IMG/VR virus record: IMGVR_UViG_3300043172_000799
Coordinates: 92,944 to 156,943 of that record
Direction: 5' to 3' (one strand)
DNA: 64,000 nucleotides
Source: a virus
Taxonomy: Duplodnaviria > Heunggongvirae > Uroviricota > Caudoviricetes
Shown: piece after piece, positions 1-64,000 of the stretch
How the letters are laid out: every line of letters begins with the position of its first letter
How positions within the stretch are numbered: position 1 is the first letter of the stretch
Notes under the pieces: generated by a model
What the model was told of the DNA's origin: nothing
What the model saw: the letters and a program-made list of their open reading frames with translations, nothing else
Databases searched by the model: none
Program-made: the position numbers and the translations under genes

Positions 1-373
1 AACGCAGTGCTATTGAAGTAATATCTAAAACAGTTCCTCCTGAATCTCCCATGGGATCTGCTTTGAATCCATCTCTCTCAAAATATAATTCACATTGTGT
101 CCTATTATTCTTAGTGTCGAACTCTACTTTAAACTGATAGGGGTTTTCAAAGACGTATTCTAAGGCACTTGTCACAAGATTTTCAATCCTGAAGGAGAGC
201 TTCTCCTGTGTTTGTCTTCCTACAAGAGTGAGGATATCCAGTGCCATTTCTGCATCAATATAATCAATGCCTAATCTTTGATTCTGTAACGTCTCCGCTT
301 CGTACAATCGACTTATGGAACTAAGTTGTCCTTTGTACTCATGTAGCTTATTCGTGTACTGTGTGGCTGTCAT
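1..373 (-). CDS. SbcC/Rad50-family ABC ATPase, C-terminal half; gene runs off the window start
   Basis: Reverse complement of 1..373 starts with ATG at 373..371, overlapping the TGA stop of the upstream ORF (ATGA). Translation MTATQYTNKLHEYKGQLSSISRLYEAETLQNQRLGIDYIDAEMALDILTLVGRQTQEKLSFRIENLVTSALEYVFENPYQFKVEFDTKNNRTQCELYFERDGFKADPMGDSGGTVLDITSIALR. The 'DSGGTVLDITSIALR' segment looks like an ABC signature motif region of Rad50/SbcC (compare T4 gp46 C-terminal half). Not in the ORF track because the 3' end is truncated by the window edge. Confidence 0.55.
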   Translation of the reverse strand, partial: MTATQYTNKLHEYKGQLSSISRLYEAETLQNQRLGIDYIDAEMALDILTLVGRQTQEKLSFRIENLVTSALEYVFENPYQFKVEFDTKNNRTQCELYFERDGFKADPMGDSGGTVLDITSIALR

Positions 374-717
374 ACGTCATCTACCTCTTGACAGAATTCT
401 ATGTCAAGCTCATCTTCCTCAGATACAATGATAACAGCTCCTGATTCTTCATCTGTAGAAGTCCAATCTCCTGTATTTGTATCACTATAGAAAGGATAGA
501 AACCTTCAATAAACTTATAGAAAGTTTTCTTATCATGATCATACTTAGAATCTTCATGATGAAATCCCATTGTTACATGCTCACATATATCCTCTAGATC
601 ATCGAATGTATAAAAAGTATTTTTCCAATCTCCAAGAATGAAATAATCTATAACTTTTTTTTCATCAGGAAATGTAACCTGATACTTTGCTGATATATCT
701 ACATCATATTTTTTCAT
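370..717 (-). CDS. hypothetical acidic protein
   Basis: 115-aa ORF. Its stop overlaps the downstream start (ATGA). No motif recognised. Confidence 0.4.
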   Translation of the reverse strand: MKKYDVDISAKYQVTFPDEKKVIDYFILGDWKNTFYTFDDLEDICEHVTMGFHHEDSKYDHDKKTFYKFIEGFYPFYSDTNTGDWTSTDEESGAVIIVSEEDELDIEFCQEVDDV

Positions 718-1142
718 TTATTTACCTCCGGTGGTATTGTTGCAGATTCTCTGCCAGTGAACCATTGTTTATTCCTATATGTAGAGGAGCCAACATCCTC
801 CATAATCATATAACTATCTTTATGAACTCCTACTACTTTACACCATTGTCCATCGTTCAGCAGTTCATCAAACCACCATTTAGTACAAATCTCCTCATGG
901 CTCGGTATTTTTGGTTCTGGTAGTCGATAATATAATTTACCATCAAAGGATTCTCCAGATTCTTTATGTTTCCCATATTTGAGAGTATACATTACTGCTA
1001 TGAATCTGTCTTCACTTGAAAATATGTCTATTTCAGAGTTTACTTCTCTCTCTGGTGTAATCCATGCAAATTCATATTTACCTTCTTTAAACATCTCTTT
1101 ATCGGAGAGATTATCCAACTTTACTTTTTTCCACCCATCCAT
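714..1142 (-). CDS. hypothetical protein
   Basis: 142-aa ORF, 4-nt overlap with downstream gene. Start may be an internal Met, which would remove the 32-nt overlap with rnh. Confidence 0.4.
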   Translation of the reverse strand: MDGWKKVKLDNLSDKEMFKEGKYEFAWITPEREVNSEIDIFSSEDRFIAVMYTLKYGKHKESGESFDGKLYYRLPEPKIPSHEEICTKWWFDELLNDGQWCKVVGVHKDSYMIMEDVGSSTYRNKQWFTGRESATIPPEVNK

Positions 1143-1563
1143 ATTCTTTCTCCTTTCTAAATTCCTTACTCTTCTTATCCGCTATTTTTAGCATATGAGC
1201 ACTTCTGGAAAGATGCTCTGTTATAACGTCTATCTCATTCTTTTTAAAATAATCTAAAACAAATTTTAACGCAGGATGTTTGTTTAATAACTTCTTACTT
1301 GTTTTCTTATGCTTATCAAGCATGGCAACACTAATAATAGAGTCACAATATATTCTAAAACTTGTAATACTATATTTGTCATGTATTGCCTTTACTGCGT
1401 AGTATACCCCCATAATTTCTGCGGTATTATTATTTTCTGCTTCAAATACTTCTGAAGATTCTACCACCCTTCTGTTATTATCTGGAGAATGATAGACATA
1501 TCCTGCTTGAGATTTCCTGTCCGATTGAAAAGAAGAATCCACCCAAACTTTTAAATAGCCCAA
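1111..1563 (-). CDS. rnh: ribonuclease H (RNase HI-like)
   Basis: 'LKVWVDSSFQSDRKSQAGYVY' matches the RNase HI N-terminal DG(S/A)-GxGGyG motif. 'NNTAEIMGVYYAVK' matches TNNRMEL. Downstream 'YCDS' and C-terminal 'HLSRSAH' are also present. Confidence 0.7.
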   Translation of the reverse strand: MGYLKVWVDSSFQSDRKSQAGYVYHSPDNNRRVVESSEVFEAENNNTAEIMGVYYAVKAIHDKYSITSFRIYCDSIISVAMLDKHKKTSKKLLNKHPALKFVLDYFKKNEIDVITEHLSRSAHMLKIADKKSKEFRKEKEYGWVEKSKVG

Positions 1564-1790
1564 TCGTAGGCTTCATCAAGGGTTGTAGATTTTTCTTTTA
1601 TTTCTGTTTCAATCTCTGTAATCTCTTTGTCCCTTATAGATAGCTCCTTATCAATCCCTTTAATAGTCTTACAACCAAAATCAGTATCGGCAGTTTTATA
1701 CTCAGTTTCCAACTTTGTCTCAACCTGAATCTTTTTTTTCTGGTTCTCATCAATGATTTTCTTAATTGCTAGTACATCTTTCTTTTCCAA
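1551..1790 (-). CDS. hypothetical protein (coiled-coil)
   Basis: 79-aa ORF, charged. Confidence 0.35.
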   Translation of the reverse strand: MEKKDVLAIKKIIDENQKKKIQVETKLETEYKTADTDFGCKTIKGIDKELSIRDKEITEIETEIKEKSTTLDEAYDWAI

Positions 1791-1791
1791 A

Positions 1792-2019
1792 TTATTTCTC
1801 CTTTTTCATTTCTTTAGGTGTCTCTGTAGAGGGTTTATCTTTTACCCATTCTTTAGGACCATCTTTATACACAGGATCTCTATCCTCTATCACTGCAAGT
1901 ATTAATTCCATTCCATTGTACATACCATGCATGTATGGATCAAAATCCCAGTTTCCTGGTGAGCCTTGAGTTTTTAATAGCTCTTTGGCTTGTTCAATTA
2001 TTTCATCTTTTATTTCCAT
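1792..2019 (-). CDS. hypothetical protein
   Basis: 75-aa ORF in operon context. Confidence 0.35.
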   Translation of the reverse strand: MEIKDEIIEQAKELLKTQGSPGNWDFDPYMHGMYNGMELILAVIEDRDPVYKDGPKEWVKDKPSTETPKEMKKEK

Positions 2020-2310
2020 TTAACTTTCCTTATCAATTGCTTTTATTACTATATCAAGTTTATTTCGTAGTTTTTTCATCTCAAAGATAACTTGCTCTCT
2101 GATGGTTCTTTCGTAGTCGTCATTCTCATCATCCCATCCACGATCAGATTCAGCATCAGAGTACACAATAAAATCATCAAACTTTATATAATCTTCTCCG
2201 TTGTAAGTATACGAAAATCCAAGGAGATCACAATCATCATCTGTTTCCCAAATATCTTCATGAAGCTCATCTATCAAATTTATAAGTTCTATAATTCCTT
2301 TATTCATCAT
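2020..2310 (-). CDS. hypothetical acidic protein
   Basis: 96-aa ORF, Asp/Glu-rich. Confidence 0.35.
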   Translation of the reverse strand: MMNKGIIELINLIDELHEDIWETDDDCDLLGFSYTYNGEDYIKFDDFIVYSDAESDRGWDDENDDYERTIREQVIFEMKKLRNKLDIVIKAIDKES

Positions 2311-2316
2311 TTCCTC

Positions 2317-2601
2317 CTAATACTTTGTAATTTCTACAGGAGACACATGAACTATCTCTCCGTGTTCCTTAGTAACTATAATATTATATGTTGGTATTAT
2401 TTCACCTTCAGAAACTTCTCTAAAAAGCTCAGAAAATCCAATGTATTCAAATTCCATTTGGTGATATATGTGTTCCACTCTAGTAGGGATGAAACTCAAA
2501 ATCCCCAACACTGTAGCTGTTTCCATAGTCATTAACATACTTTGGGGTAAATAGAACTTACCTATTCTTCTACTCATCAGGATACCTTTCTTTCCAACCA
2601 T
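2317..2601 (-). CDS. hypothetical protein
   Basis: 94-aa ORF. Confidence 0.3.
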   Translation of the reverse strand: MVGKKGILMSRRIGKFYLPQSMLMTMETATVLGILSFIPTRVEHIYHQMEFEYIGFSELFREVSEGEIIPTYNIIVTKEHGEIVHVSPVEITKY

Positions 2602-3229
2602 GCTGATCTAAAGATTCACCATACCATTCCCAGTTATTTACTCCACCGGCTTCAAGGCAGGAAAGAAGAAAATCTCTTTTTCTAAGATATGCTAGAGTCT
2701 CATTCTTTTTAGCACCATCCAAATTATCTATAGAATCCTGCAAGTTGCTGTATTCTGAAGTTTTGTCTGTAAGCTTAATGGTGATTATGTCCATTTCATT
2801 TTGGATATCTCCTACTGATGTTTCAGATCTTTTATATAGATCTTCTAAATCAGTTATTTGTGTGGTTAGTTCCTTACTAAGTTTCTCCCCTTCTTTCATC
2901 GAGAGTTTCATATCCCCCAGAACTAAAGAAATGTCTTCAATTTCTTTCATCTTAGATTTATATTGCTTCCCCAACTTTTCCAGTGGCTCATGTTTAAATA
3001 AAGTATACACAATAGTTGGTAATCCTTCATGCTCATAATTCATACTAATCTCATGGTGAAACCCACCATCACCAGAAACTTCCATAGCTTCCCCTTCATA
3101 TAGAGGAATAACAAGATACTTTATTCTTCTATCTATTGTTTCCATCCAATCATCTAGCAACACTTCCTGCCCATTATCTAAAAAGAAAGGACCACCATCT
3201 TCTAAATTATACCCGTCTGTAGTTTTCAA
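2570..3229 (-). CDS. hypothetical protein
   Basis: 219-aa ORF, coiled-coil middle, stop overlaps downstream start. Confidence 0.4.
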   Translation of the reverse strand: MKTTDGYNLEDGGPFFLDNGQEVLLDDWMETIDRRIKYLVIPLYEGEAMEVSGDGGFHHEISMNYEHEGLPTIVYTLFKHEPLEKLGKQYKSKMKEIEDISLVLGDMKLSMKEGEKLSKELTTQITDLEDLYKRSETSVGDIQNEMDIITIKLTDKTSEYSNLQDSIDNLDGAKKNETLAYLRKRDFLLSCLEAGGVNNWEWYGESLDQHGWKERYPDE

Positions 3230-3468
3230 TTTTTCCTCCTAAGTTTCTTTCGCATATTTCTTCTTTTATTAGTATCCTTTTTTGCTTTTTCCAGATCAGC
3301 TTTAGTTTCCTCGTACATACGTATAATAGTATTCTCACGTATCTTCTTTTCCATTTTGGTTTTCATCATCATATTTCTTTGTTCAACCAGAATATCTTTC
3401 TCAAAATCAGTAGGATCATCTCCATTTATGATTTTCATTAATCTATCTGGTGGTATTATCCTATTCAA
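3226..3468 (-). CDS. hypothetical basic protein
   Basis: 80-aa Lys/Arg-rich ORF. The track start is a TTG preceded by AGGGGGA. Confidence 0.35.
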   Translation of the reverse strand: MNRIIPPDRLMKIINGDDPTDFEKDILVEQRNMMMKTKMEKKIRENTIIRMYEETKADLEKAKKDTNKRRNMRKKLRRKN

Positions 3469-3487
3469 TATTGTCCCCCTAGAATTA

Positions 3488-3525
3488 TCTGTTATTACCG
3501 ATAATTATCGTTTATTACCAATAAC
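3488..3525 (-). promoter_or_regulatory. palindromic operator-like element between gp47-like and downstream gene
   Basis: Perfect 12-bp palindrome 'CGATAATTATCG' (3499..3510) flanked by near-direct repeats 'TTATTACCGATAA' / 'TTATTACCAATAA'. Confidence 0.3.
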
Positions 3526-3569
3526 TTAATATATTTAGTGCATGATTATCTATTTTTTAATACATGAAC

Positions 3570-4514
3570 TTATTCAATATTTCCCTCCAAGGCTTTGTTT
3601 ATGAACTTCTCCATATTAGGATTAATCATAAGATCCTCTTCCTTGTTGTACTTATTTTCAGCAATGTATGCTTCCACATTCTTCTCAAAAGAATCAGTCA
3701 ATTCGTACTCCTCATCCATAGTTAGTACGAAACTATCAATTCTTTCTTCTCTTTCTTTCTCAATAACTAAGTGTTTATCAGATATTACACCATCTTCAAT
3801 AGGAAGGTATAATGGTTCAAACTCTTTTGTTTCAGTATCAATCAACCATACCCTAGGCTTGAAATCAATTTGGATAGCTGTTCTTCTCATCAAAGATCCG
3901 GTATTAATTAACGTACATCCTTCATAAGAATAGGTAAAGGGCTTGTGATGGTCTGCGGTAATAATGAAAGAGTAGTCTTTATAAAATTCATGAACAATAT
4001 CTTCTGCAACTAACCCCCCAATAAGAGTGTTCTCTCGCTCATCCACAAATCCATGATATAAACCAATATGAACATTCCCATCAGATCTCTCCTCCTCAGA
4101 AATATGAGATATCTCTTCTCCCCAATTGAAACCATGTACCATAACATTAGAGTCAGGGATTAAGTATGGTTCTTTCCATACATGTATAATATTACCATAT
4201 TTGATAGGAACACTAATTATAGATTCATCTAGGTAATCTAATGATTTATTTTTTAAACAATGGTTTCCTGCTATCGCAATCAATCCATCTATATTTTTTC
4301 TAATGAGATCAATGGTAGCAATTGCCTCAGATACACTCTGTCCAACAGCTCTGTCTACTATATCTCCTGCATCAATTCTTTTAGCATTGTATTTTTCTGT
4401 TAAATGGTTAACATACTCCAAAGCTGTAACTTGTGCTTGATAATAATTGTCTGTTCTGCAAATAGGAGTCTTTGACCCATCTAAGTGCATATCTCCACTA
4501 GCGAGTAGTTTCAT
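3570..4514 (-). CDS. Mre11/SbcD-like metallophosphoesterase nuclease (T4 gp47-like)
   Basis: Calcineurin-like phosphoesterase motifs: 'GDMHLD', 'AGDIVDR', 'AGNHC', 'YHGF', 'ITADHH'. N-terminus resembles T4 gp47 (MK..L.GD.HLG). Confidence 0.75.
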   Translation of the reverse strand: MKLLASGDMHLDGSKTPICRTDNYYQAQVTALEYVNHLTEKYNAKRIDAGDIVDRAVGQSVSEAIATIDLIRKNIDGLIAIAGNHCLKNKSLDYLDESIISVPIKYGNIIHVWKEPYLIPDSNVMVHGFNWGEEISHISEEERSDGNVHIGLYHGFVDERENTLIGGLVAEDIVHEFYKDYSFIITADHHKPFTYSYEGCTLINTGSLMRRTAIQIDFKPRVWLIDTETKEFEPLYLPIEDGVISDKHLVIEKEREERIDSFVLTMDEEYELTDSFEKNVEAYIAENKYNKEEDLMINPNMEKFINKALEGNIE

Positions 4515-5269
4515 GGTTTCTCCTCCTGATTCAGACTTGTAGGGGATTCTTTGTAATATATTTTCTCAAATTCCTGTCTAGCCTTACATGCCCCATTAAA
4601 ATCTGTAAATGAGCCTATATGATGTCGTTTTTTATTTATGCTTATTTGAGCAATCCATCTATTGTTTTTAGAACTCCAGTGAACACCTTTAATCCCAGAA
4701 GTATTATTTTTATATACTTTTGTATTTATGGCATTCTGAGATTTGTCACATATCCGCAAGTTCAATGTGCGATTATTTAAAGGATTTCTATCCCTGTGAT
4801 CCACCAAAGTACCTTCATCTGCGTCTAATATTATTCTATGCATACGCAATAATTTTCCGTCTTCTCTGGTATCTGCATATCCACCATTACAATACCAACA
4901 ATAATTTCGCACTTTAATGTAATCTTCCTTATCAATAATTGTATATCCATGAGCTTCATTGAAGAAAAATATTTTAACATAATCATCACAATCTTCTATT
5001 GGGTTTGTTTTAGAGTTAGCAGATCCTGATTCCTTCGCTGTTTCTATTCTGTAGCACCCACAACTTGTGGTATGTCCAGATACTAGATTTTGTTTTATAG
5101 CACAAATTACACTTTCAGTCGGACAAGAACATTTACAAAAATATTTCCATTGAGATGGTTTTACCCTATCGCCTTCTTTATCAATTTTACTATTTTCATC
5201 TACCCCAACGACAGTGAGCCTCCCAAACTCCATACCTTTCTTTAGATGTTTAGGGTATTTTTGTTTCAT
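4511..5269 (-). CDS. free-standing HNH-AP2 homing endonuclease
   Basis: N-terminal Cys cluster ('CKCSCP...SCGC'). HNH_3 motif 'VDHRDRNPLNNRTLNLRICDKSQN'. C-terminal AP2 domain 'SGIKGVHWSSKNNRWIAQISINKKRHHIGSF'. Overlaps both neighbours by 4 nt. Paralogous to 12781..13329, 22858..23628 and 27933..28721. Confidence 0.8.
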   Translation of the reverse strand: MKQKYPKHLKKGMEFGRLTVVGVDENSKIDKEGDRVKPSQWKYFCKCSCPTESVICAIKQNLVSGHTTSCGCYRIETAKESGSANSKTNPIEDCDDYVKIFFFNEAHGYTIIDKEDYIKVRNYCWYCNGGYADTREDGKLLRMHRIILDADEGTLVDHRDRNPLNNRTLNLRICDKSQNAINTKVYKNNTSGIKGVHWSSKNNRWIAQISINKKRHHIGSFTDFNGACKARQEFEKIYYKESPTSLNQEEKP

Positions 5270-5850
5270 CTACTCCCCTCCCCTTTTAAAAACCTCTTCG
5301 CTTGATAAATTATATTAGGAGTAATTCCCACATAAGGATCAATCCAAAAATAATTATCCTTTTGCCACAGTAGCATATCACTATCATCATCAAAGATCAC
5401 ATATTTTATTTCCCTATCAAATCCTTTAGCATAGTGCGTAAGCCAACAAGCTATTTCCATCCCTCTAGGTGGAGTGTAGTTCCAATCTGCAAGTCTAAAA
5501 GAGGGTGTTTTCCCAATAATGTTTCCTTTGAATCCTTTTAGTTTGAATGTATTTTGCAATTCCTCTATAGTTCTGCCTTGTCTCCAAGTAGAAGATATAA
5601 TAAAGTAGAGATTAGGAACATCTTCCGCTAACGTATTTAAGAATTCCACACGCTCTGAATCAATATCTGAAAGCATTATAGGTATTCCATCCCCAACTTC
5701 AGGATATAACACCTCTGAGGTGTTTCGTCTTTCATGTTGTCTCATCTCCTTATAGTATAGCTGATGATTCAATACACCGTCAATATCTAAAAATACTAAT
5801 TTTGTATCTTTAGTGAACTTAAAATTATCTATAATGAACTCACCCATCAT
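5266..5850 (-). CDS. HAD-superfamily phosphatase (nucleotidase / 3'-phosphatase-like)
   Basis: HAD motif I 'FLDIDGVLN', motif II 'ISSTW', motif IV 'FDDDSD'. Confidence 0.6.
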   Translation of the reverse strand: MMGEFIIDNFKFTKDTKLVFLDIDGVLNHQLYYKEMRQHERRNTSEVLYPEVGDGIPIMLSDIDSERVEFLNTLAEDVPNLYFIISSTWRQGRTIEELQNTFKLKGFKGNIIGKTPSFRLADWNYTPPRGMEIACWLTHYAKGFDREIKYVIFDDDSDMLLWQKDNYFWIDPYVGITPNIIYQAKRFLKGEGSR

Positions 5851-6524
5851 TTCCCCTTAAACAGCGTATCATTACGATAAACAACAACTTGATTCTGTGG
5901 ACTTAAAATCTGCACATCATGCCCACAAGTTACAATACTAATATTATTTTGTTCTAACTGCTGTGTACTTAATAATTGATGATTAGGCATACAACATGGG
6001 TTAGTATAAACATATTTCCAATTAGGGAAGGCTTTCATTACTTCCATAGTGTGTACATGTGAATGAACTAACACAATGGCAAGATGTTTCTTTTTTTGTG
6101 TTCCCATAGCATACCAACTATCCATAGCAGACATATTCTTTTCATAATCTTGCCATGTAGATTTATATGCATTAAAATCTACAACATCATACCGTTCCAT
6201 CCAATTATTCATAAATTTAAGATTGGTTTGTGGATCAATAGACACATTAACCGATTTACCCATGAAAGTAAAGAGTGCTCCGGTACGAGCTGTACTTCCA
6301 TCCCCAATATGAAGATTAAAAAAATCATCTAATTTCAATCCATCTTTATACACGGCATTTGCTACATGATGAAATGCCCCATAACTTTCTGTAATCTCTT
6401 TAATGGGATTTGCAGTATGTCCAAATAACGTACTGAGTTCTTCATAGCAATTTCTCTTTAATAAACTATTTGCATATTTCATTAACACACCTCCTTTTTC
6501 ATTTCTCCACCACATACAGGGCAA
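5847..6524 (-). CDS. hypothetical protein
   Basis: 225-aa ORF. No ABC signature, so it is not the missing SbcC C-terminal half. His-rich 'VHSHVHT' and 'TCGHD'. Confidence 0.4.
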   Translation of the reverse strand: MPCMWWRNEKGGVLMKYANSLLKRNCYEELSTLFGHTANPIKEITESYGAFHHVANAVYKDGLKLDDFFNLHIGDGSTARTGALFTFMGKSVNVSIDPQTNLKFMNNWMERYDVVDFNAYKSTWQDYEKNMSAMDSWYAMGTQKKKHLAIVLVHSHVHTMEVMKAFPNWKYVYTNPCCMPNHQLLSTQQLEQNNISIVTCGHDVQILSPQNQVVVYRNDTLFKGK

Positions 6525-7705
6525 GCTTCATCCTTGATCTTCTCAAAATCCTCTTCAATAGATTTATCATAATCTCTCAGATCATCTTCCCAATCTTCAA
6601 TACTAACAGAGATACCTTCAAGTGTTTGATACTCTTTCTTAAGAGTATCTAGCTCATCATAAAGAGTAAGGAGTTCTGCCACATTTCCTTTATACTTATC
6701 AACATCTGTATAGGTTTTGAGTTCTGCTTCATAAGCTTCAATATTTTCAATGCAATCCAGTCTCTTGTTATACTCATCTACCTTTTTTGATTTTAGATCA
6801 AACAGAGGCAGGAGTTTTTCTACTAGATCTTTATTCTTGACAGTCCTATCAATCTCTTTTAATTCTCTTTCTTTAGTGGAGATACTATCTTTAATATCAA
6901 AAAGATCAGTTCTCTGTTCAATTTTCTCATCGAGAGCATTGTGTAATTTTAGCACATTCTCTACTAAAGTGGAATTGGAAGTGATATCCTCTATTGACTT
7001 TAATTCTTTAGAAAGATTCTCCAAATTCTCCCTAATACCAACTAGATGCTCATGCCCCTCTTTATTCTCTATCAGTTCTTTTTCTAATTCCAGTAACTCA
7101 TTAACATCTTTTCCCATAGCTTCAATAAAATCGAATTTGGCAATTTCTTCACTGTACTTCTTAAGATTAATATCAGAAGCATCTTTTTCCTTTTTAATCT
7201 TTCTAATAATCTTTCCGGCATTGGAAATAGATTCATCAATGATCTCTAGATTCACCATCTTATTGAGTGTCTTAGCTACCGTAGATGAGTTGTCATTAAG
7301 CATAAAATGTGTTTCGAACTGACTCTGGGTATTGACCTCATTTATATTTAGGATGCGCTGTACGTCTTCTGGAACGCTCTGATTGAAGTTCTGAATAGGA
7401 TCATTATTATTGATGATGTACATATTCTCAGTACGGGTACGCACCCTCTTGATACTATCTCCTTCAAATGTTCTAATTTCTACAGAACACGTTTCTCCTT
7501 TCTTTATCTTTCCTTTATCATCTTGTATCCAGTGGGAAGCATAATTATTTCCTTGATAGTTTTTGAATACAAAAGCCATAGCGTGTTGTAGATTACTTTT
7601 TCCAGCATCTCCTGATGCTGTTATTGTGTTCAATCCATCTATAAAAGAAAATACTTCATGCTTGTACGGACCATAGTTTGTAAGTTCAACTTCCTTTATT
7701 TTCAT
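6482..7705 (-). CDS. SbcC/Rad50-like ATPase, N-terminal half ending at the zinc hook (T4 gp46-like)
   Basis: N-terminal Walker A 'TITASGDAGKSNLQHAMAFVF'. Then about 300 aa of Glu/Lys-rich coiled coil. Ends 'CPVCGGEMKKEVC', a Rad50-type CxxC hook. No signature, Walker B or H-loop. Confidence 0.7.
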   Translation of the reverse strand: MKIKEVELTNYGPYKHEVFSFIDGLNTITASGDAGKSNLQHAMAFVFKNYQGNNYASHWIQDDKGKIKKGETCSVEIRTFEGDSIKRVRTRTENMYIINNNDPIQNFNQSVPEDVQRILNINEVNTQSQFETHFMLNDNSSTVAKTLNKMVNLEIIDESISNAGKIIRKIKKEKDASDINLKKYSEEIAKFDFIEAMGKDVNELLELEKELIENKEGHEHLVGIRENLENLSKELKSIEDITSNSTLVENVLKLHNALDEKIEQRTDLFDIKDSISTKERELKEIDRTVKNKDLVEKLLPLFDLKSKKVDEYNKRLDCIENIEAYEAELKTYTDVDKYKGNVAELLTLYDELDTLKKEYQTLEGISVSIEDWEDDLRDYDKSIEEDFEKIKDEACPVCGGEMKKEVC

Positions 7706-8202
7706 TTGTAAGCTCCTTGTAATTCCTTGAGTATTCCCCGTAATACTTCAGTTCTCTCTTCCCATTGCTCTACTGTTTCGTGTTTAGGGATAGTCATCAA
7801 ATCTGTTTGAACATCAGCACAACCAGCACTGTAGTACTGAAAATATACATCGGCTTGTCTGTGATACACCAGATCAAGATTATACTTTTCTCTATCTATC
7901 ATAAACCTATCAACGAATCTTTCCCACTCCTCAACTGTTTCGTGTTTTGATGATTGTAACTGGTTAACTTCTTTTAATAGCCTATCAACCTGTTCCCTGT
8001 TTAAAATAAACTCATCCTTGAGATCTTTTGAAGCCAACATAAACCCGAGAGCTAAAATTACGCTCTGATCCCCTTCTCTCAATTTCTCATTCACTATTAT
8101 CCTCCAAGTCTGAGACGGTGGTGAGTTCCCACCAATTAGATTCAGATAAATAACAATCCTGCTCAGTGTCTTTGTCGTACAATTCATAAATAACATAATC
8201 AT
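7702..8202 (-). CDS. hypothetical protein with two 'KHETVE(E/Q)WE' repeats
   Basis: Internal repeats 'SKHETVEEWERF' and 'PKHETVEQWEER'. The true start is probably an internal Met, since the track ORF overlaps its upstream neighbour by 116 nt. Confidence 0.4.
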   Translation of the reverse strand: MIMLFMNCTTKTLSRIVIYLNLIGGNSPPSQTWRIIVNEKLREGDQSVILALGFMLASKDLKDEFILNREQVDRLLKEVNQLQSSKHETVEEWERFVDRFMIDREKYNLDLVYHRQADVYFQYYSAGCADVQTDLMTIPKHETVEQWEERTEVLRGILKELQGAYK

Positions 8203-8665
8203 TATCCATTACTCTTATCAATTGAGCTAAACGCCCTTTAACGGCTCCATGTTTAATTTTTACAATCGGTGACAATTTCGCGATTTCATCGGTTATTTTG
8301 ATTTCTGATATTGGTTTCCAAGACATAGGCAAATTGCCGTGTTTTTTCTGTATTAAGAACTTGTTTATATCCCATCCCCCATTATCAAGATCAGGATTAA
8401 AGCAGAATAAATCTACACCATCATCCAAAGCCACAAAAGTCTCACCACTCTTTTTAATAATTGGCTGTTCAGGTTCTGGTTTGAATTGGGGAATATCAGA
8501 CTGACAGCCTTTACAAAAAACTTTACCATTGCTTTGTCCAAAAGAATTTGTATCTGCTATAGGTTCAAAATCGTTGCACGGCTTAAACTTCCACTCAGTT
8601 GGTGAACCTTTGGCCTTGGTTCCAATCCATTCACACTTACCCATTTGAAGCCTCTTCCAACACAA
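8087..8665 (-). CDS. hypothetical Cys-containing protein
   Basis: 192-aa ORF. 'CKGCQSD' and other Cys pairs. Confidence 0.35.
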   Translation of the reverse strand: MCWKRLQMGKCEWIGTKAKGSPTEWKFKPCNDFEPIADTNSFGQSNGKVFCKGCQSDIPQFKPEPEQPIIKKSGETFVALDDGVDLFCFNPDLDNGGWDINKFLIQKKHGNLPMSWKPISEIKITDEIAKLSPIVKIKHGAVKGRLAQLIRVMDNDYVIYELYDKDTEQDCYLSESNWWELTTVSDLEDNSE

Positions 8666-9074
8666 CTGTATTATTGAAGAAGTCCTTAAAGAATTTATAA
8701 TCTTTTGAATAGATGAAATGATCTACACTAAACTTCTCCAAGTATTCATCCTTGTATTGATCCAATTCTCCGTAGGATTCTATAGTAGGTTTCCCACCCC
8801 CATATATTAAAGTATTCAAAGAGGTTATGGTTACAATGTTGTAATTCCACCATAGCATTTTCTCCACAAATATTTCATCTACACATTCATAGATGTCTTG
8901 CTTGTGATTACTCAGATTTGTATTGATCATATCGTTTGATACACATCTAAATAATTCGGTAAAACGAAACTTGTCTATGAAGAAGTCCATATTATTAAAT
9001 GGACTTCTTGACAACACCTCAAACTTTACATCAATCTCATTTATCTCATTTTCTTTTTTCTTTACAAATAGCAT
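8637..9074 (-). CDS. hypothetical protein
   Basis: 145-aa ORF. Confidence 0.35.
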   Translation of the reverse strand: MLFVKKKENEINEIDVKFEVLSRSPFNNMDFFIDKFRFTELFRCVSNDMINTNLSNHKQDIYECVDEIFVEKMLWWNYNIVTITSLNTLIYGGGKPTIESYGELDQYKDEYLEKFSVDHFIYSKDYKFFKDFFNNTVVLEEASNG

Positions 9075-9095
9075 ATTTTCTCCTAAGTTTTTAAT

Positions 9096-9851
9096 TTATT
9101 TCTTACGCAGTACACTGTTGGTGAAGTACAATTCCACATCCATTTCAGTAAGTATTTCTTCTTCCACATATCTTTCGAATAATGCCTCATAAAAAAGGAT
9201 CTCTCTTACCCATGCGAAGTTCTCTTTATTGCAGGGTGTATTGGATGCCCCATAATACCCTAGACCGAATAAAGAGGCACATCTTAAGATACCCCATGCT
9301 TCACTATTTAACTTTTCCATTCTTTTCTCTGATATAGGATCTTGAACACAACCATGATTGTCTTTATAGATATAGCCAATTTCCTGTTTGTAATTATGTT
9401 TTACAAAAGAGAGAATATCATCTAGGGTTTTCTTCTTAGAATTTCTGTTGATTTTACTTGCAACGAATCCATCTGATCTGTACCCATACATTGAGTCTGC
9501 ATCAAAATACTTTGCTGACAGTCCCGTGAAATTATCATATGCCCATCTAATAGACATTCCATGGGGTAGGCTTTCTAAAAAGTAAATCTCCCTCTTATGT
9601 TCTTTACTCTTAAAGATGCTAGAATTGAACTCATCATGTATCCACTCAACAAGATCTTCTTTTTTAAGCCAATACCCATCCATGTAATCTTGGTGTCTAG
9701 GGTTCAACCAAATTCTACCATCTTTTTCAGTGGAGAGGGCGTGAAATGTGTATGGGGAAGTGACATGCTCCCCATACATTTGTTGCCATTCAGTATCTTT
9801 CTTATGTAGCTTTTCCTTTAGAGAAGCAAAAGTACTCTTTTTAATAAACAT
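9096..9851 (-). CDS. hypothetical protein
   Basis: 251-aa ORF. Strong RBS (GGAGG 5 nt upstream of ATG at 9851). Confidence 0.45.
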   Translation of the reverse strand: MFIKKSTFASLKEKLHKKDTEWQQMYGEHVTSPYTFHALSTEKDGRIWLNPRHQDYMDGYWLKKEDLVEWIHDEFNSSIFKSKEHKREIYFLESLPHGMSIRWAYDNFTGLSAKYFDADSMYGYRSDGFVASKINRNSKKKTLDDILSFVKHNYKQEIGYIYKDNHGCVQDPISEKRMEKLNSEAWGILRCASLFGLGYYGASNTPCNKENFAWVREILFYEALFERYVEEEILTEMDVELYFTNSVLRKK

Positions 9852-9880
9852 CTATTCCTCCAAATATTCAATCTACAATA

Positions 9881-9909
9881 AACATAACACATCACGCATC
9901 ATTTGTCAA
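9881..9909 (-). promoter_or_regulatory. putative promoter (TTGACA-17-TATGTT)
   Basis: Minus strand TTGACA 9909..9904. Followed by GGAGG RBS and ATG at 9851. Confidence 0.35.
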
Positions 9910-9923
9910 TATACAAAATAAAA

Positions 9924-9973
9924 AAGTCAGAGTCCAATATGCTTATGAGACAAAGCACATCTTCTTCTGACTT
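9924..9973 (-). terminator. imperfect 9-bp stem with large loop followed by T-run (weak terminator candidate)
   Basis: 'aagtcagag' ... 'cttctgactt', then a T-run on the minus strand at 9924..9910 (outside the stem span). Confidence 0.3.
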
Positions 9974-9974
9974 A

Positions 9975-10607
9975 CTATTTACTTAACATTTTAATATAAC
10001 ACTCTTTTCTTTTAGCTTTGTTGGATATCTCTGAAGGAGTATACCCATTGTGAGAAAGCTCACGGGACTGATCCTTCACTGATTGTTTCATCTTTGCAAT
10101 AATAGCTTTATCCAATGAAGCCTCTTCCCATGACATCCCTGTACGTTCCATATGTGTAATTATCTTATGGGCATCTTTTGATATCAATCTCATATTATCA
10201 GGAGAAGTCAGTAATCTAAATAGAAATACACAAGCTTCCAGAGGAGAATTACAACTTCCTGCTGGAGAAATATGATCCACTTCTCCTTCTGTTTTTTTGG
10301 TTAATTCCCCTGTAACTTCACATATAAAGTACTTTTGTGTCTTTTGCTTCCCTGCATTCTTACCCGATTTAATCAGGACTGGATTTCCTTGCCCATCTGT
10401 CAGTGGGTGATCAAAACACTGCTTCTTTAAGTAGTCATTCTTAGGAACCCACTTTCTTGACCAGATTCCCCTTAACTGCCCTCTAAGCCATGAGAAGTAC
10501 TGTGATTGGGTCTTCCAATTAGAGGACCATTCCCATGGCTTGTGTTTATTAATTTCTACAAGAAGCTGTTCTACTAGTATAGCTTCTTCAGGATTATTCT
10601 TGGTCAC
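9975..10607 (-). CDS. putative HNH-family endonuclease
   Basis: 'CEVTG...GEVDHISPAG...NMRLIS...AHKIITH' fits the C...DH...N...H pattern of HNH nucleases. Confidence 0.4.
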   Translation of the reverse strand: MTKNNPEEAILVEQLLVEINKHKPWEWSSNWKTQSQYFSWLRGQLRGIWSRKWVPKNDYLKKQCFDHPLTDGQGNPVLIKSGKNAGKQKTQKYFICEVTGELTKKTEGEVDHISPAGSCNSPLEACVFLFRLLTSPDNMRLISKDAHKIITHMERTGMSWEEASLDKAIIAKMKQSVKDQSRELSHNGYTPSEISNKAKRKECYIKMLSK

Positions 10608-10785
10608 TATACATCATCCTCTTGAAGTATTTTATCATCATGAAGGGTAATAGCTCTACGAATAGATTCAGGATCTGTGCTTTCTCCTTCTTGCAGAGAG
10701 AGGGCACATTCACAAGCATATTTTTCAGAATACGTCTCGGGGTATATATGGAAATCCCCATTTATTACTTCTACTTTTATACTCA

Positions 10786-11049
10786 CTATGTTACCTCTTG
10801 CATAGTGAATTTCTCATGAAAATCCTCTGGAGAATAAACAATCAATTTATTATCTTCCTTTACAATGAAATCACCAAGAACACCATGCCCCAATATACCT
10901 TTTCCTTTTAGTGCAAAAGATGTTTCTTTTGTTGATACCCGAACAATTTTAGGAGAACATCCATTGGCTAAGTGCATGATATTCTCACTATCCTCTTCCA
11001 CAGTGAAATTCATTACTGCGTACTCATAACATTTTCTTTTACAAATCAT
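10786..11049 (-). CDS. hypothetical protein
   Basis: 87-aa ORF, stop overlaps next start. Confidence 0.3.
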   Translation of the reverse strand: MICKRKCYEYAVMNFTVEEDSENIMHLANGCSPKIVRVSTKETSFALKGKGILGHGVLGDFIVKEDNKLIVYSPEDFHEKFTMQEVT

Positions 11050-11246
11050 TTCACATCCTTTAATTTAGCATAATTTAACAGATATCCATCAGATGAGATG
11101 CCTGTATTCCATCTAGCTTTCTGTCTTTGTTCAACCATGAATCTATATGCCCTATCATTCTCTTTAGCAACATCACTGGCTGTATCAATGTCATCAATAA
11201 TTTGCCATAAATATTCAATGGTGTTTAATAGTAAGTTTTCATTCAT
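11046..11246 (-). CDS. hypothetical protein
   Basis: 66-aa ORF. Confidence 0.3.
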   Translation of the reverse strand: MNENLLLNTIEYLWQIIDDIDTASDVAKENDRAYRFMVEQRQKARWNTGISSDGYLLNYAKLKDVK

Positions 11247-11531
11247 CTATTCCTCCACGATATCATACGTCTTCTTAAATATATCTAACTTAATTGGGTA
11301 TATCTCACCCTCAATACCAGTTATTAGCATATCCTTTGGAGTCATCCTTTCAGTACCTTCAAGTGTATCAAAAAGATAACATTCATCATTTTCATGAGTT
11401 ATATAATGCCCATTGTAGTTAAATGACCATGGCAAACCTCCAACAATATTATCAGAGATATTTTTCCCATACTCCACGAATTCATTAAATGTAATAGCTT
11501 CTATAACGACAGATTTCTTTCTGTATTTCAT
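11247..11531 (-). CDS. hypothetical protein
   Basis: 94-aa ORF, 4-nt overlap with the recA-like gene. Confidence 0.3.
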   Translation of the reverse strand: MKYRKKSVVIEAITFNEFVEYGKNISDNIVGGLPWSFNYNGHYITHENDECYLFDTLEGTERMTPKDMLITGIEGEIYPIKLDIFKKTYDIVEE

Positions 11532-12793
11532 AATTCCACCTTCGGTCTTACCTTTCTATTCTTAGGTTTATCTTTTTGTTCAAGATAATCCCATTTCAGC
11601 TTTGCTCTTTTAGTAAGTTCTTCCTCTAAATCATTATCCTCAATGTAGGTCACTAAGTCATTAAAAGACATAACACCAAATTGTTTCACAAAGACTGCCA
11701 TGATATCAGAACGAGCAGAGATATATTTTTTAATATTAGAAACTCTGAGGCTATTAAATTCTTCTTTGATAGCATCCTCTATGTTTTGATCCTTACAGAA
11801 CCCTTTATACTCATCATTAGATACACCTTCCACTTCCTCACTATCAAAGGGGTCATAGGATCCTCCCCACTTCAATGCACCCATTCTGGCAGGGATATCC
11901 TTACCATACTCATCTAACAAATCATAGATAAAAGTTATGTTACTCCGCACATTGTCAAAGCCTGTATCAGTAATCACATCTACGTACACTTTTCTTTTTT
12001 CATATTTGGTTCTTGTTTTGTCTAAGAAAACTTTAACCCTATACCCATAAGGACGATCTTTAGGGCCTAGATCACAAACTCGTGAAATTTCAAATCGTTT
12101 ACTTGCAGTGAACTTACTTGAATGCCCTCCAGATACTATGTGCTTTTTCCCGAACGTTCCTGCGTTTAAGTTGTCTCTGATCTGAGAAATAATTAAAGCA
12201 TGAATATTATGCTCAAAGCAGGGAATAGTAACTTCCCTCCAAAGTTCACCAAGCTTCTTAGCCCTATCACCATACGTTCCAATATTAGTAGCTTCACCGC
12301 TTTTCTTAAATGCTTTCCTCTGATCATCCGTTCTACTTTTATCTGCTAAAGAGTAAAGTTGATCTTGACTGTCTGTAATATACACACCAACTTCACCTTT
12401 TGAAGCATCAACAGATTCACAAAAATCTAAAAGATCTGCCTTTACAGACTCAATAATAGGAATGTGAACTAAGTTTTTTGTGTTTAGTAGGGGGTATCCA
12501 TAACGATCTTCGGTATCAAAGGACATTGCTGCCTCTGCATCGTTATACCTATACTTAGTTTTCTTTCCACTGTATTTTAACATTGCCTGATATATTAGCT
12601 CTACGGCAAATTGGGTTTTACCACCCTTACTATCCGCAAAAATTTGTGATACACCACCAATGTCCCACCCCCCTTCCATTGCTATATCTAGAAGATCTAT
12701 TCCTGTAGGAATCTTTTTATCAAATATTAATCTTCTACTCTTTTTTTCTTTCTTATTTTCAAGGATTTTTTCTTTATCTTCTATTGTTGGCAT
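11528..12793 (-). CDS. RecA/UvsX-family recombinase
   Basis: 'IPTGIDLLDIAMEGGWDIGGVSQIFADSKGGKTQFAVELI' matches RecA 'ISTGSLSLDIALGAGGLP.GRIVEIYGPESSGKTT'. 'YRYNDAEAAMSFD' matches 'AFIDAEHALDP'. 'ALIISQIRDNLNAGTFGKKHIVSGGHSSKFTASKRFEISRV' matches RecA L2 'INQIR...GGNALKFYASVRLDIRR'. Confidence 0.85.
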   Translation of the reverse strand: MPTIEDKEKILENKKEKKSRRLIFDKKIPTGIDLLDIAMEGGWDIGGVSQIFADSKGGKTQFAVELIYQAMLKYSGKKTKYRYNDAEAAMSFDTEDRYGYPLLNTKNLVHIPIIESVKADLLDFCESVDASKGEVGVYITDSQDQLYSLADKSRTDDQRKAFKKSGEATNIGTYGDRAKKLGELWREVTIPCFEHNIHALIISQIRDNLNAGTFGKKHIVSGGHSSKFTASKRFEISRVCDLGPKDRPYGYRVKVFLDKTRTKYEKRKVYVDVITDTGFDNVRSNITFIYDLLDEYGKDIPARMGALKWGGSYDPFDSEEVEGVSNDEYKGFCKDQNIEDAIKEEFNSLRVSNIKKYISARSDIMAVFVKQFGVMSFNDLVTYIEDNDLEEELTKRAKLKWDYLEQKDKPKNRKVRPKVEL

Positions 12794-13329
12794 ATCCTAG
12801 TTTCTCCTCTGCTCTTTTTATACGAAAATTCATTATGAAGTTCTTCCTCAGCGTTTTGTCTTGCTTTTATAGCATCTTCTTTATGTGCAAATAACCCTAG
12901 CTCTTTTCTTTTATCATCTTTGTTTATATACGCTCTCCATTTCTTAGTCAATTTATGCCAAGATACACCTACATGTTTAGAAGTATTATTAGATTGAATT
13001 TCTTTATTCATTTGGTTTTGACCATTGGTTGCAGAACGTAAATTAATCTTTCTATTATTAAGCCCATCACCGTCTCTATGCTCTGGAATAAACCCTTTCT
13101 CTACAGTGTGAATTACTTGGTGCATTTTTATACGAGTTTTATTAAAGTTCCCCTTAGTACGGGCTACAGCGTAAAATAACTTCTTTGAGGTGGTGGGCAC
13201 TCTATACCAACAGTAGTCTTTTACTTTAAAATAATCTTCTTTGTCAATGATTGTAAATCCATGGTCTTTATTGAAGAAGAATATTTTAATATAGCCATCA
13301 TAGACTTCTATGTTATTTACTTTAGACAT
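12781..13329 (-). CDS. HNH-AP2 homing endonuclease paralogue (short form lacking the N-terminal Cys domain)
   Basis: 'YIKIFFFNKDHGFTIIDKEDYFKVKDYCWY', HNH 'EHRDGDGLNNRKINLRSATNGQNQMN', AP2 'VGVSWHKLTKKWRAYINKDDKRKELGLF'. Confidence 0.75.
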   Translation of the reverse strand: MSKVNNIEVYDGYIKIFFFNKDHGFTIIDKEDYFKVKDYCWYRVPTTSKKLFYAVARTKGNFNKTRIKMHQVIHTVEKGFIPEHRDGDGLNNRKINLRSATNGQNQMNKEIQSNNTSKHVGVSWHKLTKKWRAYINKDDKRKELGLFAHKEDAIKARQNAEEELHNEFSYKKSRGETRICQQ

Positions 13330-13379
13330 AATTTCTCCAAAAAATAAGGGAGAGATTTCTCCCTCCCATTAAAATCTAT

Positions 13380-14453
13380 CTAGTTATGAAGTTCCTCATA
13401 CTTTTTATCACACAATGAGTAAAACTCACAATCCTTAACACAAGTTTTGGTATCTATATCCTGTCCAAAAGTCAATTCCATTGGGCATTCAGGATCTGAA
13501 GGCTCTTCTTTAGCTCTTCTAGCTCGTCTCCGTGTGGAAGGTGTATCATCTTCAGAGTCAGTTTTCTCACTACGTCTAGAAGAACGTCCTGATGTTTCTT
13601 CCTTCTCCTCTTTTTTATCACCACGATCACGTTTAGATGTAGAAGGTTTATCCTCTTTATCGACACCATCTTTATCACTACCGTCATCATCATCATCATT
13701 ACCCCAGAAAGCATTAGATATCTCATCATAAGAAGAAATCTTAATCATAGTATCAAGTCTAGGAGAAGTATCAATATCCTCATCATTGTACTGGTTTTCC
13801 ATATCCTCAAAGTCAAAAGATTTTACTTCACCACAATACTCTTTACCATTGTATTTAGACTTAGAGAATTCAAATCCAATTGAGAATCCATCTTCAGAGA
13901 TATCACCAAGAAGATATTGTCTCTTTTTAGATTTTCTCTTAATCTGGTCTTTTAGATTACGGGTGAACCACCCATAGGAGTACTCAAAGATTTTCATCTT
14001 ATTGTTATCTTCTAAATCCACCACATTGTAGAAGGACTTTCTCTTTGGTCGAAGGGCATATAGCTTTTCATCATTCCACTCAAGGTCTTCATCTTCTTTA
14101 AGACGGTCATGTTCCTCACAGATAGGGCAGTCCTTGTCATAATTTTTCTTAGGACATACCATGTTCTTTTTAGAAGGGCCAACTTTAGTATGGACATATA
14201 GATCAAGGCGATCATCTTCCATGAAATCTGGATCTGCATCTTTCAGAGTGGCATATTTAGGATGCTTCTTTGATGTCACAACATATGGTATAATGTCAAA
14301 AAGATAATCTGTCTCTAACTCCGGCTTAACCCATGTGATATCAGGATACTCAGATGTGTCCAGCACTCTATAGCCCCCACCACTTTCTTCCTTCATGTCT
14401 CTTTCTTGTTTCTTTGCTAATCTTGCTCTTCTGTCATTACTTACGCTTGCCAT
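13380..14453 (-). CDS. putative zinc-binding ssDNA-binding protein (gp32-like?) with acidic/SR-rich C-terminus
   Basis: Sits immediately upstream of the recombinase. 'CPKKNYDKDCPICEEH' (Cx9CxxC..H) recalls the T4 gp32 zinc site. Poly-Asp stretch 'DDDDDGSDKDG'. C-terminal Cys cluster. Overall similarity to gp32 not established. Confidence 0.35.
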   Translation of the reverse strand: MASVSNDRRARLAKKQERDMKEESGGGYRVLDTSEYPDITWVKPELETDYLFDIIPYVVTSKKHPKYATLKDADPDFMEDDRLDLYVHTKVGPSKKNMVCPKKNYDKDCPICEEHDRLKEDEDLEWNDEKLYALRPKRKSFYNVVDLEDNNKMKIFEYSYGWFTRNLKDQIKRKSKKRQYLLGDISEDGFSIGFEFSKSKYNGKEYCGEVKSFDFEDMENQYNDEDIDTSPRLDTMIKISSYDEISNAFWGNDDDDDGSDKDGVDKEDKPSTSKRDRGDKKEEKEETSGRSSRRSEKTDSEDDTPSTRRRARRAKEEPSDPECPMELTFGQDIDTKTCVKDCEFYSLCDKKYEELHN

Positions 14454-14652
14454 TCTTTACTTCCTTATTCTTTTTAATTATTTTACTTACTTCATTTTGT
14501 TTAAACATTGCTTCTGGCTGATCTATGTCAGAACGATCTTCTTTGTTGTAAAAATAATACACAGCGTCCTCACATCTTACAAACTTTGATTTAACCAAAA
14601 GCGGTTTTTTCCAATTTCTTTTTACTTCGTAATAAACTTCACTATTACCCAT
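14437..14652 (-). CDS. hypothetical protein
   Basis: 71-aa ORF, stop overlaps next start. Confidence 0.3.
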   Translation of the reverse strand: MGNSEVYYEVKRNWKKPLLVKSKFVRCEDAVYYFYNKEDRSDIDQPEAMFKQNEVSKIIKKNKEVKNGKRK

Positions 14653-15172
14653 CTGTTTTCTTCCTTCTCCTTCGTTTCAACTCTGCTCGCTCATCAACCT
14701 CCTCTTCTTTTTCTTTGATTTCTGTAATCTCTTTTATGTAATTTCCACTATTTCTAGTAAAATCTACAGGGTCAGCAAAATATCCTCCTAGGTATAATCT
14801 CACTTCATCTTGTAGTGCGTATTTCTTTACATCCAAGGCTATAGTATAGTTTGTACAAATATCTACTTTCTTCTGTAGTACATTTGCTTCCTGTTCAAGT
14901 TTGTAGATCTCTTCATCAGATTCTACAGCATTAGCAATATCCGGCAGTGCCAATTTCACAGGCTTTTCATTTGTATCAAGTATACTTCTAATTCCCCTTT
15001 TATATTCTAAGGCAATATCAGATCTTCTTTTTTTGATGTATATTTTTTTGTTGCGTAGTTCATTAGCAACATCTGCTTGTTCATCCCCTGCCTCTCTTCT
15101 AAGGGATGCCTGTCTTTGCCACTCCGTATGTAGATTGTATAAATCTACCACTGTATTGTCTTCTATTTCCAT
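14645..15172 (-). CDS. hypothetical coiled-coil protein
   Basis: 175 aa, basic C-terminus 'RRRRKKTDG'. Confidence 0.4.
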   Translation of the reverse strand: MEIEDNTVVDLYNLHTEWQRQASLRREAGDEQADVANELRNKKIYIKKRRSDIALEYKRGIRSILDTNEKPVKLALPDIANAVESDEEIYKLEQEANVLQKKVDICTNYTIALDVKKYALQDEVRLYLGGYFADPVDFTRNSGNYIKEITEIKEKEEEVDERAELKRRRRKKTDG

Positions 15173-15513
15173 CTTTATTCAGTACCTTTACTCATTCTCT
15201 ACCTTCTTATCATCCACATACAAATTGTATTGCTTCCCACAAATCACATCATCCAGTTCTTTTACTGTTAAAGTAGTTATTAAAAATTCATTGTTGAATG
15301 TCACATCATTTCTACTGTAGGATTTCTTTGGATCGGTAATTATGATTTCCACCATTTCTTACTCCTCTCTGCCCTCCATGGGATTTCACTGCCATCCCCC
15401 AAAGTTCCTTTTCTAGTAGCTTGTCCAGCATGAAGTCTAATTTTTTCCTTATGAATGAAGTCCCTTCGATTCTTCCTATTCATTCTGTCTTCTATTTTAC
15501 CTTTTATTTTCAT

Positions 15514-15774
15514 CTATTCCTCCACGATATAAAAGTTACTTTCCTTTGACGCATCGTAATCCATAATTTCATTCTGAATAAAAGAAATGAACTTTGAATC
15601 TATTTCCCCAAACTCCAAAGCAGATCCTTCAAATGTTTCATCTTCACAGTTTGGATCTTGAATACATCTGTTATCCTGCATCTCTTCCCATAATTCTAGT
15701 GTGACATTAGGAAAAACCTCTTCAAAGTTCATAGCATCAAAACCATTCGTCTCCTCAATATAAATAATTTTCAT
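15514..15774 (-). CDS. hypothetical acidic protein
   Basis: 86-aa ORF. Confidence 0.35.
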   Translation of the reverse strand: MKIIYIEETNGFDAMNFEEVFPNVTLELWEEMQDNRCIQDPNCEDETFEGSALEFGEIDSKFISFIQNEIMDYDASKESNFYIVEE

Positions 15775-16079
15775 CTTGTATCTCCTATAAGAGTATTCAA
15801 AAAATTAATAGCAGAGGTATTTGCAATTTCATGTAGATCATTGTGGTCAATAACAAGATCACTACTCCCCACTTCATCTACAAAAGCCATTGCTATATTT
15901 GCTTGATATCCATAATATAATTCTTCATCTTCTTTTAAGGCTTTTCTCAATACATTAACCGATTCTTCTAAATTATCTTTAATCTCCTGATCCTTGTAAT
16001 ACACCTCGTTTTGCTCTATCTGCAAGTTTTTCAATATTCCCTGATAAAATATCAGAAAAATTAAATCCTTCATCTTCAC
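15771..16079 (-). CDS. hypothetical protein (overlaps MazG-like ORF by about 100 nt in another frame)
   Basis: 102-aa ORF. True start may be internal, or the locus carries a frameshift. Confidence 0.3.
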   Translation of the reverse strand: MKMKDLIFLIFYQGILKNLQIEQNEVYYKDQEIKDNLEESVNVLRKALKEDEELYYGYQANIAMAFVDEVGSSDLVIDHNDLHEIANTSAINFLNTLIGDTR

Positions 16080-16485
16080 ATATTTCTAATAGAAGAGTGT
16101 ACATTTTACTAAGTAATGTTTTAAGTTTTAAATGAGTTTCACTAGTTCTTATTTCCCAATCATTATCTCTAACTACTTTTTTTAATGTTTCTTGTATATG
16201 CCCTATAGTAATAAAACCATCTAGTATAATATCTCTTCTGCATTCAGCTTCATCCCAAACAAATAATTCAATTTCAACATTTAGGAAGTCAGAAAGAATT
16301 GCTAAGTACCAACTTGTATCTCCAATTTCTTTCCCTATCAAAGCATCTTCTGAATCCCATTGCAGATGGGTAATAAATTCTGACCATTCCCCCATCAATC
16401 CTGTAGTTGTGCAAAATAATAATTTCTCATGGGTGTCAAATGTGATCGTCTTCTTTGCTTCCTTTACATATTCATTCCAGTTCAA
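15979..16485 (-). CDS. MazG-like all-alpha NTP pyrophosphohydrolase
   Basis: 'LIGKEIGDTSWYLAILSDFLNV' and C-terminal 'NIEKLADRAKRG' resemble the MazG/HisE EExxE/D metal-binding helices. Confidence 0.5.
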   Translation of the reverse strand: MNWNEYVKEAKKTITFDTHEKLLFCTTTGLMGEWSEFITHLQWDSEDALIGKEIGDTSWYLAILSDFLNVEIELFVWDEAECRRDIILDGFITIGHIQETLKKVVRDNDWEIRTSETHLKLKTLLSKMYTLLLEICEDEGFNFSDILSGNIEKLADRAKRGVLQGSGD

Positions 16486-16488
16486 TAA

Positions 16489-16704
16489 TTACTCCTCTAT
16501 ATAGCACCATCTTTCCGGTGCTTCAAATACTTCCCCATCTGGGTTGAACCATTCCACCCAGTCCTCTCCATCAGCTTCACCTTCTTCATAAGAAAGCTGG
16601 AGATACCGCCATTCCTGATCTTTACCATAGTCACCCAGAATCGGAATACTTGATTTTCCCCAGTCTGTTGCAACGGTTATACTTGGGAGTTTATCTTCTG
16701 ATTT
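16489..16704 (-). CDS. small acidic hypothetical protein
   Basis: Start refined to ATG 16704..16702, preceded by AGGGGGA. The track's 16755 start is a TTG lying inside the promoter. Confidence 0.4.
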   Translation of the reverse strand, partial: KSEDKLPSITVATDWGKSSIPILGDYGKDQEWRYLQLSYEEGEADGEDWVEWFNPDGEVFEAPERWCYIEE

Positions 16705-16734
16705 ATTCCAAGTCATTATTCCCCCTATTCTAAT

Positions 16735-16763
16735 ATTATAGCATGACTTTAACAATCTGTCAA
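16735..16763 (-). promoter_or_regulatory. consensus sigma70-type promoter
   Basis: On the minus strand: TTGACA (16763..16758), 17 nt, TATAAT (16740..16735). Confidence 0.55.
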
Positions 16764-16798
16764 GTGGTTATTTTTAAATATTTTATTAAATTTGTTTT

Positions 16799-19090
16799 TT
16801 AATCACATTTTGAATAAAAGCATTCAGAACATGTAAGGCATCCTTCTTGAAATACAAGAGAAGTACTTCCACATTCAGGACATTTTTTTGAAGATAAACT
16901 CTTCTCTCCTTCCTTAATGTACTTCTTCAAAACTCTTCCTACACCTTTACTAAATGAAGTAAAGTCCTTATCCTTCAGTAGTGAGTCCACAATGAACTGG
17001 ATTGGTGTTTCTGCTCCTTGGTGTCGTAGAGATAGAGAGAGGAGGCGTGTTGCCATTCCATATTCTTTTTCAGCTCCTGCTCCTAAATCATCTATGACCA
17101 CCTCTTCTCCGTTGTTAAGAAGTTTATAGTGTCCTTTTTTGCTCTTTACAATACCACCTTCCTTATCATGGAAACCTTCTACTGGATGTGCTACAAATAA
17201 CTCATAAGGTTTGTCATCTAACATTCCTACCAACACCATAAACTTTTCACCTTTAGATTTTATATGGTGAATTTCACATCGTAGTGCATATGGTCTTTTT
17301 GGTGCAATTCTGGATTCAGAGTTTTCTGTCTTATTCTTAACAGCATTATAGTTAGCTTCCGTAATTAAGACTCCTGCCTTACTACCTTCCCTGTATACCG
17401 TAACTCCTTTCAATCCAGCCTTCCAAGTTGCCATATAAATATCTTCAACATCCGTAGATGTGGCATCTTTAGGGAGATTGTATGTAATAGATATAGATGA
17501 ATCTATATATCTCTGGAGAACAGCCATTAGTTGTATTTTTTCCATATTATTAATATTATGTGCTGTAGACCAAATAGAAGGATCAAGATTGTCTGCATTC
17601 TCCTTTGTCACTTCTAAATCATTATCTGTTAAATGCTGTACAACTAGATCATTAAATGTGAACCACTCTTTCCAATCATTTGTTGTACTCCTCTCTCTTC
17701 TCACATAATACTTAGCAAATAAAGGCTCCACTCCTCCTCCACCTGCTTCACAAATCATTTGTAGAGTCCCTGTAGGTGCATGGGCATTGTGTGTCATATG
17801 TGCTTGGAACTCTAGCATCCCATCATCTAAAACCCCATCTTCCAACATGTTTTGAATAAACATGGAGTTCTTTATTTGCTCCCTGTCATAGGATGGGTAT
17901 GATCCACAATTCTTCTGTGCAATCAAGTTTGAAGCCTTATATGAGTAATGCACCAAGTCCCTGCTTATTTCTTCTGCCAATACAAGAGATCTCTCTGACC
18001 CATATCTAACTTTGTGGTGGATAAAGAAATCTGCTAACCCAACAAATCCTAAACCTACACGGGGAGCATTCATAATTTTAAATCTTTGCTCCTCTGTAGG
18101 ACTTCTCTCATTTTCTATTTCATACAGTCGAAATGCATCAAGAACATATATCATGAAAACAATTAATTCTCTATACACATCTTTACCATACTCATTGTAT
18201 TTTGCAATATTAATAGAACTAAGCATACAAACATTGTCATCATCCAAGTTAATTTCAGAGCAACCATTGACTGACGTTATAGGGAACCCAACAGTATCTG
18301 AGTTGCTATATCTCTGTGCTGTATCCCAAAATAATAATCCAGGATCTCCAGATTTACAGGCATGTTTCGCTATCATTGTAAATAGTTTTTTAGCTTGAAT
18401 ATTCCTCTCAATTCTCTCATACTTATTCTCAAAGTATAATGTGAACATCTCATCTTTCTCTACTTTTCTCATGAAATCATCATCTATCATTATAGAGATG
18501 TTGGCATTTTCTAACGTACCTTCCTCATCTTTAACGGAGATGAACTCTAAAATATCTGGATGAGAGATCTTGAGGGACATTAGTCCAGCTCCTCTTCTTC
18601 CCTGTTGTGAGATTACCTTTAGGATATCATCATAAGTTCTCATGAAAGACACTGCTCCAGTGGATTCCTGTGAAGAATTATGAACTTGTGCTCCACGAGG
18701 GCGTAACTTAGAAAAATCTGCTCCTTCACCTTGTCCAAAGGCACTGTATTTGCTCCATTTATACCAGCCTCTTGAAATATCTTCTAGGCTATCATCTATA
18801 GCTCCTAATGTTGTACAGTTTATTACACTTACATTTTGGTTGGGGTTCATAGCCGATCTGTATAAACCTCCTGCAAACCCAACCCACTTTTTACTCCCAT
18901 ATTCAATGCATTTGCCTTCTAGTTCAGGGTAGTACTTAGTTACTACTGCATCAATTCTTTTTAGTGGATCTATCAGCTCCTTGTCTACTGGTATCATATA
19001 CTTTGATCTATAGACCTTCTCTGCCATTTCTGATTTAAATTCCAATGCTATGCTCCTCACTTCTTCCAAAGGGTTTTTCAAAACTCTCAA
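16799..19090 (-). CDS. ribonucleotide reductase, probably class II (NrdJ-like), with C-terminal zinc ribbon
   Basis: Active-site region 'NGCSEINLDDDNVCMLSSINIAKY' (N-C-E). C-terminal 'CPECGSTSLVFQEGCLTCSEC'. No NrdB-like small subunit in the window. Confidence 0.75.
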   Translation of the reverse strand: MRVLKNPLEEVRSIALEFKSEMAEKVYRSKYMIPVDKELIDPLKRIDAVVTKYYPELEGKCIEYGSKKWVGFAGGLYRSAMNPNQNVSVINCTTLGAIDDSLEDISRGWYKWSKYSAFGQGEGADFSKLRPRGAQVHNSSQESTGAVSFMRTYDDILKVISQQGRRGAGLMSLKISHPDILEFISVKDEEGTLENANISIMIDDDFMRKVEKDEMFTLYFENKYERIERNIQAKKLFTMIAKHACKSGDPGLLFWDTAQRYSNSDTVGFPITSVNGCSEINLDDDNVCMLSSINIAKYNEYGKDVYRELIVFMIYVLDAFRLYEIENERSPTEEQRFKIMNAPRVGLGFVGLADFFIHHKVRYGSERSLVLAEEISRDLVHYSYKASNLIAQKNCGSYPSYDREQIKNSMFIQNMLEDGVLDDGMLEFQAHMTHNAHAPTGTLQMICEAGGGGVEPLFAKYYVRRERSTTNDWKEWFTFNDLVVQHLTDNDLEVTKENADNLDPSIWSTAHNINNMEKIQLMAVLQRYIDSSISITYNLPKDATSTDVEDIYMATWKAGLKGVTVYREGSKAGVLITEANYNAVKNKTENSESRIAPKRPYALRCEIHHIKSKGEKFMVLVGMLDDKPYELFVAHPVEGFHDKEGGIVKSKKGHYKLLNNGEEVVIDDLGAGAEKEYGMATRLLSLSLRHQGAETPIQFIVDSLLKDKDFTSFSKGVGRVLKKYIKEGEKSLSSKKCPECGSTSLVFQEGCLTCSECFYSKCD

Positions 19091-19403
19091 TAACTAACTC
19101 TTCAAACAGACTCAGTACTTTCTCCTTATTTAGCATCCCACTAAATCGATCTAGATACTCCCCTTTATAAAAGAACATTACTGTAGGCACTACCATCAAG
19201 TCATATTCCGTTGCTATTGCATGTTCTTCTTCTGCATCCAGTTGATAAAAATCAATATGCCCATTCTCTTCTGATAGTTCCTTATAGATAGGAGAAAATA
19301 GTTTGCATGGGACACAAGACTTAGTGTACATTTTTACAATTACAGGCTTTTTAGCCTTGATCACCTTCTCTTCAAAATCTTCTGTTGTTAAATTATTTAC
19401 CAT
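19035..19403 (-). CDS. thioredoxin/glutaredoxin-like protein
   Basis: CxxC active site 'TKSCVPCKLFSP' in thioredoxin-fold context, adjacent to RNR. Confidence 0.7.
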   Translation of the reverse strand: MVNNLTTEDFEEKVIKAKKPVIVKMYTKSCVPCKLFSPIYKELSEENGHIDFYQLDAEEEHAIATEYDLMVVPTVMFFYKGEYLDRFSGMLNKEKVLSLFEELVIESFEKPFGRSEEHSIGI

Positions 19404-19409
19404 ATTCCC

Positions 19410-19604
19410 TCAATACACATCTTCCGCTAATTGCTTTAGTATATCAAAACATTCCTGTAGTTTTTCTCTATCTAGAGAATCTTCTCCCAATACTACCTCA
19501 AGCATATCTCTTGCTTCTACCACTTCCCCTTCGATATAATCAATGTACTCATTGAAAGATGATGTTACTTGATCTGTCAAATTTTCTAGTGCTTTTTTCC
19601 GCAT
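19410..19604 (-). CDS. hypothetical protein
   Basis: 64-aa ORF. Confidence 0.3.
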   Translation of the reverse strand: MRKKALENLTDQVTSSFNEYIDYIEGEVVEARDMLEVVLGEDSLDREKLQECFDILKQLAEDVY

Positions 19605-19609
19605 TACTT

Positions 19610-19930
19610 TTATCCTCCGTATTTGTCTTTCATTTCGGTAAGAAATCTGTTAAACTCTATATCAACTTGTATAAGTTTATGTTCTCGGCAATCCTCACAA
19701 GTCATTGAGGTGTTTGCATAGTATGCTTGCTTGTAGAAAGATTCCAATTTTGCTTGATCCCTACGCTCCAGTATTATAGCATTCCCTAACTCAGAGGAGG
19801 AAACAATAATATCTTCCTCCACCGAATAATACACATACTGTAGTCTTCCTAATGCATTTAGCTTCTCTGGGATTGCGTTCAATTCATTAAATAACATTAT
19901 TCCTCCTTTCTTAACTAATGTATACTTCAT
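19610..19930 (-). CDS. hypothetical protein
   Basis: 106-aa ORF. Confidence 0.35.
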   Translation of the reverse strand: MKYTLVKKGGIMLFNELNAIPEKLNALGRLQYVYYSVEEDIIVSSSELGNAIILERRDQAKLESFYKQAYYANTSMTCEDCREHKLIQVDIEFNRFLTEMKDKYGG

Positions 19931-20231
19931 TAATCCACAGCAGATCAGTCTTCTCCAGATTCGTGAATCCTATCATGTGCATCTCACTGATAAAATCAAC
20001 AATACCAAATATGGGATCAGAAGCAAACAGGCAGAAGAATGTGTTTCCAGACCATGCATTTCCACCTTGCTCAAAATCAATACACTCACTTTCTACTAAA
20101 AGTTCTTCTAAGAAGTCAAACCCAGAATCGGATTCTATAAATCTCTCCCAGAGATCTGAATCAAATTTCATAACAGTTTCTTCATTAAACTTAATGCCAA
20201 TTCCGGCACAAGCACTGTAATCTACACACAT
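19911..20231 (-). CDS. hypothetical acidic protein
   Basis: 106-aa ORF. Confidence 0.35.
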   Translation of the reverse strand: MCVDYSACAGIGIKFNEETVMKFDSDLWERFIESDSGFDFLEELLVESECIDFEQGGNAWSGNTFFCLFASDPIFGIVDFISEMHMIGFTNLEKTDLLWINEVYIS

Positions 20232-20232
20232 T

Positions 20233-20769
20233 CTATTCCTCCAATTTATCTATTTCCCTAACAATGATACGATAATCATCTACAACAGATAGTGCTACAG
20301 GGAACTTTCCATCCTCCTGATCTTTCCAAAGCTTGAAGATCCCCTTAGTTATATCTAAAGAAATTCCAAGCTTTCCACCAATGATTAGGAGCACTTCTTT
20401 CTCCATTCTGTTTTTCAAATCCTCTTTGTTGGTATTGTTTTCTACAATTTGCTTAAATACTTCCATTAAATCTTCATAGACATTTACTTCAAAATTAAAA
20501 TGTGATTTTCTTACAGATTTAATTTCAGTTACAGTCTCTATTCCAGCGTCTATTTCTAGAATTGTATTGAAATATTTTGTAACTTCTTTCTTAATCCTCT
20601 TAACTTCAAAAGGCTCAAAGGCACTTTCTTCTCCAAAGTGCCTCTCCATAAAAGCATCTTTCATATCCTTGTTATGGTCAGATAATTCTTTTTGCTCATT
20701 CATAAAAGATTTATATTTTTTATAGTAATCTTTTATATCTCCTGCTAGTTCTTTGTTAATTTCCTTCAT
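20233..20769 (-). CDS. hypothetical protein
   Basis: 178-aa ORF. Confidence 0.4.
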   Translation of the reverse strand: MKEINKELAGDIKDYYKKYKSFMNEQKELSDHNKDMKDAFMERHFGEESAFEPFEVKRIKKEVTKYFNTILEIDAGIETVTEIKSVRKSHFNFEVNVYEDLMEVFKQIVENNTNKEDLKNRMEKEVLLIIGGKLGISLDITKGIFKLWKDQEDGKFPVALSVVDDYRIIVREIDKLEE

Positions 20770-21148
20770 CTATTTTCTCCTTTTGCAATTCTATAAATTT
20801 GATCATTGCACTAAACCCAATAAGTAAAATAGTAAACATAATAATCACTATTTTGTAATATCCCATATAATATGTGGTTATCATAAGTAATACGGATAGG
20901 ATATTCGCGGTAACATAATTGTAATCCAGTTGAACCTGTGTATTGTTCTTGAGGATAAGGTCAATTTTCTCTTTATTCTCTTTATTCTTTGTAAAGAAAG
21001 AGGCTAATCCAATGGTTCCAAAGAAGAATACAAAGCCATAAAATATCCCAACAATGTTCCCTGCTAATTGCATATGCCCTGTATTATACCCAAGGTACAA
21101 TACCCCTACTATGAATACATCATACAATAAAACTTTTAATATCCTCAT
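20756..21148 (-). CDS. integral membrane protein (about 4 TM helices)
   Basis: Hydrophobic segments 'VFIVGVLYLGY', 'IVGIFYGFVFFFGTIGLASFF', 'ILSVLLMITTYYMGYY', 'IVIIMFTILLIGF'. Confidence 0.45.
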   Translation of the reverse strand: MRILKVLLYDVFIVGVLYLGYNTGHMQLAGNIVGIFYGFVFFFGTIGLASFFTKNKENKEKIDLILKNNTQVQLDYNYVTANILSVLLMITTYYMGYYKIVIIMFTILLIGFSAMIKFIELQKEKIDEGN

Positions 21149-21738
21149 TCAATTTCCCCTAATCCAAATTTCCTAATGTAATCCTTCATTATATTTTTTC
21201 GGTTTTCTATAACCAGTTTTTCCATCTCCTCATATTTATGTAGAGGAAGGATTAGGTCATATGCCTCAGTACAACCTTCAAAATCTGATACTATAAAGCC
21301 ATATCCATCTATAGGACTCTTTCCTACAAAGAGCATTTCATCAAAGTGTGGAAGTGCTTCAGTTAGGTATCCAGCCATTACAGGAGAGCCATTTTTAATA
21401 GTTTCATAAATGGCTCTGGTTGTTACTATAGGCTCATCAGTTTGGATAACATCTAAGTATACCTCCCCATCTACGTTTGCTGTAGCAGTTCTTTGTTTAG
21501 GAATATCTTCCAGCATCCACTCTTCCCACTCCCAATCATTACCTTCTGTTCGATATGTGTCTCCTATAACAGCTCTCACAATAAGCTCCATACCACAATG
21601 GTCTTTCATTCCCACTGCAAATACTGCGTTTCCTTCATCGAATTCTAATTCCCCGTCAGAATCCTTAACCACACCTACCATCCCTACCAAACCCTCATAG
21701 GATTTAACTTTAAACTTATCTCCTGTTTTGTATTCCAT
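21145..21738 (-). CDS. hypothetical protein
   Basis: 197-aa ORF. Confidence 0.4.
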   Translation of the reverse strand: MEYKTGDKFKVKSYEGLVGMVGVVKDSDGELEFDEGNAVFAVGMKDHCGMELIVRAVIGDTYRTEGNDWEWEEWMLEDIPKQRTATANVDGEVYLDVIQTDEPIVTTRAIYETIKNGSPVMAGYLTEALPHFDEMLFVGKSPIDGYGFIVSDFEGCTEAYDLILPLHKYEEMEKLVIENRKNIMKDYIRKFGLGEIE

Positions 21739-21750
21739 ATTTCCTCCTAT

Positions 21751-21942
21751 TTATGTACCTAAATATTCAACACAATATCTTTTTAATTCTGCCTTGCAAA
21801 TTTCTAACGTTGTAAAGGGACCATATAATTCACTGTAAGTTTCATTCTCAAAGTGGAATCCTTGTGCATGTTGTGCAGAGTCTTCTTCTAATAAAAAAAT
21901 GTGTGTATGTACTATTCCTTCTTCGTCTTTGTAATATGCCAT
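21751..21942 (-). CDS. hypothetical protein
   Basis: 63-aa ORF. Confidence 0.3.
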   Translation of the reverse strand: MAYYKDEEGIVHTHIFLLEEDSAQHAQGFHFENETYSELYGPFTTLEICKAELKRYCVEYLGT

Positions 21943-21950
21943 ATTCTCTC

Positions 21951-22865
21951 CTATATATTCTCATAAATTGCTAAAAGCAAACTCGGCAGTGGTGTATCAT
22001 ACATTTCCGTTTTAAAACTGTCCAGTATCAATGCACTATTTTTATCTCCGGTATTCAACAAAACTTTTGCATGGTAATTAAGAACCACTCTGCGAATACC
22101 TTCTACCTCACTAGCGGATACATTCTGTAATAGTTTGGTAATTGTGCTCCATTTTGTAGAAGAGCTATACAATGCCTTTGATAATTCATAGCCAATACCT
22201 TTCTCAGCTTCCTCTAGGCTACTTATTAGTTTAAGTTGTGTTTCACTATCATCTATCCCCACAAGTAGTTGTAGAGAGCTAATACAATCGCGTGGAATAG
22301 AATTGTTAATCTTACATATCTCAGTCAGTACTTTTCTTTCTACCGTTAAACTTTCTTCTTTACATATGTATACCAAATGATCTCGCATTGATTTCATATC
22401 AGGAGCTTTAAATTCTATCTTGGTAAATCTACTTTTAATGTTAGCAGGGATCTTCTTAAACTCTGTTGTACAAAGGATGAAAAACACATTCTCTGGTGGC
22501 TCCTCTGTAGCTTTTAATAGTGCATCAAAGAATGCCGAAGATGCTTTCTGAATTTCATCTAAGATAATAAGTTTATTTTTGTACCCTAGTGGTATCTGAT
22601 GAATATTATTAGCTATTTCTTTTGATTTAGCTACTCCGTTATCTACCGCAGAAGAGATTTCTTCAATGTAACAATCAGGGATATTAGAACCCATAACTCT
22701 AGCCATGGAAGTTTTTCCTAAACCGTGGATACCATAAAAAAGATAGGTATGATCTATGTTGCCAGATTCAATATCCTTCTTCAGTTTATTAAGATGTGCA
22801 AGATCTCCTATCGTTTCATCAAGTGATTTAAATCTATATTTATTATATAATTTAGTATTACTCAC
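21951..22865 (-). CDS. clamp-loader AAA+ ATPase (DnaX/HolB-like)
   Basis: 'YRFKSLDETIGD' matches yRP..fdd.vGQ. Walker A 'GIHGLGKTSMAR'. Walker B 'LIILDEIQ'. 'ALLKATEEPPENVFFILCTTEFKKIPANIKSRFTKIEF' matches 'ALLKTLEEPP...F.lATT....ip.TI.SRC'. Confidence 0.75.
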   Translation of the reverse strand: MSNTKLYNKYRFKSLDETIGDLAHLNKLKKDIESGNIDHTYLFYGIHGLGKTSMARVMGSNIPDCYIEEISSAVDNGVAKSKEIANNIHQIPLGYKNKLIILDEIQKASSAFFDALLKATEEPPENVFFILCTTEFKKIPANIKSRFTKIEFKAPDMKSMRDHLVYICKEESLTVERKVLTEICKINNSIPRDCISSLQLLVGIDDSETQLKLISSLEEAEKGIGYELSKALYSSSTKWSTITKLLQNVSASEVEGIRRVVLNYHAKVLLNTGDKNSALILDSFKTEMYDTPLPSLLLAIYENI

Positions 22866-23628
22866 GTACTACCCCTCTACTAGCATCTAGTGAAAAATCC
22901 TTTTGGTATCTCTGCTCTGCATCTTTACGTGCCTTTATTGCATCAGATTTATTTTTAAACAGTTTTCTCAACACTCTCTTTCCCCCAACAGATAAACAGG
23001 ACTCCCATTTATTCTGCTTAATATTCCAACTAATCCCCTTTACTCCAGAAGTATTTCTCTTGCTTACCTTTGTATTCATACTATTTTGGCTACTTGAGGC
23101 TGTCCTCATATTTAGCTTCCTATTGTTCAAACCATCGCCATCTTTATGTTCTGGGATGATTCCTTCCTTAGTAGGAAGTATTATGGAATGCATATATACA
23201 CTTGAAGAGTAGTGCTTCCCTTTTGCATTTGCTATACTGTAGAAAACCCCACCAATACCCACAGTCCTACACCAACAATAGTCTTTTACTTTGATGTAAT
23301 CTTCCTTGTCCACAAGAGTACATCCATGCTCCCTATTGAAGAAAAATATTTTAATGTACTCACCACAATCTTCTATGCTATTTACCTTGGAGTTTGTTGT
23401 GGATGCTGTTTCCTTTTGCAAACACCCACAACTTTTTGTCAATCCAGACACTAGTTTGGTTCGCTTCACTGTGGTTATAGTAGCATTGAGGCAACTACAC
23501 CTACACCAGTATTTCCACTGTGAAGGGGGTACATCTTTATCATCTTTAACTTTACTATCTTCATCAACCTCAATTATGTGTAACCTTCCAAATCTCATTT
23601 CTTTTTCTAGATATTTAGAATATCTCAT
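22858..23628 (-). CDS. free-standing HNH-AP2 homing endonuclease
   Basis: Same architecture as 4511..5269: 'CRCSCL...SCGC'. HNH 'EHKDGDGLNNRKLNMRTASSSQN'. AP2 'SGVKGISWNIKQNKWESCLSVGGKRVL'. Confidence 0.8.
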   Translation of the reverse strand: MRYSKYLEKEMRFGRLHIIEVDEDSKVKDDKDVPPSQWKYWCRCSCLNATITTVKRTKLVSGLTKSCGCLQKETASTTNSKVNSIEDCGEYIKIFFFNREHGCTLVDKEDYIKVKDYCWCRTVGIGGVFYSIANAKGKHYSSSVYMHSIILPTKEGIIPEHKDGDGLNNRKLNMRTASSSQNSMNTKVSKRNTSGVKGISWNIKQNKWESCLSVGGKRVLRKLFKNKSDAIKARKDAEQRYQKDFSLDASRGVVRE

Positions 23629-23927
23629 TGGATTTTCTCCATTAAAGTCATAACTGTACCATCCTCTAGGAAGATTAGTCCTACAATAGTTTTAGCAGTT
23701 ATGCGTTCTAGTTCTCTAATCTCTTGAATTATATCAGATTTTAATACTATACAATTTTCGGCTGACCCCGAATATCCATTTTTCCAAAAAAAATCACCAG
23801 AAACTTCAGCATTCTCTACACTTGTGTTCATGATATCGGAGGGAGCTTTAACCTCCTCTTCGATCACTTCTTCTACCGAAGGAGGTTGTCTTCCAAGTTC
23901 CTTACTCGTTTTATATTTATCAACCAT
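23625..23927 (-). CDS. hypothetical protein
   Basis: 100-aa ORF. Confidence 0.3.
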   Translation of the reverse strand: MVDKYKTSKELGRQPPSVEEVIEEEVKAPSDIMNTSVENAEVSGDFFWKNGYSGSAENCIVLKSDIIQEIRELERITAKTIVGLIFLEDGTVMTLMEKIQ

Positions 23928-25206
23928 TATCTTTTATCCAATCCTCTATTGTGATTTTCTCATATTCTTCCTTAGATATTTCCCGTTTTACAAATACTTT
24001 TTTTGCACGTGGAGCACTATCATAAAAATCAAATATCATATCGTCATATTTCACTTCCAATTCCAAAATAACAGAATTAGCGTCATTACTATGAGGAAGC
24101 ACAGAAGGTGCAATCTCACCATATATCCCAGAAGAATATCTACCATAGTACCCTCTCATGACTGCCTCTATCTCTTCTCCTACTACATACTCAAAATCAG
24201 ATTGCCAATAGGAGATTAGCTTAGAGCCTTTCTTCTTTACATTTTTATACATCTTAAAGGAATCTAATTTTTGAATAGGGTGGATAATATCTTCTTCATC
24301 ATCCTTTGCTACGTACACCATTTTCATGTAATTACTACCAGCAATAATGAATGCCATTTCTCCAATTTTGTATACCTTAGAAGGGGTAGGGCACAAATCT
24401 TTATATATTTTGATTTGATAATCTTCCTCATCTATTGCACTACTATCAACCATATTTGCACCATCATTTCTACTACTACCAAACAAAATGACATCATTCT
24501 CTGGATACCCTGCTATACACAAATACTTTCCTTCCTTAAATGGGAGTATTTTTATGGTAGAAATAAAATCCATAACGTTAACTTCATTGAACTCACTATA
24601 TCCTTTCTTTTCCCATTCTTCTTTCAAATTGATACCATACATTCCTTGGATATGGTTTTCTACATCCTCTATACATGTAAGATTTAGAAAAGATGTTTTA
24701 AGAGCAATCTTTATCATTTCTCTCCTAGAGATGTGAAACCCCTTCTCTTTGTATTTATGAATTCTAAGAAGAGATCCTATGGGGTACATATTAGTACCGG
24801 AATAAATTAACTTCCTGCCTATTATATCTCTATGAAATCTAGGATCAAATACAAACTCCTCCGTTTCAAAATCAAATCCTGCCATACAAATGGTAAAGTC
24901 AAATGATTCAAATATTTCCTCCAGAGAATTGAAGTATTTAAATAAGATAAGATTACGAGGGATGGTAAACCCTACAATTATCATAGAGCGCTTTGTGTAA
25001 GATATTACTGCTTGTCCCTCATTGCATATGTAAAAATTGAAGGCATCTCCCTTTGATCTAAAGTAAAGATCAAAATCTTTTATTTCTGTGCCGGAGAAGA
25101 GAGATAGTATTGCTCCTCCGGCTAAGAATGCTTTCATTTTTTTTAACTCGTTGTATGTTACTTCTCCCATTAAAGAGATTAGTTTTTCTTTTTCATATTT
25201 GTACAT
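23920..25206 (-). CDS. CCA-adding enzyme / poly(A) polymerase-family nucleotidyltransferase-like protein
   Basis: 'GGAILSLFSGTEIKDFDL' matches the class II CCA-enzyme head motif 'GGAVRDLLLGRPPKDIDL' residue for residue in spacing. 'DFTICMAGFD' matches 'RRDFTINA'. 'DPRFHRDIIGRKLIYSG' matches 'DPfgGl.DL..k.iR.vG'. The RR of motif B is replaced by 'ES'. Confidence 0.55.
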   Translation of the reverse strand: MYKYEKEKLISLMGEVTYNELKKMKAFLAGGAILSLFSGTEIKDFDLYFRSKGDAFNFYICNEGQAVISYTKRSMIIVGFTIPRNLILFKYFNSLEEIFESFDFTICMAGFDFETEEFVFDPRFHRDIIGRKLIYSGTNMYPIGSLLRIHKYKEKGFHISRREMIKIALKTSFLNLTCIEDVENHIQGMYGINLKEEWEKKGYSEFNEVNVMDFISTIKILPFKEGKYLCIAGYPENDVILFGSSRNDGANMVDSSAIDEEDYQIKIYKDLCPTPSKVYKIGEMAFIIAGSNYMKMVYVAKDDEEDIIHPIQKLDSFKMYKNVKKKGSKLISYWQSDFEYVVGEEIEAVMRGYYGRYSSGIYGEIAPSVLPHSNDANSVILELEVKYDDMIFDFYDSAPRAKKVFVKREISKEEYEKITIEDWIKDNG

Positions 25207-26069
25207 TACACAGACACCTCTCCTCTAATTGATGGATGATAAGAATAATCTATTAAAACAATATCCTCACTAGAATTAAAATCTCTTATATCTTTTAATT
25301 TACTAGCAATAGTCACGGACGGTAATGTGAACTCTCTACCATCCCTAGAAATCTGCTTATCAACTTGTTCCGTGAGATTGTTGTAAATGTGTGTATCCCC
25401 TAAAAATCCAGTCAATATTCCAGACTTGTACCCAAATTGATGGGCAAGAAGCTCCAATAGCAATCCATAAGATGCAATATTGAATGGTAATCCTAAAAAT
25501 ACATCTACTGATCTTTGATACCATAATAAATCAAGATATCCTCCACGAACAATTACTTGCCAAAGCAGATGACAAGGAGGAAGAGCCATTTGATCTAACT
25601 GTAATGGATTCCATGCTGAAACTATCATTCTTCTATCATTGGGATGACACTCTAAACTATGTAATACTTTCTCTAACTGGTCGTAGTTATCACCATTGAA
25701 ATTTCTCCATTGCCTTCCATAGATTGGTCCTAAGTCCAATTCCTGTACTTGAAATGCTTTCCTTTCTTCATTATTAAGAACATCAGATGGGACTTGCATT
25801 GGATTACACCATTCATCCCAGATGTGGCAGTTTCTATTCTGATACCAATCTTTACTTGTTATTCCCTTAATAAAGCCTTCTAATTCGGTAGCCATGGTCT
25901 TAAAAGCTACTTTCTTAGTAGTAAGCAATGGAAATCCCTCTGCCATGTTATGTTGAATCATAGCCCCTGAAATAGATTGTGTCCCTGTACCTGTACGATC
26001 TCCTTTGTGCATTCCATTTTGTTTTATATTTCTCAATAAATTTATGTATTGTTTATCTAAAGTGTTCAT
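25206..26069 (-). CDS. thyA: thymidylate synthase (ThyA family; dCMP hydroxymethylase not excluded)
   Basis: 'MALPPCHLLWQVIV' active-site Cys motif. N-terminal 'LLRNIKQNG...GDRTGTGT' folate/dUMP-binding region. Confidence 0.8.
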   Translation of the reverse strand: MNTLDKQYINLLRNIKQNGMHKGDRTGTGTQSISGAMIQHNMAEGFPLLTTKKVAFKTMATELEGFIKGITSKDWYQNRNCHIWDEWCNPMQVPSDVLNNEERKAFQVQELDLGPIYGRQWRNFNGDNYDQLEKVLHSLECHPNDRRMIVSAWNPLQLDQMALPPCHLLWQVIVRGGYLDLLWYQRSVDVFLGLPFNIASYGLLLELLAHQFGYKSGILTGFLGDTHIYNNLTEQVDKQISRDGREFTLPSVTIASKLKDIRDFNSSEDIVLIDYSYHPSIRGEVSV

Positions 26070-26363
26070 CTACTCTCCCATTACTTCTTTTATTATTTCT
26101 TTCATAACTTTTTGGATTTCAGAAATGTGGCTTTGATTATTTTTTAAAACTCTAAGAATCTCTTGTTCTATTGTATTTTTGATCTCCTGATCAGTTATGA
26201 TATTTTCCATAACCCAATCATTTGTATCAAATAATACTGTATCTCCCCATGATAATGTATGGTGTACCCCCGAAAAAGAATATGTCAAGAAGGGGCTTAT
26301 ATCTACTTCTTGTATTTTTTCTACAATATCATAGAATGTGTTTCTTATCTCTTTATTTGTCAT
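26070..26363 (-). CDS. hypothetical protein
   Basis: 97-aa ORF, ATGA-coupled to thyA. Confidence 0.35.
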   Translation of the reverse strand: MTNKEIRNTFYDIVEKIQEVDISPFLTYSFSGVHHTLSWGDTVLFDTNDWVMENIITDQEIKNTIEQEILRVLKNNQSHISEIQKVMKEIIKEVMGE

Positions 26364-26375
26364 TAAATATCCCTC

Positions 26376-26792
26376 CTAAAGATTATTAATAAGTTCGGAA
26401 ATGCCATCAATTTCTAACTCGGTCTGTTTATCACTTGAAAGTAGGCTATCGAGCTGTTTCTCAAGAGCTGTCATTTCTTTCACTTTCTTTTTATATTCTT
26501 CTACCGCAACTCTACTTTTTAAATCGGAGATCCAATCCCCAAGTAAATAGCCATCATATTTAAAATCATCTTGCATCTTAAGATCTTTAGCTGAAAGGAA
26601 TAGCATGTTCACAGACACAAGTAAATGTTGTAATTCCTGACCTTTTAATGTGTTAATATTATACCTTTTATCTACTATGTTAAGGGAGCAATTGGTTATG
26701 GTTGTAACTTTAACACTACCTTTGGATAATTCTTTTTTCTTTTTTAGGATCTCTTCCTTCATTCCAATAATTTTATCATCGTTTTTACTCAT
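26376..26792 (-). CDS. hypothetical protein
   Basis: 138-aa ORF. Confidence 0.35.
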   Translation of the reverse strand: MSKNDDKIIGMKEEILKKKKELSKGSVKVTTITNCSLNIVDKRYNINTLKGQELQHLLVSVNMLFLSAKDLKMQDDFKYDGYLLGDWISDLKSRVAVEEYKKKVKEMTALEKQLDSLLSSDKQTELEIDGISELINNL

Positions 26793-27927
26793 TATTTTCC
26801 TCCTCCATAATGATTTCTTTTAAACTAATATCATATGTTCTAGATGTTCTACAAATTTTACCATTACTTAGATAGTAATTCTGGTAGTTACAATCTCCGT
26901 TATTAAATAGTTCTTCTATAGTATCGTATGTAGCTACAGCTACTTCATCATAATTATTATAGTAGCTATGTGTTGTATTTTTATTTACTTTTCTATACTT
27001 CTCAAACTTCTCTTCTTTTAATATAAACCTAACATAGAATAAAATACCTTCAGAATCAAAGAAACTTTCACTGTAGTTATAGTGGTAGTCTTTATTAAAA
27101 ATACACTCTCTAGAGAGATCTGTATAGGTGTAAGGTTTAGTCTTAGTAGTTTCCTCTGAACCTACATAACTACTTTTGTGCTCTAATGCTTCCATTAGCT
27201 CAGGATACTCAGGATGAACCTCCTCACTAATACAATACACTATTTTCTGAGGAACAGAAGTAATGGTACTTGCATACAAAGAAGTAAAATCCTCATAATA
27301 ATTTTTACTCCAACTACTTCGCTCTTCTTTATCTTCACCCTCTTCTGTCTGGTTAACATTTACAAACCAATGCTTCTTAAGTTTGCCATACTCAATAAAC
27401 CTACCTAAGTATATCCAACTCTGAGCTTGCTTTGTCATATAAGTATATCCAGCAACTAAGTCCTTTGCCTTGATAGTTGTATTACTCAAAAGTATTTTAG
27501 ACGTATTAGTCCACTCAGCATACTCTGGGGCACCTACTGGAACGAGCCAAAGCTCAGTCCCTTCCCACCCATATACAAAATCTCCTTCTAAAGCCTTTCC
27601 CTTATAGGAATTCGCATTTTCCAGTATGAAAATAAGATTGGGAATTGAGATTTCAAACTCAAAGCCTCTTGGATCATAAACTCTTGTATATGTATTTCTG
27701 GTATTCCAACTACACCGTTGTCCCCCAGCTTTCTTGTTTAGGACAAAGCCTTCTGTAGGCTCATTTGTATAATCATCCGAGCCTAACTTATCATCTTTCC
27801 AACTATTCCATGATGCTTCTTTTCTTAATTTGTCTTTTTCATCATAGTAAATGATGTAGGACAGTTTACCTGTGTAACAGTCCTCTCTTTCATTATATCC
27901 TGCTTTTATCTTCTTCGGCAAAAACAT
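26785..27927 (-). CDS. hypothetical protein
   Basis: 380-aa ORF, Tyr/Asn-rich. Confidence 0.4.
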   Translation of the reverse strand: MFLPKKIKAGYNEREDCYTGKLSYIIYYDEKDKLRKEASWNSWKDDKLGSDDYTNEPTEGFVLNKKAGGQRCSWNTRNTYTRVYDPRGFEFEISIPNLIFILENANSYKGKALEGDFVYGWEGTELWLVPVGAPEYAEWTNTSKILLSNTTIKAKDLVAGYTYMTKQAQSWIYLGRFIEYGKLKKHWFVNVNQTEEGEDKEERSSWSKNYYEDFTSLYASTITSVPQKIVYCISEEVHPEYPELMEALEHKSSYVGSEETTKTKPYTYTDLSRECIFNKDYHYNYSESFFDSEGILFYVRFILKEEKFEKYRKVNKNTTHSYYNNYDEVAVATYDTIEELFNNGDCNYQNYYLSNGKICRTSRTYDISLKEIIMEEENNE

Positions 27928-27932
27928 TCTTA

Positions 27933-28721
27933 TTATTCTCCTTTTCCTCTACTGTTATCAAAAGAGTGTTTGTTGAAGTACCTCTCTTCTGCTTCTTTTC
28001 TAACTTTAATAGCATCTTTTTTATATATAAAGGAACCTAAGTGTTTCCGTCCGGCACCCATACCTATACGAGCTATCCACCTCTTTTGTTTGTCATTCCA
28101 TACAACACCGGCAATTCCAGAGGTGTTATTTGACATCAAGGCTCTGTTCATATTGTTTTGGCTTCTTGTAGTAGGTCTTAGATTCCTGTTAATATTATTT
28201 AGACCATTTCCATCTTTATGATCAGGCATGTGTCCTTTCTCTGATGGGCATAGTATTTGATGCATCATAATAGTCTTCTTACCATAAAACTTTTGTTGAT
28301 CTATTGGGATGTTAGCAACAGCATAATATGTATTTGCCTTTGCTACTCTAAACCAGCAGATGCTTTTCACTTTATCATAATTTTCTTTATCTATAATAGC
28401 GTAATCATCACAGTTGAAGAAATAAATTTTAATGTAAGCACCACAATCTTCTGCAATGTTTATTTTGTGATTCTTAATGTGAGTTTTTCGTACAGCTTCC
28501 TTTTGTAGACAGCCACAACTCTTAGTTTTATTTCCTACCAAGTCTGCTCTTCTAATAGATCTTATACTCCCACTGGGACATGAGCATTTACATGAGTACT
28601 TCCAATCAGAAGGGCAGATATTTGCCTCGCCATTAATCTTACTATCCTCATCCACCTCAATAATGGTAAGTCTCCCAAATTCCATTCCTGCTTCTAAGTA
28701 CTTAGGATACTTTGCCATCAA
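27933..28721 (-). CDS. free-standing HNH-AP2 homing endonuclease
   Basis: 'CKCSCPSGS...SCGC'. HNH 'DHKDGNGLNNINRNLRPTTRSQNNMN'. AP2 'SGIAGVVWNDKQKRWIARIGMGAGRKHLGSF'. Confidence 0.8.
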   Translation of the reverse strand: MMAKYPKYLEAGMEFGRLTIIEVDEDSKINGEANICPSDWKYSCKCSCPSGSIRSIRRADLVGNKTKSCGCLQKEAVRKTHIKNHKINIAEDCGAYIKIYFFNCDDYAIIDKENYDKVKSICWFRVAKANTYYAVANIPIDQQKFYGKKTIMMHQILCPSEKGHMPDHKDGNGLNNINRNLRPTTRSQNNMNRALMSNNTSGIAGVVWNDKQKRWIARIGMGAGRKHLGSFIYKKDAIKVRKEAEERYFNKHSFDNSRGKGE

Positions 28722-29830
28722 ATAGCCTTTATCAACTTCTCTGAGGGGAAGTCCTCATAGTATTCCGCTACAGTCCCCACACTTCCATCTAGCCATTTAA
28801 AAGCAAGATCTTTATATGGTGTACCTACAACTAAGGTAGCAAATCTTTTTCTATTTGCTAATTCCTTATCAGAAAAGCTCTTAAGATATTTCAAGAATCC
28901 TTCTGCTTCTGCCATGTACAGATCATACTTATCCTTTACAGATGCCAAAACATTTTTGTATTCAGGAAAGTAAGTAAGCACCTCAGCCATCTCATTCTTT
29001 CTTATGATATCCAAAGCTCTCTTTTCTGTAAAGATCCCCTCTCCCCTCATATGGTGCAAATGAACGTATACTTCACCTTTAATCTTAATTCGATTGAAAT
29101 ATTTATCACAAACTACAATACCTTCTTTATCAGTCCCAAAATCTTGTACCAGATCTATACAATCCTCAAGATTGGCTAGATCATATTCTTGCAGACTACT
29201 CACTATAGCACTTATGGCAAGATGGTTCTTCTCTTCCCCTGTTTTATTGTCCTTGGAAGAAAGATAGAATATCTTTGGAGAATCATATCGTACCACCACT
29301 CTGTTAGAGGGAGTACACAATTCAAAGATATGCGTTTCATCTTCAAGATCATTAAGGAAGCTGAAATTCTGTACATTGTAATTAACCATTAAGGTATTGA
29401 TGAACAGTGCTCCAAAACTGTCAATAGGAATTCCTTCATCATTGAAAGTAAGTTCCTGAAGCCCTGCATTAAATCCATTTATTGTCCCATTGGTAGCAAT
29501 GAACCATCCACCATTTATACAGTATAGTTTTATGATGCTTCCATCTTCCTTAGAAGTAGCTCGTGCAGATTTCCAATCAATTTCTGGAACGTAACTCTCA
29601 CCATAATTTCCAAACTTATGAAAGGGATGACATACTATTTCCCAAGTACCTTCCCGAAGGATAATTCCTCTACATTCTCGCACTAATGGCTTGTGAAAAT
29701 CTGATTTAATTTGGTTATACTTAAATATGACTAATCCGTTATCTTTCTTAACCTTTATAGCATAATCTCTTTCTAAAAGCTCCTCATAGTTCTCTGGATG
29801 CTCTTTACAAAACTCTTGTATTTTTAACAT
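28718..29830 (-). CDS. rnlA: RNA ligase 1 (T4 RnlA-like)
   Basis: 'VRECRGIILRE' matches T4 Rnl1 'ALECRGIMFEM'. Motif I 'TSKEDGSIIKLY' matches 'TKEDGSLVS'. Confidence 0.8.
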   Translation of the reverse strand: MLKIQEFCKEHPENYEELLERDYAIKVKKDNGLVIFKYNQIKSDFHKPLVRECRGIILREGTWEIVCHPFHKFGNYGESYVPEIDWKSARATSKEDGSIIKLYCINGGWFIATNGTINGFNAGLQELTFNDEGIPIDSFGALFINTLMVNYNVQNFSFLNDLEDETHIFELCTPSNRVVVRYDSPKIFYLSSKDNKTGEEKNHLAISAIVSSLQEYDLANLEDCIDLVQDFGTDKEGIVVCDKYFNRIKIKGEVYVHLHHMRGEGIFTEKRALDIIRKNEMAEVLTYFPEYKNVLASVKDKYDLYMAEAEGFLKYLKSFSDKELANRKRFATLVVGTPYKDLAFKWLDGSVGTVAEYYEDFPSEKLIKAI

Positions 29831-30132
29831 TTGTGCTCCTTAGTAATTAAATTTCTTTTTCCATTTATATAAAGTTTGGAAAGGCATCTCTATTGTGCTA
29901 GAAATTTCTGGAATGGTCAACCCTTTCTCTTTAAAATACTATTAAGCCTATCTACGTGCTCAGAATAAGAAAGTCTCCTTATAGTGTGTTCTATACCATC
30001 ACTGCCAGTATAAGATAAAAAATTCTCCCTCTTTTAGGGACATGTATTCTCTCATTTTTCCAGCATATTTTATGTCCATTATACGCTTTTATTTGTTCAT
30101 CTGACAAAACTCTCATAAGAATCTCCTTTTTT

Positions 30133-31014
30133 TTAAAATTCAGTGTGGTAAATTCTATCATCAATATTAAATACGGTAAGTCCCATACTTTTCCATTCTC
30201 TGACCATAATCGGACGATCATCAAATACACCACACACAACAAAGCCCTTTCTGGCAACATGCTGGTCAAATAATTCCCGTTTAATAATAGCATCTTTCCT
30301 ACTGTCACCTTTGGCTCGCATGTATAATCCCTCGTATGGGATGATATAATCATCTAACCACTTTTCAGTAAGTTCTCGGCAAGAGCTATCTCTCCCAGAC
30401 ATAATGTAGATCGTATTTCCGGTTCTATGTAGTAGTCTCAAAATTAGAGCTACATCTACCCTTAACTTATCTTCTCCTACCCGATCCCACATAAAAGGTT
30501 TTCTACCATTCATTTGAGCAAGGGAGCCATCCAAATCAAAAATATAAAGTTGATTTAAATTTCCATCTCTGGGGTCTGCCTGATGCTTTTTGTTTTCCCT
30601 AACATCAAAATGTCTCATCCAAGTATTTTGAATGATACTAGCACCAAGACTATTCTCACGCTTAAGATCGTTCTCAATACATTTTTCCAAAGGCACATCT
30701 AGAAAACTTTTAATTTCAAATTCCACAGCCGGATAGTACCCTTTAATTACTGCCTTTCTCTCTTTGATTTTTTCCATACTTAAATTCATGGAATCAATAA
30801 TTGCATTCTTCCCACTATCCAAAATAGATAGAATCATTTCCTTCTCAACCTTGGAGATGAACTTCTCATTTTTGGCATTAAAATGAATATTATCAAACAT
30901 CAGCCGGAGATCGTCCCTGCATACTCGTTTCCAATTAGGGTCTTGAGCACGTTTCTTAGCATACGTACTCTTCCCTGATCCTTGAATACCACGCATAAAT
31001 AATACTTTACTCAC
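30133..31014 (-). CDS. pnk: polynucleotide 5'-kinase / 3'-phosphatase (T4 Pnk-like)
   Basis: N-terminal P-loop 'FMRGIQGSGKSTYAKK'. C-terminal HAD phosphatase 'LYIFDLDGSLAQMNGR...IMSGRDS...KGDSRKDAIIKRELF...VFDDRP' is collinear with T4 Pnk 'VIFDVDGTLAKMNGR...VVSGRES...QGDTRKDDVVKEEIF...AIDDRT'. Confidence 0.85.
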   Translation of the reverse strand: MSKVLFMRGIQGSGKSTYAKKRAQDPNWKRVCRDDLRLMFDNIHFNAKNEKFISKVEKEMILSILDSGKNAIIDSMNLSMEKIKERKAVIKGYYPAVEFEIKSFLDVPLEKCIENDLKRENSLGASIIQNTWMRHFDVRENKKHQADPRDGNLNQLYIFDLDGSLAQMNGRKPFMWDRVGEDKLRVDVALILRLLHRTGNTIYIMSGRDSSCRELTEKWLDDYIIPYEGLYMRAKGDSRKDAIIKRELFDQHVARKGFVVCGVFDDRPIMVREWKSMGLTVFNIDDRIYHTEF

Positions 31015-31264
31015 TAGTTCCCTCCTGCACTAATAACATAGGGGTGATAGCCAGAGTATTGGCAGAGAAGACACCTACGTTGTACACGTAAAACAATTTT
31101 CCATTATTGGACACAACAATATGACTATCATTATCTATTCGATATATTGTATCTTCTGGAAAAGCTTTAAGTACAGCTTCTCTGCATTTTAGCTCATCAT
31201 ATCCATCACATCCTACAAATGTAAAAATTGATAGCGTGATAATTATCATTAATAATTTTTTCAT
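31007..31264 (-). CDS. small secreted lipoprotein
   Basis: Start refined to Met19 'MKKLLMIIITLSIFTFVGC' (signal peptide plus lipobox-like FVGC), preceded by GAAGGAGA. Confidence 0.45.
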   Translation of the reverse strand: MKKLLMIIITLSIFTFVGCDGYDELKCREAVLKAFPEDTIYRIDNDSHIVVSNNGKLFYVYNVGVFSANTLAITPMLLVQEGTSE

Positions 31265-31336
31265 ACATTCTCCTTCATTCTTTTTAATAAGTATACCATG
31301 ATAATGTTTTCTTGTCAAGTATATTTGTTAAAAAGG

Positions 31337-31352
31337 AGGAGCCGAAGCTCCT
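31337..31352 (-). terminator. GC-rich hairpin plus T-run (intrinsic terminator candidate)
   Basis: 'AGGAGCcgaaGCTCCT' stem-loop 9 nt downstream of the SPFH gene stop, followed on the minus strand by CCTTTTT. Confidence 0.5.
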
Positions 31353-31360
31353 ATACTTAT

Positions 31361-32635
31361 TTACTGGTTCTTAACTGTTTCAGAAATATTCATGAAAGAT
31401 TCAAGACCAATGGCATCAAAAGGATTCATGGGAGATCCTTCACCACCACCAAAGATCATCATATCAGGAAGATCTATATTTGACATATTCCTAGATACTA
31501 CATCAGCGATTTTGAAATTCCATTCTGCTTTCTGCTGTGGTGTAAGTCCTGCTCTTACTTTTAATGCATTGGCATCTGCTTCAGCTTTTTCTTTAACAAG
31601 TCGCTGTGTAGCTGACTCTCTGGCTTCAGCAGTTGCAAGTTTAGCAACATTAAGATCCCTTTGGGCATTCATCTCAGCAACTTCTTTTGCCTGTTCTGCT
31701 TTAAGTTTAGCAACTGCCTTCGCTTTCTCAGCCTGTGTTACGGCAGTGATCTTAGCAACTTCTTCAGTAGCTCTTGCTTTGGCAATATCGGCTTCACCCT
31801 GAGCTTCAGCAGTTAAAGCATCCTGTACGGCTTTTTCAGCATTTGTAATAGCAACAGCTTTTTCCTGTTCCGCTTTTTTCTTCTGGGAGATCAAGCTATC
31901 AATAGTTTCATCATAATCAATATCTTTTAAAGTATGGTTAACAAGCTCAAGACCATACTCTTTGAAGATACCTGGTTTGATAATAATAGGAAACCCATCA
32001 GCATCAGTTTTAATAACTACTCTTGTAGAAGATGCCATGATTACATTACCTTCTTCATCTTCTTCATTTGTTGGAGTTAGTACTTTTTCAATAATTGTTG
32101 CATACAACCCATTGGCAATCTGATCTGTTATCAGTTGTGAAAACTCTCCACGGCGTGTTGAATATGTTTCATCAGCTTTAAATGTGGAAGCAGTCTGTTT
32201 AGAAACTTCAATTATCCATTGCCGTACCTGTGCAGATAAAGAAGCAAATCCTCTATAGTTTCTATGTATCTTAATAATAGGGACATCTCCTAAAGGCATT
32301 CTCCACTGGGTGACAGAACCTATCTCTGCTGTACCACCATCACCAAACCGAACAGTGGTTGCATTAGTTTCTGCACCTTTACCACCATCAAGCGCATCAT
32401 TTGATAAGTACGTCTCTGATGTTCTGTAGTACTCTGTGATCTTACCAAACATCTGAAGGTAAAGCCCCTCTTCTGCTCTTGTGGTTAGCGTTCCAGTCAA
32501 GGTCGCCTGTTTTACATGGATCTCTCCACCATCTACTGTCTCAACAATTGACTGTGAGAAGAGTAACACTACAATAAGTGCAATAACTCCTCCCCCTATA
32601 ATTCCTATTCTATTTGGGTTCATTTTTATATTCAT
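31361..32635 (-). CDS. SPFH/band-7 (flotillin/HflK-like) membrane protein
   Basis: N-terminal TM 'IGIIGGGVIALIVVLLF'. Central beta-rich domain. Long Ala/Glu/Lys-rich heptad region 'AEAQGEADIAKARATEEVAKITAVTQAEKAKAVAKLKAEQAKEV' typical of HflK/flotillin. Confidence 0.55.
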   Translation of the reverse strand: MNIKMNPNRIGIIGGGVIALIVVLLFSQSIVETVDGGEIHVKQATLTGTLTTRAEEGLYLQMFGKITEYYRTSETYLSNDALDGGKGAETNATTVRFGDGGTAEIGSVTQWRMPLGDVPIIKIHRNYRGFASLSAQVRQWIIEVSKQTASTFKADETYSTRRGEFSQLITDQIANGLYATIIEKVLTPTNEEDEEGNVIMASSTRVVIKTDADGFPIIIKPGIFKEYGLELVNHTLKDIDYDETIDSLISQKKKAEQEKAVAITNAEKAVQDALTAEAQGEADIAKARATEEVAKITAVTQAEKAKAVAKLKAEQAKEVAEMNAQRDLNVAKLATAEARESATQRLVKEKAEADANALKVRAGLTPQQKAEWNFKIADVVSRNMSNIDLPDMMIFGGGEGSPMNPFDAIGLESFMNISETVKNQ

Positions 32636-32648
32636 ATATTATTTCTCC

Positions 32649-32882
32649 TTATTTTGTTTCTTCCATAAATTCGGAAACTTTGGCTTTTTCTTTCTGTACT
32701 TTCTTAAGGTCTACATCCTTCACATTCTTATACAATTCATTTTCAATTTCTATTTCTTCTTTTCTTTTTCTTATTTCCTCCCTCTTTTCATCTCTACCTA
32801 TTTCATTCCATTTCTTAAGTCCCCATTTATAAAATATATAGAAAGCTAATAATGGAATACCAATACTTAATATTATTGACAT
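32649..32882 (-). CDS. small single-pass membrane protein
   Basis: N-terminal TM 'SIILSIGIPLLAFYIFY', then a charged coiled coil. Confidence 0.45.
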   Translation of the reverse strand: MSIILSIGIPLLAFYIFYKWGLKKWNEIGRDEKREEIRKRKEEIEIENELYKNVKDVDLKKVQKEKAKVSEFMEETK

Positions 32883-32895
32883 TTATTTCCTCCTA

Positions 32896-33048
32896 ACTAA
32901 ACATATTAAATGCAACTCTCCATAAAATAACTAAAACAACTACAAGACATGTGTTCCTTAAACTGAATCCCAATCCCCCAAAATCATACACAGGACATCC
33001 CAATGCAGATGTTACTGCACCTATGACAAAAGCTCCTATCATATACAT
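32896..33048 (-). CDS. 50-aa hydrophobic miniprotein (not in ORF track)
   Basis: ATG 33048, preceded by AAGGAG. MYMIGAFVIGAVTSALGCPVYDFGGLGFSLRNTCLVVVLVILWRVAFNMFS. Directly downstream of promoter 33079..33107. Confidence 0.35.
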
Positions 33049-33078
33049 ACTTTATCTCCTTATCTTTAAGATGTTTTA

Positions 33079-33107
33079 AATATAACACATCTATTTAGTT
33101 TTGTCAA
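33079..33107 (-). promoter_or_regulatory. sigma70-type promoter (TTGACA-17-TATATT)
   Basis: Minus strand TTGACA 33107..33102, TATATT 33084..33079. Its 22-nt core is duplicated at 33225..33246. Confidence 0.5.
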
Positions 33108-33217
33108 TCCCTATTCGGGGATACTTTAAATAATATTCCTTTTCACTAGCTACCTTTTTGCAGTGTTCATGAGAAACATGTGATACCTCCTAACTTACTC
33201 ATTTCTAAGTTAATCTA

Positions 33218-33246
33218 AGAATAGCACATCTATTTAGTTTTGTCAA
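33218..33246 (-). promoter_or_regulatory. second copy of the promoter element (TTGACA-17-TATTCT)
   Basis: Identical 22-mer 'cacatctatttagttttgtcaa' with a weaker -10. Confidence 0.3.
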
Positions 33247-33371
33247 CTAGTTTTTTGTCACGTACAGTTCCTCCAGAAACACAACCACCATCAGCTCCTC
33301 TATATCCATATACACAATACCCAACTAAACATCGTTTAGATCTCCCAAGATACAAAGGGCATACTTTAGGT

Positions 33372-33941
33372 TTATTTTCCATAAGCCAGCCTTGGATACA
33401 GCATTCCTATCTTTGACTGTAAACCGGCTATGGTTGAATCATTGTAAATAACACTGTCAGGAACGATACTGTCTATTTCCATTTCAGAGGAATGTGTATC
33501 GATAGAGATAAGTCCCTCTCGTTCCAGTTTAATAATATGTCCTCCCATAGATTTAATGGTGTTGGCTTCATTTAAGAATCTAACATCAGATATAACTACA
33601 TTTGGCTTCTCTGTAAAAGAATCATACCAGTACTGAAATCTTTTTACCCAGATATCGGACCCTATCAATTCCTTGAATAATGGTAATATCTCTTGTAGCC
33701 TTTGCCTGAATAATTCTGTGCCCATAGCTTGTTGTGCCTGTCTGGGAGAGATATTCCATCTAGGGTCAATTGTCTCTTTATATTTTCCATTAACCCATTC
33801 ATCATCCCAAAGGAAGATTTCTGCCACTGATGTTTTAATTGGATCTGCAAATTTGTATCTGGTAAATCCAAATTGATCTATCAAATAATCTGCTACCTCA
33901 TCTTTCCCTGATCTTTTTTTTCCTACTATTCCTAGTATCAT
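33372..33941 (-). CDS. deoxynucleoside monophosphate kinase (T4 gp1-like)
   Basis: 'MILGIVGKKRSGKDEVADYL...YKFADPIKTSVAEIF' matches T4 gp1 'LIFLSGVKRSGKDTTADFI...YQLAGPIKDALAYAW'. Confidence 0.75.
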   Translation of the reverse strand: MILGIVGKKRSGKDEVADYLIDQFGFTRYKFADPIKTSVAEIFLWDDEWVNGKYKETIDPRWNISPRQAQQAMGTELFRQRLQEILPLFKELIGSDIWVKRFQYWYDSFTEKPNVVISDVRFLNEANTIKSMGGHIIKLEREGLISIDTHSSEMEIDSIVPDSVIYNDSTIAGLQSKIGMLYPRLAYGK

Positions 33942-34933
33942 TCCATAACCACCTTATCCAAATAATTCATAAACCACATTCGTGCTTTCACACTCATGGC
34001 TTTCCCTACATCTTTAGGCTCCAAACCATTCTCATTTAATACATCCATTTCTTCCATAATAATATCTCTGTTAACCCACTTAAGGAAATCACTCATCATC
34101 TGGATTCTGGGTGTTTCAGATGCAGAAGTGAAAACCTGTTCAATAGCCTGATTCAATCTGTTCTCTGTGACTGCATATTCCACAAACTCATTGACTGAAT
34201 TCATCTTTTCAATGTCCACAGGAGCTACTGTCTTAACTTTAGATGCCGAGTGCTTCTCCCCCTTAGTTTTAAAAATATGATCTCTGTGTCCATTCTCATC
34301 ATAGTGTGACCACACAATCCCTTCCCCAATACCATGTGCATCAAAATGCTTTGAGAAAGGACATTCCTCCTCCACTTCATCCACTAACTTAATCATTTCT
34401 GCCTGTGCAATCTGTGAATAGTTAAAATCAATCTCCAGTTCATATGTGAGGAAATCAAAGATATTATACACATCAAGATCCTCATTCATAAAATCAGGCT
34501 GTGTGTAGAAATGATCTGCTTCATCTTCAATTCCTGTATATTTGATTGCAAAGACCACAAATCGTTTAGAGAGATGATTTAAAGCAACTCCTGTCTGGAT
34601 ATTTCCACCACACCATTCTCCGAAGATAGTGGTGATATATCCATCTTTATGTAGATAATCAAATATTTTATACCAAAAATCTTTTCTATTGCTGGCAAAG
34701 AAAGCAAATCCTGCATTATCTTTCTCTGGAGTAATTATATTCTTTCTACTCTGATACCAAATTCCATCTGCCGGTGTATGGCATATCCCTGCATTCGTTC
34801 CGTGGAGCTTAATTGCCCCTTCAAAAGTTAGCGTAGGGTGTGTAGCTCTAACCTCTCCTTCTGGCACATGGCATACATTTCTAATGATGTGCCGGTACTG
34901 TCCTATTTTTGTAAAACTAATAAATTTTTTCAT
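33938..34933 (-). CDS. RNA ligase 2 (T4 Rnl2-like)
   Basis: Motif I 'AIKLHGTNAGI' matches Rnl2 'EKIHGTNFSL'. 'IFGEWCGGNIQ' matches 'VFGEFAGPGIQ'. Motif V 'IFKTKGEKH'. 331 aa, similar in length to T4 Rnl2. Confidence 0.8.
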   Translation of the reverse strand: MKKFISFTKIGQYRHIIRNVCHVPEGEVRATHPTLTFEGAIKLHGTNAGICHTPADGIWYQSRKNIITPEKDNAGFAFFASNRKDFWYKIFDYLHKDGYITTIFGEWCGGNIQTGVALNHLSKRFVVFAIKYTGIEDEADHFYTQPDFMNEDLDVYNIFDFLTYELEIDFNYSQIAQAEMIKLVDEVEEECPFSKHFDAHGIGEGIVWSHYDENGHRDHIFKTKGEKHSASKVKTVAPVDIEKMNSVNEFVEYAVTENRLNQAIEQVFTSASETPRIQMMSDFLKWVNRDIIMEEMDVLNENGLEPKDVGKAMSVKARMWFMNYLDKVVME

Positions 34934-35148
34934 ACATCCTCCCCATCTTGTAAAACATCTTTTAATACGGCTCTTTGTACATCACTCCAACTAGCAACCT
35001 CTTCTAGTATCTTAGGCTCCTTCATTAGCAAGCACATAATGATTTCTGTTGCTTCTTCTGTTCCATATTTCTCCACAATAGCTTCTGCCAATTCATCCCA
35101 TGACCATGCATTAGGATCTTCTAATAGTTTTTCAAGTGCTTCTACCAT
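34930..35148 (-). CDS. hypothetical protein
   Basis: 72-aa ORF. Confidence 0.3.
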   Translation of the reverse strand: MVEALEKLLEDPNAWSWDELAEAIVEKYGTEEATEIIMCLLMKEPKILEEVASWSDVQRAVLKDVLQDGEDV

Positions 35149-35149
35149 C

Positions 35150-35545
35150 TTATATATCCTTTTTATGTACAGCAGTGTACCCTTTTACATAAACATTGAA
35201 ATTAAAATATAATTCTTCTATAGAATCAGCTTCACAAGATATAGTGAGGCTGGAGCAAAAGAACATATGCTCCCATTCTACAGAAATGTTTTTAGATACC
35301 ATGTAACCGTGAAATGATCCGAGCAACTCATTCAGATAGTCACATTCGGTATTTTTATCATAAAATATAAAAGCTGTTTCCACTCCAAGCATATACTTTT
35401 TTGTTTTCTTATCATACACGATATCAATATCATTAGCTTGGTATAAACTAGCTTCACCACTACAAGAGCTTATTCCCCAGATGAATTTTAGATTTCTTTC
35501 AGCATAACTAAAATAATCCCTAATTTTGTATATTAAACTTCTCAT
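35150..35545 (-). CDS. hypothetical protein
   Basis: 131-aa ORF. Confidence 0.35.
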   Translation of the reverse strand: MRSLIYKIRDYFSYAERNLKFIWGISSCSGEASLYQANDIDIVYDKKTKKYMLGVETAFIFYDKNTECDYLNELLGSFHGYMVSKNISVEWEHMFFCSSLTISCEADSIEELYFNFNVYVKGYTAVHKKDI

Positions 35546-35874
35546 CTATTTCTCCTTTGCAATACTTTCCAATATTTCCTGGTACCCTTTCTATCAACAT
35601 ACTCCAAAATTACTTTTGCCCACATTTTCGGGCTAAGTAACTTAATTCCTGTTCTAGAGTCAAGTTCTTCCCAATAGACTTTTGGAGTGTAGTACCCACC
35701 TTCTAGAAGATAAGTTAAAGATTGTCCTGCCATCCACTCTTTTCTACCTGTAAATCTTTCCTCCAGCTTATCTAATACAGATAGGATTACACCATCTATA
35801 TTAGAATAAATGTTGGATGTAGTAACTTTGATAGCAGATCTGCATCCTTCTTTTCCAACTAGGTACACAATCAT
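35542..35874 (-). CDS. hypothetical protein
   Basis: 110-aa ORF. Confidence 0.35.
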   Translation of the reverse strand: MIVYLVGKEGCRSAIKVTTSNIYSNIDGVILSVLDKLEERFTGRKEWMAGQSLTYLLEGGYYTPKVYWEELDSRTGIKLLSPKMWAKVILEYVDRKGTRKYWKVLQRRNR

Positions 35875-36260
35875 GGCTTTCCCTCATACTTTTCTTTCAA
35901 TTCTAAGTACGTAGCCTTTTCTTTAGCTTCCTTTAGAGCCTTGGCTTTCTTATCATTTTGAACTTGTACATTCATCACTTTCTTTTTAGCTTTTAATACC
36001 TCTGCTTTTTTCTCCTCTCTATACTCCTGATTGTATAAAAAATTAATATCTAAGTAGAAACCATAATCCTCATGACCACCATAAGCCCAGCTCTCTTCAC
36101 CACTAAATGTAATTCCATTACTACCTAATTCAGTCACAAAGAGGTGTTTCAATCCATCTATTTTTTTAATATTATCATTATACCATTGTAGAGCTTCTTC
36201 TGCTTCCTCACAAACTTTATCATACTCTTCTAAGAACTCATAATATCTTTCTTCAGTCAT
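35871..36260 (-). CDS. hypothetical protein
   Basis: 129-aa ORF. Confidence 0.35.
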   Translation of the reverse strand: MTEERYYEFLEEYDKVCEEAEEALQWYNDNIKKIDGLKHLFVTELGSNGITFSGEESWAYGGHEDYGFYLDINFLYNQEYREEKKAEVLKAKKKVMNVQVQNDKKAKALKEAKEKATYLELKEKYEGKP

Positions 36261-36448
36261 AGATCCTCCTTCTCTGTTAGATCTATGTATGGTTGTAATT
36301 CTTTTAGTTTCTGCTCAGTCCTTTTTATTAATTGTTCGTACTTTTCCTTTTGCTCTGAAGCCCATGCTCCCTCTAATTTCCCTGTGGAGATGACCAGTAA
36401 ATACTCTAGTCTATTTTGTTCTTCAATTATTATATCAGCTATTATCAT
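36257..36448 (-). CDS. hypothetical protein
   Basis: 63-aa ORF. Confidence 0.3.
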   Translation of the reverse strand: MIIADIIIEEQNRLEYLLVISTGKLEGAWASEQKEKYEQLIKRTEQKLKELQPYIDLTEKEDL

Positions 36449-37174
36449 TTACTCCTCCATATCACAATTAACCAAATTATCTATAACATTTGGTTCTTTT
36501 GAAAATATAGGTGCTTCATTTAAAAACTCCCATCCATTCTCAGTCTTTACACAGAAATTTCCATTCTTCCATTTATCTTTGTAGTCTTCCCATGTAATTT
36601 GGTGCTCATCCCACAACATCTGTTTGATGTCATTAGTATTCTTTTTATGCATTTTACTATGAGAGAACACAGATTGTCCTGCAAGCTGAATGGAATTCCT
36701 TTTCCAATCCATACTTCTCCACACAAAATAATTATTCACTTCTTCACGGGGAATGTTGAATACTCTGCTATCGAAATAAGCAGTCTTTGAGGAATTATAT
36801 ATACTGCTGTAGTAATGATTAAACTCCGCAGTAGCAATAGAAGCAGAGACACTACACATCTTCTGTATACCATAATCAAACCATGCATCCGTTGTAAGTT
36901 TGTCATAATCTGTGATTAGAATGGAAATTTCATCTGATTGCATATATGCACATTTAGCTCCCTGAATTTCTTCACAAAGCTTGATGGTGGTTGCTCTCAT
37001 CATAGCATTTAAATTTTCATCGAACGGTCTATCCATACCTTTTGTAATAGAATGAAAGCACTTCCCATCTAAGCGACAGATAACTGGTGTTCTCCTAGTT
37101 AAATACGTTCTAGCTCTCTTTTCATAATTATCTTTCATTCTATCTGCAATTTGTGTTTTATCCATCGACCTCAA
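36449..37174 (-). CDS. Thg1-like protein (tRNA-His guanylyltransferase family, 3'-5' nucleotide addition)
   Basis: 'RTPVICRLDGKCFHSITKGMDRPFDENLNAMMRATTIKL...AYMQSDEISILI' is collinear with Thg1 'IVVRIDGKKFHEF...KPNDENALKLMNACA...AFGESDEYSFIL'. Confidence 0.75.
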   Translation of the reverse strand: MRSMDKTQIADRMKDNYEKRARTYLTRRTPVICRLDGKCFHSITKGMDRPFDENLNAMMRATTIKLCEEIQGAKCAYMQSDEISILITDYDKLTTDAWFDYGIQKMCSVSASIATAEFNHYYSSIYNSSKTAYFDSRVFNIPREEVNNYFVWRSMDWKRNSIQLAGQSVFSHSKMHKKNTNDIKQMLWDEHQITWEDYKDKWKNGNFCVKTENGWEFLNEAPIFSKEPNVIDNLVNCDMEE

Positions 37175-37478
37175 ACTCCTTTTTTAATTCTGAATACTCA
37201 AATCTTCTCTTTTCTTTTTCTCGATCTTCCCTTATCTGCGCATTCTTCATTCTGCTTTCATATTCTGTATCAGTTTCAAGACGTTTGCCCCACAGTTGTA
37301 AATTAGAGCTATCCCAACTATCTTCAGTATTTACGTAAATGGAGTTAATCTTTCCGGCATGTTTATTTAGGATGGTGTCACAGTATTCCTTTATCTCTTC
37401 TAATGTTTTACCATCTAATTCAGAGGTAAAATCCCCTGATAGCATTACTGCTGTCTGTAGTCTAGGCATTACATCCAC
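37158..37478 (-). CDS. hypothetical protein
   Basis: 106-aa ORF. Confidence 0.3.
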   Translation of the reverse strand: MDVMPRLQTAVMLSGDFTSELDGKTLEEIKEYCDTILNKHAGKINSIYVNTEDSWDSSNLQLWGKRLETDTEYESRMKNAQIREDREKEKRRFEYSELKKEFEVDG

Positions 37479-37637
37479 CCTAGTAGCAACGGACTTAAAA
37501 AGAAAATACTACATAGCACAGCCCAACATATAAGTAATGTTAGTATTCCTCTATCTATCCTTCTGACTTGTTTCATAACGAATTTTCCAAATTTAGAAAA
37601 ATCTATTTCAATCGTAACTTCTTTCATTGGTTCCTCC

Positions 37638-38141
37638 TTAAAATCCAAATACTTCATCAAATGTATACTCATACAGTACATTCTGGTAGATACTAACAGA
37701 GCCATGTTGAGCACTATAGTTTACATTATTATATCTCACTGTCAAGTGATTACCTATCCCACCATTCACCACAGTACGACCAGTGGTGCCATTAGATAAT
37801 ACGTAGTCTGTCGTATCTACAATAACCAAACTCATCTTAATCCCAAGTGCTTCCTTAGCAATGCACATGAAAATTAAACTAAACTCATCACAGTCACCAA
37901 AGCCTCGCATAACAGCTACTCTAGGGGAATCTATTTGCTCTCCTATATCCGACTTATAAGTTATAAGTCTTCGATTCATATCTCCTATCTGCTTGAAGTT
38001 ATGCACTTCACTTAGATCATATTCTGCAAAATCATAATATTCCACATCGTCTAAAAAACTATACATGGCCATATCAATAAAGTTGAGCATACGACAGCCA
38101 CTAAGAGATACAAGTACAACTAAAATAATAATTTTTTTCAT
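37638..38141 (-). CDS. lipoprotein with transglutaminase-like Cys-protease core
   Basis: Start refined to 'MKKIIILVVLVSLSGC' (AGGAGG 6 nt upstream; lipobox LSGC). 'GDCDEFSLIFMCIAKEALG' resembles the transglutaminase-like catalytic Cys region. Confidence 0.4.
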   Translation of the reverse strand: MKKIIILVVLVSLSGCRMLNFIDMAMYSFLDDVEYYDFAEYDLSEVHNFKQIGDMNRRLITYKSDIGEQIDSPRVAVMRGFGDCDEFSLIFMCIAKEALGIKMSLVIVDTTDYVLSNGTTGRTVVNGGIGNHLTVRYNNVNYSAQHGSVSIYQNVLYEYTFDEVFGF

Positions 38142-38160
38142 ATTATTCCTCCTAAGTACT

Positions 38161-38189
38161 ATACTACTACATATTTGGAGTTTTGTCAA
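38161..38189 (-). promoter_or_regulatory. putative promoter (TTGACA-17-TAGTAT)
   Basis: Minus strand TTGACA 38189..38184. -10 TAGTAT 38166..38161. Upstream of the lipoprotein gene. Confidence 0.3.
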
Positions 38190-38557
38190 GTGCTATTCTC
38201 CCCATGATACAAACAATCTTCGCTAACCCATTTCCAGTCTATCCCAATAAGCTCCCTATTATCCATTTTTGGACAAGTACAGCCAGATAATTTCAGCCAA
38301 TAAGTATGGTAGTTTTTGTCTCTATCAAAACCCCATGCATCTTGAAGTGTAAATTCCAAATCAGTTAATCTTTCTAATATCACTTTAGCTTTGAAAGATG
38401 TTAATAGTTTTGCTTCTGCAAGAGTTTTATCCATATCCAGCAGGATACGAATTTCAATTCTAATCTCTATAATTTTAGGAAGACTCTCCCAGACATTGTT
38501 CTTCTCTAAAAGTCTTTCATTTACATTTAATATGTGCCCTTTATATACTATTTCCAT
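38186..38557 (-). CDS. hypothetical protein
   Basis: 123-aa ORF. Confidence 0.35.
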   Translation of the reverse strand: MEIVYKGHILNVNERLLEKNNVWESLPKIIEIRIEIRILLDMDKTLAEAKLLTSFKAKVILERLTDLEFTLQDAWGFDRDKNYHTYWLKLSGCTCPKMDNRELIGIDWKWVSEDCLYHGENST

Positions 38558-39103
38558 TTATTTATCCTCTAACATATTTCTGGCATTATTTAGTTCCTCA
38601 GCAGTATGAGGTGTACCTGTTCCGTTCAAACTTAAATAAAGCTCAATAGCTTCTTTCTCGGACTTAACTTTAAGCATATGTACTCTAAAATCTACACAAC
38701 CCCTAATCTCATACTCATCTGCAAATCTCCCAAAAACTTTTATTTCATGTTTGAGAAATCTACGTACAGCCGTTGTTCTCTGTAATCCATCAATTAAATA
38801 TAGTTTAACATGGAAGTCTTTATTACTACCAAACTCATTGAAATATTGCTCTGCTATAATAACTTCTGTAGCTGAACCACCCTGTAAGGGGGCTGTAAAG
38901 CAGTACTCAATGTAGGCAATTTGCTGTTCCTCTGTCCAAACGTGACCTCTTTGCCATTCTGGTACAATATATTCTACATAAGATTTGTCTTCTTTTTCAA
39001 AAGCAAAGCTAGTAGAATCATCTTCAAACTTCCATCTAAAGGAACACCCATTCCACGTCCAATTTAAGTTGGGTTGAAGATCTCTCACATTTATCTTACC
39101 CAT
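38558..39103 (-). CDS. DUF262 / ParB-like nuclease-domain protein (GmrSD N-terminal domain family)
   Basis: 'EWQRGHVWTEEQQIAYIEYCF' and 'LIDGLQRTTAV' match the two DUF262 signature blocks (QR..vW...q...LI.S and DGQQR). Confidence 0.55.
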   Translation of the reverse strand: MGKINVRDLQPNLNWTWNGCSFRWKFEDDSTSFAFEKEDKSYVEYIVPEWQRGHVWTEEQQIAYIEYCFTAPLQGGSATEVIIAEQYFNEFGSNKDFHVKLYLIDGLQRTTAVRRFLKHEIKVFGRFADEYEIRGCVDFRVHMLKVKSEKEAIELYLSLNGTGTPHTAEELNNARNMLEDK

Positions 39104-39104
39104 T

Positions 39105-39269
39105 ATTTTATTCCCTTGATTGCTTTCTCAATCTTATTCCAAAGCTTTGCTTCCGATCTTTCATTGATATAAAGAATGGGCTTTCCATTTATCTTAATAA
39201 CGAAAAGAGGATCTTCATCATTTTTTATTTCTTTTGTATTATGTTTCTTTACAGTAATTGTTCTTGCCA
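39105..39269 (-). CDS. 54-aa hypothetical protein (not in ORF track)
   Basis: ATG 39269 with GGAGGA 5 nt upstream. Stop overlaps the DUF262 start (TAATG). Confidence 0.3.
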
Positions 39270-39370
39270 TCTATTCCTCCGTTATATCTGTCTCTTCCCA
39301 TTTATCTGCTTTCTCCAAACTATCCTTCCTTCTACCAAACTCGGTTAATTCTCTTTCCTCTCCACAAGCA

Positions 39371-40231
39371 CTACATCTCTTCACTTATCAGCCTCTCCTT
39401 GCTGTACTTCCACAACACTTTAACTGGATACTCGCCCTGAAGAGTTCCAGGTAGTGGGATCATAGCATTCTTGTTTACAACTACCTCATAACTCTTTTCC
39501 TTAGTAATGACCTTCTCATCTGTTCTTTCTATTGGATACATATCTTTAGCTTTTGGGCTATTACACAAACATGTCCACAATATTCCCAGTCCCTCATTGC
39601 AAATTTTATACGGATCAAAATCCAAAGTATTTCTGTCCAGCAATAAATGAAATCCAGATTTTGTATCTATCCAGAAATATCTGAGTTTGGTTCTTTCTAA
39701 ATATTCCTCTAACAATTCTGGAGCATTAAAATCGTCTGGCACATCAAAATCAATATCAAGCCAATGCTTTGTACCTCTATTTCTTTGGTAACAATTCATT
39801 AGCTCCACATCTAGTTTATTGAACTTATCTTTGAAGCTGATTGCATTATTACTAGACAATTCGTATTGCCAATCATTCACCTTCCGATTAAACTCTTGTA
39901 AAGACTTCAATGAATTACTGGGATTAATATTAAAGTAAATCACCATACATTTAGCAGGAATAGGTAGCGCATTCTTTGATAAATACCCTCCTTCAGCTAC
40001 TTCATACTTTCTAATTGTTCTTAGAAATCTAGTCCATTCCCGTTTTCTCACAATAGCTCTACCAAACATCTCAGCTCTAGTGATGTGAAATTTCTCTCTT
40101 TCTTCTGCATTTAAGTATTTCTTCCTACAAGAAAGTGAGAGGAAGAACACTTCAAAATCTTTCAATTCAGGAACTATTTTAGTATAAAATTTAAACAGCT
40201 CCTCTTCATCGTAAATAAAACTATAGTTCAT
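39371..40231 (-). CDS. hypothetical protein; weak archaeo-eukaryotic primase (AEP)-like motifs
   Basis: 'HWLDIDFD' (hhhDhD) followed by 'TKSGFHLLL' (sGxxHhh) and 'LDFD', in AEP order. Fold not established. Confidence 0.3.
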   Translation of the reverse strand: MNYSFIYDEEELFKFYTKIVPELKDFEVFFLSLSCRKKYLNAEEREKFHITRAEMFGRAIVRKREWTRFLRTIRKYEVAEGGYLSKNALPIPAKCMVIYFNINPSNSLKSLQEFNRKVNDWQYELSSNNAISFKDKFNKLDVELMNCYQRNRGTKHWLDIDFDVPDDFNAPELLEEYLERTKLRYFWIDTKSGFHLLLDRNTLDFDPYKICNEGLGILWTCLCNSPKAKDMYPIERTDEKVITKEKSYEVVVNKNAMIPLPGTLQGEYPVKVLWKYSKERLISEEM

Positions 40232-40240
40232 TTTCTCCCC

Positions 40241-40717
40241 CTAATCAAACCATGTGCTTTTGATATTATTGTCAACAATGAACTTAGAGAATACCTCAAA
40301 ACCTTTCCATGTATCAATATGGTAGGTATCAATAAAGAAGTCTTCGGGATTAGTTTCTAATAATTTATTTTCCCGAATTTTGCAAATTTTATCTAAATCC
40401 TTTAAGGGAGTTCCTTGCTCAAGTAATTCATCCAAGTATTTCATTATAGCTTTATTAGAGCCTCTAGTCTCAGAAGGGGAAATGTTACAGCCATGTCCAT
40501 CAGCTCTTATTTCTAGTGCTTTTTCTACACTATTAAACAGCTTCAGAGCTTTAGTCACAGGCATCTGCCCGTAGATTACCATGTAATAGTTCTGGAAATG
40601 TGCTGTAAAACCGTTTAAGGCATATACATCAATAGATGAACCTATTGGCATATAGTAGTGTTTCTTCCAACCACTAGCTTTCATTAATGTTTTAAATGTA
40701 TATGTGTCTTTTCTCAT
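40241..40717 (-). CDS. hypothetical protein
   Basis: 158-aa ORF, ATGA-coupled to the HD hydrolase gene. Confidence 0.35.
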   Translation of the reverse strand: MRKDTYTFKTLMKASGWKKHYYMPIGSSIDVYALNGFTAHFQNYYMVIYGQMPVTKALKLFNSVEKALEIRADGHGCNISPSETRGSNKAIMKYLDELLEQGTPLKDLDKICKIRENKLLETNPEDFFIDTYHIDTWKGFEVFSKFIVDNNIKSTWFD

Positions 40718-41292
40718 TTTGTCATCCTTATATCCATGTAGTCTACGTCAATCCTGTATCTCTCAGCTAGCCAATTCACATGAGAAGCAATCCGATATGC
40801 AAACAGTTTATGAATGTGATCAGGATTATGCCCAATTCTATTCTGGTATACAGAAGAAATTAAAGCTTCTGTATCTATTACATACTTTGTGATAAACTTC
40901 AAAGGGATTCCATTCATTTCTAGAAACTGTACATTATGAAGTCTATCCACTAACTTAATTGTGAGAGCATCATCAGACATTCTCATCATTTTATCATATA
41001 AATATTCCAGTTTGGTTATTCCTTTGGGAATGATGGAAGTAAGTTCATCAACTAAGTTTCCCACTTTACTTCCAAATTCTTTATGGATCATTTCAGAAGT
41101 GATGTCAGTGTCTTCCACTACATCATGGAGCAATCCTGAAGCAACCAAGACGGGATCTTTCGTGAAATCTTCTAATATTCTAGCTACGAATTTAGGATGA
41201 ATAAAGTAAGGTAATTCCACCCATTTTCTTTCCTGTCCTTCGTGTGCTTCCTGAGCAAATGTGTATGCTCTATTTACCAAATTTTTTAACAT
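40714..41292 (-). CDS. HD-domain small alarmone ((p)ppGpp) hydrolase, RelA/SpoT-type
   Basis: 'FAQEAHEGQERKWVELPYFIHPKFVARIL...VASGLLHDVVEDTDITSEMIHKEFGSKVGNLVDELT' matches the SpoT/Mesh1 HD hydrolase consensus 'A..aH.GQ.Rk.G.PYi.Hpl.VA.iL......aALLHDvvEDT..t.eei...FG..Va.lV'. Confidence 0.75.
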   Translation of the reverse strand: MLKNLVNRAYTFAQEAHEGQERKWVELPYFIHPKFVARILEDFTKDPVLVASGLLHDVVEDTDITSEMIHKEFGSKVGNLVDELTSIIPKGITKLEYLYDKMMRMSDDALTIKLVDRLHNVQFLEMNGIPLKFITKYVIDTEALISSVYQNRIGHNPDHIHKLFAYRIASHVNWLAERYRIDVDYMDIRMTK

Positions 41293-41326
41293 TAAATACC
41301 TCCTAGATAATCTCTATTCTCTTGTT

Positions 41327-41911
41327 TCAAAATTCCCTCACTATAATCTCATATATTTCTTTCCAGTTATCTACTCTCTGCATACCATTAATTACCGCAG
41401 GATAATCCTTATTATGCCCCTGATTAAATAATATCCTTCTTCCATTAAACTCTTCCATATTTAATGGTCTATCGTCTACTATAAAATCCCCAGACACCAG
41501 ACTTTTATTAGTTCCAAAGAAGAAGTTCCTACTATCCAAGAATGGAAAATGACGTTCAAGCCACTTAACTTTATATGGTGCAATATCCCAGTTCCCTGAT
41601 ATAGAGGATACTACGAATATTTCCACCATCTTTTCCAAATACCCAACAATTTCTATAGCATCATCCATTGGCAACATATTATCCCACAGAGTTGTTACTA
41701 CTCCATATCTGTTTTCTTCTGGCTTCAAATAAGTGTAGATAGTATTCCCACATTTAGGTTTGGTGAACTTAGCTATATCCCAATCTGTGATTATCTTAGT
41801 ATCCAAGTTATCATCCCAGACATTGTTGTATACTGCTATCCATGGGGTAAGTAAATCTCCCAATGTATCATCGAGATCCAAGATCAATCTTTTTCTTTTC
41901 ATCCATCCCAC
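41327..41911 (-). CDS. HAD-family 5'(3')-deoxyribonucleotidase-like phosphatase
   Basis: Motif I 'LILDLDDTL'. Motif IV-like 'FIVDDRP'. Confidence 0.45.
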   Translation of the reverse strand: MGWMKRKRLILDLDDTLGDLLTPWIAVYNNVWDDNLDTKIITDWDIAKFTKPKCGNTIYTYLKPEENRYGVVTTLWDNMLPMDDAIEIVGYLEKMVEIFVVSSISGNWDIAPYKVKWLERHFPFLDSRNFFFGTNKSLVSGDFIVDDRPLNMEEFNGRRILFNQGHNKDYPAVINGMQRVDNWKEIYEIIVREF

Positions 41912-42363
41912 TCCACTAATGTAATTTCAATATCAGGTGTTACCTCATTGATTATCTCTTTGATTTTATTCCAATTCCCACCGGCTAATCCAGCACCTAT
42001 TTTAGGTATCCCAACTACGTCTCCTCTAAAGTCATAATTAATAGTGGTAAATACTTCTCGTATAGCCATATAGTCAACTGGCTTTTCACCTCTATAGTCA
42101 TATTGTGTATAGGCATTGATTACTAGAAGATTCCCAACTGTCCCTAAATAATTAGTAAAAGCACAAGTATACGTCCCAAGTTTGTCTTTATCTCCTTTTT
42201 TTGAGTCCTTATCAATCTGGTAAGCATCTGGAAAATTTCTCTTAATTCCAAAGGCAATTCCCTTGCCCATTGTGCAAAAGCAATTACTCCCATGTACAAT
42301 GATATCAAAATTTCCCTGTTTCGCCAATTTTATTAAATCACCCTTTATTACTTTAGTTATCAC
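41899..42363 (-). CDS. macro-domain protein (ADP-ribose binding/processing)
   Basis: 'FDIIVHGSNCFCTMGKGIAFGI' matches 'VNAAN..L..GgGVa.AI'. 'GIPKIGAGLAGGNW' matches the macro 'iafPaIsTGiyG.p' block. Confidence 0.65.
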   Translation of the reverse strand: MITKVIKGDLIKLAKQGNFDIIVHGSNCFCTMGKGIAFGIKRNFPDAYQIDKDSKKGDKDKLGTYTCAFTNYLGTVGNLLVINAYTQYDYRGEKPVDYMAIREVFTTINYDFRGDVVGIPKIGAGLAGGNWNKIKEIINEVTPDIEITLVEWDG

Positions 42364-42948
42364 TTAGTACTCCTTTCTTTTCCACTCTAGCATTACAGCA
42401 CTCACTACATGTCCTCTATGCCAATTTGTAACCCTTTCTCGATAATTGTTTCTATCTCTCGTAGATTCATTTCTGCCTTTCTGTTTAAAGTCGGCTACAA
42501 AGTAATCACCAACTTCCTGTGATTCAAATATATTTTTAGTTATATAAATGTACCTAGTTAGTATTTTATCTTTTATCTTTTGAGATGGGGATGTGATAAA
42601 TAAAATAAAATCCTCACCATCAAAATGCTTCACTACACAATATTCATAGTGATCAAAAACCTGTCTGCTACGTGTAACTATATTCCCATCGGAATCTGTA
42701 GTTACATAAAACTCAGTTCTGGTTACTGATTTTGAGTCTTCAATATAACCAACATGTTCTTCATCATATAATCGTTCTTTTATTGTCCCTTCTTTTATAG
42801 GAAGCTCAAAAAACCGAACAAACAGAAATGTTACCAAACTTATAACAGCTAATATACTGCATATAATGGCTATAGTTTTCCCATAGTTTCTAAAAAATCT
42901 TTTAATATCTTCTCCTGTAATTTCAATTTCAACTTCGTTTTTACTCAT
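42364..42948 (-). CDS. membrane-anchored hypothetical protein
   Basis: TM 'TIAIICSILAVISLVTFLFV' near the N-terminus. Confidence 0.35.
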   Translation of the reverse strand: MSKNEVEIEITGEDIKRFFRNYGKTIAIICSILAVISLVTFLFVRFFELPIKEGTIKERLYDEEHVGYIEDSKSVTRTEFYVTTDSDGNIVTRSRQVFDHYEYCVVKHFDGEDFILFITSPSQKIKDKILTRYIYITKNIFESQEVGDYFVADFKQKGRNESTRDRNNYRERVTNWHRGHVVSAVMLEWKRKEY

Positions 42949-42974
42949 TTTTTTACTCCTTGTGTTTAATACTG

Positions 42975-43358
42975 CTACAGTAATTTATACTCACTAGTCA
43001 TATCCTTTACAAGAATACTTCTATAGGGACCAATGGCTATGCATGTCACAGTTGGTATTCCATGAAACTCTGTCTTGCCACAGTCAGTTATGATGGCATA
43101 TGGTATATCTAATCTCTTGGCTCTTTCTGCTAAAGAGTGGATATCAGACTCGGAATCACATCCCAATACTATTTTGGTAAAGATACCATTAATCCACTCC
43201 TTCTGCTCAGGAGTGACTGATATTATTAAGCAGTCATCTTCTAGCCAATTACCCTGATCTAAAATTACCTTCATGGAAGCATGTGCTACCTGAGATGCTA
43301 TTTTACCTTTTCTCATTTTAAGATCTTTTCTTACCACTATGGTCTGTTGTGTTAGCAT
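42975..43358 (-). CDS. peptidyl-tRNA hydrolase, PTH2 family
   Basis: 'QTIVVRKDLKMRKGKIASQVAHAS...GIFTKIVLGCDSESDIHSLAERAKRLDIPYAIITDCGKTEFHGIPTVTCIAIGP' is collinear with PTH2 '[25 protein letters not shown]...KVVLKV.dee.L..l...A...gLp..li.DAGrTqi..gs.TVLgiGP'. Confidence 0.85.
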   Translation of the reverse strand: MLTQQTIVVRKDLKMRKGKIASQVAHASMKVILDQGNWLEDDCLIISVTPEQKEWINGIFTKIVLGCDSESDIHSLAERAKRLDIPYAIITDCGKTEFHGIPTVTCIAIGPYRSILVKDMTSEYKLL

Positions 43359-43588
43359 TTATTCACTCCAATACTAAATATTTTCCCATCTTTTGGCAAG
43401 CCCAATTCCTCCCGTGAGTAACGTGTATTGAAATACGCTGTCACTTCACTAGGATTATCTGGATTACCATAAACAGGGTGATTGTATCTTGCCTCCGCAG
43501 GAAATCCTGCTTTACATAAGGAGCAGTCTATTTCTTCATTATTTATTTTTAGTTTTTTAATCCAAGGTATTTTATAATCATATTCCAT
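43352..43588 (-). CDS. hypothetical protein
   Basis: 78-aa ORF. Confidence 0.3.
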   Translation of the reverse strand: MEYDYKIPWIKKLKINNEEIDCSLCKAGFPAEARYNHPVYGNPDNPSEVTAYFNTRYSREELGLPKDGKIFSIGVNKC

Positions 43589-43596
43589 TTTGGCTC

Positions 43597-44031
43597 CTAA
43601 TCTAATATTCCATTTTTGATTTCTGTATACACTTCCAGATCGTTCTTTTTGGCTAGGCTTTCCATATATATTTTAGCCTTATCCTTATGCTCATATTGCC
43701 AGTATTTTTCAGTGGCTAGATCAAATACAGAACTTAGAAACTGTGGTCTAATTGTGATGCAAGTAAGTCTAAGTTGTCCTGCAAAATGCAGAATTACCCA
43801 ATTTCTTCTTGGCTTTAACTTGTCAATCCTATTGAAAATGTTAGAAAGTTGAGAAAAGATAAACTTGGTGAGACATTTCCCAACATCAGTATTTCCTTTC
43901 TTGATTTGGTCTTTTTTGTAAAATTCATATTGCTTCATCACTTTAGGCGTGCTCCATTCTGTTCCCATAAAAAACTCCTCATACCATACTTTATTAGAAG
44001 CATAGCACAAGGAGTATCTTTTGTCAAGCAC
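43597..44031 (-). CDS. hypothetical protein
   Basis: 144-aa ORF. Confidence 0.35.
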   Translation of the reverse strand: MLDKRYSLCYASNKVWYEEFFMGTEWSTPKVMKQYEFYKKDQIKKGNTDVGKCLTKFIFSQLSNIFNRIDKLKPRRNWVILHFAGQLRLTCITIRPQFLSSVFDLATEKYWQYEHKDKAKIYMESLAKKNDLEVYTEIKNGILD

Positions 44032-44164
44032 TTAATTAAATGTTTCAAAGAAAAGTTTCTTGAATGTAGAAAAGTTGGAGGCTTTGAATTTCAGATTAAC
44101 TACCACACTTAATTCCTCATCACCAACACACTTCTCCTATTTTTGCTAATAACATGCAAGTATA

Positions 44165-46960
44165 TTATGCACTTTCTTCATAGTCCCATTCATATCCGTA
44201 ACTCCTTATCAATTCTGCCTCTTTCTTTTCATCATCCCAATCTTTATCAGCATAAATATGATCATACCAATTCCCATTATCATAGTATTCTACATCCGCT
44301 TTCATGGTATGTATAACCCATCTGTGTTTCTTCATTAGATATGTAGTCATATAATAAACAACTTTCTCACGCAAACCCTTCCCTATCCATTCAGATAGAT
44401 CTTCTGGTGTATCAAAGTATATAGCATCATGAATCTGGGCTACTATTTTTGTCTTTAACTTGTTTTTATCTATATATTCTTGTATTTTAGTTTGTGCCTG
44501 AAGAATAAGATGAAAAGCAGGTCCTTGTATCACGTAATTGTTACACTGATTTCTATTCATAACTGTAGTTGAATAGAAGCCTGTTGCTAATTTTGTTCTC
44601 ATATTTTTTACATAATTTTTCCAGTTATCTTTTCTCCATTGTCCAAACTCTCCATAATTATCCTCCCAGTACCAATCACACACAGTTTTTATATGCTCTG
44701 TAAATTTCTTTTCTGTATCTATTTTAGACTCTTTGAAATATTGTTTGTGGTATTCCTGTAGATGTTTATTGTACACTGTTGGACCTATACTGAGATATAT
44801 ATCTCCAAATTGTAATGAAAAGGACATACCATTTTTACCTATATACCTAAGATCTTTCCACATATGAGCTTCCGTGTCATTTTTAGCATCATAATTTCCC
44901 ATTTCTTTTTTAATCTCTATCATGTCTTTAGATACTTGAGACAATTCCCCCATAAACAATTTTTCAGCTAAGCCAAGATGCATATCTAATCCTTCCTCTA
45001 ATTGTTTGAGCATGGTTTTATCATGATGTACAGAACACCCTACACCCACTTCTAAACTACTTGCATCTGCTCCTATGATTCTGTTTCCTTCTGAAGACAT
45101 TAAGAAAGACTTTGACATCTCTGCTGCAAATGGATCATGTTGACTTTGATTCTGCCAGTTTGGATTTTGAGAAGATCCTCTATAACTTTTTGGTATATTC
45201 AAAGAGAACATAGGGTATATGTGCCCTTCTACCATTTCTCTTCTAACACCTTTCAAATCTTGTGTTAATTTTATCAATTTAGCAAGCTCCAAGTACATTT
45301 TCAAAAACTCAGATAACGGAGCTATGTCTTTTAGCTCTTTAGCTTCTGTTGAATATTGATCCCCTCCTGTTTTTTTTGTTTTAGGTAATCTCAAAATATT
45401 AAAAAGAAAATCCGACAATTGTTTGCCAGAACTATAGTTGAACTCTGTATCTCTATTCTCATACCACTTATCAATTTCTGGACAATTTTTAATATTGTAT
45501 TGCAATTTGACTATTTTCTTTTCTAATATCATTTCATTTTTTATCAATCTTTCTTCATCTATTCTAAACCCATTCTCCATCATTCTACAAAAAGATAACA
45601 TACCATCATGAAATAAGTGAAAACCCTTCATCAAATGTGGATCACCTTCTATTTGTGGCCTCTGCCATTCATAAAGATGATATGTAAAATGGCTATCTTT
45701 TGCACAATATAAACACATATCCTTTAAATCCATAAGATGCATTGTATTGAAGCCATTTGCACCATATAATGCTTTCTCTTCTTTTGTAGATTTAATATAA
45801 CTATCTGCCATACTATCATATCCTAGAATTCCAAATCTCATATATGTCTGTACTTTTAAACCTGTGATATTAGATCTATTATCCAAAATGTGAGAAACTA
45901 GCATTGTGTCCCATACAAAGTTTTCAGATCTGTATCCAAATATGGAAATACTAGCTTGATACTCATATGCCATATTGTGTGATATTTTTCCAACCCTATT
46001 AGATTGAAGCAATCTCTTTAGATTATCCATAAATGGTTTGTTGTCATAGAATATAGGAAAACCATAAGATACAATACCATTACTAAAGGACACACAATAT
46101 ATTTTATGTCCTTTTTTTTGTAATTTTATACCACTTGCCTCATAGTCAAAAGATACTAAACTTTCCTTTTGCATACATTTCAGAACATGAGTAGCATCCT
46201 CCTCATGCATTACGGTACAACACTCTGACTCATATGTATCTTTTCTAAATTCTTTTTTTGATAATATATTTTTTAAATATTTTATAAAGAATTTTTCCTT
46301 TAATATAAAATCATCATACTCACATAATTTTTCATTCTTCCATAAAACAATTTTATCATCAGAACTTTTCCATTTCCCCCATTTTTTCAAGGAGTCTCTT
46401 CTTTTTTTAAGAGGCTGGAGTACAAAATTAATGTCATAATTTGGCATAACTAGCTTATGCAATTCTTGATCTGGTATTATAGTTCCATAGAACTTTTCTG
46501 TAGGTTTAAGGCTCATCCTTCCATTACATCTATCCCCTAAAAGAATCTCTAAAGGAAGTTCTCCTAGTGTTATTATTTTTTTAGGATTTAATTGCTTGAT
46601 TGTTTTATGCAATTTGTATTTGCAACTATTTATAATCTGAGTACTAGGTCCTCCCCAGTCCTCAGAAAAACATCTCACAGAAGGCACATACCAGCAATCT
46701 CTTTCTAAGTCAATATTAATTTTCTGTAAAGCATGTTTTAAATATTTCCCTTGTATATTACTTAAAAGTTTTCCAGATTGGTCTTCCCTTTCACTTGGAG
46801 GTGCTCCCACAATTAAGATGGATTTATCTCCGTTACCTACCACTCCTAGTTTTGGATTTTGGCAGTCCATATAAGCTTTACAACTTTCACAGCCTCCAAT
46901 TTTCTTTTTATTAACTTTCTTTCTAACTATTTCTTTTTCTATTTCAAAGAATCCTCGCAT
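44165..46960 (-). CDS. family A DNA polymerase with N-terminal family-4 UDG-like domain
   Basis: N-terminus 'GCESCKAYMDC...ILIVGAPPSEREDQSGKLL...SVRCF...IITLGELPLEIL' fits the UDG family 4 layout (GCxxC...GEAPGxxED..G.pF...N.vkCrPP). Motif A-like 'GADASSLEVGVGCSVHHD'. Motif B-like 'RYIGKNGMSFSLQFG'. Motif C 'VAQIHDAIYFD'. Confidence 0.8.
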   Translation of the reverse strand: MRGFFEIEKEIVRKKVNKKKIGGCESCKAYMDCQNPKLGVVGNGDKSILIVGAPPSEREDQSGKLLSNIQGKYLKHALQKINIDLERDCWYVPSVRCFSEDWGGPSTQIINSCKYKLHKTIKQLNPKKIITLGELPLEILLGDRCNGRMSLKPTEKFYGTIIPDQELHKLVMPNYDINFVLQPLKKRRDSLKKWGKWKSSDDKIVLWKNEKLCEYDDFILKEKFFIKYLKNILSKKEFRKDTYESECCTVMHEEDATHVLKCMQKESLVSFDYEASGIKLQKKGHKIYCVSFSNGIVSYGFPIFYDNKPFMDNLKRLLQSNRVGKISHNMAYEYQASISIFGYRSENFVWDTMLVSHILDNRSNITGLKVQTYMRFGILGYDSMADSYIKSTKEEKALYGANGFNTMHLMDLKDMCLYCAKDSHFTYHLYEWQRPQIEGDPHLMKGFHLFHDGMLSFCRMMENGFRIDEERLIKNEMILEKKIVKLQYNIKNCPEIDKWYENRDTEFNYSSGKQLSDFLFNILRLPKTKKTGGDQYSTEAKELKDIAPLSEFLKMYLELAKLIKLTQDLKGVRREMVEGHIYPMFSLNIPKSYRGSSQNPNWQNQSQHDPFAAEMSKSFLMSSEGNRIIGADASSLEVGVGCSVHHDKTMLKQLEEGLDMHLGLAEKLFMGELSQVSKDMIEIKKEMGNYDAKNDTEAHMWKDLRYIGKNGMSFSLQFGDIYLSIGPTVYNKHLQEYHKQYFKESKIDTEKKFTEHIKTVCDWYWEDNYGEFGQWRKDNWKNYVKNMRTKLATGFYSTTVMNRNQCNNYVIQGPAFHLILQAQTKIQEYIDKNKLKTKIVAQIHDAIYFDTPEDLSEWIGKGLREKVVYYMTTYLMKKHRWVIHTMKADVEYYDNGNWYDHIYADKDWDDEKKEAELIRSYGYEWDYEESA

Positions 46961-47118
46961 TAATACCCCACTTTATTCAGTGCCTCTGTAGCTATGTTAT
47001 ACACTTCGTCTTTTTCATGCTCAGGGATAAGCTTATTCCTTCTAATCTTTCGTATTTCCATAAGAGCCGTTCGTAAACATGTCACTTTTTCTTTTTCAAA
47101 AAGCATTTCTAATCCCAT

Positions 47119-47598
47119 TTATTCCTCCCTCATTTCATCCCAACTATCCTGTCCCTTCTTATGTCTCATATTCAAATATCTATGCATTATCTTAGTATTA
47201 ATAAACTTAAGATTCTGTGTAGTCAATGGTTCTTTCCATAAAACAGGGGCATTTTTAACAGTAGTAAGACCGTATTTATTACATGTGATCAATCCTGCAT
47301 ACTCTGGGACATCTTCTACAGAAATATCAAATCCATAACACACATAGTAAAAGTGCTTTGGCTTTATACTCATTTTATCACTGCGGTCAAGAAATAATTG
47401 ATGCCTTTTCTTTTTGAAATCTGCCTTAAAATCTGCCTTGCTACATTTTATTTCATAAAAATATGCCCTATTAGTAGATGTAAGATAAAGGGCATCAACT
47501 TCCGACCCACCATGTTCATCTGTATGTACATTTGGAATGACTGTCTTAAAATTATGATGACAATACAGCATGTACTGTATTGCACTTTCCTTATTCAT
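47119..47598 (-). CDS. putative PD-(D/E)xK nuclease
   Basis: 'GSEVDALYLTSTNRAYFYEIKCS' gives a D-x17-E-x-K arrangement. Confidence 0.4.
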   Translation of the reverse strand: MNKESAIQYMLYCHHNFKTVIPNVHTDEHGGSEVDALYLTSTNRAYFYEIKCSKADFKADFKKKRHQLFLDRSDKMSIKPKHFYYVCYGFDISVEDVPEYAGLITCNKYGLTTVKNAPVLWKEPLTTQNLKFINTKIMHRYLNMRHKKGQDSWDEMREE

Positions 47599-48875
47599 GC
47601 CATTCTTTCTCCATCATAGATGTACTTCAAAGTAGGAAATCTCAAACTGATTCCACCCTTTTCATTAGTTGTCTCCTCAAAATATTGTACAGTTATTGTC
47701 TTCCCAAGTATTTTACGAGGATCAGCATAGAATGCTTTCCTCTGATCGAGTGAGAATCCAGAGCCTACTTTTACATCAAATCCTTTATGGGTAATATGGA
47801 CTGCTGTGAGAGTTTCAATCTCTTTACGCTCACCATCTTCCACAACCTGATACATTCCCTTTTCAATTGAGTTAACTACGTATTCAGCATCAAAAAACTT
47901 CTTTACTTTGAGAAGATCGTTACTTCTTTTCCCTTTGTAGATAGTATCTCTTCGTAGAATTAATCCTTCCCATCCATTATCGGTGGCTTTCTTCTGCATC
48001 TCAGCAAAGGTATCTTCATTCATTTTTACTTGTTCTAGTACATCTAAATGTAAGTTCTGGTCAGCAAAATACTCATTTAATTTTTCTAATCGTTTTGACA
48101 ATATGCGTTTAGAAGTTTTGCTTTCAAACTCTTCAATGGTGAGCATATCAAAAATCTTATATTTGGGATTTGGGATAGTAAAATCTTTTTTCTTATACAC
48201 TTTCATGATTGCAGTGAAGTCTTCTTTTCCCTCTGCATCTACAATACACAATTCCCCATCTAATACAAAATTAGATTTATAGTTCAAGTTTAAGATAGCA
48301 TTTTTAATTTTATCTAATGTAAGGAACTCTTTTCCTTTTCTGGAATAGAATCTAACGTCATTTCCATTTTTAATACAAATACAACGTAGACCATCAAGCT
48401 TATGTGAGCCATAGTATTCTTCTTTATTAATCTTTCCTGATACCTTGTCATAGGAATTTGCCAGTGCTACATCAAATTTTGGGATGAGATTCTTAAATAC
48501 CTTATTGATATTGGAAGTTCCCATTCCAATCATTAAATCTTTGTCAATTATCTTAAGGATAATGTCTTCGTATTCTGGGTAATATGATATAAAGCCTTTT
48601 ACGGATGACACAGCCTTGTGACCTGTGATATTACCATTAGCTAAAGCATCCAATAATACAAATATATCACTGTAACTCTTGATAGCTGGTACATCTACTA
48701 ATTTACTAATTCTGGCAGAGGTTATTCCATACATCTTAAACTCATTATAGATGTAATGCAGTATTTGCTTACACTCAGGATGTTCTGCTAATGTTTTCAT
48801 TTTATCATTTGACCCATTTGTTTTGTTTAGTTCTTCAATTAATATTCTTGTTTGTTGTAATATTTCTTTACTCAC
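47595..48875 (-). CDS. ATP-dependent DNA ligase
   Basis: Motif I 'SHKLDGLRCICIK' (KxDGxR). Motif V-like 'EGLILRRDTIYKGKRSNDLLKVKKF'. Confidence 0.75.
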   Translation of the reverse strand: MSKEILQQTRILIEELNKTNGSNDKMKTLAEHPECKQILHYIYNEFKMYGITSARISKLVDVPAIKSYSDIFVLLDALANGNITGHKAVSSVKGFISYYPEYEDIILKIIDKDLMIGMGTSNINKVFKNLIPKFDVALANSYDKVSGKINKEEYYGSHKLDGLRCICIKNGNDVRFYSRKGKEFLTLDKIKNAILNLNYKSNFVLDGELCIVDAEGKEDFTAIMKVYKKKDFTIPNPKYKIFDMLTIEEFESKTSKRILSKRLEKLNEYFADQNLHLDVLEQVKMNEDTFAEMQKKATDNGWEGLILRRDTIYKGKRSNDLLKVKKFFDAEYVVNSIEKGMYQVVEDGERKEIETLTAVHITHKGFDVKVGSGFSLDQRKAFYADPRKILGKTITVQYFEETTNEKGGISLRFPTLKYIYDGERMA

Positions 48876-49204
48876 TTTTTCTCCTCTTGTAAAAACTCTA
48901 CCAGTTTTATCATATCAGATGTAGTCATCCAACTATCATTTAACACATCTTCCACTCTCTCACATAGATATTTTATTTCTTCATTGCTTTCTGTCATGCA
49001 AACTACAACTTTTGATTCCTGTCTACTTCTTCTCCCATAATACTCTCTTGTTATAAGATTTTCAAGTAAAGAAACTTTATGTTTTTTACCAGATTCTATT
49101 CTGTTTTTAAGTTCTTCCTCGGCAGATTTACAAAATAATTGTAGGTCATAGTTGCTCATGTCATTTAGTACTAGCTTACGTTTTAGCTTCTCAATTACTT
49201 TCAT
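48872..49204 (-). CDS. hypothetical protein
   Basis: 110-aa ORF. Confidence 0.3.
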   Translation of the reverse strand: MKVIEKLKRKLVLNDMSNYDLQLFCKSAEEELKNRIESGKKHKVSLLENLITREYYGRRSRQESKVVVCMTESNEEIKYLCERVEDVLNDSWMTTSDMIKLVEFLQEEKK

Positions 49205-49689
49205 TCATCCTCCCACATATCTAATCTACCAGCATAAGGACTGGAGTTTGGTTTTGGGGCTATATTCAATGGTCTAAAGCCTTTCTCCACCATTTTCTGT
49301 ATCCTGCCTTCTATTCTATTTGGTTTGTGCATTACATTATCCTCAAGAACATTGAAAACTCCTTCTTCAATGTTCTTGATGGCATCTTCAATAAGCTCAA
49401 CTACTCCCTCTCTTGGGGAATAGTAAATTCCACAAATGTCAATATCAACGTTGGCTACTACTCTTTTTAACGAGGATCTGTATCTCTTTGTACTGGAGTT
49501 GTCTCTTAGCCTTAACAGTACATGTCTTGGGTTTATATTGATTATGTGTATCTTAATTTTTCCATATTCCATTATGAAAGGATTACTGAACAAACCCTCA
49601 CCATGATACAGTTCATCCATCTCTTCTATAGTATCTCCATTAGTGTACTTGTGTAATCCTAGGAATGACAGTGTGTCATTAATAGACAT
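49201..49689 (-). CDS. hypothetical protein
   Basis: 162-aa ORF. An upstream 55-codon ORF (49857..49690) in another frame abuts it, which could reflect a frameshift or a separate miniprotein. Confidence 0.35.
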   Translation of the reverse strand: MSINDTLSFLGLHKYTNGDTIEEMDELYHGEGLFSNPFIMEYGKIKIHIININPRHVLLRLRDNSSTKRYRSSLKRVVANVDIDICGIYYSPREGVVELIEDAIKNIEEGVFNVLEDNVMHKPNRIEGRIQKMVEKGFRPLNIAPKPNSSPYAGRLDMWEDE

Positions 49690-50085
49690 ACTGAAGCCAA
49701 CTATATCAATATCATTAATGGGATTCCCTGCAATAGAGTCTCTGACAGCTCCTCCAAAATACTAAGGCATCTGTATTACCTAAAATTTCCTGAATTGTCA
49801 CCCCAGACTCTTTAAGGTATTCGTTTATTTTATCTTCTACTTTTCTTGTATAATCCATATTTTTCTCCTTTCAAAAGTAAAATTACTAAAACCATTCCAG
49901 TATGTCTTTGGTGAACAACTCTGTGTTTCCCGACTCTAAGATTGGTTTTCCATTGTATTTAAATTCTTTGTTATCTCTAATAATGGATTGCTCTAGTGTG
50001 TATGTCTCTCGCCCTATCATCTTAACTGTAAGTACACCCTATCCAAAAATTCAGATTGCATTAATTTTCTAGGCATAGATCCTCT

Positions 50086-51483
50086 TTAAAATGGTATTTC
50101 ATCAAAGGAATTACTCTCATCAAAAATATCTATATTTTCTATTTCTGCTTCTCCATCATCAAATGTTTTCATAAATTCCAAAACATAGGGATTTATTTTA
50201 ATATCGTCATGATGTATGCTTCTCTTCAACCCAACTTTATCAAAATCCCTAAATCTACTTAGTGCTACATATACTAAGTGCTCTGCAAAGACACTAACAC
50301 TTGCAAAATCCACATAACCATCATTAAATGTCAGACCTTGTGCCTTCCAAGGAGTTAAAGCATATGCAATTTTTAAAGGGTATTGTGAAAATACTCCCTT
50401 CTTCTGTTTGGTAATACTTCCTTTAATTAAAGTGTATCTATATTCCTCAAAATTATACCTAGCTACAACTACCTTATTCTCATCTATTATTACCTGGATC
50501 TCCTGATTATTTAACATCTTATCAAATATGCCAAGAGTTCCATTTTGGTAACGACCACTAGGATCATTTGTCAGAAGCATAATCTTGCACCCTTCCCGTA
50601 GACATAGTCTAGACGGTGCTGGTATGTGCTTATGATTTATATCTCCAATAATTCTTGCAGATAGTATTATCTCAGGTTTTTCTATCTTTGACAACTCCAT
50701 CTGGTTGATTTCGTCTACCAGATTGTTGAATGGTGCTAAGCAAATGCTGTTATTAAATTTAGCTTTAAATCTCCTATATGGTTGTCTATTCCCATTTATA
50801 TAGGTTAGATCCTTGTCTGTTTGATCCCCAACTCTAATTCTATTTAAAATATCCTTAAACTCAGAATCTTCCTGTCTGTATATTTTGCTGAATTTAACTT
50901 TAGAAAACTCACTACTATGCTTTTTATAACACTCACTATTAAAGAAGAATGGGTTTGCCCCATACCTATTAGTATAGAATGCTTGTTCCTCTTTTGAAGA
51001 TCCAATTATCGGAGTCAACTGATAATAGTCACCAGAGAGGATCAAAGTTATTCCCCCAAATAATTTTGTATTGCCTTTAGCTTTCTGACACAGTAGATTC
51101 ATAGCATCAAAGTGACTCCCTGTAGTCATGCTTACTTCATCCATGATTATAACCTCTACTCTTTCTAATACTCCTCTCACATTTGGATATAATCCAAAAT
51201 CTTCTGGTCTTTTTGGATGTATGCCCAAGCCAAAAGTACTGTGCATTGTTGCACCTTTTATGTTGACAGCAGCAATTCCTGTTGGGGCAATTAAAATCAC
51301 CTGAGTTTTATTCTCTTTGAATATTGCTGTTATGAGGTGGATGAACTCTGATTTACCTGATCCGGCTTCCCCCGTAATTATTACATTTCTTTTCTTTTCA
51401 TAAATACTATTGAGAGCCTTTTCCCAATCCTCATTTATATCTAAGTAGCTGAATTTCTTAGGGATCTGTATCTGCACTAACAT
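50086..51483 (-). CDS. SF1 DNA helicase, Dda/Pif1/RecD-like
   Basis: 'NVIITGEAGSGKSEFIHLITAIF...VILIAPTGIAAVNIKGATMHSTFGL' gives helicase motifs I and Ia as in T4 Dda/Pif1. Confidence 0.8.
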   Translation of the reverse strand: MLVQIQIPKKFSYLDINEDWEKALNSIYEKKRNVIITGEAGSGKSEFIHLITAIFKENKTQVILIAPTGIAAVNIKGATMHSTFGLGIHPKRPEDFGLYPNVRGVLERVEVIIMDEVSMTTGSHFDAMNLLCQKAKGNTKLFGGITLILSGDYYQLTPIIGSSKEEQAFYTNRYGANPFFFNSECYKKHSSEFSKVKFSKIYRQEDSEFKDILNRIRVGDQTDKDLTYINGNRQPYRRFKAKFNNSICLAPFNNLVDEINQMELSKIEKPEIILSARIIGDINHKHIPAPSRLCLREGCKIMLLTNDPSGRYQNGTLGIFDKMLNNQEIQVIIDENKVVVARYNFEEYRYTLIKGSITKQKKGVFSQYPLKIAYALTPWKAQGLTFNDGYVDFASVSVFAEHLVYVALSRFRDFDKVGLKRSIHHDDIKINPYVLEFMKTFDDGEAEIENIDIFDESNSFDEIPF

Positions 51484-51630
51484 CCTCCACTATCTTCTTC
51501 CATTGTCTTTTAATATGCCATTTCAGTAAGTAATGTGCCAATATTGTCAACCCAATTACTGTGAGACATAACAAGATAAACATCTGTGCCCAAATAGGAT
51601 AAATGTCCCAATCACAATCCCATGGGAGTA

Positions 51631-52023
51631 TCATGTAATACCTCTATTATAGAATAATATTAGTCCTGCAATTATAGCATTTTCTTCATTGTCCAAATCT
51701 TTATAGAAATAAGTAACATCTTCTTCATCATGATCTAGGTAGCATTGCACACAATCCCCTTCAATATTTATCCAATTAGCAGAAGATATTTTATTTAGCC
51801 CTAAAACTGCTTTGAAAAGAAGTAGGGGAAAATAAGTCTCATCTTCCAATATATCTTGATAACTCCCAAATATATACTCTTCATTATAGAATAGTCCTTC
51901 CATCTTATTTTCTATTTCTATTCTAAATTCTTCTGTTAAATTTATTGCCCACTTAAGTAAATCATCTGTCATTGTTTTTCTCCTCTGGTTTGCCATGATG
52001 GTTGGTGACGATAGGTAGGTCAA
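51631..52023 (-). CDS. hypothetical protein
   Basis: 130-aa ORF. Confidence 0.3.
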   Translation of the reverse strand: MTYLSSPTIMANQRRKTMTDDLLKWAINLTEEFRIEIENKMEGLFYNEEYIFGSYQDILEDETYFPLLLFKAVLGLNKISSANWINIEGDCVQCYLDHDEEDVTYFYKDLDNEENAIIAGLILFYNRGIT

Positions 52024-52366
52024 TCACATATATCTTATTTTTTGAATTGGTGCTTTTTACTGCATAATAACGATATAATTGATATTCTATTCTATAATTA
52101 GACCAAACAATAGTAAGCCCATCATTAGGATAAATATCCCCTGTTCGATCTTCCCATTGATCTACTGTTTCGTGTTTGGGTTGGTTTAGAGTTATCCTAT
52201 AGCAAGAGGAGAATCCTCTCCATTGGGCTGTCGTATTCCTGCATTGATATTCTAACACTGGATCTTCACCATAATACATATAGTCTTCACCATCAAAATC
52301 CAGAAAATCAGGGACTCTAAATCTTTTCTCAAACGCTTGTTTTGCTTCTCTTAATTTCTCATTCAT
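51962..52366 (-). CDS. hypothetical protein containing a 'PKHETVDQWEDR' motif
   Basis: Shares the KHETV(D/E)(Q/E)WE motif with 7702..8202. Confidence 0.35.
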   Translation of the reverse strand: MNEKLREAKQAFEKRFRVPDFLDFDGEDYMYYGEDPVLEYQCRNTTAQWRGFSSCYRITLNQPKHETVDQWEDRTGDIYPNDGLTIVWSNYRIEYQLYRYYAVKSTNSKNKIYVIDLPIVTNHHGKPEEKNNDR

Positions 52367-53431
52367 TTAGTCCCCCAAATTTTTTATCACAATAATCCTC
52401 TCTATACTATCTTCAACATTACAGCAGTATAGCATTCTATCCAGTACATTAAAGTAATCAAACTTCTCATATAATAATTTCATATAATCAACGTTTATTT
52501 CAAATTGCTCTGCTTCTCCGGCATTATACTTCTCTAAAGTAATAGAAGCTTTTGTTTCCTGTGTACCATCATTTCCCTTTGCTAGAATCAACAGTCTATG
52601 ACTACTAATAATATCTACCAATACTTTTTTATCTAGAGTTTTGTAATCTAGTAAAAAAGAGTCAATAAAATCAATGTCTTCTTCTTTATTCATATAAATA
52701 GAATAACCATAATCCATATCTTCATTAGCACTCTCCATGTAGTCTTCATATCCAAAAATATTATTTATATCATTCCTACAAATTAGTTCATAGTTGTCTT
52801 TACTAAAGGATAAGATATCTTCAGAACATCCATACTTGGTAAAAGCATTATCTAATACATGCTTCAAGATATCCCACCTAATGGCAAATCTGCCGGAGAA
52901 ATCCTCATCATTAAATTCCATCCTTGTTATATTGTATCTGTCCGATGAAACAACGTATCCATTCTCAAAGATAATATTTTTACAACTTTTGTCATTTTTA
53001 TCATACATACAATATGTTTTGAATAAGTAATCGAGATTAGCTGGAAGGATATTATTACTAGTTAGTTCTATTTCTAGTTTTTTAATATCAGACATGCGAT
53101 CAGATATGGCAAAAGTATTAGAGGATCTTCCATTTCTTACGCAAAAAGTAGTTCCAACCTGCTTTACATTAATTTCTTCTTTCTTAATCTTTTTAATAAG
53201 AGTGAATAGTTCTTTTGCAGGAATGGCAATCTCCTCATCAATAATTTCAAAGTCATCTGCAAGAGACCCAACATACTTATGTCTGTAAATAAGTGTATCT
53301 GAATATGCCCAAATTACACCTTGATGGGTGTTGAAGTAAATATAGTTGGAATCCTCAATGTAATTGTTTGACATAAAAACAAATTTGAGGTGATCCAAAA
53401 TATCTAGAAGTGTTTTTGTTTTAATTTTCAT
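52367..53431 (-). CDS. possible sliding clamp (DnaN/gp45-like)
   Basis: 354 aa. N-terminus 'MKIKTKTLLDILDHLKFVF' resembles the first strand/helix of beta clamps. Clamp-like length. Partner clamp loader is present. No strong motif support. Confidence 0.35.
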   Translation of the reverse strand: MKIKTKTLLDILDHLKFVFMSNNYIEDSNYIYFNTHQGVIWAYSDTLIYRHKYVGSLADDFEIIDEEIAIPAKELFTLIKKIKKEEINVKQVGTTFCVRNGRSSNTFAISDRMSDIKKLEIELTSNNILPANLDYLFKTYCMYDKNDKSCKNIIFENGYVVSSDRYNITRMEFNDEDFSGRFAIRWDILKHVLDNAFTKYGCSEDILSFSKDNYELICRNDINNIFGYEDYMESANEDMDYGYSIYMNKEEDIDFIDSFLLDYKTLDKKVLVDIISSHRLLILAKGNDGTQETKASITLEKYNAGEAEQFEINVDYMKLLYEKFDYFNVLDRMLYCCNVEDSIERIIVIKNLGD

Positions 53432-53696
53432 TCATTTCCTCTACATTGTTAAATGTATACGTTGTCTCTTCTACAAACTCTACAAATTTACCACCCCTTA
53501 TCTCAGAATGGTGGTTTGGTGTCACGTAGTATTCTGGGGACTTGGATCTATCTAGTTTTATATAGAAAAACCTTACCTTGTCAAAATCTCCAAAATCCTC
53601 ACAGTGGCTGTGACCATCAGAATATTGAACTCCCCAATATTTCCCATCACGAACTATCACAAATCCTTCTCTCTTATTTTTGATTATTTTATTCAT
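53421..53696 (-). CDS. hypothetical protein
   Basis: 91-aa ORF. Confidence 0.3.
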   Translation of the reverse strand: MNKIIKNKREGFVIVRDGKYWGVQYSDGHSHCEDFGDFDKVRFFYIKLDRSKSPEYYVTPNHHSEIRGGKFVEFVEETTYTFNNVEEMNEN

Positions 53697-53742
53697 TAAT
53701 ACTCCTCAAAAAATAGAGGGAAGCGAACCTCCCTCTATTACA

Positions 53743-54123
53743 CTACTTCAATTCATCCAGTTTCTTCTGTAGCTCTGCTTCAGTCATGGTTTCTAGAGCA
53801 TCATCCTGTTTCTTAGCTAGAATACCCATGATTTTTTCTCTCTCAGCTTTTCTAGAAGAAGCCTCTGCACGTGCATCTCTCTCAGCTTTCTTTGTCTCTA
53901 GTATACTCAGAACAATATCAAACCGAAGTTTGGTGGTTGCATCCTCTACACTTGTCTCTTCCAAAAAGTTTTCCTCGGAAGAGGCTTTAACTTCCTTATT
54001 CAAAGACACTGCTAGTTTGTTCAACTTTGACAGTGGCAGATCCCAAAGATCCTCCGTAACTATAACGCCTTTGTCTGTCACAAAGCTTAACTTCATTCTG
54101 CTTGCTTTTTCAAATTTACTCAT
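53743..54123 (-). CDS. hypothetical coiled-coil protein
   Basis: 126-aa ORF. Confidence 0.35.
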   Translation of the reverse strand: MSKFEKASRMKLSFVTDKGVIVTEDLWDLPLSKLNKLAVSLNKEVKASSEENFLEETSVEDATTKLRFDIVLSILETKKAERDARAEASSRKAEREKIMGILAKKQDDALETMTEAELQKKLDELK

Positions 54124-54135
54124 CTATATTTCTCC

Positions 54136-56178
54136 TTAAAAATTAATTTTAATTACTCTTGAAAAATTTCCTTCAATCTTAGTGGTTATACTATTGCGCT
54201 GTGTTGAAGAAAATCCCAAACCTGATAATTGTCTATCTGAAGATGCAACTCGCATTTTTGACCCCATAGCTTCGAAGACTCTTTTGTGCTCCATAAGCTT
54301 AGTATTTAAATGCTCATTGTAGAATCCTCTTGGGGCATTCTCATTTTTGCATTCATCCATGAAGAAGAAATAATGTTTATTCATAATCTCTTCCTGACCA
54401 TCCCAATAATTTGGTGACAGCATTGCTACAGATACTTTTGTGAACTTATTAGTATTTACTCCCCAGATCTCTTTAGAGGAAGTTGTAGAATCTAGAGATT
54501 TAATAAACTTAATGCCATTCTCTCTACTAAACTCAAGGGTAGCTACAGGAACATTCTCTTGGCTTCTAAGCTCTTTTGGGTATTCATAGGAATAAATCTC
54601 TCCCTCATATTCAATCTCGGCAGTAAATCCACTTCTGCCTCCATTATGGGAATAGTTGTGTACGAAGAATTCATATCTTCCCTCTAGCATCTTATGCTTG
54701 TCAGTCCACGTAATATTCTCTACTGCCGGACCATTTGGGCGTTCTCTCATAGGGCGCTGGATATCTACATCAAGTTTCCCACTAGTTCTGCTGGTACGAT
54801 TACCATAATAAAGATGCTCTCCACCTCTAGGTTCCCGTACATGTGCATCAAAGTCATTATCATTGTCCCGATCATCATTCCATTGTATTGAAAATCTGAG
54901 AACACCATCTACATCTCCACCGGCACTCTTAACATTCTGTTTCATACTATCTGCAACATCACCATTATATGCCCACGAAAAATTATTATTCCACTGTAAA
55001 ATACTCTTGGCATCTTTGTCAGTTGGAGCTACTAAACTCATGAAATTCCCTTTGTGTCTATTTTCCATCATAACCTCTACATTGGTAGCTGTAGGAAGAA
55101 TATTCTCTACAAAATCCTCAATAGATACTTCCTCTACCTTATTGAACTTTTTAGGATTCTCAGCCACTTCATCCTTAAGTTCATCAAAGATAGATCCACC
55201 CATTTTATTCTGGGCATCTCTATTTGTCCACAATACATTATTGATAGTGATGTCTTCAAGTACTGCGTGTTTTCTTCCAAGAGATTTCTCCAGCCCCAAT
55301 TCTATCATAGTCTTCTCTGCCTGTTCAACCATCTTCTTGGTGAAAATAGCTTTGGGTCTTTTGTAATTGGAAGGAGCCATTACTCTTTCAAACTTTTTTA
55401 CAGCCTCATCCAGATCCATCTCTTTAGATAAATCAATTAAAAGTGTCCCAACAGCCGTGTTTCGAATTTTAGCTATAGAACTTGCTCCTGAAGTTACCCA
55501 ACACCAGTTGTCCTTTTCTGAGTCGGGAACATCCATAAAAAGTGTTTTGTACTTGATGAACTCAGAAATAGCCTTTCTGTGCTCTTTTCCCCGATAAATA
55601 GATTTCTGATCAATTAGATCTAGAAAGGTATTTCCGGCTTCTAAGGTAAGCTCTACCATAGATCTCTGGAATACCTGTTTAAAGGAGAGAGCAGTTCCCT
55701 GTAAATCTCCTGCCGATTTGCTTGTAGTATTTACAAATTTAGCAGGAAGTTTGTAGTGAAAATGTTCCCATGTAAGAATGCTTTTGTCTTCCAACTGTTC
55801 CCGATTATAATCTGTACCCATGTTTGCTTCTTTAGTTACAAAGATATTTCGTATCGGAGCAGACTTTACCAACGCAGACATCTTCTCTGTTACGACAGCA
55901 AATGTAGGATCAGACACTTCCATATCCCAAATTGAAATCAGGGAGTTGTTCTTGACCACAACCATATTTCCGAAAGGTCTAATAAACTGTCTACAACAAT
56001 TACAGTCAAATTCTCTGCGTTCCCTATGGATCTCGTTTGTACCCTCTGGAAAACTATCCAGATAGGTGTGCCATAAATCATCTTTAGAAACATCTGTCAC
56101 AAAAAGCCTGTCCTGTCCAACCAACATCATGGCAATGTGCTTTTGCATCTCTTTCTTAAATACCTTAAAGTTACTCAT
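54136..56178 (-). CDS. large hypothetical protein (680 aa)
   Basis: Long uninterrupted ORF. 'DCNCCRQF' Cys cluster. No family recognised. Confidence 0.5.
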   Translation of the reverse strand: MSNFKVFKKEMQKHIAMMLVGQDRLFVTDVSKDDLWHTYLDSFPEGTNEIHRERREFDCNCCRQFIRPFGNMVVVKNNSLISIWDMEVSDPTFAVVTEKMSALVKSAPIRNIFVTKEANMGTDYNREQLEDKSILTWEHFHYKLPAKFVNTTSKSAGDLQGTALSFKQVFQRSMVELTLEAGNTFLDLIDQKSIYRGKEHRKAISEFIKYKTLFMDVPDSEKDNWCWVTSGASSIAKIRNTAVGTLLIDLSKEMDLDEAVKKFERVMAPSNYKRPKAIFTKKMVEQAEKTMIELGLEKSLGRKHAVLEDITINNVLWTNRDAQNKMGGSIFDELKDEVAENPKKFNKVEEVSIEDFVENILPTATNVEVMMENRHKGNFMSLVAPTDKDAKSILQWNNNFSWAYNGDVADSMKQNVKSAGGDVDGVLRFSIQWNDDRDNDNDFDAHVREPRGGEHLYYGNRTSRTSGKLDVDIQRPMRERPNGPAVENITWTDKHKMLEGRYEFFVHNYSHNGGRSGFTAEIEYEGEIYSYEYPKELRSQENVPVATLEFSRENGIKFIKSLDSTTSSKEIWGVNTNKFTKVSVAMLSPNYWDGQEEIMNKHYFFFMDECKNENAPRGFYNEHLNTKLMEHKRVFEAMGSKMRVASSDRQLSGLGFSSTQRNSITTKIEGNFSRVIKINF

Positions 56179-56196
56179 TCATTTCCTCCATTTTCC

Positions 56197-56403
56197 TTAA
56201 TTCATCTTTCTTCTGTGTCTTTTCTTATACGTTCTTCTAACTTGTTTCTTAATATGTGATTTCATATTACCATGACCAGAATGTCTTTTGTCCCATGGAT
56301 CACTATATTCTACAATTACTTCTCTAGGCACTCCATAATGTAATATCTTATTCGCTCCCATCAATATACCCAAAATACCAATAAGGATAACCATTTGAAA
56401 CAT
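56197..56403 (-). CDS. small membrane protein with basic tail
   Basis: TM 'MVILIGILGILMGA'. C-terminus 'KKQVRRTYKKRHRRKMN'. Confidence 0.35.
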   Translation of the reverse strand: MFQMVILIGILGILMGANKILHYGVPREVIVEYSDPWDKRHSGHGNMKSHIKKQVRRTYKKRHRRKMN

Positions 56404-56731
56404 TACAACCTTCCAGAATATGAACTAATTCCAATTTAGGGTTATTTAGTCTATCTCTTAGAAATCCCTCTACTAATTCAGGACTGCTTCTAGGGTAGTA
56501 ATCTCCTGTACGCTCAGGGAAATGCTTAGTTATTAGATTTCTTGTTAATGTATAATCCCATTGTCGTAACCTATCTGAGTAGCAACCATCTGTTGCTTTA
56601 TCTCTAGTTTGATAAATAATATAATCATCATAGGAATAAGGATATTTATCTGGAGTTTTTTCAATCGGATTTCCTTCTAAATCTAGATACCTACTATAAC
56701 TACCAAAACCGTCTGAGTTGTATACTATCAT
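56348..56731 (-). CDS. hypothetical protein
   Basis: 127-aa ORF. Confidence 0.35.
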   Translation of the reverse strand: MIVYNSDGFGSYSRYLDLEGNPIEKTPDKYPYSYDDYIIYQTRDKATDGCYSDRLRQWDYTLTRNLITKHFPERTGDYYPRSSPELVEGFLRDRLNNPKLELVHILEGCNVSNGYPYWYFGYIDGSE

Positions 56732-56732
56732 A

Positions 56733-57314
56733 TTATTTTCCTCCCCATTGAGAACGTCTTTCCAAAGAGTTCATTCGCTTTCTTTTCTTCTTCTTGGGCA
56801 TATCTATAAAATCCCCCTCTATTACAGGATCTAAATCGATAAGACTAGTGAGTGTTAATGTTGCCATTGCATCTAAGGTGCAATATCTTTTGAGGAGGTA
56901 TTCTTCGTCATCCATAACAATACCTTCTGCTTCAAACATTGCATTCTCCACAGCTTCTCTTTCTTCCATTCTCTGTATTTCTAGCATTGTGGCTACTACA
57001 ATAGGAAGATTAGTATTTGCAACAGCCAGTGCTTCACGTAGAGCTAGTCCGCCGGAAGAACCCCTAATTATAGCTATATTCATAGTTTCTTTATCAGATA
57101 CCATCTCTTTCTCCTCACACTTTTTGCAAACTACTCTTCTTTTATAACCTATAAACTCAAATTGGCAGATGGAACATACACAATAGTGGTTTCCATTTTC
57201 ATCACTGAAGTCTTCTCGAAAGCTTCTATTGGAGAGCTTCATCATCCTTAAGTTATAGTCAAAGTCGTTCACTGGACATTCCACGAAAGATATTAAAGAA
57301 CCTACTTGGATCAC
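56733..57314 (-). CDS. hypothetical Cys-cluster protein
   Basis: 'CVCSICQF...CKKCEEKE' and a C-terminal 'KKKKRKR'. Confidence 0.35.
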   Translation of the reverse strand: MIQVGSLISFVECPVNDFDYNLRMMKLSNRSFREDFSDENGNHYCVCSICQFEFIGYKRRVVCKKCEEKEMVSDKETMNIAIIRGSSGGLALREALAVANTNLPIVVATMLEIQRMEEREAVENAMFEAEGIVMDDEEYLLKRYCTLDAMATLTLTSLIDLDPVIEGDFIDMPKKKKRKRMNSLERRSQWGGK

Positions 57315-57642
57315 AGATGAGAGAGATTAAGGTATCTAGCACATTATCTTCTAAGATTGTGTGATCCATCTTAGCTATAGTTATGAATTTCTTCTTCATA
57401 AAGTCTGAAATAGATTCAATTTCTACCAGCATAAGAATAATGTCAATTGGTAATTCTTCATTTTCTGTAGCTTCTTCAAGACATTCCATTAAGAATTCAT
57501 CGAAGAAAGCATCTAGTACCTTTGAGAACTCCCTCTCTCTACTTGTTACAAATAAAAACTCAGAGATTGATGCATCTTTAATGAGAAAGCTATCCATGAA
57601 TTTTTTATCTACAAACCATTTTTTGTAATAATTTTCTGTCAC
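57259..57642 (-). CDS. hypothetical protein
   Basis: 127-aa ORF with a good RBS. Confidence 0.35.
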   Translation of the reverse strand: MTENYYKKWFVDKKFMDSFLIKDASISEFLFVTSREREFSKVLDAFFDEFLMECLEEATENEELPIDIILMLVEIESISDFMKKKFITIAKMDHTILEDNVLDTLISLICDPSRFFNIFRGMSSERL

Positions 57643-57661
57643 TTATTCCTCCACTTACAAT

Positions 57662-57690
57662 AACTATACCACATGACTCATTATTTGTCA
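57662..57690 (-). promoter_or_regulatory. putative promoter (TTGACA-17-TATAGT)
   Basis: Minus strand TTGACA 57690..57685. -10 57667..57662. Confidence 0.4.
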
Positions 57691-57694
57691 AGCA

Positions 57695-58282
57695 TTAAAT
57701 CATTCCTTCAACAGCTCCCCAAAGTATCTCCACTGATGGTGTGTAATCTGCACCATAATAAATACTAAAAGCATACTCAATAACCTGTAGGGGGATTCTC
57801 TTGTCTGATTGCATGTTGCCAATGCCCCATGCATATGCCATATATGCTCCGATCCAATCACCCTCTAATTTCTCTACTAAATATCGCATATATATTGCAC
57901 CAATTCGGATGTTCTCATATTTGTCAAGAAGATCTATTGTCTTTCCATTGTTAAATTTATTACTAAAGTATTCTAAATTAGAATCGTTTATCTGGGAGTA
58001 CCCAATACTAGTAGATCCATTCCTCTCATGCCTAATTGCATGTGGATTCATCTGGCTTTCTATTTTATGTTGTCGATATAAGAACTTCACAGGAATCATA
58101 AACCCTCTGCTGATTTCCAAAATGTATTCTCTATCCTCTACTGGGTATTGATATAGAAATCTTTGTTCTTCTGTAATTGTCATCCTTACATAGTCATCTT
58201 CCGGTAGTTCTGTCGGTTTGAATTCTCCGGCATTTGCATAGCTCATCACTGCAAACATTAGTATTAATAAACTTTTTTTCAT
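57695..58282 (-). CDS. secreted lytic transglycosylase (SLT domain)
   Basis: Signal peptide 'MKKSLLILMFAVMSYANA'. 'NGSTSIGYSQINDSNLEYF' matches SLT 'nGS.DiGLMQIN'. 'IGAIYMRYL'. Confidence 0.65.
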   Translation of the reverse strand: MKKSLLILMFAVMSYANAGEFKPTELPEDDYVRMTITEEQRFLYQYPVEDREYILEISRGFMIPVKFLYRQHKIESQMNPHAIRHERNGSTSIGYSQINDSNLEYFSNKFNNGKTIDLLDKYENIRIGAIYMRYLVEKLEGDWIGAYMAYAWGIGNMQSDKRIPLQVIEYAFSIYYGADYTPSVEILWGAVEGMI

Positions 58283-58314
58283 AAAATAAAACTCCTATGT
58301 GTTTTCTATAAATC

Positions 58315-58343
58315 AATATAGCACATAGGAGTCGTGTTGTCAA
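58315..58343 (-). promoter_or_regulatory. putative promoter (TTGACA-17-TATATT)
   Basis: Minus strand TTGACA 58343..58338. TATATT 58320..58315. Upstream of the transglycosylase gene. Confidence 0.45.
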
Positions 58344-58351
58344 GTAGTTTT

Positions 58352-58969
58352 TTAAATATCAGTATATTTCCTTATATCCTTTATTATTTCAAACTTGGTG
58401 GTCTTGAATTTCTTTTGTTTATCAGAATCAGAAGTGAAGATATGCCAAGCATAGCAAGACATCCCGCCCCATTTAATTTTGTCAGGTAGATCTTCTGTCA
58501 TAAAGAACTTGGGATAGCATTTAATTTTCCCTATGTATGCATCATCATCAAAGAACTTTTCATTCATTATAGTGTAGTTCTCCACCCCAATAGGAAGTAA
58601 TGAAAATACAAAGTTACTAATCTCCAAAGCATGTTCTATAAATGCATTCTTTTTTGTGTAGGGTGAATTGAATATGATATAATCATACCACCCATCTTCT
58701 TTTAAGAAATCCTTCTCATATGTGTAACCTGAGTATAAATCAAATTCTGTTACTTGTTCAAAATGCTTCTTTAAAACGTTTCCAATAGCCCCATTTCCAG
58801 CACAAGGATCTAGCACTCTAGCCATTCTTCCAATATTATGGGTGTACAACTTCAGATCCCTCATACCCTCTATTAATGCCATTATTAACGGTGGTGAAGT
58901 TTGATAAAAATCTTTTTTGTTCTCATCATCACTCTTTATCTTTCTATGTATTGCATCATGTACTGCCAT
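58352..58969 (-). CDS. DNA methyltransferase (amino-MTase, likely N6-adenine)
   Basis: Motif I 'LDPCAGNGAIG'. Motif IV 'IIFNSPYTKKN' ((D/N/S)PP(Y/F)-like). Confidence 0.65.
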   Translation of the reverse strand: MAVHDAIHRKIKSDDENKKDFYQTSPPLIMALIEGMRDLKLYTHNIGRMARVLDPCAGNGAIGNVLKKHFEQVTEFDLYSGYTYEKDFLKEDGWYDYIIFNSPYTKKNAFIEHALEISNFVFSLLPIGVENYTIMNEKFFDDDAYIGKIKCYPKFFMTEDLPDKIKWGGMSCYAWHIFTSDSDKQKKFKTTKFEIIKDIRKYTDI

Positions 58970-59410
58970 CTACTCTCCTACAATCTGGTGGTATTTTCCG
59001 TCAATTACTTCTAATTTTATTCTTTCCTTATGGGCAATTACCACATGCTGGCAGTCCGAGCAAAATATCTTTCCCGTTGGCATTTTGTATGTACCCATAT
59101 TATCAGATCCACATTTCGTACATACCAGTTTTATATATTTATCTTCTTTTTTTAATATATTAATATCTACATATGTCTCATCCACACCATCATTTGTAAC
59201 AGAGAGAGTGCAATTTGTTATGTCATGTACTTTTCGTGTTTTTTCCATTACCTCTAACCTTTCAGCCCATGCTGTGGCGATTAAATGTGTTGCTTCTTTG
59301 TACATATTTATAGGGCAATTGACTAAATCCTCAATTGTCTTTATATGATACATTTCTCCCTTTGGTAAACTTAATGGGTTAGCTTCCTTTCCTGTATCAA
59401 TTATATCCAT
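58970..59410 (-). CDS. hypothetical zinc-ribbon protein
   Basis: 'CTKCGSDNMGTYKMPTGKIFCSDCQ'. Confidence 0.35.
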   Translation of the reverse strand: MDIIDTGKEANPLSLPKGEMYHIKTIEDLVNCPINMYKEATHLIATAWAERLEVMEKTRKVHDITNCTLSVTNDGVDETYVDINILKKEDKYIKLVCTKCGSDNMGTYKMPTGKIFCSDCQHVVIAHKERIKLEVIDGKYHQIVGE

Positions 59411-59418
59411 CTCTTCTC

Positions 59419-60960
59419 CTATTTCATTTCAATTTGATATATTTTATTCTTATATTCTAACAATACTTTCTCGCCATAGGCATCAGTGCATAGAATCCCA
59501 TCGAGTGGTATTTTTACATCTCTTAATATTTTATACTGATCCTTTTTAACATGTGTAATAATAAGATCCTCATCAGGGTTTAATAAGATAATCATTCCAT
59601 TTTTCAGAACAGTATAATTACATTCCGCAGGGGCATCTACTTCTACAATATATGATTCATTAAAATCTCTGGAGAATCCATTGGTATTCTGTTTAAAGAT
59701 TCCCACAAAATATTTCTTATCTTTTTCCATAGAGACTACTAAAACATTATTTCTGTATGAACAGTCAGTTATTTTGTACCCATCCAATTTCCCATCTAAA
59801 TTTGTATGAACTAGTGATGTATCATTGGCGACAATAAAATGATTTTTTTTAAAAATTGGATAATAAGCTGCACCATCATACAGTTTTGTATTTAGTGGGA
59901 CATTCATATTAAACGTGGCAGCCATCACATTATATGAAAAGGTGTTTAGCTTCAACATTCCTGATGAAAGCTCCACAAAGGAATCCTCAGAGAGTATAGA
60001 TAGGTTTTTGTGCCCTATAATATCTGCCAACTCGGTGTACCCAACCTTATCTTCTTTCATCTTAAAGAACTTCTTCATTCTGATATCTTTTACTTCGGTT
60101 ATCTTGAGTTTATCAGAGCCTTTCATTGAGATCTCCTTAACTTTTGGAGGCACATTCTGAAACATATTCATAGGAGGAAGAGATCTATTTCCCTTTACAA
60201 ATGTATCCTCATACCAAGTGAGTAACCCTTTTGGGATTATACTAAAATCCTCTACCGAAGCAGGAAGGTTTGTTTTTGAATCAAATACCGAAACATTATT
60301 TTTCATTCTAAGAAGAACATCTTTCTTTGTGTAGTCAGGATGCTTACCTTTAAATGGGTGTATGTTAGTCAGTAGCTGAAAAGTAATAATAGCATAAGAA
60401 TACCAATCAGTTATTTCATTGAATATCTTTTTATCAATTGCCTTTGGATCTGTAATCATGGGGGAAAAAGCTGTAGCTTTATGTCCCTTAGTTTGGTATG
60501 AGTCAATATCAATAAAGTATGGCATATCCAACTTAGCTTTTTCAAATAAGAAATTATTTTCATTTCCATCTACAATAACACAATTGTTCTTATGAATATA
60601 CTCCGTAGTTGTGCGAAGAGTTTCAATCAATTTCAGAATTGAATCTGTTGTAATGTTATTTCTAGTTTTATAACTTTTGGTGAAAAGCTTTGTTAGACTT
60701 TCAGTATTGTGTAGATACTTCATGGAATACCCTACAAAAGTATTATTCTGATCATACAGCACATCTTTAGGACTGACTATATTTGGCTTATCTAAAGTCT
60801 GGAGAATATTTAATTTGCTAATGAAATTATGTGATCTTTCTTTCTGAAATATCTTGTATATGATTCCATCTTTTAGATATATGTCTGCTTCTCCACCGGA
60901 AGTAAGAAAATGAGAATCTGCAATTTTAACCTTATGTCCATTTCTACTAGATATTGTCAT
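59419..60960 (-). CDS. Hanks-type (eukaryotic-like) Ser/Thr protein kinase with about 260-aa C-terminal extension
   Basis: Gly loop 'TSGGEADIYL'. Beta3 Lys 'IYKIFQK'. Catalytic loop 'VIVDGNENNFLF' (D...N). 'FIDIDSY' (DFG-like). 'DWYSYAIITFQLLTNIHPF' matches subdomain IX 'DvWSlGvilyeLltG.pPF'. Confidence 0.6.
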   Translation of the reverse strand: MTISSRNGHKVKIADSHFLTSGGEADIYLKDGIIYKIFQKERSHNFISKLNILQTLDKPNIVSPKDVLYDQNNTFVGYSMKYLHNTESLTKLFTKSYKTRNNITTDSILKLIETLRTTTEYIHKNNCVIVDGNENNFLFEKAKLDMPYFIDIDSYQTKGHKATAFSPMITDPKAIDKKIFNEITDWYSYAIITFQLLTNIHPFKGKHPDYTKKDVLLRMKNNVSVFDSKTNLPASVEDFSIIPKGLLTWYEDTFVKGNRSLPPMNMFQNVPPKVKEISMKGSDKLKITEVKDIRMKKFFKMKEDKVGYTELADIIGHKNLSILSEDSFVELSSGMLKLNTFSYNVMAATFNMNVPLNTKLYDGAAYYPIFKKNHFIVANDTSLVHTNLDGKLDGYKITDCSYRNNVLVVSMEKDKKYFVGIFKQNTNGFSRDFNESYIVEVDAPAECNYTVLKNGMIILLNPDEDLIITHVKKDQYKILRDVKIPLDGILCTDAYGEKVLLEYKNKIYQIEMK

Positions 60961-61714
60961 TTTTCCATACTCCTATAGAGAAATCATCATGGGGAAATAT
61001 ATTTTCTTTAGTGAACTGTTTTATCATGAAGCTCATACGTCTACTTAGGAATTCTCCCGAACCCTTAAACCCAGTTATATGTCTAAGTACTATTTGAGGG
61101 TCAATAACTTTTCCATTTTTTCTGAAATCAAAAATTCCATCGGATGCTATTCCAACATATTCTAGATTTTCTTTTCGAAAAAACTTGTTTGGAAAATTAC
61201 ATTCCTGAAATTCCTCTACCTCTTCTCCTTCAATGTTAAACCACTTCGCAATGTATTTTTGATCCTTTGTAGATTCATCGTACAATTCCTTCCGTTTATT
61301 GTCTATCAGATAAGACGGATACATAGGAGTGTTCTCTGAGTAAGAGTATTCAATAAAGGTAGGAAACTCATCTTCTTTTTTCTTGAAGAATAATAGTCCA
61401 TCACCAATTATACTAACTCGAATATCATTCTTTTCTTCTTTTAATACTAAGCATGTAGCATCAAGATAACTTGTACCTTTTTTCTCTAATGTAGCAGAAC
61501 ATATATGAGCTAAAGCTTCCCAGTTAGGACTATCCATTCTCTTTCTCGATTGCAAATATTTATATCCTACTTCAGAGTATAATAATGCTCCTAGATGACT
61601 ATTCTTAGAGGAGCTACACCCATCTGCTAGAATTATCATATTATTGTCTATATTAGACACGTAATCTTCACAGCGTTCTTTTTGAAATGCTGTTTTCTGA
61701 TATATATCTATCAT
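60947..61714 (-). CDS. PP2C-family Ser/Thr phosphatase
   Basis: 'MIILADGCSSS' matches 'lfaVaDGhGG'. 'VSIIGDGLLFF' matches 'vanvGDSRa'. 'VGIASDGIFDF' matches 'lvlaSDGlwd'. C-terminal 'DDFSIGVW' matches 'DNiTvivv'. Confidence 0.7.
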   Translation of the reverse strand: MIDIYQKTAFQKERCEDYVSNIDNNMIILADGCSSSKNSHLGALLYSEVGYKYLQSRKRMDSPNWEALAHICSATLEKKGTSYLDATCLVLKEEKNDIRVSIIGDGLLFFKKKEDEFPTFIEYSYSENTPMYPSYLIDNKRKELYDESTKDQKYIAKWFNIEGEEVEEFQECNFPNKFFRKENLEYVGIASDGIFDFRKNGKVIDPQIVLRHITGFKGSGEFLSRRMSFMIKQFTKENIFPHDDFSIGVWKNDNI

Positions 61715-61717
61715 TAT

Positions 61718-61942
61718 TCATTTCCTTTGGATATGTTCTCTATTTTTACAGATGTCTTTAATCATGTCTATTTGAGACCATGCTTCTGAGTCTACTGCTC
61801 TTTCGTATTTACAATCTTCACAAGAGCAATAGGATGTCCAGTCCTCAGATAATCCAGTCTGCTTATATGTCTTCTTCTTTAAAGCAAGTAATCTTTTTGT
61901 AGGTAGTTTGTTTAGCAATTCGTAAGAGTAAATGTTAACCAT
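61718..61942 (-). CDS. hypothetical Cys-containing protein
   Basis: 74-aa ORF. 'CSCEDCKYE'. Confidence 0.3.
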   Translation of the reverse strand: MVNIYSYELLNKLPTKRLLALKKKTYKQTGLSEDWTSYCSCEDCKYERAVDSEAWSQIDMIKDICKNREHIQRK

Positions 61943-61949
61943 ATCATTT

Positions 61950-62111
61950 TACCTTTTTATATATTACATCAAACTCAGAACAGTTTTCTAGATTAAACTC
62001 TTTAATAATTTTATCAGCTTCTGATCTACAAGTCTTTATTCCTTTCGCTTTAAAACAGCAACCTGAACATAAACCATTAGGACTTGTTCTTTCTATTGCT
62101 ACATATTCCAT
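61950..62111 (-). CDS. 53-aa Cys-rich miniprotein (not in ORF track)
   Basis: MEYVAIERTSPNGLCSGCCFKAKGIKTCRSEADKIIKEFNLENCSEFDVIYKKVK. Stop overlaps downstream ATG (ATGATATGG). Confidence 0.3.
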
Positions 62112-62139
62112 ATTATATATTCCTTTCTGATGATCATGC

Positions 62140-62174
62140 CTAAAGTTTAATTTTTAATAATGCTTAAACTTTAG
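62140..62174 (-). repeat. perfect 11-bp inverted repeat (stem-loop), 14 nt downstream of a gene stop
   Basis: 'ctaaagtttaa' ... 13-nt loop ... 'ttaaactttag'. No T-run follows. Confidence 0.4.
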
Positions 62175-62187
62175 ACATACTATTGTT

Positions 62188-62583
62188 TTAGTTATCACTC
62201 GCTTCAATGCTAACTTCATCTGCTATAGACATAACTGGTTTATGAATCTTGACTAATTCGTAATTAACTATACTACTTATAATTTTGATCCAAGTTTCAA
62301 AAGAAAAATCACCATCTGGTAAATCACTTCCTCTTGTCCAAACTTCTCCAGCTCTAGGAGTTCTACAACTAGTTGTACAACCAAGATAGCCTTTATCATC
62401 CTCTTTTCTATTTAGGTCTGGTAAGCTAGCAGATATACTATATTTGTTTGTTTTAGTAAATAAGTATACTCGTACTCTTGTGTTTTCTTCATCAATAGTT
62501 GAACAATCTTCCATTTTATATTTAAAATGACTTCCAATACCTAACCATTCTTCTAACTGTGTTTTCATCTCATTTAGTTCCAT
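62188..62583 (-). CDS. hypothetical protein
   Basis: 131-aa ORF. Confidence 0.35.
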   Translation of the reverse strand: MELNEMKTQLEEWLGIGSHFKYKMEDCSTIDEENTRVRVYLFTKTNKYSISASLPDLNRKEDDKGYLGCTTSCRTPRAGEVWTRGSDLPDGDFSFETWIKIISSIVNYELVKIHKPVMSIADEVSIEASDN

Positions 62584-62626
62584 AACAGAACCTCCTATTT
62601 TTATTTATACTAGAATCATAACAATT

Positions 62627-63793
62627 CTAATCTTTAATTTTAAAAACCTGTTTAACGTATTTTACATAATCAGCATCTTCGCACATAAGCTTACCTTTTG
62701 AATCACTAAGTTTAGCTACAGGTCTTCCATTACATTTTACAATTTTCATAACTATTTGTAAAGGAGTAATATTTTCAAAATCATTTGTTAGATGAGTCCC
62801 AATTCCAAATGATAGTTTAGCTTGATCTTTAAATGCATAGTATAAGTCGGCACATTTCTGCATGGTCAAACTATCTGAGAATATTAATGTTTTAGTTTTT
62901 GGATCTATACCTAATTTCTTATAATGAGCTATAGCTTTATCAGCCCATACTTCAGGAGTTCCACTATCATGACGTAAGCCATCAAAGAGTTTAGCAAAGT
63001 ATAAATCAAAATCCACAAGGAATGCATCCATTCCATATGTATCACTAAGTGCTATACCTAAATCTCCTCTATATTCATCTGCCCATTTTTGTAACATATA
63101 GCTTTGAGATTTAACAAGACGTATATCATCCTGTCCAGCTCCTACCATAATATATTCATGAGCCATTGTTCCAATAGGTTTCAGATTATACAGTTTTGCA
63201 AAGTATACATTAGAAGTTCCTTGAAAATTAGGAAGCTTAGAAAATGTAGATATAACAAATTCCTGCCATTCTCTCCCATATCTTCTACGTGTACCAAAAT
63301 CAGCAAATGGAATACCATGCTCTTTTGCATACGCATATTTCTCTTCTAATCGTGTGTACCCACTATTTACTTCTTCTGTACCCATGAGACATGAATGAAA
63401 ACCAAAATAAACTTCATTTACTATTGCTAAAACAGGCACTTCAAACATCACAGTTAGATACCATGGACCTTCTACTTCTATCTGGAGTTCCCAATTGCTG
63501 TCAAGCCAAATTTTAATATGATTTCTATTAGGCTGGTATAGTCTGAGAAAGTCAATAAAATCCTGTTTAAAGAAAGAGAAGGAGGACAGGTATCCTAACT
63601 CACCTTCCTTGAATTTCAGTGTACAGTAATGATCCACTTCTTTGTTGATGTGCTCTAGCATAGCCTCAGTCCAATCTGCTTTGTTCCTGCATTTGAACTT
63701 ATACTTTACATGAGTTGTGTTAAACTGATGTAAGGCACTTTGAAACATAGTAAATTTATATAAGTCAGTATCTAGTAAGCTGTTTATTATCAT
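62627..63793 (-). CDS. pncB: nicotinate phosphoribosyltransferase (PncB)
   Basis: Collinear with E. coli PncB: 'LLDTDLYKFTM', 'GPWYLTVMFEVPVLAIVNE', 'DFGTRRRYGREWQE', 'GTSNVYFAKLYNLKPIGTMAHEY', 'LGIALSDTYGMDAFL', 'GLRHDSGTPEVWADKAIAHYKKLGIDPKTKTLIFSDSL', 'LSFGIGTHLT', 'KIVKCNGRPVAKLSDSKGK'. Confidence 0.9.
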   Translation of the reverse strand: MIINSLLDTDLYKFTMFQSALHQFNTTHVKYKFKCRNKADWTEAMLEHINKEVDHYCTLKFKEGELGYLSSFSFFKQDFIDFLRLYQPNRNHIKIWLDSNWELQIEVEGPWYLTVMFEVPVLAIVNEVYFGFHSCLMGTEEVNSGYTRLEEKYAYAKEHGIPFADFGTRRRYGREWQEFVISTFSKLPNFQGTSNVYFAKLYNLKPIGTMAHEYIMVGAGQDDIRLVKSQSYMLQKWADEYRGDLGIALSDTYGMDAFLVDFDLYFAKLFDGLRHDSGTPEVWADKAIAHYKKLGIDPKTKTLIFSDSLTMQKCADLYYAFKDQAKLSFGIGTHLTNDFENITPLQIVMKIVKCNGRPVAKLSDSKGKLMCEDADYVKYVKQVFKIKD

Positions 63794-63839
63794 ATAGTCC
63801 TCCTAATTATCTTTATAGTGCAACACTATTTATTTTTTG

Positions 63840-64000
63840 TCAAGGTAATCTTCTCTCAAATCTACTATTAATAAATTTTATATTTGCAGTAACCATGTGT
63901 TTATGTTTATTGGCAATATGCCTATTCCAGATGAAATGAAATAATGTTGCCTCATTCCCAGTGTACCATAAATCTATCCACTCAGTGCCTATGGTATCAT
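63840..64000 (-). CDS. 3' end of a minus-strand gene running off the window end
   Basis: Open frame '...DTIGTEWIDLWYTGNEATLFHFIWNRHIANKHKHMVTANIKFINSRFERRLP*'. Its stop overlaps the -35 TTGACA upstream of pncB. Confidence 0.3.
   Translation of the reverse strand, partial: DTIGTEWIDLWYTGNEATLFHFIWNRHIANKHKHMVTANIKFINSRFERRLP

Follow-up and report, generated by a model that had tools for sequence, protein, structure and literature searches.

The genes that follow the DNA polymerase gene in the 64-kb stretch of phage DNA analysed here (the window) probably form a tRNA-centred toolkit for repair and rescue, conserved in the lineage and interspersed among the replication and nucleotide genes of the early region. 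The block at positions 36449-43358 would be the promoter-proximal part of that region. The two operons predicted there (44,027 to 33,372) would mix three kinds of genes: the tRNA-directed toolkit itself; a macro domain that would handle ADP-ribose and belongs to a Gln-type subfamily, which recurs beside RNA-repair genes in other phages; and an AEP-fold putative primase, an NT5C deoxyribonucleotidase and a dNMP kinase, together with envelope proteins and further ORFs. The toolkit may serve to undo the damage that hosts inflict on tRNA as a defence against phages.

Gene layout and predicted transcription units

The window is part of Logan contig SRR11832402_6080 (102,160 bp), which carries every gene on the minus strand. 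It probably comes from a large, uncultured tailed phage, of which it covers at least 102 kb, and the host is probably a low-GC bacterium with strong Shine-Dalgarno sites. Genes are tightly packed throughout the window and GC content is flat (0.32-0.38). By the gene calls, 8 of the 15 junctions of the block overlap or abut, which makes an earlier description of the genes as mostly coupled a fair one. Further genes of the same arm encode a gp5.9-like protein (2.6 kb), a SAK_2 HAD phosphatase (5.3 kb), a Gad2-like protein (24 kb) and, for NAD salvage, NAPRTase and NAD synthase (62-64 kb). A search of about 80 kb of the contig yielded no tRNA genes.

Two elements delimit the predicted transcription units:
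43969..44027 (-), boundary element just after the DNA polymerase gene, a hairpin overlapping a promoter
38161..38189 (-), internal sigma70-type promoter, TTGACA-17-TAGTAT, predicted start of operon 2

In the boundary element, a sigma70-type promoter (TTGACA-N14-TGC-TATGCT, 44027-43999) overlaps a terminator-like 18-bp hairpin with a T-run (44015-43969, both on the minus strand), and a GAGGAG ribosome-binding site then leads to the ATG at 43968. Downstream of the internal promoter come GGAGG and the start codon of the lipoprotein gene (ATG at 38141), and a further promoter at 31318 precedes the Pnkp gene. All these predictions are consensus matches only. The strict promoter pattern occurs eight times on the coding strand of the window and not once on the other, with 0.48 matches expected by chance, and all eight have a ribosome-binding site and then an ATG downstream. 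Two operons are predicted, to be read by host RNA polymerase from right after the DNA polymerase gene (44,027 to 33,372): operon 1 from 43968 to 38186 and operon 2 from 38141 to 33372. Such strong sigma70-type promoters are compatible with early expression. On these units the block would begin about 600 nt earlier than 43358 and extend about 3 kb beyond 36449, and there is no compositional boundary. The discrete island with edges at those two positions, proposed from a sequence-only reading, is not confirmed.

Domain assignments

The genes of the block and those past its lower edge are, in the order of transcription:
43597..43968 (-), ORF of 123 aa, first gene of predicted operon 1 (gene calls)
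43352..43588 (-), ORF of 78 aa, overlapping the PTH2 start by 7 nt
42975..43358 (-), PTH2-type peptidyl-tRNA hydrolase, 127 aa (Pfam PF01981, 102.7 bits, 2e-29)
42364..42948 (-), membrane protein, 194 aa, one N-terminal hydrophobic helix (about residues 24-46)
41899..42363 (-), small macro domain, 154 aa, BT1257-like subfamily (Pfam Macro, 4e-4)
41327..41902 (-), NT5C-family HAD 5'(3')-deoxyribonucleotidase, 191 aa (Pfam, 125 bits, 3e-36)
40714..41292 (-), stand-alone RelA/SpoT-type HD hydrolase of the small alarmone hydrolase type, 192 aa (Pfam HD_4, 2e-14)
40241..40717 (-), ORF o158, 158 aa, 4-nt overlap with the HD gene
39371..40231 (-), AEP-fold (primase-polymerase-like) protein, 286 aa, of a family without a Pfam model
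39103..39270 (-), ORF of 55 aa (gene calls)
38558..39103 (-), stand-alone DUF262 protein (GmrSD N-terminal, ParB-like), 181 aa (GmrSD_N/DUF262, 47.2 bits, 4e-12)
38186..38557 (-), protein o123 of 123 aa with a Cys/His-rich C-terminus, same slot in L002, L011 and L238
37638..38141 (-), lipoprotein, 167 aa, lipobox LSGC, transglutaminase/papain-like Cys-His core
37158..37627 (-), two small ORFs, 52 and 103 aa (gene calls)
36449..37165 (-), Thg1-like protein (TLP, bacterial-type 3'-5' RNA polymerase), 238 aa (Pfam Thg1, 1e-28)
34930..36448 (-), five small ORFs, 63, 129, 110, 131 and 72 aa
33938..34933 (-), Rnl2-type RNA ligase (PF09414), 331 aa
33372..33941 (-), dNMP kinase, last gene of predicted operon 2
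30133..31014 (-), T4-type polynucleotide kinase-phosphatase, Pnkp (AAA_33 and HAD_PNKP), own promoter at 31318
28718..29830 (-), T4 Rnl1-type RNA ligase

All nine domain calls of the sequence-only reading (Thg1-like, PTH2, RelA/SpoT hydrolase, NT5C, macro, DUF262, AEP, lipoprotein and membrane protein) hold. The Thg1-like protein matches PHROG 4717 (2e-84), has its catalytic D and SDE motifs intact and the invariant residues present, and resembles Bacillus thuringiensis TLP (PDB 4kgk, 2e-52) far more than eukaryotic Thg1 (about 1e-6). The PTH2 protein aligns with PDB 1xty (3e-18) and keeps the residues aligned with Lys18 and Asp86 of S. solfataricus Pth2, which we take to be the catalytic ones; its matches to the NCBIfam Pth2 models fall below their equivalog cut-offs. 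The HD hydrolase carries the motifs HDVVED and DRLHN and matches Rel hydrolase domains (5e-19), MESH1 and small alarmone hydrolases in the PDB, as well as the N-terminal part of TIGR00691 (7e-28). For the macro protein, whose Pfam score is just below the gathering score, the call is reinforced by PHROG 335 (5e-55), PDB 2fg1 (3e-7) and DarG profiles (about 1e-12).

The NT5C protein has a DLDDT motif and matches PDB 3bwv (4e-15). The AEP-fold protein, with invariant residues D159xD161xD163 and T190xxG193xH195, is the sole primase-like protein detected on the contig and is probably replicative, a putative primase. The DUF262 protein has a DGLQR motif, no nuclease domain, a match to PHROG 1583, weak PADLOC matches to NsnA and PD-T4-2_A and no sequence match in the PDB. 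A faint Transglut_core match is seen in the L238 homologue of the lipoprotein. The ORF at 43597..43968 shares 30% identity with a homologue occupying the corresponding slot of L011, and the 110- and 72-aa ORFs are conserved in L002, whereas the 194-aa membrane protein yielded no family match and no relatives, and homologues of o158 are absent from every fetched locus. The Rnl2 gene lies outside 36449-43358, yet in the predicted operon of the TLP gene; its product is 73% identical in L238, where it adjoins Thg1.

Conservation and gene neighbourhoods

The slot downstream of the polymerase gene is kept in four relatives, with overlapping but shuffled cargo:
L238: pol, AEP, HD_4, o123, lipoprotein, Thg1, Rnl2, kinase, Pnkp, Rnl1
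L239: pol, Thg1, SpoU, AEP, RNA ligase, dNMP kinase, NT5C, Pnkp, Rnl1, PTH2
L011: pol, HD_4, DUF262, o123, Thg1, RlaP, Gad2-like, RNA ligase, macro, dNMP kinase
L002: pol, HD_4, CCA-adding enzyme, RlaP, NT5C, o123, lipoprotein, RNA ligase

Between polymerase and ligase, HD_4, Thg1, RNA ligase, Pnkp and Rnl1 are similarly ordered while the proteins are 45-73% identical between genomes, and in the relatives other cargo is replaced by a CCA-adding enzyme, RlaP, a Gad2-like protein, a SpoU methylase or radical-SAM proteins. No tRNA genes were found in the fetched flanks of these four relatives (about 18-23 kb each).

In unrelated viral contigs, an RNA-repair family lies within 10 kb of Thg1 at 38 of 80 loci and of PTH2 at 33 of 80, against 7 of 80 polymerase-anchored control loci (Fisher p 5e-8 and 3e-6, respectively), an enrichment that may partly reflect genome size, as the controls are smaller phages. 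Around Thg1, 44 of 64 RNA-repair genes lie at 0-4 kb; outside the lineage, Thg1 is near HD_4 at 1, macro at 2 and PTH2 at 0 of 80 loci. PTH2 stands about 0.6 kb or less from HD_4 (L318) and from a Gln-type macro (L270). In L280 it overlaps RlaP, in L242 it directly adjoins a macro of another kind, the Lys type, and in L268 a Gln-type macro overlaps Rnl2. Recurring adjacent pairs are Rnl2-Thg1 (L081, L086), Rnl1-PTH2 (L239) and HD_4-CCA-adding enzyme (L002).

Within the genome, clustering is at most weakly above chance and depends on the genes counted. The scan statistic gives p=0.45 for a strict repair/counter-defence set (4 of 12 genes in 6.9 kb), p=0.036 when the set is extended by DUF262 and NT5C, and p=0.007 for a wider 14.7 kb including Rnl2, Pnkp and Rnl1 (9 of 14 genes).

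Discussion

How might these genes act together? The Thg1-like polymerase could rebuild truncated tRNA 5' ends, for which TLP 5'-end repair offers a precedent (PMC3061083, PMC3701042, PMC4820378), alongside the Rnl2-type ligase and with Pnkp and Rnl1 located 3-9 kb further along. The hydrolase could degrade (p)ppGpp or (p)ppApp, and also strip the 3'-pyrophosphate that toxSAS toxins place on tRNA CCA ends; phage stand-alone alarmone hydrolases neutralise toxSAS (PMC7229694), and pyrophosphorylation of tRNA is reversed by certain enzymes of this class (PMC7229694; 10.1101/2021.04.30.441581). PTH2 would free tRNA of peptidyl or N-acyl-aminoacyl groups, as Pth reverses TacT acetylation (PMC9241777). 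The theme of translation rescue and tRNA repair is real, and it extends past the block to Rnl2, Pnkp and Rnl1. Weighing against this reading, links to tRNA or stress are missing for about half of the genes in the block, clustering within the genome is weak, Thg1 is almost never close to HD_4, macro or PTH2 outside the lineage, and host systems that cut back tRNA 5' ends to stop phages are not known.

Would a dedicated counter-defence island, selected as a unit with one enzyme per toxin chemistry, account for the data better? We consider this unlikely. It would pair tRNA cleavage with Thg1, toxSAS with the alarmone hydrolase, DarT or ART toxins with the macro domain and GNAT toxins with PTH2, and in its favour the enzymes are all present with intact motifs, early expression is predicted, and PTH2, HD_4 and macro are repeatedly close neighbours in unrelated viral contigs. 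Of the pairings, toxSAS and TacT have the precedents given above, and DarT2 is countered by AdfM, a macro domain from a phage (PMC13309987). However, the claim that each activity reverses a distinct insult is not supported, as about half of the genes lack such a link: none is mapped for o123, o158, DUF262, NT5C, the AEP-fold protein, the membrane protein or the lipoprotein. The Gln that replaces the catalytic Lys in the macro subfamily, the mismatched edges, flat composition and strict-set scan also argue against an island, and relatives carry different subsets, so that the genes were not passed on as one unit.

Somewhat less likely still is the absence of any functional module, with unrelated accessory or metabolic genes co-located through one-strand packing of non-structural early-region genes. 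The tightly packed, wholly minus-strand window, the similar accessory genes scattered over the arm (2.6, 5.3, 24 and 62-64 kb), the strict-set scan and the differing cargo of relatives all fit such packing, but the order kept among diverged proteins, the RNA-repair enrichment around Thg1 and PTH2 and the recurring pairs, including Gln-type macro-Rnl2, do not. Most improbable is that the genes serve the phage's own translation, with the Thg1-like protein maturing phage tRNA-His, PTH2 clearing peptidyl-tRNA from minigenes or heavy late translation, and the hydrolase sustaining ribosome synthesis by blocking the stringent response of the host. Eukaryotic Thg1 does add G-1 to tRNA-His, and ppGpp removal would favour phage growth with or without a toxin; Pth is needed whenever peptidyl-tRNA leaves ribosomes (PMC9241777). 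Yet the roughly 80 kb of the contig searched and the fetched flanks of the four relatives yielded no tRNA genes, so the Thg1-like protein is unlikely to mature a phage tRNA-His. It is of the bacterial TLP type, unlike the G-1-adding eukaryotic enzyme, and its neighbours are healing and sealing enzymes rather than tRNA genes.

The shared tRNA-repair toolkit, which we prefer, can be set against known systems. The macro protein resembles the DarG macro domain by profile and keeps the catalytic Asn (N27), but has Gln where the catalytic Lys of DarG (K80) or AdfM (K78) stands, as do seven viral homologues of its subfamily, which leaves an anti-DarT reading unproven. Contrary to the earlier suggestion that only fragments of such sets had been discussed, gene sets of this kind have already been described in large phages: the synthesis of Iyer et al. 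2021 (PMC7824862) on jumbo phages covers Rnl1/Rnl2, PNK-HAD, RlaP, CCA-adding enzyme, Thg1 and PTH2, together with an HD alarmone phosphodiesterase, Macro and NAD salvage.

Genomic setting and predicted operons

The window forms part of Logan contig SRR11832402_6080 (102,160 bp; window positions equal contig positions minus 27,944), and JGI samples hold near-identical pieces, one of them on a 168-kb contig (Ga0392328_0000030). All genes of the 64-kb window lie on the minus strand, and GC content is flat at 0.32-0.38. Megablast of the block considered here (36449-43358, minus strand) against GenBank phages gave no match. The DNA polymerase is a family-A enzyme that carries a UDG-like domain at its N-terminus; among the matches listed, its identity to the polymerases of cultured phages does not exceed 25%, so that no annotated close relative could be used. 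An Rfam search of the window returned no match, tRNA genes were found neither in the window nor in the flanking loci nor in about 80 kb of the contig, and PADLOC did not indicate a phage-borne defence system in the block, apart from weak DUF262 matches.

What defines the transcription units around the block? A generic scan of the window for promoters and terminators showed no enrichment relative to shuffled sequence. It was a repeat family that yielded a specific promoter motif, TTGACA-N14-TGnTAnnnT; its strict form matches 8 times on the coding strand of the window and 0 times on the other, and a 26-nt version matches 8 times where 0.48 matches would be expected by chance. Each of the nine sites (the eight strict ones and a weaker one at 38,189) precedes a start codon; in the eight that were inspected, a GGAGG-type ribosome-binding site and then ATG come next, and eight sites map to intergenic gaps. 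The resulting layout is as follows, with promoter positions given as -35 starts and uncharacterised ORFs (o55, o78, o123, o158) named by their length in amino acids.

58343 and 57691, minus strand: sigma70-type promoters
44165-46960, minus strand: DNA polymerase
44,027-43,999, minus strand: sigma70-type promoter (-35 start 44027) directly after the polymerase gene, overlapping an 18-bp hairpin with a T-run
43,968 to 38,186, minus strand: predicted operon 1, comprising a 123-aa ORF, o78, PTH2 (42975-43358), a membrane protein, a macro-domain protein (41899-42363), NT5C (41327-41902), the HD_4 hydrolase (40714-41292), o158, the AEP-fold protein (39371-40231), o55, the DUF262 protein (38558-39103) and o123
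38189, minus strand: weaker sigma70-type promoter ahead of the lipoprotein gene
38,141 to 33,372, minus strand: predicted operon 2, comprising the lipoprotein, two small ORFs, the Thg1-like protein (TLP; 36449-37165), five small ORFs, an Rnl2-type RNA ligase and a dNMP kinase
33246, 33107 and 31318, minus strand: next sigma70-type promoters
30,133-31,014, minus strand: T4-type Pnkp, behind the 31,318 promoter
28,718-29,830, minus strand: Rnl1, behind the same promoter
16763 and 9909, minus strand: sigma70-type promoters

The hairpin would terminate polymerase transcripts. The sequence-only reading had drawn a single island with edges at 36449 and 43358; judged by the promoter positions and the hairpin, the natural units are instead the two predicted operons. 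The extended -10 sigma70-type promoters and strong Shine-Dalgarno sites suggest early transcription by the host polymerase, and by inference only they suggest a low-GC Gram-positive host. The promoters at 33246 and 33107, 139 nt apart, have the same 22-nt core. Relatives share the promoter pattern, on the coding strand only, and in L238 one promoter stands directly after the polymerase gene.

Several further genes of the early region deserve mention. The polymerase is only 32-34% identical to those of four relatives (L238, L239, L010 and L011), whose neighbouring genes are 45-73% identical to those here (Thg1 73%, Rnl2 73%, helicase about 50%, clamp loader 54%), and identity is higher in L002 (75%) and L159 (63%); this comparison suggests that the polymerase was replaced, or is unusually fast-evolving, in one sub-lineage. 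NAPRTase and NAD synthase genes stand side by side at 62627-63793 and just past the window end (9115-11167 of locus L003) and look like an NAD-salvage pair, with a Ser/Thr protein kinase (59419-60960) and a PP2C phosphatase (60947-61714) close behind. A 680-aa DUF8224 protein (54136-56178; PHROG 1735, 1e-259) is kept in L010 and L011, and a 424-aa Band_7 (SPFH) protein (31361-32635) is encoded between Rnl2/dNMP kinase and Pnkp; a few viral contigs have homologues of it close to Thg1 or to the AEP family. Genes resembling HNH homing endonucleases are dispersed through the early region (27933-28721, 22858-23628 and 4511-5269), one directly after Rnl1, and the ribonucleotide reductase of L238 bears an intein with a homing endonuclease. 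Far from the block, a 428-aa protein matching Pfam Gad2 (PF26128, nucleotidyltransferase-like; 23920-25206), which adjoins thymidylate synthase, and a T7 gp5.9-like protein (PF25708; 2570-3229) are candidate anti-defence genes.

Identity of the block proteins

The protein calls of the sequence-only reading for Thg1, PTH2, the HD hydrolase, the macro domain, NT5C, DUF262, the AEP-like protein and the membrane protein held up. The TLP scores 100 bits against PF04446 (cut-off 29.2; 1e-28) and matches PHROG 4717 at 2e-84. Its best solved relative is the TLP of B. thuringiensis (PDB 4KGK), matched over its full length at 2e-52, whereas Candida and human Thg1 match far more weakly, at 4e-7 to 7e-6. 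The RLDG and QSDEIS motifs align with the metal-binding carboxylate motifs of the B. thuringiensis protein (RxDG and SDE), and D33, S77, D78 and E79 are invariant among 32 homologues. These alignments place the protein in the bacterial TLP branch of the Thg1 superfamily. Homologues occur in 164 GenBank phage records, at less than 60% identity and many of them annotated as tRNA-His guanylyltransferase; maturation of a phage tRNA-His by the window TLP is argued against by the failure to find tRNA genes in about 80 kb of the contig.

PTH2 reaches 102.7 bits against PF01981 (cut-off 23; 2e-29), covering profile positions 2-115 of 115, and matches S. solfataricus Pth2 in the PDB at 3e-18. In the alignment with the latter, its K19 and the D in TDCGKT match Lys18 and Asp86, which we take to be the catalytic residues. 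Against the NCBIfam equivalog profiles of cellular Pth2 the protein stays under the cut-offs (97.2 against 126 for NF003314, 75.6 against 82 for TIGR00283) and is classed as a divergent, phage-type member; homologues are present in 33 GenBank phage records, many annotated as such.

The HD protein scores 54.2 bits against Pfam HD_4 (versus 27.2), and its best PDB matches are Rel hydrolase domains (5e-19), MESH1 (1e-13) and small alarmone hydrolases. It carries LLHDVVEDT, of the HDxxED type, and DRLHNV. With 192 aa it matches only positions 1-123 of the 687-position TIGR00691 profile and so has no synthetase or regulatory domains; on these matches it is a predicted stand-alone (p)ppGpp hydrolase of the RelA/SpoT type, that is, a small alarmone hydrolase. 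The HD_4 gene directly adjoins a CCA-adding enzyme gene in L002, which fits a role of the hydrolase at the tRNA 3' end.

For the macro protein, the fold is certain from PHROG 335 (5e-55), PDB 2fg1 (3e-7) and DarG profiles (about 1e-12), although Pfam Macro gives 20.7 bits, just below its cut-off of 22. The glycine-rich ADP-ribose-binding loops read MGKGIA and IGAGLAGG. DarG is the best profile match, over the macro part only (PADLOC DarG 1.5e-12, NCBIfam antitoxin_DarG 1.9e-12), PDB 5m31/5M3E is matched at 3e-6, and the closest solved structure is BT1257 (2fg1). Is the protein then an orthologue of DarG or AdfM? The catalytic residues are N22 and K80 in the T. aquaticus DarG2 macro domain (PDB 5M3E) and N23 and K78 in AdfM (PhiKZ gp104), a proven anti-DarT2 protein (PMC13309987). 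The Asn is kept here (N27 in HGSNCFCTMGKG), whereas the Lys position is occupied by Gln (YTQYDY; Q87 when counted from the GTG start), likewise in 7 viral homologues of the subfamily and apparently, by eye in a pairwise alignment, in BT1257. Similarity to AdfM is marginal. We reject orthology with either protein and, since Gln replaces the catalytic Lys, class the macro protein as neither DarG nor AdfM.

NT5C matches PF06941 with 125.4 bits (versus 24.8; 3e-36), its best structure is a putative 5'(3')-deoxyribonucleotidase, and its HAD motif I, DLDDT (DxDxT), aligns with DMDEV of 3bwv. Together with the dNMP kinase it fits management of nucleotide pools. The DUF262 protein scores 47.2 bits (versus 33.2; 4e-12) and has a DGLQR motif resembling DGQQR; a PDB search found no sequence match. 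A GmrSD-type type IV restriction enzyme was considered and rejected, as the C-terminal DUF1524 HNH nuclease domain was not found in this 181-aa protein, in which no second domain was matched; it is DUF262-only. The lipoprotein, with a lipobox and a putative Cys-His core, is a candidate transglutaminase-like or papain-like cysteine protease; it has only 5 homologues and consequently a poor model, and it probably acts in the cell envelope. The membrane protein has one hydrophobic helix; neither it nor o158 has family matches or relatives among about 230 fetched loci, and relatives of the membrane protein were also absent from one metagenome scan.

The AEP protein shows the catalytic fold with DxD and sGxH motifs. 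Its family has no Pfam model, yet the predicted structure is very confident, and members occur in at least 63 IMG/VR contigs (loci L096-L158). Homologues share small contigs with Thg1, and a partnership of the two was considered; Thg1 lies within 10 kb in 0 of the 63 AEP-family viral loci, and we reject it. Across 56 viral loci no gene recurs as the family's fixed partner: its neighbours are mixed (Metallophos, GIY-YIG, helicases and a few RNA-repair genes), with calcineurin-like phosphoesterases (10 of 149 ORFs nearby) and GIY-YIG endonucleases the commonest. The called genes of the contig and ten further large ORFs scanned against PHROGs yielded no DnaG-type primase, and the one primase-like protein detected on the contig is the AEP-fold protein. 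These last two findings fit a putative replicative primase, an ordinary early function.

Clustering and gene neighbourhoods

Within the genome, the clustering claimed for these genes is only weakly above chance; comparative evidence for it is stronger. In a scan statistic, with 12 repair- or counter-defence-type genes, classified after the data had been seen, placed at random on 79 kb of annotated early arm, some 6.9-kb stretch held 4 of the 12 strict genes in 45% of trials, and counting DUF262 and NT5C (6 of 14 genes) gave p=0.036. The wider 14.7 kb including Rnl2, Pnkp and Rnl1 gave p=0.058 (7 of 12) and 0.007 (9 of 14). Among the relatives, overlapping subsets co-localise in the slot that follows the polymerase gene.

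Gene order after the polymerase gene in four relatives (identity to the window protein in brackets)
L238: AEP (62%), HD_4 (48%), o123, lipoprotein, Thg1 (73%), Rnl2 (73%), kinase, Pnkp (58%), Rnl1 (59%)
L239: radical SAM, Thg1, SpoU, AEP, RNA ligase, dNMP kinase, NT5C, Pnkp, Rnl1, PTH2 (46%)
L011: HD_4, DUF262 (65%), o123, Thg1 (66%), RlaP, Gad2-like, RNA ligase, macro (57%), dNMP kinase
L002: HD_4, CCA-adding enzyme, RlaP-like, NT5C, o123, lipoprotein, RNA ligase

These gene orders indicate that the slot is conserved and its content shuffled, a cargo slot rather than a fixed cassette. At 5847-7991 of L239, Thg1 sits between a radical-SAM protein and a SpoU-type RNA methyltransferase, which hints at more tRNA-modifying cargo in that slot.

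More widely, we compared three sets of 80 loci from IMG/VR viral contigs. An RNA-repair family lies within 10 kb in 38 of 80 Thg1-anchored loci (Fisher p 5e-8 versus control) and 33 of 80 PTH2-anchored loci (3e-6), against 7 of 80 polymerase-anchored controls, an enrichment of which part may reflect genome size, since the control contigs are smaller phages. Near Thg1 we found Pnkp (19), PHA02142-type ligase (13), RlaP (13), CCA-adding enzyme (12) and SAK HAD (10), with RNA-repair genes concentrated at 0-4 kb (44 of 64) and Thg1 directly after Rnl2 in L081 and L086; near PTH2 we found Rnl1 (13), RlaP (11), Rnl2 (7), Pnkp (7), HD_4 (6) and macro (5). Outside the lineage Thg1 is almost never near HD_4, macro or PTH2 (1, 2 and 0 of 80). 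PTH2 is sporadically paired with HD_4, macro or RlaP in viral contigs: HD_4 lies about 0.6 kb from it in L318 and a Gln-type macro at a similar distance (about 0.6 kb) in L270, RlaP overlaps it in L280, and a different, Lys-type macro abuts it in L242. A Gln-type macro overlaps Rnl2 in L268.

A tRNA-centred reading of the two operons

In T4, Pnkp and Rnl1 heal and seal tRNA cut by the PrrC anticodon nuclease, and Rnl2-type ligases seal nicks in structured RNA. After the T4 paradigm, Pnkp and Rnl1 of the window would heal and seal anticodon-loop nicks, and the Rnl2-type ligase would seal those in structured RNA. The TLP would refill missing 5' nucleotides of tRNA against the 3' strand (PMC3061083; PMC4820378), template-dependent 3'-5' addition to 5'-truncated tRNA having a precedent (PMC3061083). 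The hydrolase may remove (p)ppGpp, (p)ppApp and the 3'-pyrophosphate that toxSAS adds to CCA ends; toxSAS neutralisation and hydrolysis of alarmones and tRNA 3'-pyrophosphate have precedents (PMC7229694; 10.1101/2021.04.30.441581), the latter work describing reversal of tRNA CCA pyrophosphorylation by alarmone hydrolases. PTH2 would free tRNA from peptidyl or N-acetyl-aminoacyl groups (PMC9241777; PMC7824862). A tRNA-centred repair and rescue toolkit is the best-supported reading of the set, the mechanism of which we mostly infer.

A bolder version would make the stretch from polymerase to Rnl1, conserved in this lineage, a complete, co-expressed line repairing every vulnerable tRNA site, with the co-travelling proteins as new RNA-repair components. 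The TLP would serve the 5' end; the anticodon loop would fall to Pnkp, Rnl1 and Rnl2, the 3' CCA to the alarmone hydrolase (or, in relatives, to a CCA-adding enzyme) and the acyl bond to PTH2. The new components would be the DUF262-only protein and o123, perhaps also the AEP-fold protein, and the Gln-type macro, which might be an RNA/tRNA de-ADP-ribosylase or an ADP-ribose-phosphate processor. We consider this version unlikely. If the toolkit reading is right, the lineage supplies a compact, probably early-expressed group of candidate enzymes with which to test how phages maintain tRNA under several different host attacks. Guilt by association supplies leads in the Gln-type macro subfamily near RNA-repair genes, the DUF262-only protein and the AEP-fold family lacking a Pfam model, and single members have prior experimental support (phage alarmone hydrolases, AdfM, T4 Pnkp/Rnl1).

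Comparison with known systems

To our knowledge, T4 lacks a TLP, an Rnl2-type ligase, PTH2 and an alarmone hydrolase, all of which accompany the Pnkp and Rnl1 homologues here. These homologues are encoded at 28.7-31.0 kb, 6-14 kb past the block, and in L238 they directly follow the Thg1-Rnl2 genes. The window TLP has the same catalytic carboxylates as that of B. thuringiensis (4KGK; PMC3061083, PMC3701042) but is phage-encoded. The predicted hydrolase resembles the stand-alone small alarmone hydrolases of Salmonella phages PVP-SE1 and SSU5 (PMC7229694) in being phage-encoded, single-domain and of RelA/SpoT type, with about 190 aa and an HD...ED motif. With AdfM and DarG the macro protein shares a small, stand-alone phage macro architecture, the catalytic Asn and both glycine-rich loops; it differs in having Gln for Lys and in its neighbours, which are RNA-repair rather than DNA-related genes.

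The closest parallel is the account by Iyer, Anantharaman, Krishnan, Burroughs & Aravind (2021; PMC7824862) of RNA-repair and counter-nucleotide sets in jumbo phages, an account that proposes the same logic. The sequence-only reading had held that only fragments of such sets had been discussed before; the same repertoire is in fact described there. Common parts are Rnl1/Rnl2, PNK-HAD, Thg1, PTH2, an HD alarmone phosphodiesterase, Macro and NAPRTase-based NAD salvage, with RlaP and the CCA-adding enzyme contributed here by relatives. Given this account and the Thg1 and PTH2 homologues in GenBank phages (164 and 33 records), the window set is a further example of a known repertoire, and the current picture is unchanged, parts and logic having been laid out for jumbo phages. 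The window phage, at 102-168 kb, is not of a defined jumbo group, and tRNA genes were not seen in it. The jumbo-phage account presents the components as a repertoire spread over the whole genome and describes Thg1 as sporadic, whereas here the arrangement is tidy: Thg1, PTH2, the hydrolase and the macro protein fall inside 7 kb, on two predicted early operons that come immediately behind the polymerase gene.

Follow-up and report, generated by a model that had tools for sequence, protein, structure and literature searches.

The window (the complete 64,000-nucleotide stretch of DNA analysed here) contains a minus-strand open reading frame at exactly 36449..37174, which would encode 241 amino acids if read from TTG. 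Translation almost certainly begins not at this TTG but with the ATG in positions 37165–37163, judging from the spacing of a Shine-Dalgarno-like AAGGAG box (37176..37181, minus strand) read directly from the minus-strand sequence: the box lies 10 nt upstream of ATG 37165, but only 1 nt away from the TTG. The coding sequence so defined spans 36449..37165 on the minus strand, ends with the stop codon at 36451–36449 and gives a product of 238 amino acids, referred to below as the phage TLP. The ATG overlaps the stop of an upstream ORF (37158..37478, 106 aa) by 8 nt, and the location of the AAGGAG box within the 3' end of that ORF would fit translational coupling. Promoter-like sites around the gene occur at background frequency only, terminator-like sites are absent between 33000 and 40500, and no family attained its gathering score in an Rfam scan of the whole window. 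The 238-aa product is identical to a database protein (P0001) that has already been called in public assemblies.

That the gene is phage-encoded, as the first-pass annotation had it, is borne out by the packed co-directional genes, the many PHROG matches and the tail genes on the same contig. The source is a large, very divergent, uncultured tailed phage: megablast of 30–45 kb gave no match to known phages, and for its DNA polymerase no cultured phage gives more than 24% identity. Bacterial genomes provide no host signal, since the best TLP matches among them do not exceed ~50% identity and come from many different phyla. No tRNA gene was found in the window together with two loci reaching ~10 kb past each end, ~84 kb in all.

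Several genes for RNA repair are encoded on the same strand. An Rnl1-type RNA ligase lies at 28718..29830 (PF09511, E=2e-14; T4 Rnl1 2c5u, E=2e-11; phrog_562, E=1.3e-49), and at 30133..31014 there is Pnkp, a bifunctional polynucleotide 5'-kinase/3'-phosphatase (HAD_PNKP, E=2e-37, plus AAA_33; phrog_505, E=1.6e-74; PDB 4xrp, E=3e-36; T4 Pnkp 1ltq, E=7e-25). An Rnl2-type ATP-dependent RNA ligase at 33938..34933 matches PF09414 (E=5e-12) and phrog_548 'RNA ligase' (E=2.8e-55); a PDB sequence search with it returned no match at E≤1e-3. The window also contains a Pth2-type peptidyl-tRNA hydrolase (42975..43358; PF01981, E=1.8e-29) and a HAD phosphatase from the RNA-repair family known as 'Swiss Army Knife' (5266..5850; PF18143 HAD_SAK_2, E=1.4e-20). 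Iyer et al. 2021 (PMC7824862) describe a phage RNA-repair gene set that combines ATP-grasp RNA ligase(s), a polynucleotide kinase-phosphatase, nucleotidyltransferases that restore ends, and Pth2; of such a set, the window has Rnl1, Pnkp, PF09414 ligase, Pth2 and HAD_SAK_2. The TLP gene and the Rnl2-type ligase belong to one gap-free co-directional gene run that ends in that ligase, with five small ORFs between them. The TLP is not adjacent to the repair genes, from which it is separated by 1.5–7 kb containing unrelated small ORFs and nucleotide-metabolism genes.

As companions of the TLP, the first-pass annotation had listed Rnl1/Pnk, Rnl2, a CCA-like enzyme and Pth2. Pfam, PHROG and PDB matches uphold all of these except the CCA-like enzyme, which is not recognisable by sequence and resembles CCA-adding enzymes in predicted structure only. 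The gene meant is probably the minus-strand ORF 23920..25206, a pol-beta-type nucleotidyltransferase of 428 aa with a precomputed PF26128 assignment and a weak match to phrog_1614 'nucleotidyltransferase'. It has no match in the local Pfam copy and no PDB relatives by single sequence or by a 19-sequence profile, and PF01743 (class II tRNA nucleotidyltransferase) was not matched by any of the ~30 window ORFs scanned against Pfam. A CCA-adding identity is not supported at the sequence level, where single sequence and profile both fail, and only the predicted fold points to class II enzymes. The AF2 model (pLDDT 74, confident for residues 1–220) has class II tRNA nucleotidyltransferases as its top 44 PDB matches in Foldseek (E ~4e-7, TMq ~0.31); in the prediction, the first ~200 residues adopt a fold similar to the head and neck domains of the class II CCA/A-adding enzymes. 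The C-terminal half differs from these enzymes and is partly unmodelled.

Family membership and fold

The analysis confirms that the ORF at 36449..37174 is a real phage gene for a Thg1-like enzyme of bacterial type, and one that appears intact. The HMM search against PF04446 (Thg1) that the first-pass annotation had proposed as a check gave 100 bits (E=1.2e-28), more than three times the gathering cut-off of 29.2 bits, with residues 12–142 aligned to profile positions 3–130 of 130. PHROG 4717 'tRNA-His guanylyltransferase' matches over the full length (E=2.2e-84), and BtTLP (PDB 4kgk) matches over residues 8–235 (E=2.4e-52), so that the proposed identity as a Thg1-like nucleotidyltransferase is far beyond chance. 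By sequence comparison, the next PDB family reaches E ~4e-7, and eukaryotic Thg1 and archaeal TLP are at ~1e-6 to 1e-7. NCBIfam contains no matching model; this is uninformative and was not counted against the identity.

The original assignment had been made from three collinear motifs. Their collinearity holds, but the strings quoted at the time (RIDGKKFH, PNDENA and SDEYSF) are family-consensus paraphrases; the protein itself reads RLDGKCFH (residues 31–38), PFDENL (47–52) and SDEISI (77–82) in the 238-aa numbering.

The AF2 model of the phage TLP (pLDDT 89.8, pTM 0.88) recovers the two-domain fold of the Thg1/TLP superfamily, consisting of an RRM-like palm and a C-terminal helical/fingers region. 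In Foldseek comparisons of this model with the PDB, the best matches are 4kgm/4kgk (TM 0.85–0.89, 43% identity), and all 32 matches at E≤1e-3 are Thg1/TLP structures, with 221–259 aligned columns.

Active site and comparison with known enzymes

The two-metal palm contains three carboxylates, D29/D76/E77 in hThg1 and D30/D75/E76 in BtTLP (BtTLP roles from PMC3701042). Alignment to 4kgk places the first metal-binding aspartate at D33 in the RLDG motif (codon 37067..37069, minus strand), and the second metal-binding aspartate and the third carboxylate at D78 and E79 in the SDE motif (codons GAT GAA, 36929..36934, minus strand). Loss of the metal-binding carboxylates had been named in the first-pass annotation, beside the lack of a significant PF04446 match, as an observation that would speak against its reading; neither applies, since the profile matches and D33, D78 and E79 are all kept, and they are invariant in 38 of 38 homologues.

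Conservation extends beyond the metal ligands. The nine residues E15, R31, D33, F37, D78, E79, K102, R134 and R150 are invariant across the 38 homologues and correspond to BtTLP E12, R28, D30, F34, D75, E76, K99, R131 and R147, whose roles are documented (PMC3701042). The sites for NTP activation and transfer are likewise conserved in their residues (E15, R19, R31, K102, R134 and R150; BtTLP E12, R16, R28, K99, R131 and R147). BtTLP K43, which positions ATP during the activation step (PMC3701042), is conservatively replaced by R46, at a position where 17 of the 38 relatives have R and 21 have K. On other long contigs, relatives at 61–78% identity keep every catalytic residue.

The position of the Asn that takes part in the activation step of eukaryotic Thg1 (Asn161/N158; M158 in BtTLP) is occupied by L161 in the phage TLP, and by M or L in all 38 relatives. 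The HINNLYN motif, which serves anticodon recognition (H154) in eukaryotic Thg1 (PMC6471195), is absent; the aligned segment is WKRNSIQ, compared to CHINNLY in C. albicans Thg1. This absence suggests that the phage TLP is of the bacterial, template-dependent repair type; Watson-Crick template dependence, and a preference for truncated tRNAs over G-1 addition to tRNA-His, are predicted from clade membership. Lacking both HINNLYN and the equivalent of the eukaryotic Asn at position 161, the enzyme is expected to be template-dependent and not tRNA-His-specific.

BtTLP of Bacillus thuringiensis (PDB 4KGK/4KGM) resembles the phage TLP in being collinear over the full length (245 versus 238 aa) and in having a residue other than Asn at position 158. 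The two differ in that K43 and H33 of BtTLP are R46 and C36 in the phage protein, and in that BtTLP is encoded on a bacterial chromosome, whereas the present TLP is phage-borne and known from its sequence and a model. Eukaryotic Thg1 (yeast, human and C. albicans; 3OTB, 3WBZ-3WC2, 5XOX) adds G-1 to tRNA-His without a template; it has the PF04446 palm and, presumably, two-metal chemistry and three-step 3'-5' addition in common with the phage TLP, at a fold similarity of TM ~0.72–0.75 and a sequence identity of 17–21% (E ~1e-5 to 1e-7). Archaeal TLP, crystallised with tRNA-Phe (5AXK-5AXN), is similarly distant (TM ~0.72–0.74, 22–24% identity, E=5.7e-7). As described in PMC4820378, it repairs the 5' ends of truncated tRNA in a template-dependent and anticodon-independent manner; bacterial and archaeal TLPs form separate phylogenetic groups (PMC6471195).

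Distribution and gene neighbourhoods of relatives

Relatives of the phage TLP were found in 164 GenBank phages, at least 595 IMG/VR contigs and at least 577 bacterial species. In 151 phage records, the relative is 42–48% identical over more than 93% of the length, and the nearest relatives (61–78% identity) come from metagenomes only. The annotated phage TLPs of PHROG 4717, such as those of Bacillus phages vB_BmeM-Goe8, Bc431v3 and Bcp1, Stenotrophomonas jumbo phages, and Prevotella, Caulobacter and Mycobacterium phages, belong to the same family, and the published reading is also the same, namely an accessory for RNA repair that occurs sporadically in large phages (PMC7824862). Unlike those phages, the carrier of the present TLP is unrelated to any cultured phage. 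Phage TLPs and their grouping with RNA-repair genes have, thus, already been described, and the present gene is an ordinary new member of the family. The idea of a repair toolkit has been published for phages (Iyer 2021, PMC7824862) and for bacterial gene neighbourhoods (Anantharaman 2010, PMC2904730), and the exact protein is already named in JGI data.

Of 80 other viral contigs, 25 encode a Pnkp homologue no more than 10 kb from the TLP, a count inflated by the many contigs that come from one sample; this echoes the Thg1-PNK linkage reported for bacterial gene neighbourhoods (Anantharaman 2010, PMC2904730). Homologues of the ligases in the window are detectable within 10 kb in only 2 of the 80 viral loci. 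P0002 (74% identity) is the nearest relative whose context could be used; there, the TLP gene is located beside the DNA polymerase, and no gene for an RNA ligase lies within 10 kb. No conserved small partner was identified: near other TLPs, homologues of the 106-aa ORF upstream, of the five small ORFs downstream and of other neighbours are essentially absent.

Possible roles of the phage enzyme

We consider it likely that the gene encodes a catalytically intact bacterial-type TLP, a 3'-5' RNA polymerase with which this large tailed phage would mend tRNA 5' ends. By homology with BtTLP, ATP or GTP would convert a 5'-truncated tRNA carrying a 5'-monophosphate into a 5'-5' App/Gpp-RNA, with activation at the two-metal site made by D33 and D78. 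The phage Pnkp could turn a 5'-OH into the 5'-monophosphate needed by the TLP. The 3'-OH of an incoming NTP, selected because it forms a Watson-Crick pair with the acceptor stem's 3' strand, would attack the activated 5' end, and the cycle would renew on the new 5'-triphosphate end until the acceptor stem is full. Context and literature suggest that, during infection, the TLP would most likely act together with Pnkp, both RNA ligases, Pth2, the HAD phosphatase and the CCA-like nucleotidyltransferase, as a putative toolkit that keeps the tRNA pool usable in the face of RNases of the host or of competitors. Several observations weigh against this reading. The literature searched contained no biochemical work on a phage TLP, and the tRNases of bacteria and of phage defence found there cleave in the anticodon loop, in the T-loop or at the 3' CCA tail, none being known to shorten the 5' end. 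The distance of the TLP from the repair genes, the setting of P0002, the scarcity of ligase homologues at the 80 loci and the change of K43 to R46 also count against it.

The Pnkp-Rnl1 pathway of T4 is a functional analogue, and not a homologue, of the TLP, with phage-encoded tRNA restoration as the common theme. T4 heals and seals breaks in the anticodon loop and has no TLP. The window carries homologues of T4 Pnkp and T4 Rnl1, plus an Rnl2-type ligase, and its TLP would, unlike the T4 anticodon-loop repair, restore missing 5' nucleotides.

A more specific proposal is that the TLP is dedicated to counter-defence, in a phage with an end-to-end tRNA kit. Its targets would be undiscovered nucleases, of the host or of competitors, that attack the acceptor stem of tRNA by trimming or nicking its 5' strand. 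In such a kit, Pnkp and TLP would attend to the 5' end, Pnkp with Rnl1 or Rnl2 to the anticodon loop, the divergent CCA-like nucleotidyltransferase with an HD_4 hydrolase to the 3' end, and Pth2 to peptidyl or blocked tRNA. We regard this proposal as possible, yet doubtful.

The family name and automatic annotations ('tRNA(His) guanylyltransferase') suggest instead a role in tRNA-His maturation, in which the TLP would supply G-1, opposite C73, to tRNA-His of the host or the phage where it is missing, and so secure histidylation. Bacterial TLPs are able to add G-1 opposite C73 in vitro. Other non-eukaryotic TLPs can do the same, for example mitochondrial DdiTLP2 (PMC6471195), and 4 of 80 viral loci have a tRNA-His gene no more than 10 kb from the TLP. 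However, these are 4 of ~130 tRNAs, so that tRNA-His is no commoner near viral TLPs than other isotypes, and the anticodon-reading HINNLYN is absent. Most bacteria, according to PMC3061083, encode G-1 genomically and do not require its addition. Such a role is, thus, unlikely, and its variant as a maturation enzyme for phage tRNA-His is not supported, given the lack of phage tRNA genes in ~84 kb and of tRNA-His enrichment at the 80 loci.

It is quite unlikely that the enzyme acts on non-tRNA substrates or performs the first half-reaction only, either 5'-adenylylating or guanylylating RNA for the neighbouring RNA ligase, or extending or capping phage transcripts or small RNAs. Thg1 has been proposed to help ligation via 5'-App ends (Anantharaman et al., PMC2904730), RNA recognition is wider in TLPs than in Thg1 (PMC6471195), and the TLP is found in an uninterrupted gene run with the PF09414 ligase. 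However, ATP-dependent ligases adenylylate their own substrates, and conservation includes the nucleotidyl-transfer-site residues R31, K102, R134 and R150, not the activation site alone.

A passenger or decaying gene, as its sporadic occurrence among phages (PMC7824862) and differing genomic position among relatives might suggest, or a palm repurposed, for instance, for nucleotide-signal synthesis like GGDEF/Cas10 palms, which form a weak Foldseek tail at ranks 33–49 (E≥0.008, TM<0.3), is very improbable for a full-length, tightly packed ORF that has a good ribosome-binding site, retains all catalytic and NTP-binding residues and is 43–48% identical to the BtTLP clade over its whole length, including the C-terminal domain.

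The annotation by itself matters little, as the protein was already named and phages and bacteria commonly carry members of the family. At 238 aa, the compact TLP would be an easy candidate for biotechnological use as a 3'-5' polymerase (PMC11404450). Returning to the favoured role in tRNA 5'-end repair, the retention of an intact TLP alongside a heal-and-seal set suggests that damage to tRNA 5' ends occurs in nature. If the counter-defence proposal were true, phage TLP genes could be used as bait for the missing immune effector that targets the 5' end.

Identity, gene structure and active site of the Thg1-like protein

The minus-strand ORF at 36449..37174 encodes a Thg1-like protein (TLP), an enzyme identity that we hold to be nearly certain. 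The first-pass annotation had reached this identification from the sequence, with exact coordinates. The protein matches PF04446 (Thg1) end to end with 100 bits (E 1.2e-28; gathering score 29.2), which exceeds chance, and PHROG 4717 'tRNA-His guanylyltransferase' over its full length (E 2.2e-84). NCBIfam has no model for the protein, which we treated as uninformative. The conserved motifs that the annotation listed occur in the stated order, but its literal strings were paraphrases of the family consensus; the actual segments are RLDGKCFH, PFDENL and SDEISI. The best solved structure is the Bacillus thuringiensis Thg1-like protein, BtTLP (PDB 4KGK/4KGM; E 2.4e-52, residues 8-235), whereas eukaryotic Thg1 and archaeal TLP structures match only at 1e-5 to 1e-7. 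An AlphaFold2 model built with 38 homologues as input has a mean pLDDT of 89.8 and a pTM of 0.88. All 32 of its significant PDB matches are Thg1/TLP structures, with BtTLP at the top (TM 0.85-0.89, 43% identity).

The ORF would yield 241 aa if begun at the TTG at 37174, which lies 1 nt from an AAGGAG box read from the sequence (37181-37176, minus strand). The ATG at 37165 is located 10 nt 3' of this box, and the 238-aa product that starts there is identical to a protein in public assemblies (P0001), carried by three contigs, the longest of 168 kb, under the JGI name 'tRNA(His) 5'-end guanylyltransferase'. There is an 8-nt overlap between this ATG and the end of the preceding ORF (37158..37478) with its stop codon, and the TLP stop is immediately followed by another ATG, at 36448. 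The genes between 37478 and 33372 form a continuous series, each abutting or overlapping the next, in the order 106-aa ORF, TLP, five small ORFs, PF09414 ligase and dNMP kinase. Since this run is gapless and no terminator-like site was found between 33000 and 40500, co-transcription of the TLP and the PF09414 ligase is plausible. None of the neighbouring small ORFs is a conserved partner near other TLP loci.

Two further ORFs lie upstream on the same strand. Three genes from the TLP, 38558..39103 (-) encodes a 181-aa protein whose sole match is to DUF262, the N-terminal domain of GmrSD type IV restriction enzymes (PF03235, E 3.6e-12), and which has no nuclease domain; 2 of 80 viral loci likewise carry a homologue close to the TLP. 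The 286-aa ORF at 39371..40231 (-) has no Pfam match and matches phrog_14949 weakly; of 80 other viral contigs, 3 (L026, L027 and L084) have a homologue no more than 10 kb from the TLP.

Residue roles were transferred by sequence alignment from BtTLP, where those of the active site are established (PMC3701042). The residues of the two-metal site and of nucleotidyl transfer are all present (BtTLP numbers in parentheses): E15 (E12), R19 (R16), R31 (R28), D33 (D30), F37/H38 (F34/H35), D49 (D46), D78 (D75), E79 (E76), K102 (K99), R134 (R131) and R150 (R147). The metal-binding carboxylates are thus intact; their loss, or the lack of a significant PF04446 match, is what the first-pass annotation would have counted against its assignment, and neither applies. 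Nine residues (E15, R31, D33, F37, D78, E79, K102, R134 and R150) do not vary across the 38 aligned homologues. Two positions differ from BtTLP. K43 of BtTLP holds ATP in position for activation; here the residue is R46, in a column occupied by Lys in 21 and Arg in 17 of the 38 relatives. H33, which contacts the nucleotide via its main-chain amide, is replaced by C36 and is mostly Ala among relatives. Compared to eukaryotic Thg1, the HINNLYN segment, described as a eukaryote-specific feature (PMC6471195), reads WKRNSIQ, and the position equivalent to Asn161 is Leu. With the BtTLP active-site residues present and the eukaryote-specific features absent, the window protein is, judged by its sequence, a bacterial-type TLP and not Thg1 proper. 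Characterized enzymes of this type repair 5'-truncated tRNA by Watson-Crick-templated 3'-5' addition (PMC3061083, PMC4820378, PMC6471195).

Proposed tRNA repair and alternative roles

The most likely account overall, which we favor with reasonable confidence, is an active TLP that restores 5'-shortened tRNA; on its specific biological role within this account, our judgment is about evenly divided. By homology, from which every chemical step is taken, the enzyme would activate a 5'-monophosphorylated, 5'-shortened tRNA with ATP or GTP, and would then add NTPs using the 3' strand of the acceptor stem as template until the stem is restored. For a lesion leaving a 5'-OH, the 5'-phosphate could be supplied by Pnkp. 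Among the tRNases of bacteria and of phage defence covered by the literature retrieved, cleavage falls in the anticodon loop, in the T-loop or in the 3' CCA tail, and in no case at the 5' end.

Addition of G-1 to tRNA-His is an unlikely function, weakened by the absence of an anticodon-reading motif from the TLP and of tRNA genes from both the window and the two fetched loci that reach ~10 kb past its ends. It is also rather improbable that the TLP acts on RNAs other than tRNA, or that its adenylylation half-reaction aids ligation. A passenger gene or repurposed palm domain is contradicted by the complete conservation of the catalytic residues, and we give this reading very little weight.

RNA-repair companion genes and the phage genome

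The Rnl1, Pnkp, Rnl2 and Pth2 genes reported previously are all real, each with profile or structure-sequence matches: Rnl1 at 28718..29830 (PF09511; T4 Rnl1 2c5u, E 2e-11; phrog_562), Pnkp at 30133..31014 (HAD_PNKP, E 2e-37, plus a P-loop kinase domain; PDB 4xrp and T4 1ltq; phrog_505), the Rnl2-type ligase at 33938..34933 (PF09414; phrog_548, E 3e-55) and Pth2 at 42975..43358 (PF01981, E 2e-29). The 'CCA-like enzyme' of the same list is most probably the 428-aa ORF at 23920..25206 (-). Its N-terminal ~200 residues are confidently modelled and predicted to adopt the head-and-neck fold of class II CCA/A-adding enzymes; the 44 best Foldseek PDB matches (E ~4e-7) are without exception enzymes of this class. 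No sequence or profile match to CCA-adding enzymes supports the label: the protein has no match in our local Pfam copy, carries the precomputed label PF26128, and has no PDB relative by sequence or profile search. In our reading of the sequence, its GG...DxD and DFTI elements look similar to motifs A and B of the class II enzymes. The C-terminal half differs, being beta-rich and partly disordered. A profile search uncovered a large family, apparently uncharacterized, of 6,434 cluster representatives at E<=1e-3.

Three more RNA-repair-type genes were absent from that list. A HAD 'Swiss Army Knife' RNA-repair phosphatase is encoded at 5266..5850 (-) (PF18143, E 1.4e-20), remote from the other repair genes and adjoining an HNH/AP2-like endonuclease and a nuclease pair that seems SbcCD-like in our reading of the translations rather than by database match. 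The others are a weak Macro domain (41899..42363) and a 192-aa HD_4 protein of the RelA/SpoT hydrolase type (40714..41292 (-); PF13328, E 1.7e-14; phrog_990), which resembles small alarmone hydrolases. The latter lies between an NT5C 5'-nucleotidase (41327..41911) and uncharacterized ORFs, with Macro and Pth2 a few genes away. Our own suggestion is that it might strip (p)ppGpp/pyrophosphate marks set on tRNA 3' ends by toxSAS-type defences.

The DNA derives from an uncultured phage that is large and very divergent. The window (34% G+C) contains ~106 tightly packed ORFs, nearly all on the minus strand, with tail genes further along the same contig; no cultured phage is similar to it at the nucleotide level, and no Rfam family was detected in it. 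The 931-aa family A DNA polymerase (44165..46960 (-); UDG, DNA_pol_A_exo1 and DNA_pol_A), which has an N-terminal uracil-DNA-glycosylase-like domain, is at most 24% identical to that of any GenBank phage. Four paralogous HNH-type homing-endonuclease-like ORFs with common N- and C-terminal sequence blocks (4511..5269, 12781..13329, 22858..23628 and 27933..28721, all -) sit between replication, recombination and RNA-ligase genes; they are probably free-standing, as Rfam detected no group I introns. Overlapping genes at 59419..60960 and 60947..61714 (-) encode a 513-aa Ser/Thr-type protein kinase and a PP2C_2-type phosphatase (precomputed Pfam). Nicotinate phosphoribosyltransferase (62627..63793 (-)) is followed by NAD synthase just beyond the window (9115..9954 of L003, a locus running past the window end). 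The pair looks like a phage NAD+ salvage module, which could possibly counter NAD-depleting defences. A 680-aa DUF8224 protein (PF26675; 54136..56178 (-)) has a 675-aa counterpart in the related phage contig L002.

Family distribution and published context

The TLP family is very common. A protein database search gave at least 7,999 matches; IMG/VR contigs that encode a relative number at least 595, and GTDB species genomes at least 577. By tblastn, TLP genes are present in 164 GenBank phage records, most of them already annotated as tRNA-His guanylyltransferase, including phages of Bacillus, Prevotella, Caulobacter, Mycobacterium, Erwinia and Stenotrophomonas. Among the matches listed, the closest relatives (61-78% identity) come from other long contigs of metagenomic origin. 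One of these loci was fetched, that of P0002 (74%); there the TLP adjoins a DNA polymerase with the same UDG-polymerase architecture, and no RNA ligase was found within 10 kb. Of the 80 viral loci, 25 have a homologue of the window's Pnkp no more than 10 kb from the TLP, 9 one of HAD_SAK and only 2 one of either ligase; these counts are descriptive only, because many of the loci share a single sample of origin and a search with one sequence overlooks divergent ligases. tRNA genes are close to the TLP in 17 loci and tRNA-His in 4, without tRNA-His enrichment.

Anantharaman, Iyer and Aravind (2010; PMC2904730) described conserved bacterial neighbourhoods in which polynucleotide kinase, Macro and RNA ligase accompany Thg1, and predicted a role in tRNA repair. 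The exact gene set of the first-pass annotation was reported in jumbo phages by Iyer et al. (2021; PMC7824862, section 3.4.9): Rnl1/Rnl2, PNK-HAD, Swiss-army-knife HAD, RlaP and CCA-adding NTases, Thg1 and PTH2, with Thg1 'restoring nucleotides at the 5' ends' and the set read as a counter to host tRNA-targeting immunity. The complete tRNA-mending toolkit is thus a published hypothesis, not a new one. Our literature search found no published assay of any phage TLP; on the natural substrate of a phage TLP and on any host nuclease that it may answer, the window adds no testability beyond that of the many cultured TLP-bearing phages. The window protein is an ordinary addition to a well-populated and already annotated family.

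Follow-up and report, generated by a model that had tools for sequence, protein, structure and literature searches.

Small alarmone hydrolases (SAHs) encoded by phages are the simplest known viral means to cancel the growth arrest caused by alarmones and the abortive infection caused by toxic small alarmone synthetases (toxSASs). The locus described here raises the question of whether an uncultured phage carries such an enzyme, and of what it would do with it in the infected cell. The gene lies in a 64,000-nucleotide stretch of viral DNA, referred to as the window (positions 92,944 to 156,943 of the IMG/VR record IMGVR_UViG_3300043172_000799). The original prediction, made from the letters alone, read its product as a 192-aa single-domain HD hydrolase sitting inside a counter-defence island. 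The reading frame was recovered exactly at the predicted position; it lies on the minus strand and has an ATG start (Table 1), and HD_4 and HD are the only Pfam matches of the encoded protein, which lacks synthetase, TGS and ACT domains.

The window has a uniform GC content of about 34% and a strongly negative GC skew, and nearly all of its ORFs of at least 150 aa are located on the minus strand. Its replication and nucleotide-metabolism genes encode a PolA with an N-terminal UDG-like domain, the large subunit of RNR, a Dda/PIF1 helicase, an ATP-dependent DNA ligase, a UvsX/RecA-like recombinase, a thymidylate synthase and a dNMP kinase; no tRNA genes were found in the 64 kb. A megablast search with the 38-44 kb segment gave no DNA-level match to deposited phages, a conserved 680-aa protein of the window shares about 50% identity with proteins encoded by Bacillus phages (BCP78, Tsarbomba group) and by the Clostridioides phage pCD1602_4, and the identical SAH protein is encoded by metagenomic contigs, the longest of 168 kb. 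Therefore, the source is an uncultured large phage (at least 168 kb), known from metagenomes only, whose host is probably a low-GC Gram-positive bacterium.

The affiliation of the protein was addressed with profile searches. The Pfam profile HD_4 (PF13328), proposed beforehand as a check, was matched with 54.2 bits against a cut-off of 27.2 (E 1.7e-14), and the generic HD profile (PF01966) with 26.9 bits against a cut-off of 22. The match to TIGR00691 (spoT_relA) covers only the first 123 positions of the profile, with an E-value of 7e-28, and remains under its full-length cut-off, as is expected for one domain. The phage profile phrog_990 ('metal-dependent phosphohydrolase') was matched with an E-value of 1e-29, and chance is excluded as an explanation of these matches. 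In a search of the PDB sequences, the top ranks were taken by hydrolase domains of long Rel proteins, namely B. subtilis Rel (8acu/6yxa) and RelSeq (1vj7), with E-values of 1e-18 to 1e-19; lower down came Mesh1, the (p)ppApp hydrolase Aph1 and several bacterial SAHs. Over 119 aligned residues, B. subtilis Rel shares 45% identity with the phage protein, and the hydrolase domain of RelSeq 47%. Nine queries that combine an HD with a synthetase domain detected no synthetase domain in the six-frame translation of the window, and the SAH frame was the only one that they matched, through their HD part only. The best identity to other proteins in a database of 5.8 billion sequences is about 50-51%. 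Among deposited phage genomes, 443 records hold a detectable homologue, all of them below 60% identity, and the best matches come from uncultured 'huge' phages of 480-640 kb and from jumbo phages of Vibrio and Burkholderia.

The predicted HD...ED(T) consensus is complete, with H56-D57...E60-D61-T62 contained in the stretch LLHDVVEDT. In the printed alignment to RelSeq, residues R22, K23, Y29, H32 and H56 of the phage protein correspond to R44, K45, Y50, H53 and H77, and residues D57, E60, D61, D116 and N120 to D78, E81, D82, D144 and N148. Among 48 family members, the equivalents of the Mn2+ site are kept in all (H32, H56 and D57) or in 47 (D116), the E60-D61 dyad of the HDxxED motif in 47 and 46, respectively, and the equivalents of the substrate contacts, R22 and N120, in all 48. 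The residues invariant in this set are R22, Y29, H32, H56, D57 and N120, and those invariant in an alignment of five sequences that includes phage SAHs are H17, Q20, K23, Y29, H32, H56, D57, E60, D61, K113, D116 and N120. A catalytic role of the Glu-Asp dyad (E81-D82) was reportedly described in the RelSeq structure paper of Hogg et al. in 2004.

The structure of RelSeq with pppGpp, from 2026, has revealed that the Mn2+ is held by His53, His77 and Asp144, and that Asp78 moves near the metal upon substrate binding; hydrolysis is lost in the R44Q and D78A variants (PMC13299517). [quoted passage not shown] With all its metal ligands and catalytic residues intact, the phage protein is apparently competent for catalysis, as far as this can be predicted from its sequence. 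The base-contacting loop from R22 to Y29, which connects helices alpha2 and alpha3, has 8 residues in 44 of the 48 members, one more than the 7 of long RSHs, and the R-K pair is followed in the family by an aromatic F, Y or W, in the place of Ser46 of RelSeq. Deriving the base specificity from the SAH sequence was considered and rejected, because base recognition in RelSeq depends mostly on main-chain atoms (PMC13299517), and the authors of the Pseudomonas phage Adele genome also state that the substrate preference of its SAH is not predictable (PMC12846349).

The AlphaFold (AF2) model of the protein has a pLDDT of 95.4 and a pTM of 0.91. The best 50 Foldseek matches in the PDB are all SAHs or hydrolase domains of Rel, SpoT or RelA, aligned over the full length, among them Mesh1 (5vxa), PaSAH (6yvc), RelH (7qod) and the SAH 7qoe, with TMq values of 0.70-0.77 and a probability of 1.00. 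The top match is the complex of human MESH1 with NADPH (5vxa), and the complex of MESH1 with PAPS (9chy) was matched too. The profile matches, the mapping of the catalytic site onto RelSeq, the conservation among the 48 relatives, the model and the phage origin of the contig together identify the product as a stand-alone, hydrolase-only member of the RSH superfamily, and on this point the original prediction holds.

Its closest sequence relatives with a solved structure are the long Rel proteins of Firmicutes (RelSeq, 1vj7/24io, and B. subtilis Rel, 6yxa/8acu), whose Mn2+ site and ED dyad, together with R44 and N148, recur unchanged in the phage protein. In contrast to them, it has no synthetase, TGS or ACT domain, so that neither ribosomes nor an intramolecular switch would regulate it. 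The cellular SAHs (human and Drosophila Mesh1, 5vxa, 3nr1 and 3nqw; PaSAH of P. aeruginosa, 6yvc; RelH of C. glutamicum, 7qod; and the Leptospira protein, 7qoe) have the same all-helical fold of about 180-190 aa, but they are only 23-28% identical to the phage SAH, are chromosomally encoded and have housekeeping, self-resistance or NADPH-phosphatase roles. Phage-encoded counterparts are PaSpo of phage SSU5 (SSU5_099; 31% identity over 160 aligned aa) and PbcSpo of phage PVP-SE1 (gp220; 34% over 122 aa), which are likewise single-domain hydrolases of virulent or large phages, without an adjacent synthetase and with the same catalytic residues; the loop of PaSpo also resembles that of the SAH family in its length of 8 residues and in its aromatic residue. 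These two phages infect enterobacteria, whereas the genome described here is of low GC and resembles Bacillus and Clostridioides phages. ATfaRel, the type IV antitoxin of the FaRel operon of Cellulomonas marina, is a hydrolase-only RSH as well, which destroys the product of the toxin and acts on pyrophosphorylated tRNA; it adjoins its toxSAS, whereas no synthetase is detectable near the phage gene or anywhere in the window.

The genes from PolA down through the SAH gene to the Rnl1-type ligase are tightly packed and co-directional (Table 1). The ribosome-binding site of the SAH gene was graded strong, and the overlap of its stop codon with the start of u158 suggests that both genes may be translationally coupled. 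A scan of the 37.0-47.5 kb region found fewer promoter-like sites than in shuffled sequence, and terminator-like sites at chance level. The set of tRNA- and RNA-repair genes in this array (PTH2, Thg1-like, two RNA ligases and PNKP) is unusually complete. The flanking u158 has no Pfam or PDB match, either alone or as a profile of its 32-member family; a word-indexed search returned only u158 itself, and an exhaustive HMMER search 50 remote relatives.

Table 1. Features of the SAH region, in the order of transcription (positions in the window; SD, Shine-Dalgarno)
Feature	Position	Strand	Remarks
PolA	44165-46960	minus	in the array
Two small ORFs	43597-44031, 43352-43588	minus	in the array
PTH2 peptidyl-tRNA hydrolase	42975-43358	minus	in the array; 1.7 kb from SAH
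194-aa protein	42364-42948	minus	in the array; function not assigned
Macro-domain protein	41899-42363	minus	in the array
NT5C-type 5'(3')-deoxyribonucleotidase	41327-41911	minus	directly upstream of SAH; Pfam PF06941, 125 bits
AGGAGG SD (plus strand cctcct)	41299-41304	minus	6 nt before the SAH ATG; direct sequence reading
SAH gene	40714-41292	minus	single RelA/SpoT-type HD domain, 192 aa; ORF list, ATG start
ATGA overlap	40714-40717	minus	SAH TGA stop and u158 ATG start; ORF coordinates and sequence
u158	40241-40717	minus	158 aa, directly downstream of SAH; no known domain
u286	39371-40231	minus	in the array; AEP primase-polymerase fold
GmrSD_N/DUF262 protein	38558-39103	minus	in the array
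Thg1-like	36449-37174	minus	in the array; 3.5 kb from SAH
RNA ligase	33938-34933	minus	in the array; PF09414
dNMP kinase	33372-33941	minus	in the array
Band_7	31361-32635	minus	in the array
PNKP	30133-31014	minus	in the array
Rnl1-type ligase	28718-29830	minus	in the array

The behaviour of the gene among relatives was followed by comparing four related phage contigs, the window, L009 (from IMG/VR), L002 and L007. The contig L009, whose PolA is 75% identical to that of the window, carries an SAH of 51% identity directly after PolA, and no match to u158 was found in it. In L002 the PolA is 32% identical and the SAH 48% identical, in the order u286-SAH-u123...Thg1-Rnl2-PNKP-Rnl1, and the 18.9 kb read of this contig gave no match to PTH2, the macro-domain protein, NT5C, u158 or GmrSD_N. 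The PolA of L007 is also 32% identical, but no SAH was found in its 16.9 kb, which hold Thg1, u286, an RNA ligase, NT5C, PNKP, Rnl1 and PTH2. These comparisons mark the SAH as an accessory gene, as it is retained in three of the four contigs with different neighbours each time, and its divergence is not coupled to that of the core polymerase (51% against 75% in L009, and 48% against 32% in L002). More distant family members (40-48% identity) are found in other large contigs of phage-like character that are rich in small genes, and two of them lie near members of known anti-defence families, namely an Apyc1 anti-Pycsar gene in L004 and a Tad2-like gene in L005. The idea of a counter-defence island is borne out in part: the neighbours of the SAH gene are accessory and vary between related phages, but they are at most putative counter-defence genes, and the surroundings amount rather to a plastic stretch of accessory genes in a region of replication, nucleotide metabolism and RNA repair.

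As a whole, the locus is probably explained by a hydrolase-only SAH that removes 3'-pyrophosphates and in this way spares the infected host from a shutdown by alarmones or toxSASs. By analogy with its characterized relatives, the enzyme would cleave, in an Mn2+-dependent manner, the pyrophosphate carried on the 3'-OH of the ribose, yielding GDP/GTP from (p)ppGpp and ADP/ATP from (p)ppApp. It may also restore the free 3'-OH on the CCA ends of tRNAs pyrophosphorylated by toxSASs, as MESH1, ATfaRel and SSU5 PaSpo do. Judging from its context, it would be expressed together with the replication, nucleotide-metabolism and RNA-repair genes of the long co-directional array, and would keep translation, GTP synthesis and replication running in the infected low-GC host. 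The shutdown countered could arise from the stringent response or from abortive infection of the toxSAS type, the chemistry being common to both.

This proposal has clear precedents. Jimmy et al. (2020) showed by co-expression that the stand-alone SAHs of the Salmonella phages PVP-SE1 (PbcSpo) and SSU5 (PaSpo) neutralise five out of five toxSASs, and proposed that incoming phages use SAHs to bypass alarmone-mediated defence; overlapping operons of toxSAS and SAH genes were described as well, including phage-borne ones (PMC7229694). Kurata et al. reported that MESH1 and ATfaRel restore the aminoacylation of tRNA pyrophosphorylated by FaRel2 (bioRxiv 10.1101/2021.04.30.441581), and according to a later preprint the tRNA modification is removed by SSU5 PaSpo (10.1101/2024.07.05.602228). 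The degradation of (p)ppGpp or (p)ppApp, or the undoing of toxSAS action, as the original prediction had it, is thus plausible for this SAH by homology and already published for its homologues, and papers on phage genomes now annotate SAHs routinely, that of Pseudomonas phage Adele being an example (PMC12846349).

Given the neighbouring genes, it could be argued that the substrate is not a free alarmone at all, and that the enzyme is dedicated to repairing tRNA 3' ends, namely CCA ends pyrophosphorylated by the host toxSASs CapRel, PhRel2 and FaRel2. The proximity of PTH2 and the Thg1-like gene, with the Rnl2-type ligase, PNKP and the Rnl1-type ligase all within 12 kb, speaks for this specialisation, as do the order PolA...SAH...Thg1-Rnl2-PNKP-Rnl1 kept in L002, the action of MESH1, ATfaRel and SSU5 PaSpo on modified tRNA (10.1101/2021.04.30.441581; 10.1101/2024.07.05.602228), and the 8-residue loop of the R-K-aromatic...Y type, common to SSU5 PaSpo (RKYTGEDY) and not found in long RSHs. 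The association with RNA repair is, however, seen in close relatives only and may be synteny by descent, since no RNA-repair gene lies within 8 kb of the SAH family members of L003, L004 and L005 and L007 has the repair set without an SAH in 16.9 kb; replication and dNTP-metabolism genes occupy the same region, and the known tRNA-acting SAHs degrade free alarmones too. All this leaves the dedicated function rather unlikely, if still worth considering. It can be extended to a whole toolkit for reversing tRNA damage, in which PTH2 would free peptidyl-tRNA, the SAH would strip the 3'-pyrophosphate from the CCA end of toxSAS-modified tRNA and leave free alarmones alone, the Thg1-like protein would rebuild 5' ends, and PNKP, Rnl1 and Rnl2 would together mend cuts in the anticodon loop by healing and sealing. 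This extended version is doubtful; if true, the phage lineage would represent a natural, multi-pronged counter-defence against tRNA-targeting immunity.

MESH1 is an example of an SAH fold that acts on NADPH instead of an alarmone, and a metabolic phosphatase of this sort, working on NADPH, pGpp, pAp or PAPS, might tune the pools used by RNR, thymidylate synthase and the nucleotidase. The MESH1 complexes among the fold matches fit such a role, and so do the NT5C flank and the presence of dNMP kinase, ThyA and RNR in the region; metabolic promiscuity has also been reported for an orphan bacterial SAH (PMC9765508). Nevertheless, the long RSH domains that hydrolyse (p)ppGpp are closer to the phage protein (72 bits) than MESH1 is (55 bits), both RelSeq substrate contacts (R44 and N148) are retained, and MESH1 is itself a (p)ppGpp hydrolase able to neutralise toxSASs (PMC7229694; 10.1101/2021.04.30.441581), all of which makes a purely metabolic function quite improbable. 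The ATGA overlap, together with the existence of overlapping toxSAS-SAH operons that can be phage-borne (PMC7229694), would suit a type IV antitoxin similar to ATfaRel, with u158 as the toxin of a phage-borne toxSAS module serving superinfection exclusion, against which the SAH would guard the phage or lysogen. Such modules have an adjacent synthetase gene, and there is none on either side of the SAH gene: u158 lacks a RelA_SpoT synthetase match, as well as Pfam and PDB matches, alone or as a 32-member family, the synthetase queries match nothing in the six frames of the window other than the HD frame, and u158 is not beside the SAH in L002 and has no match in L009. The candidate toxin partner was rejected on these grounds, and the antitoxin reading is very improbable. 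Just as hard to credit is a catalytically dead HD domain with a binding or regulatory role, comparable to that of E. coli RelA: inactive HD domains do occur in the superfamily, although nothing specific to this protein points to one, and its metal ligands and catalytic residues are complete and show little or no variation in the family.

The gene adds a divergent lineage to the known phage SAHs, and the functional idea attached to it is already published and supported for homologues. Since the concept is established and assays for it are available, it opens no new question. Phage SAHs already serve as laboratory tools for expressing toxSASs. By its position beside this unusually complete tRNA-repair set, this SAH is a reasonable candidate, among those of phages, for specialisation in tRNA 3'-end repair. 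Also considered as a functional partner of the SAH was u286, which is kept beside it in the window and in L002; it was rejected, since with its AEP primase-polymerase fold it is most simply read as a replication gene, and it is absent from the SAH-bearing stretch of L009.

The divergence of the small alarmone hydrolase (SAH) gene is uncoupled from that of the core genes, as revealed by comparing the window with two related phage contigs, in which the family A DNA polymerase (PolA) was taken as the core gene. PolA of L009, a contig from IMG/VR, is 75% identical to that of the window, and its SAH (12790..13350 in L009) is 51% identical; for L002, the corresponding values are 32% for PolA and 48% for SAH (8294..8872 in L002). 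This uncoupling suggests that SAH, an accessory gene, has undergone allele exchange or has evolved fast.

Features of the window, all on the minus strand
Feature	Length (aa)	Coordinates	Strand	Basis
SAH	192	40714..41292	-	
158-aa ORF	158	40241..40717	-	ATGA overlap with SAH
GmrSD_N/DUF262 protein	181	38558..39103	-	47 bits
Macro-domain-like protein	154	41899..42363	-	Pfam Macro, sub-threshold; phrog_335
Family A DNA polymerase	931	44165..46960	-	Domain composition
680-aa protein	680	54136..56178	-	phrog_1735, 865 bits
Ser/Thr protein kinase-domain protein	513	59419..60960	-	Pkinase, 46 bits
tRNA/RNA-repair gene set		28718..37174 and 42975..43358	-	
Rnl1-type ligase		28718-29830	-	Repair-set member
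PNKP kinase-phosphatase		30133-31014	-	Repair-set member
RNA ligase		33938-34933	-	PF09414
Thg1-like 3'-5' nucleotidyltransferase		36449-37174	-	Repair-set member
PTH2 peptidyl-tRNA hydrolase		42975-43358	-	Repair-set member

The 158-aa ORF is translationally coupled to SAH through the ATGA. A word-indexed search with its product matched nothing besides itself and searches of Pfam and PDB gave no match, while exhaustive HMMER retrieved 50 remote relatives of about 150–170 aa, among which G50, P53, A57, Y132 and D135 are invariant.

The macro-domain-like gene is flanked by the 5'(3')-deoxyribonucleotidase gene (NT5C) and by a gene for a 194-aa unknown protein that follows PTH2. Its product scores 20.7 bits against Pfam Macro, slightly below the cut-off of 22, and strongly matches phrog_335, annotated as 'phosphatase' (188 bits). 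The 181-aa protein consists of the GmrSD_N/DUF262 domain alone and lacks the nuclease half that GmrSD carries at its C-terminus. Neither protein has a matched counterpart in L002, L007 (a further related contig) or L009.

The polymerase itself carries a uracil-DNA-glycosylase-superfamily domain at its N-terminus, plus a 3'-5' exonuclease domain, and this glycosylase-superfamily/polymerase fusion is also found in L002 and L007. Both contigs largely keep the tRNA/RNA-repair genes, a set that is unusually complete for a single phage.

As for the other large proteins, the kinase domain of the 513-aa protein is of eukaryotic type, and comparison of this protein with PHROG gave no match. The 680-aa protein matches its PHROG family end to end and has homologues in 550 phage records, Salmonella and Klebsiella phages among them; Bacillus phages of the BCP78/Tsarbomba type and Clostridioides phage pCD1602_4 encode proteins with which it shares about 50% identity.
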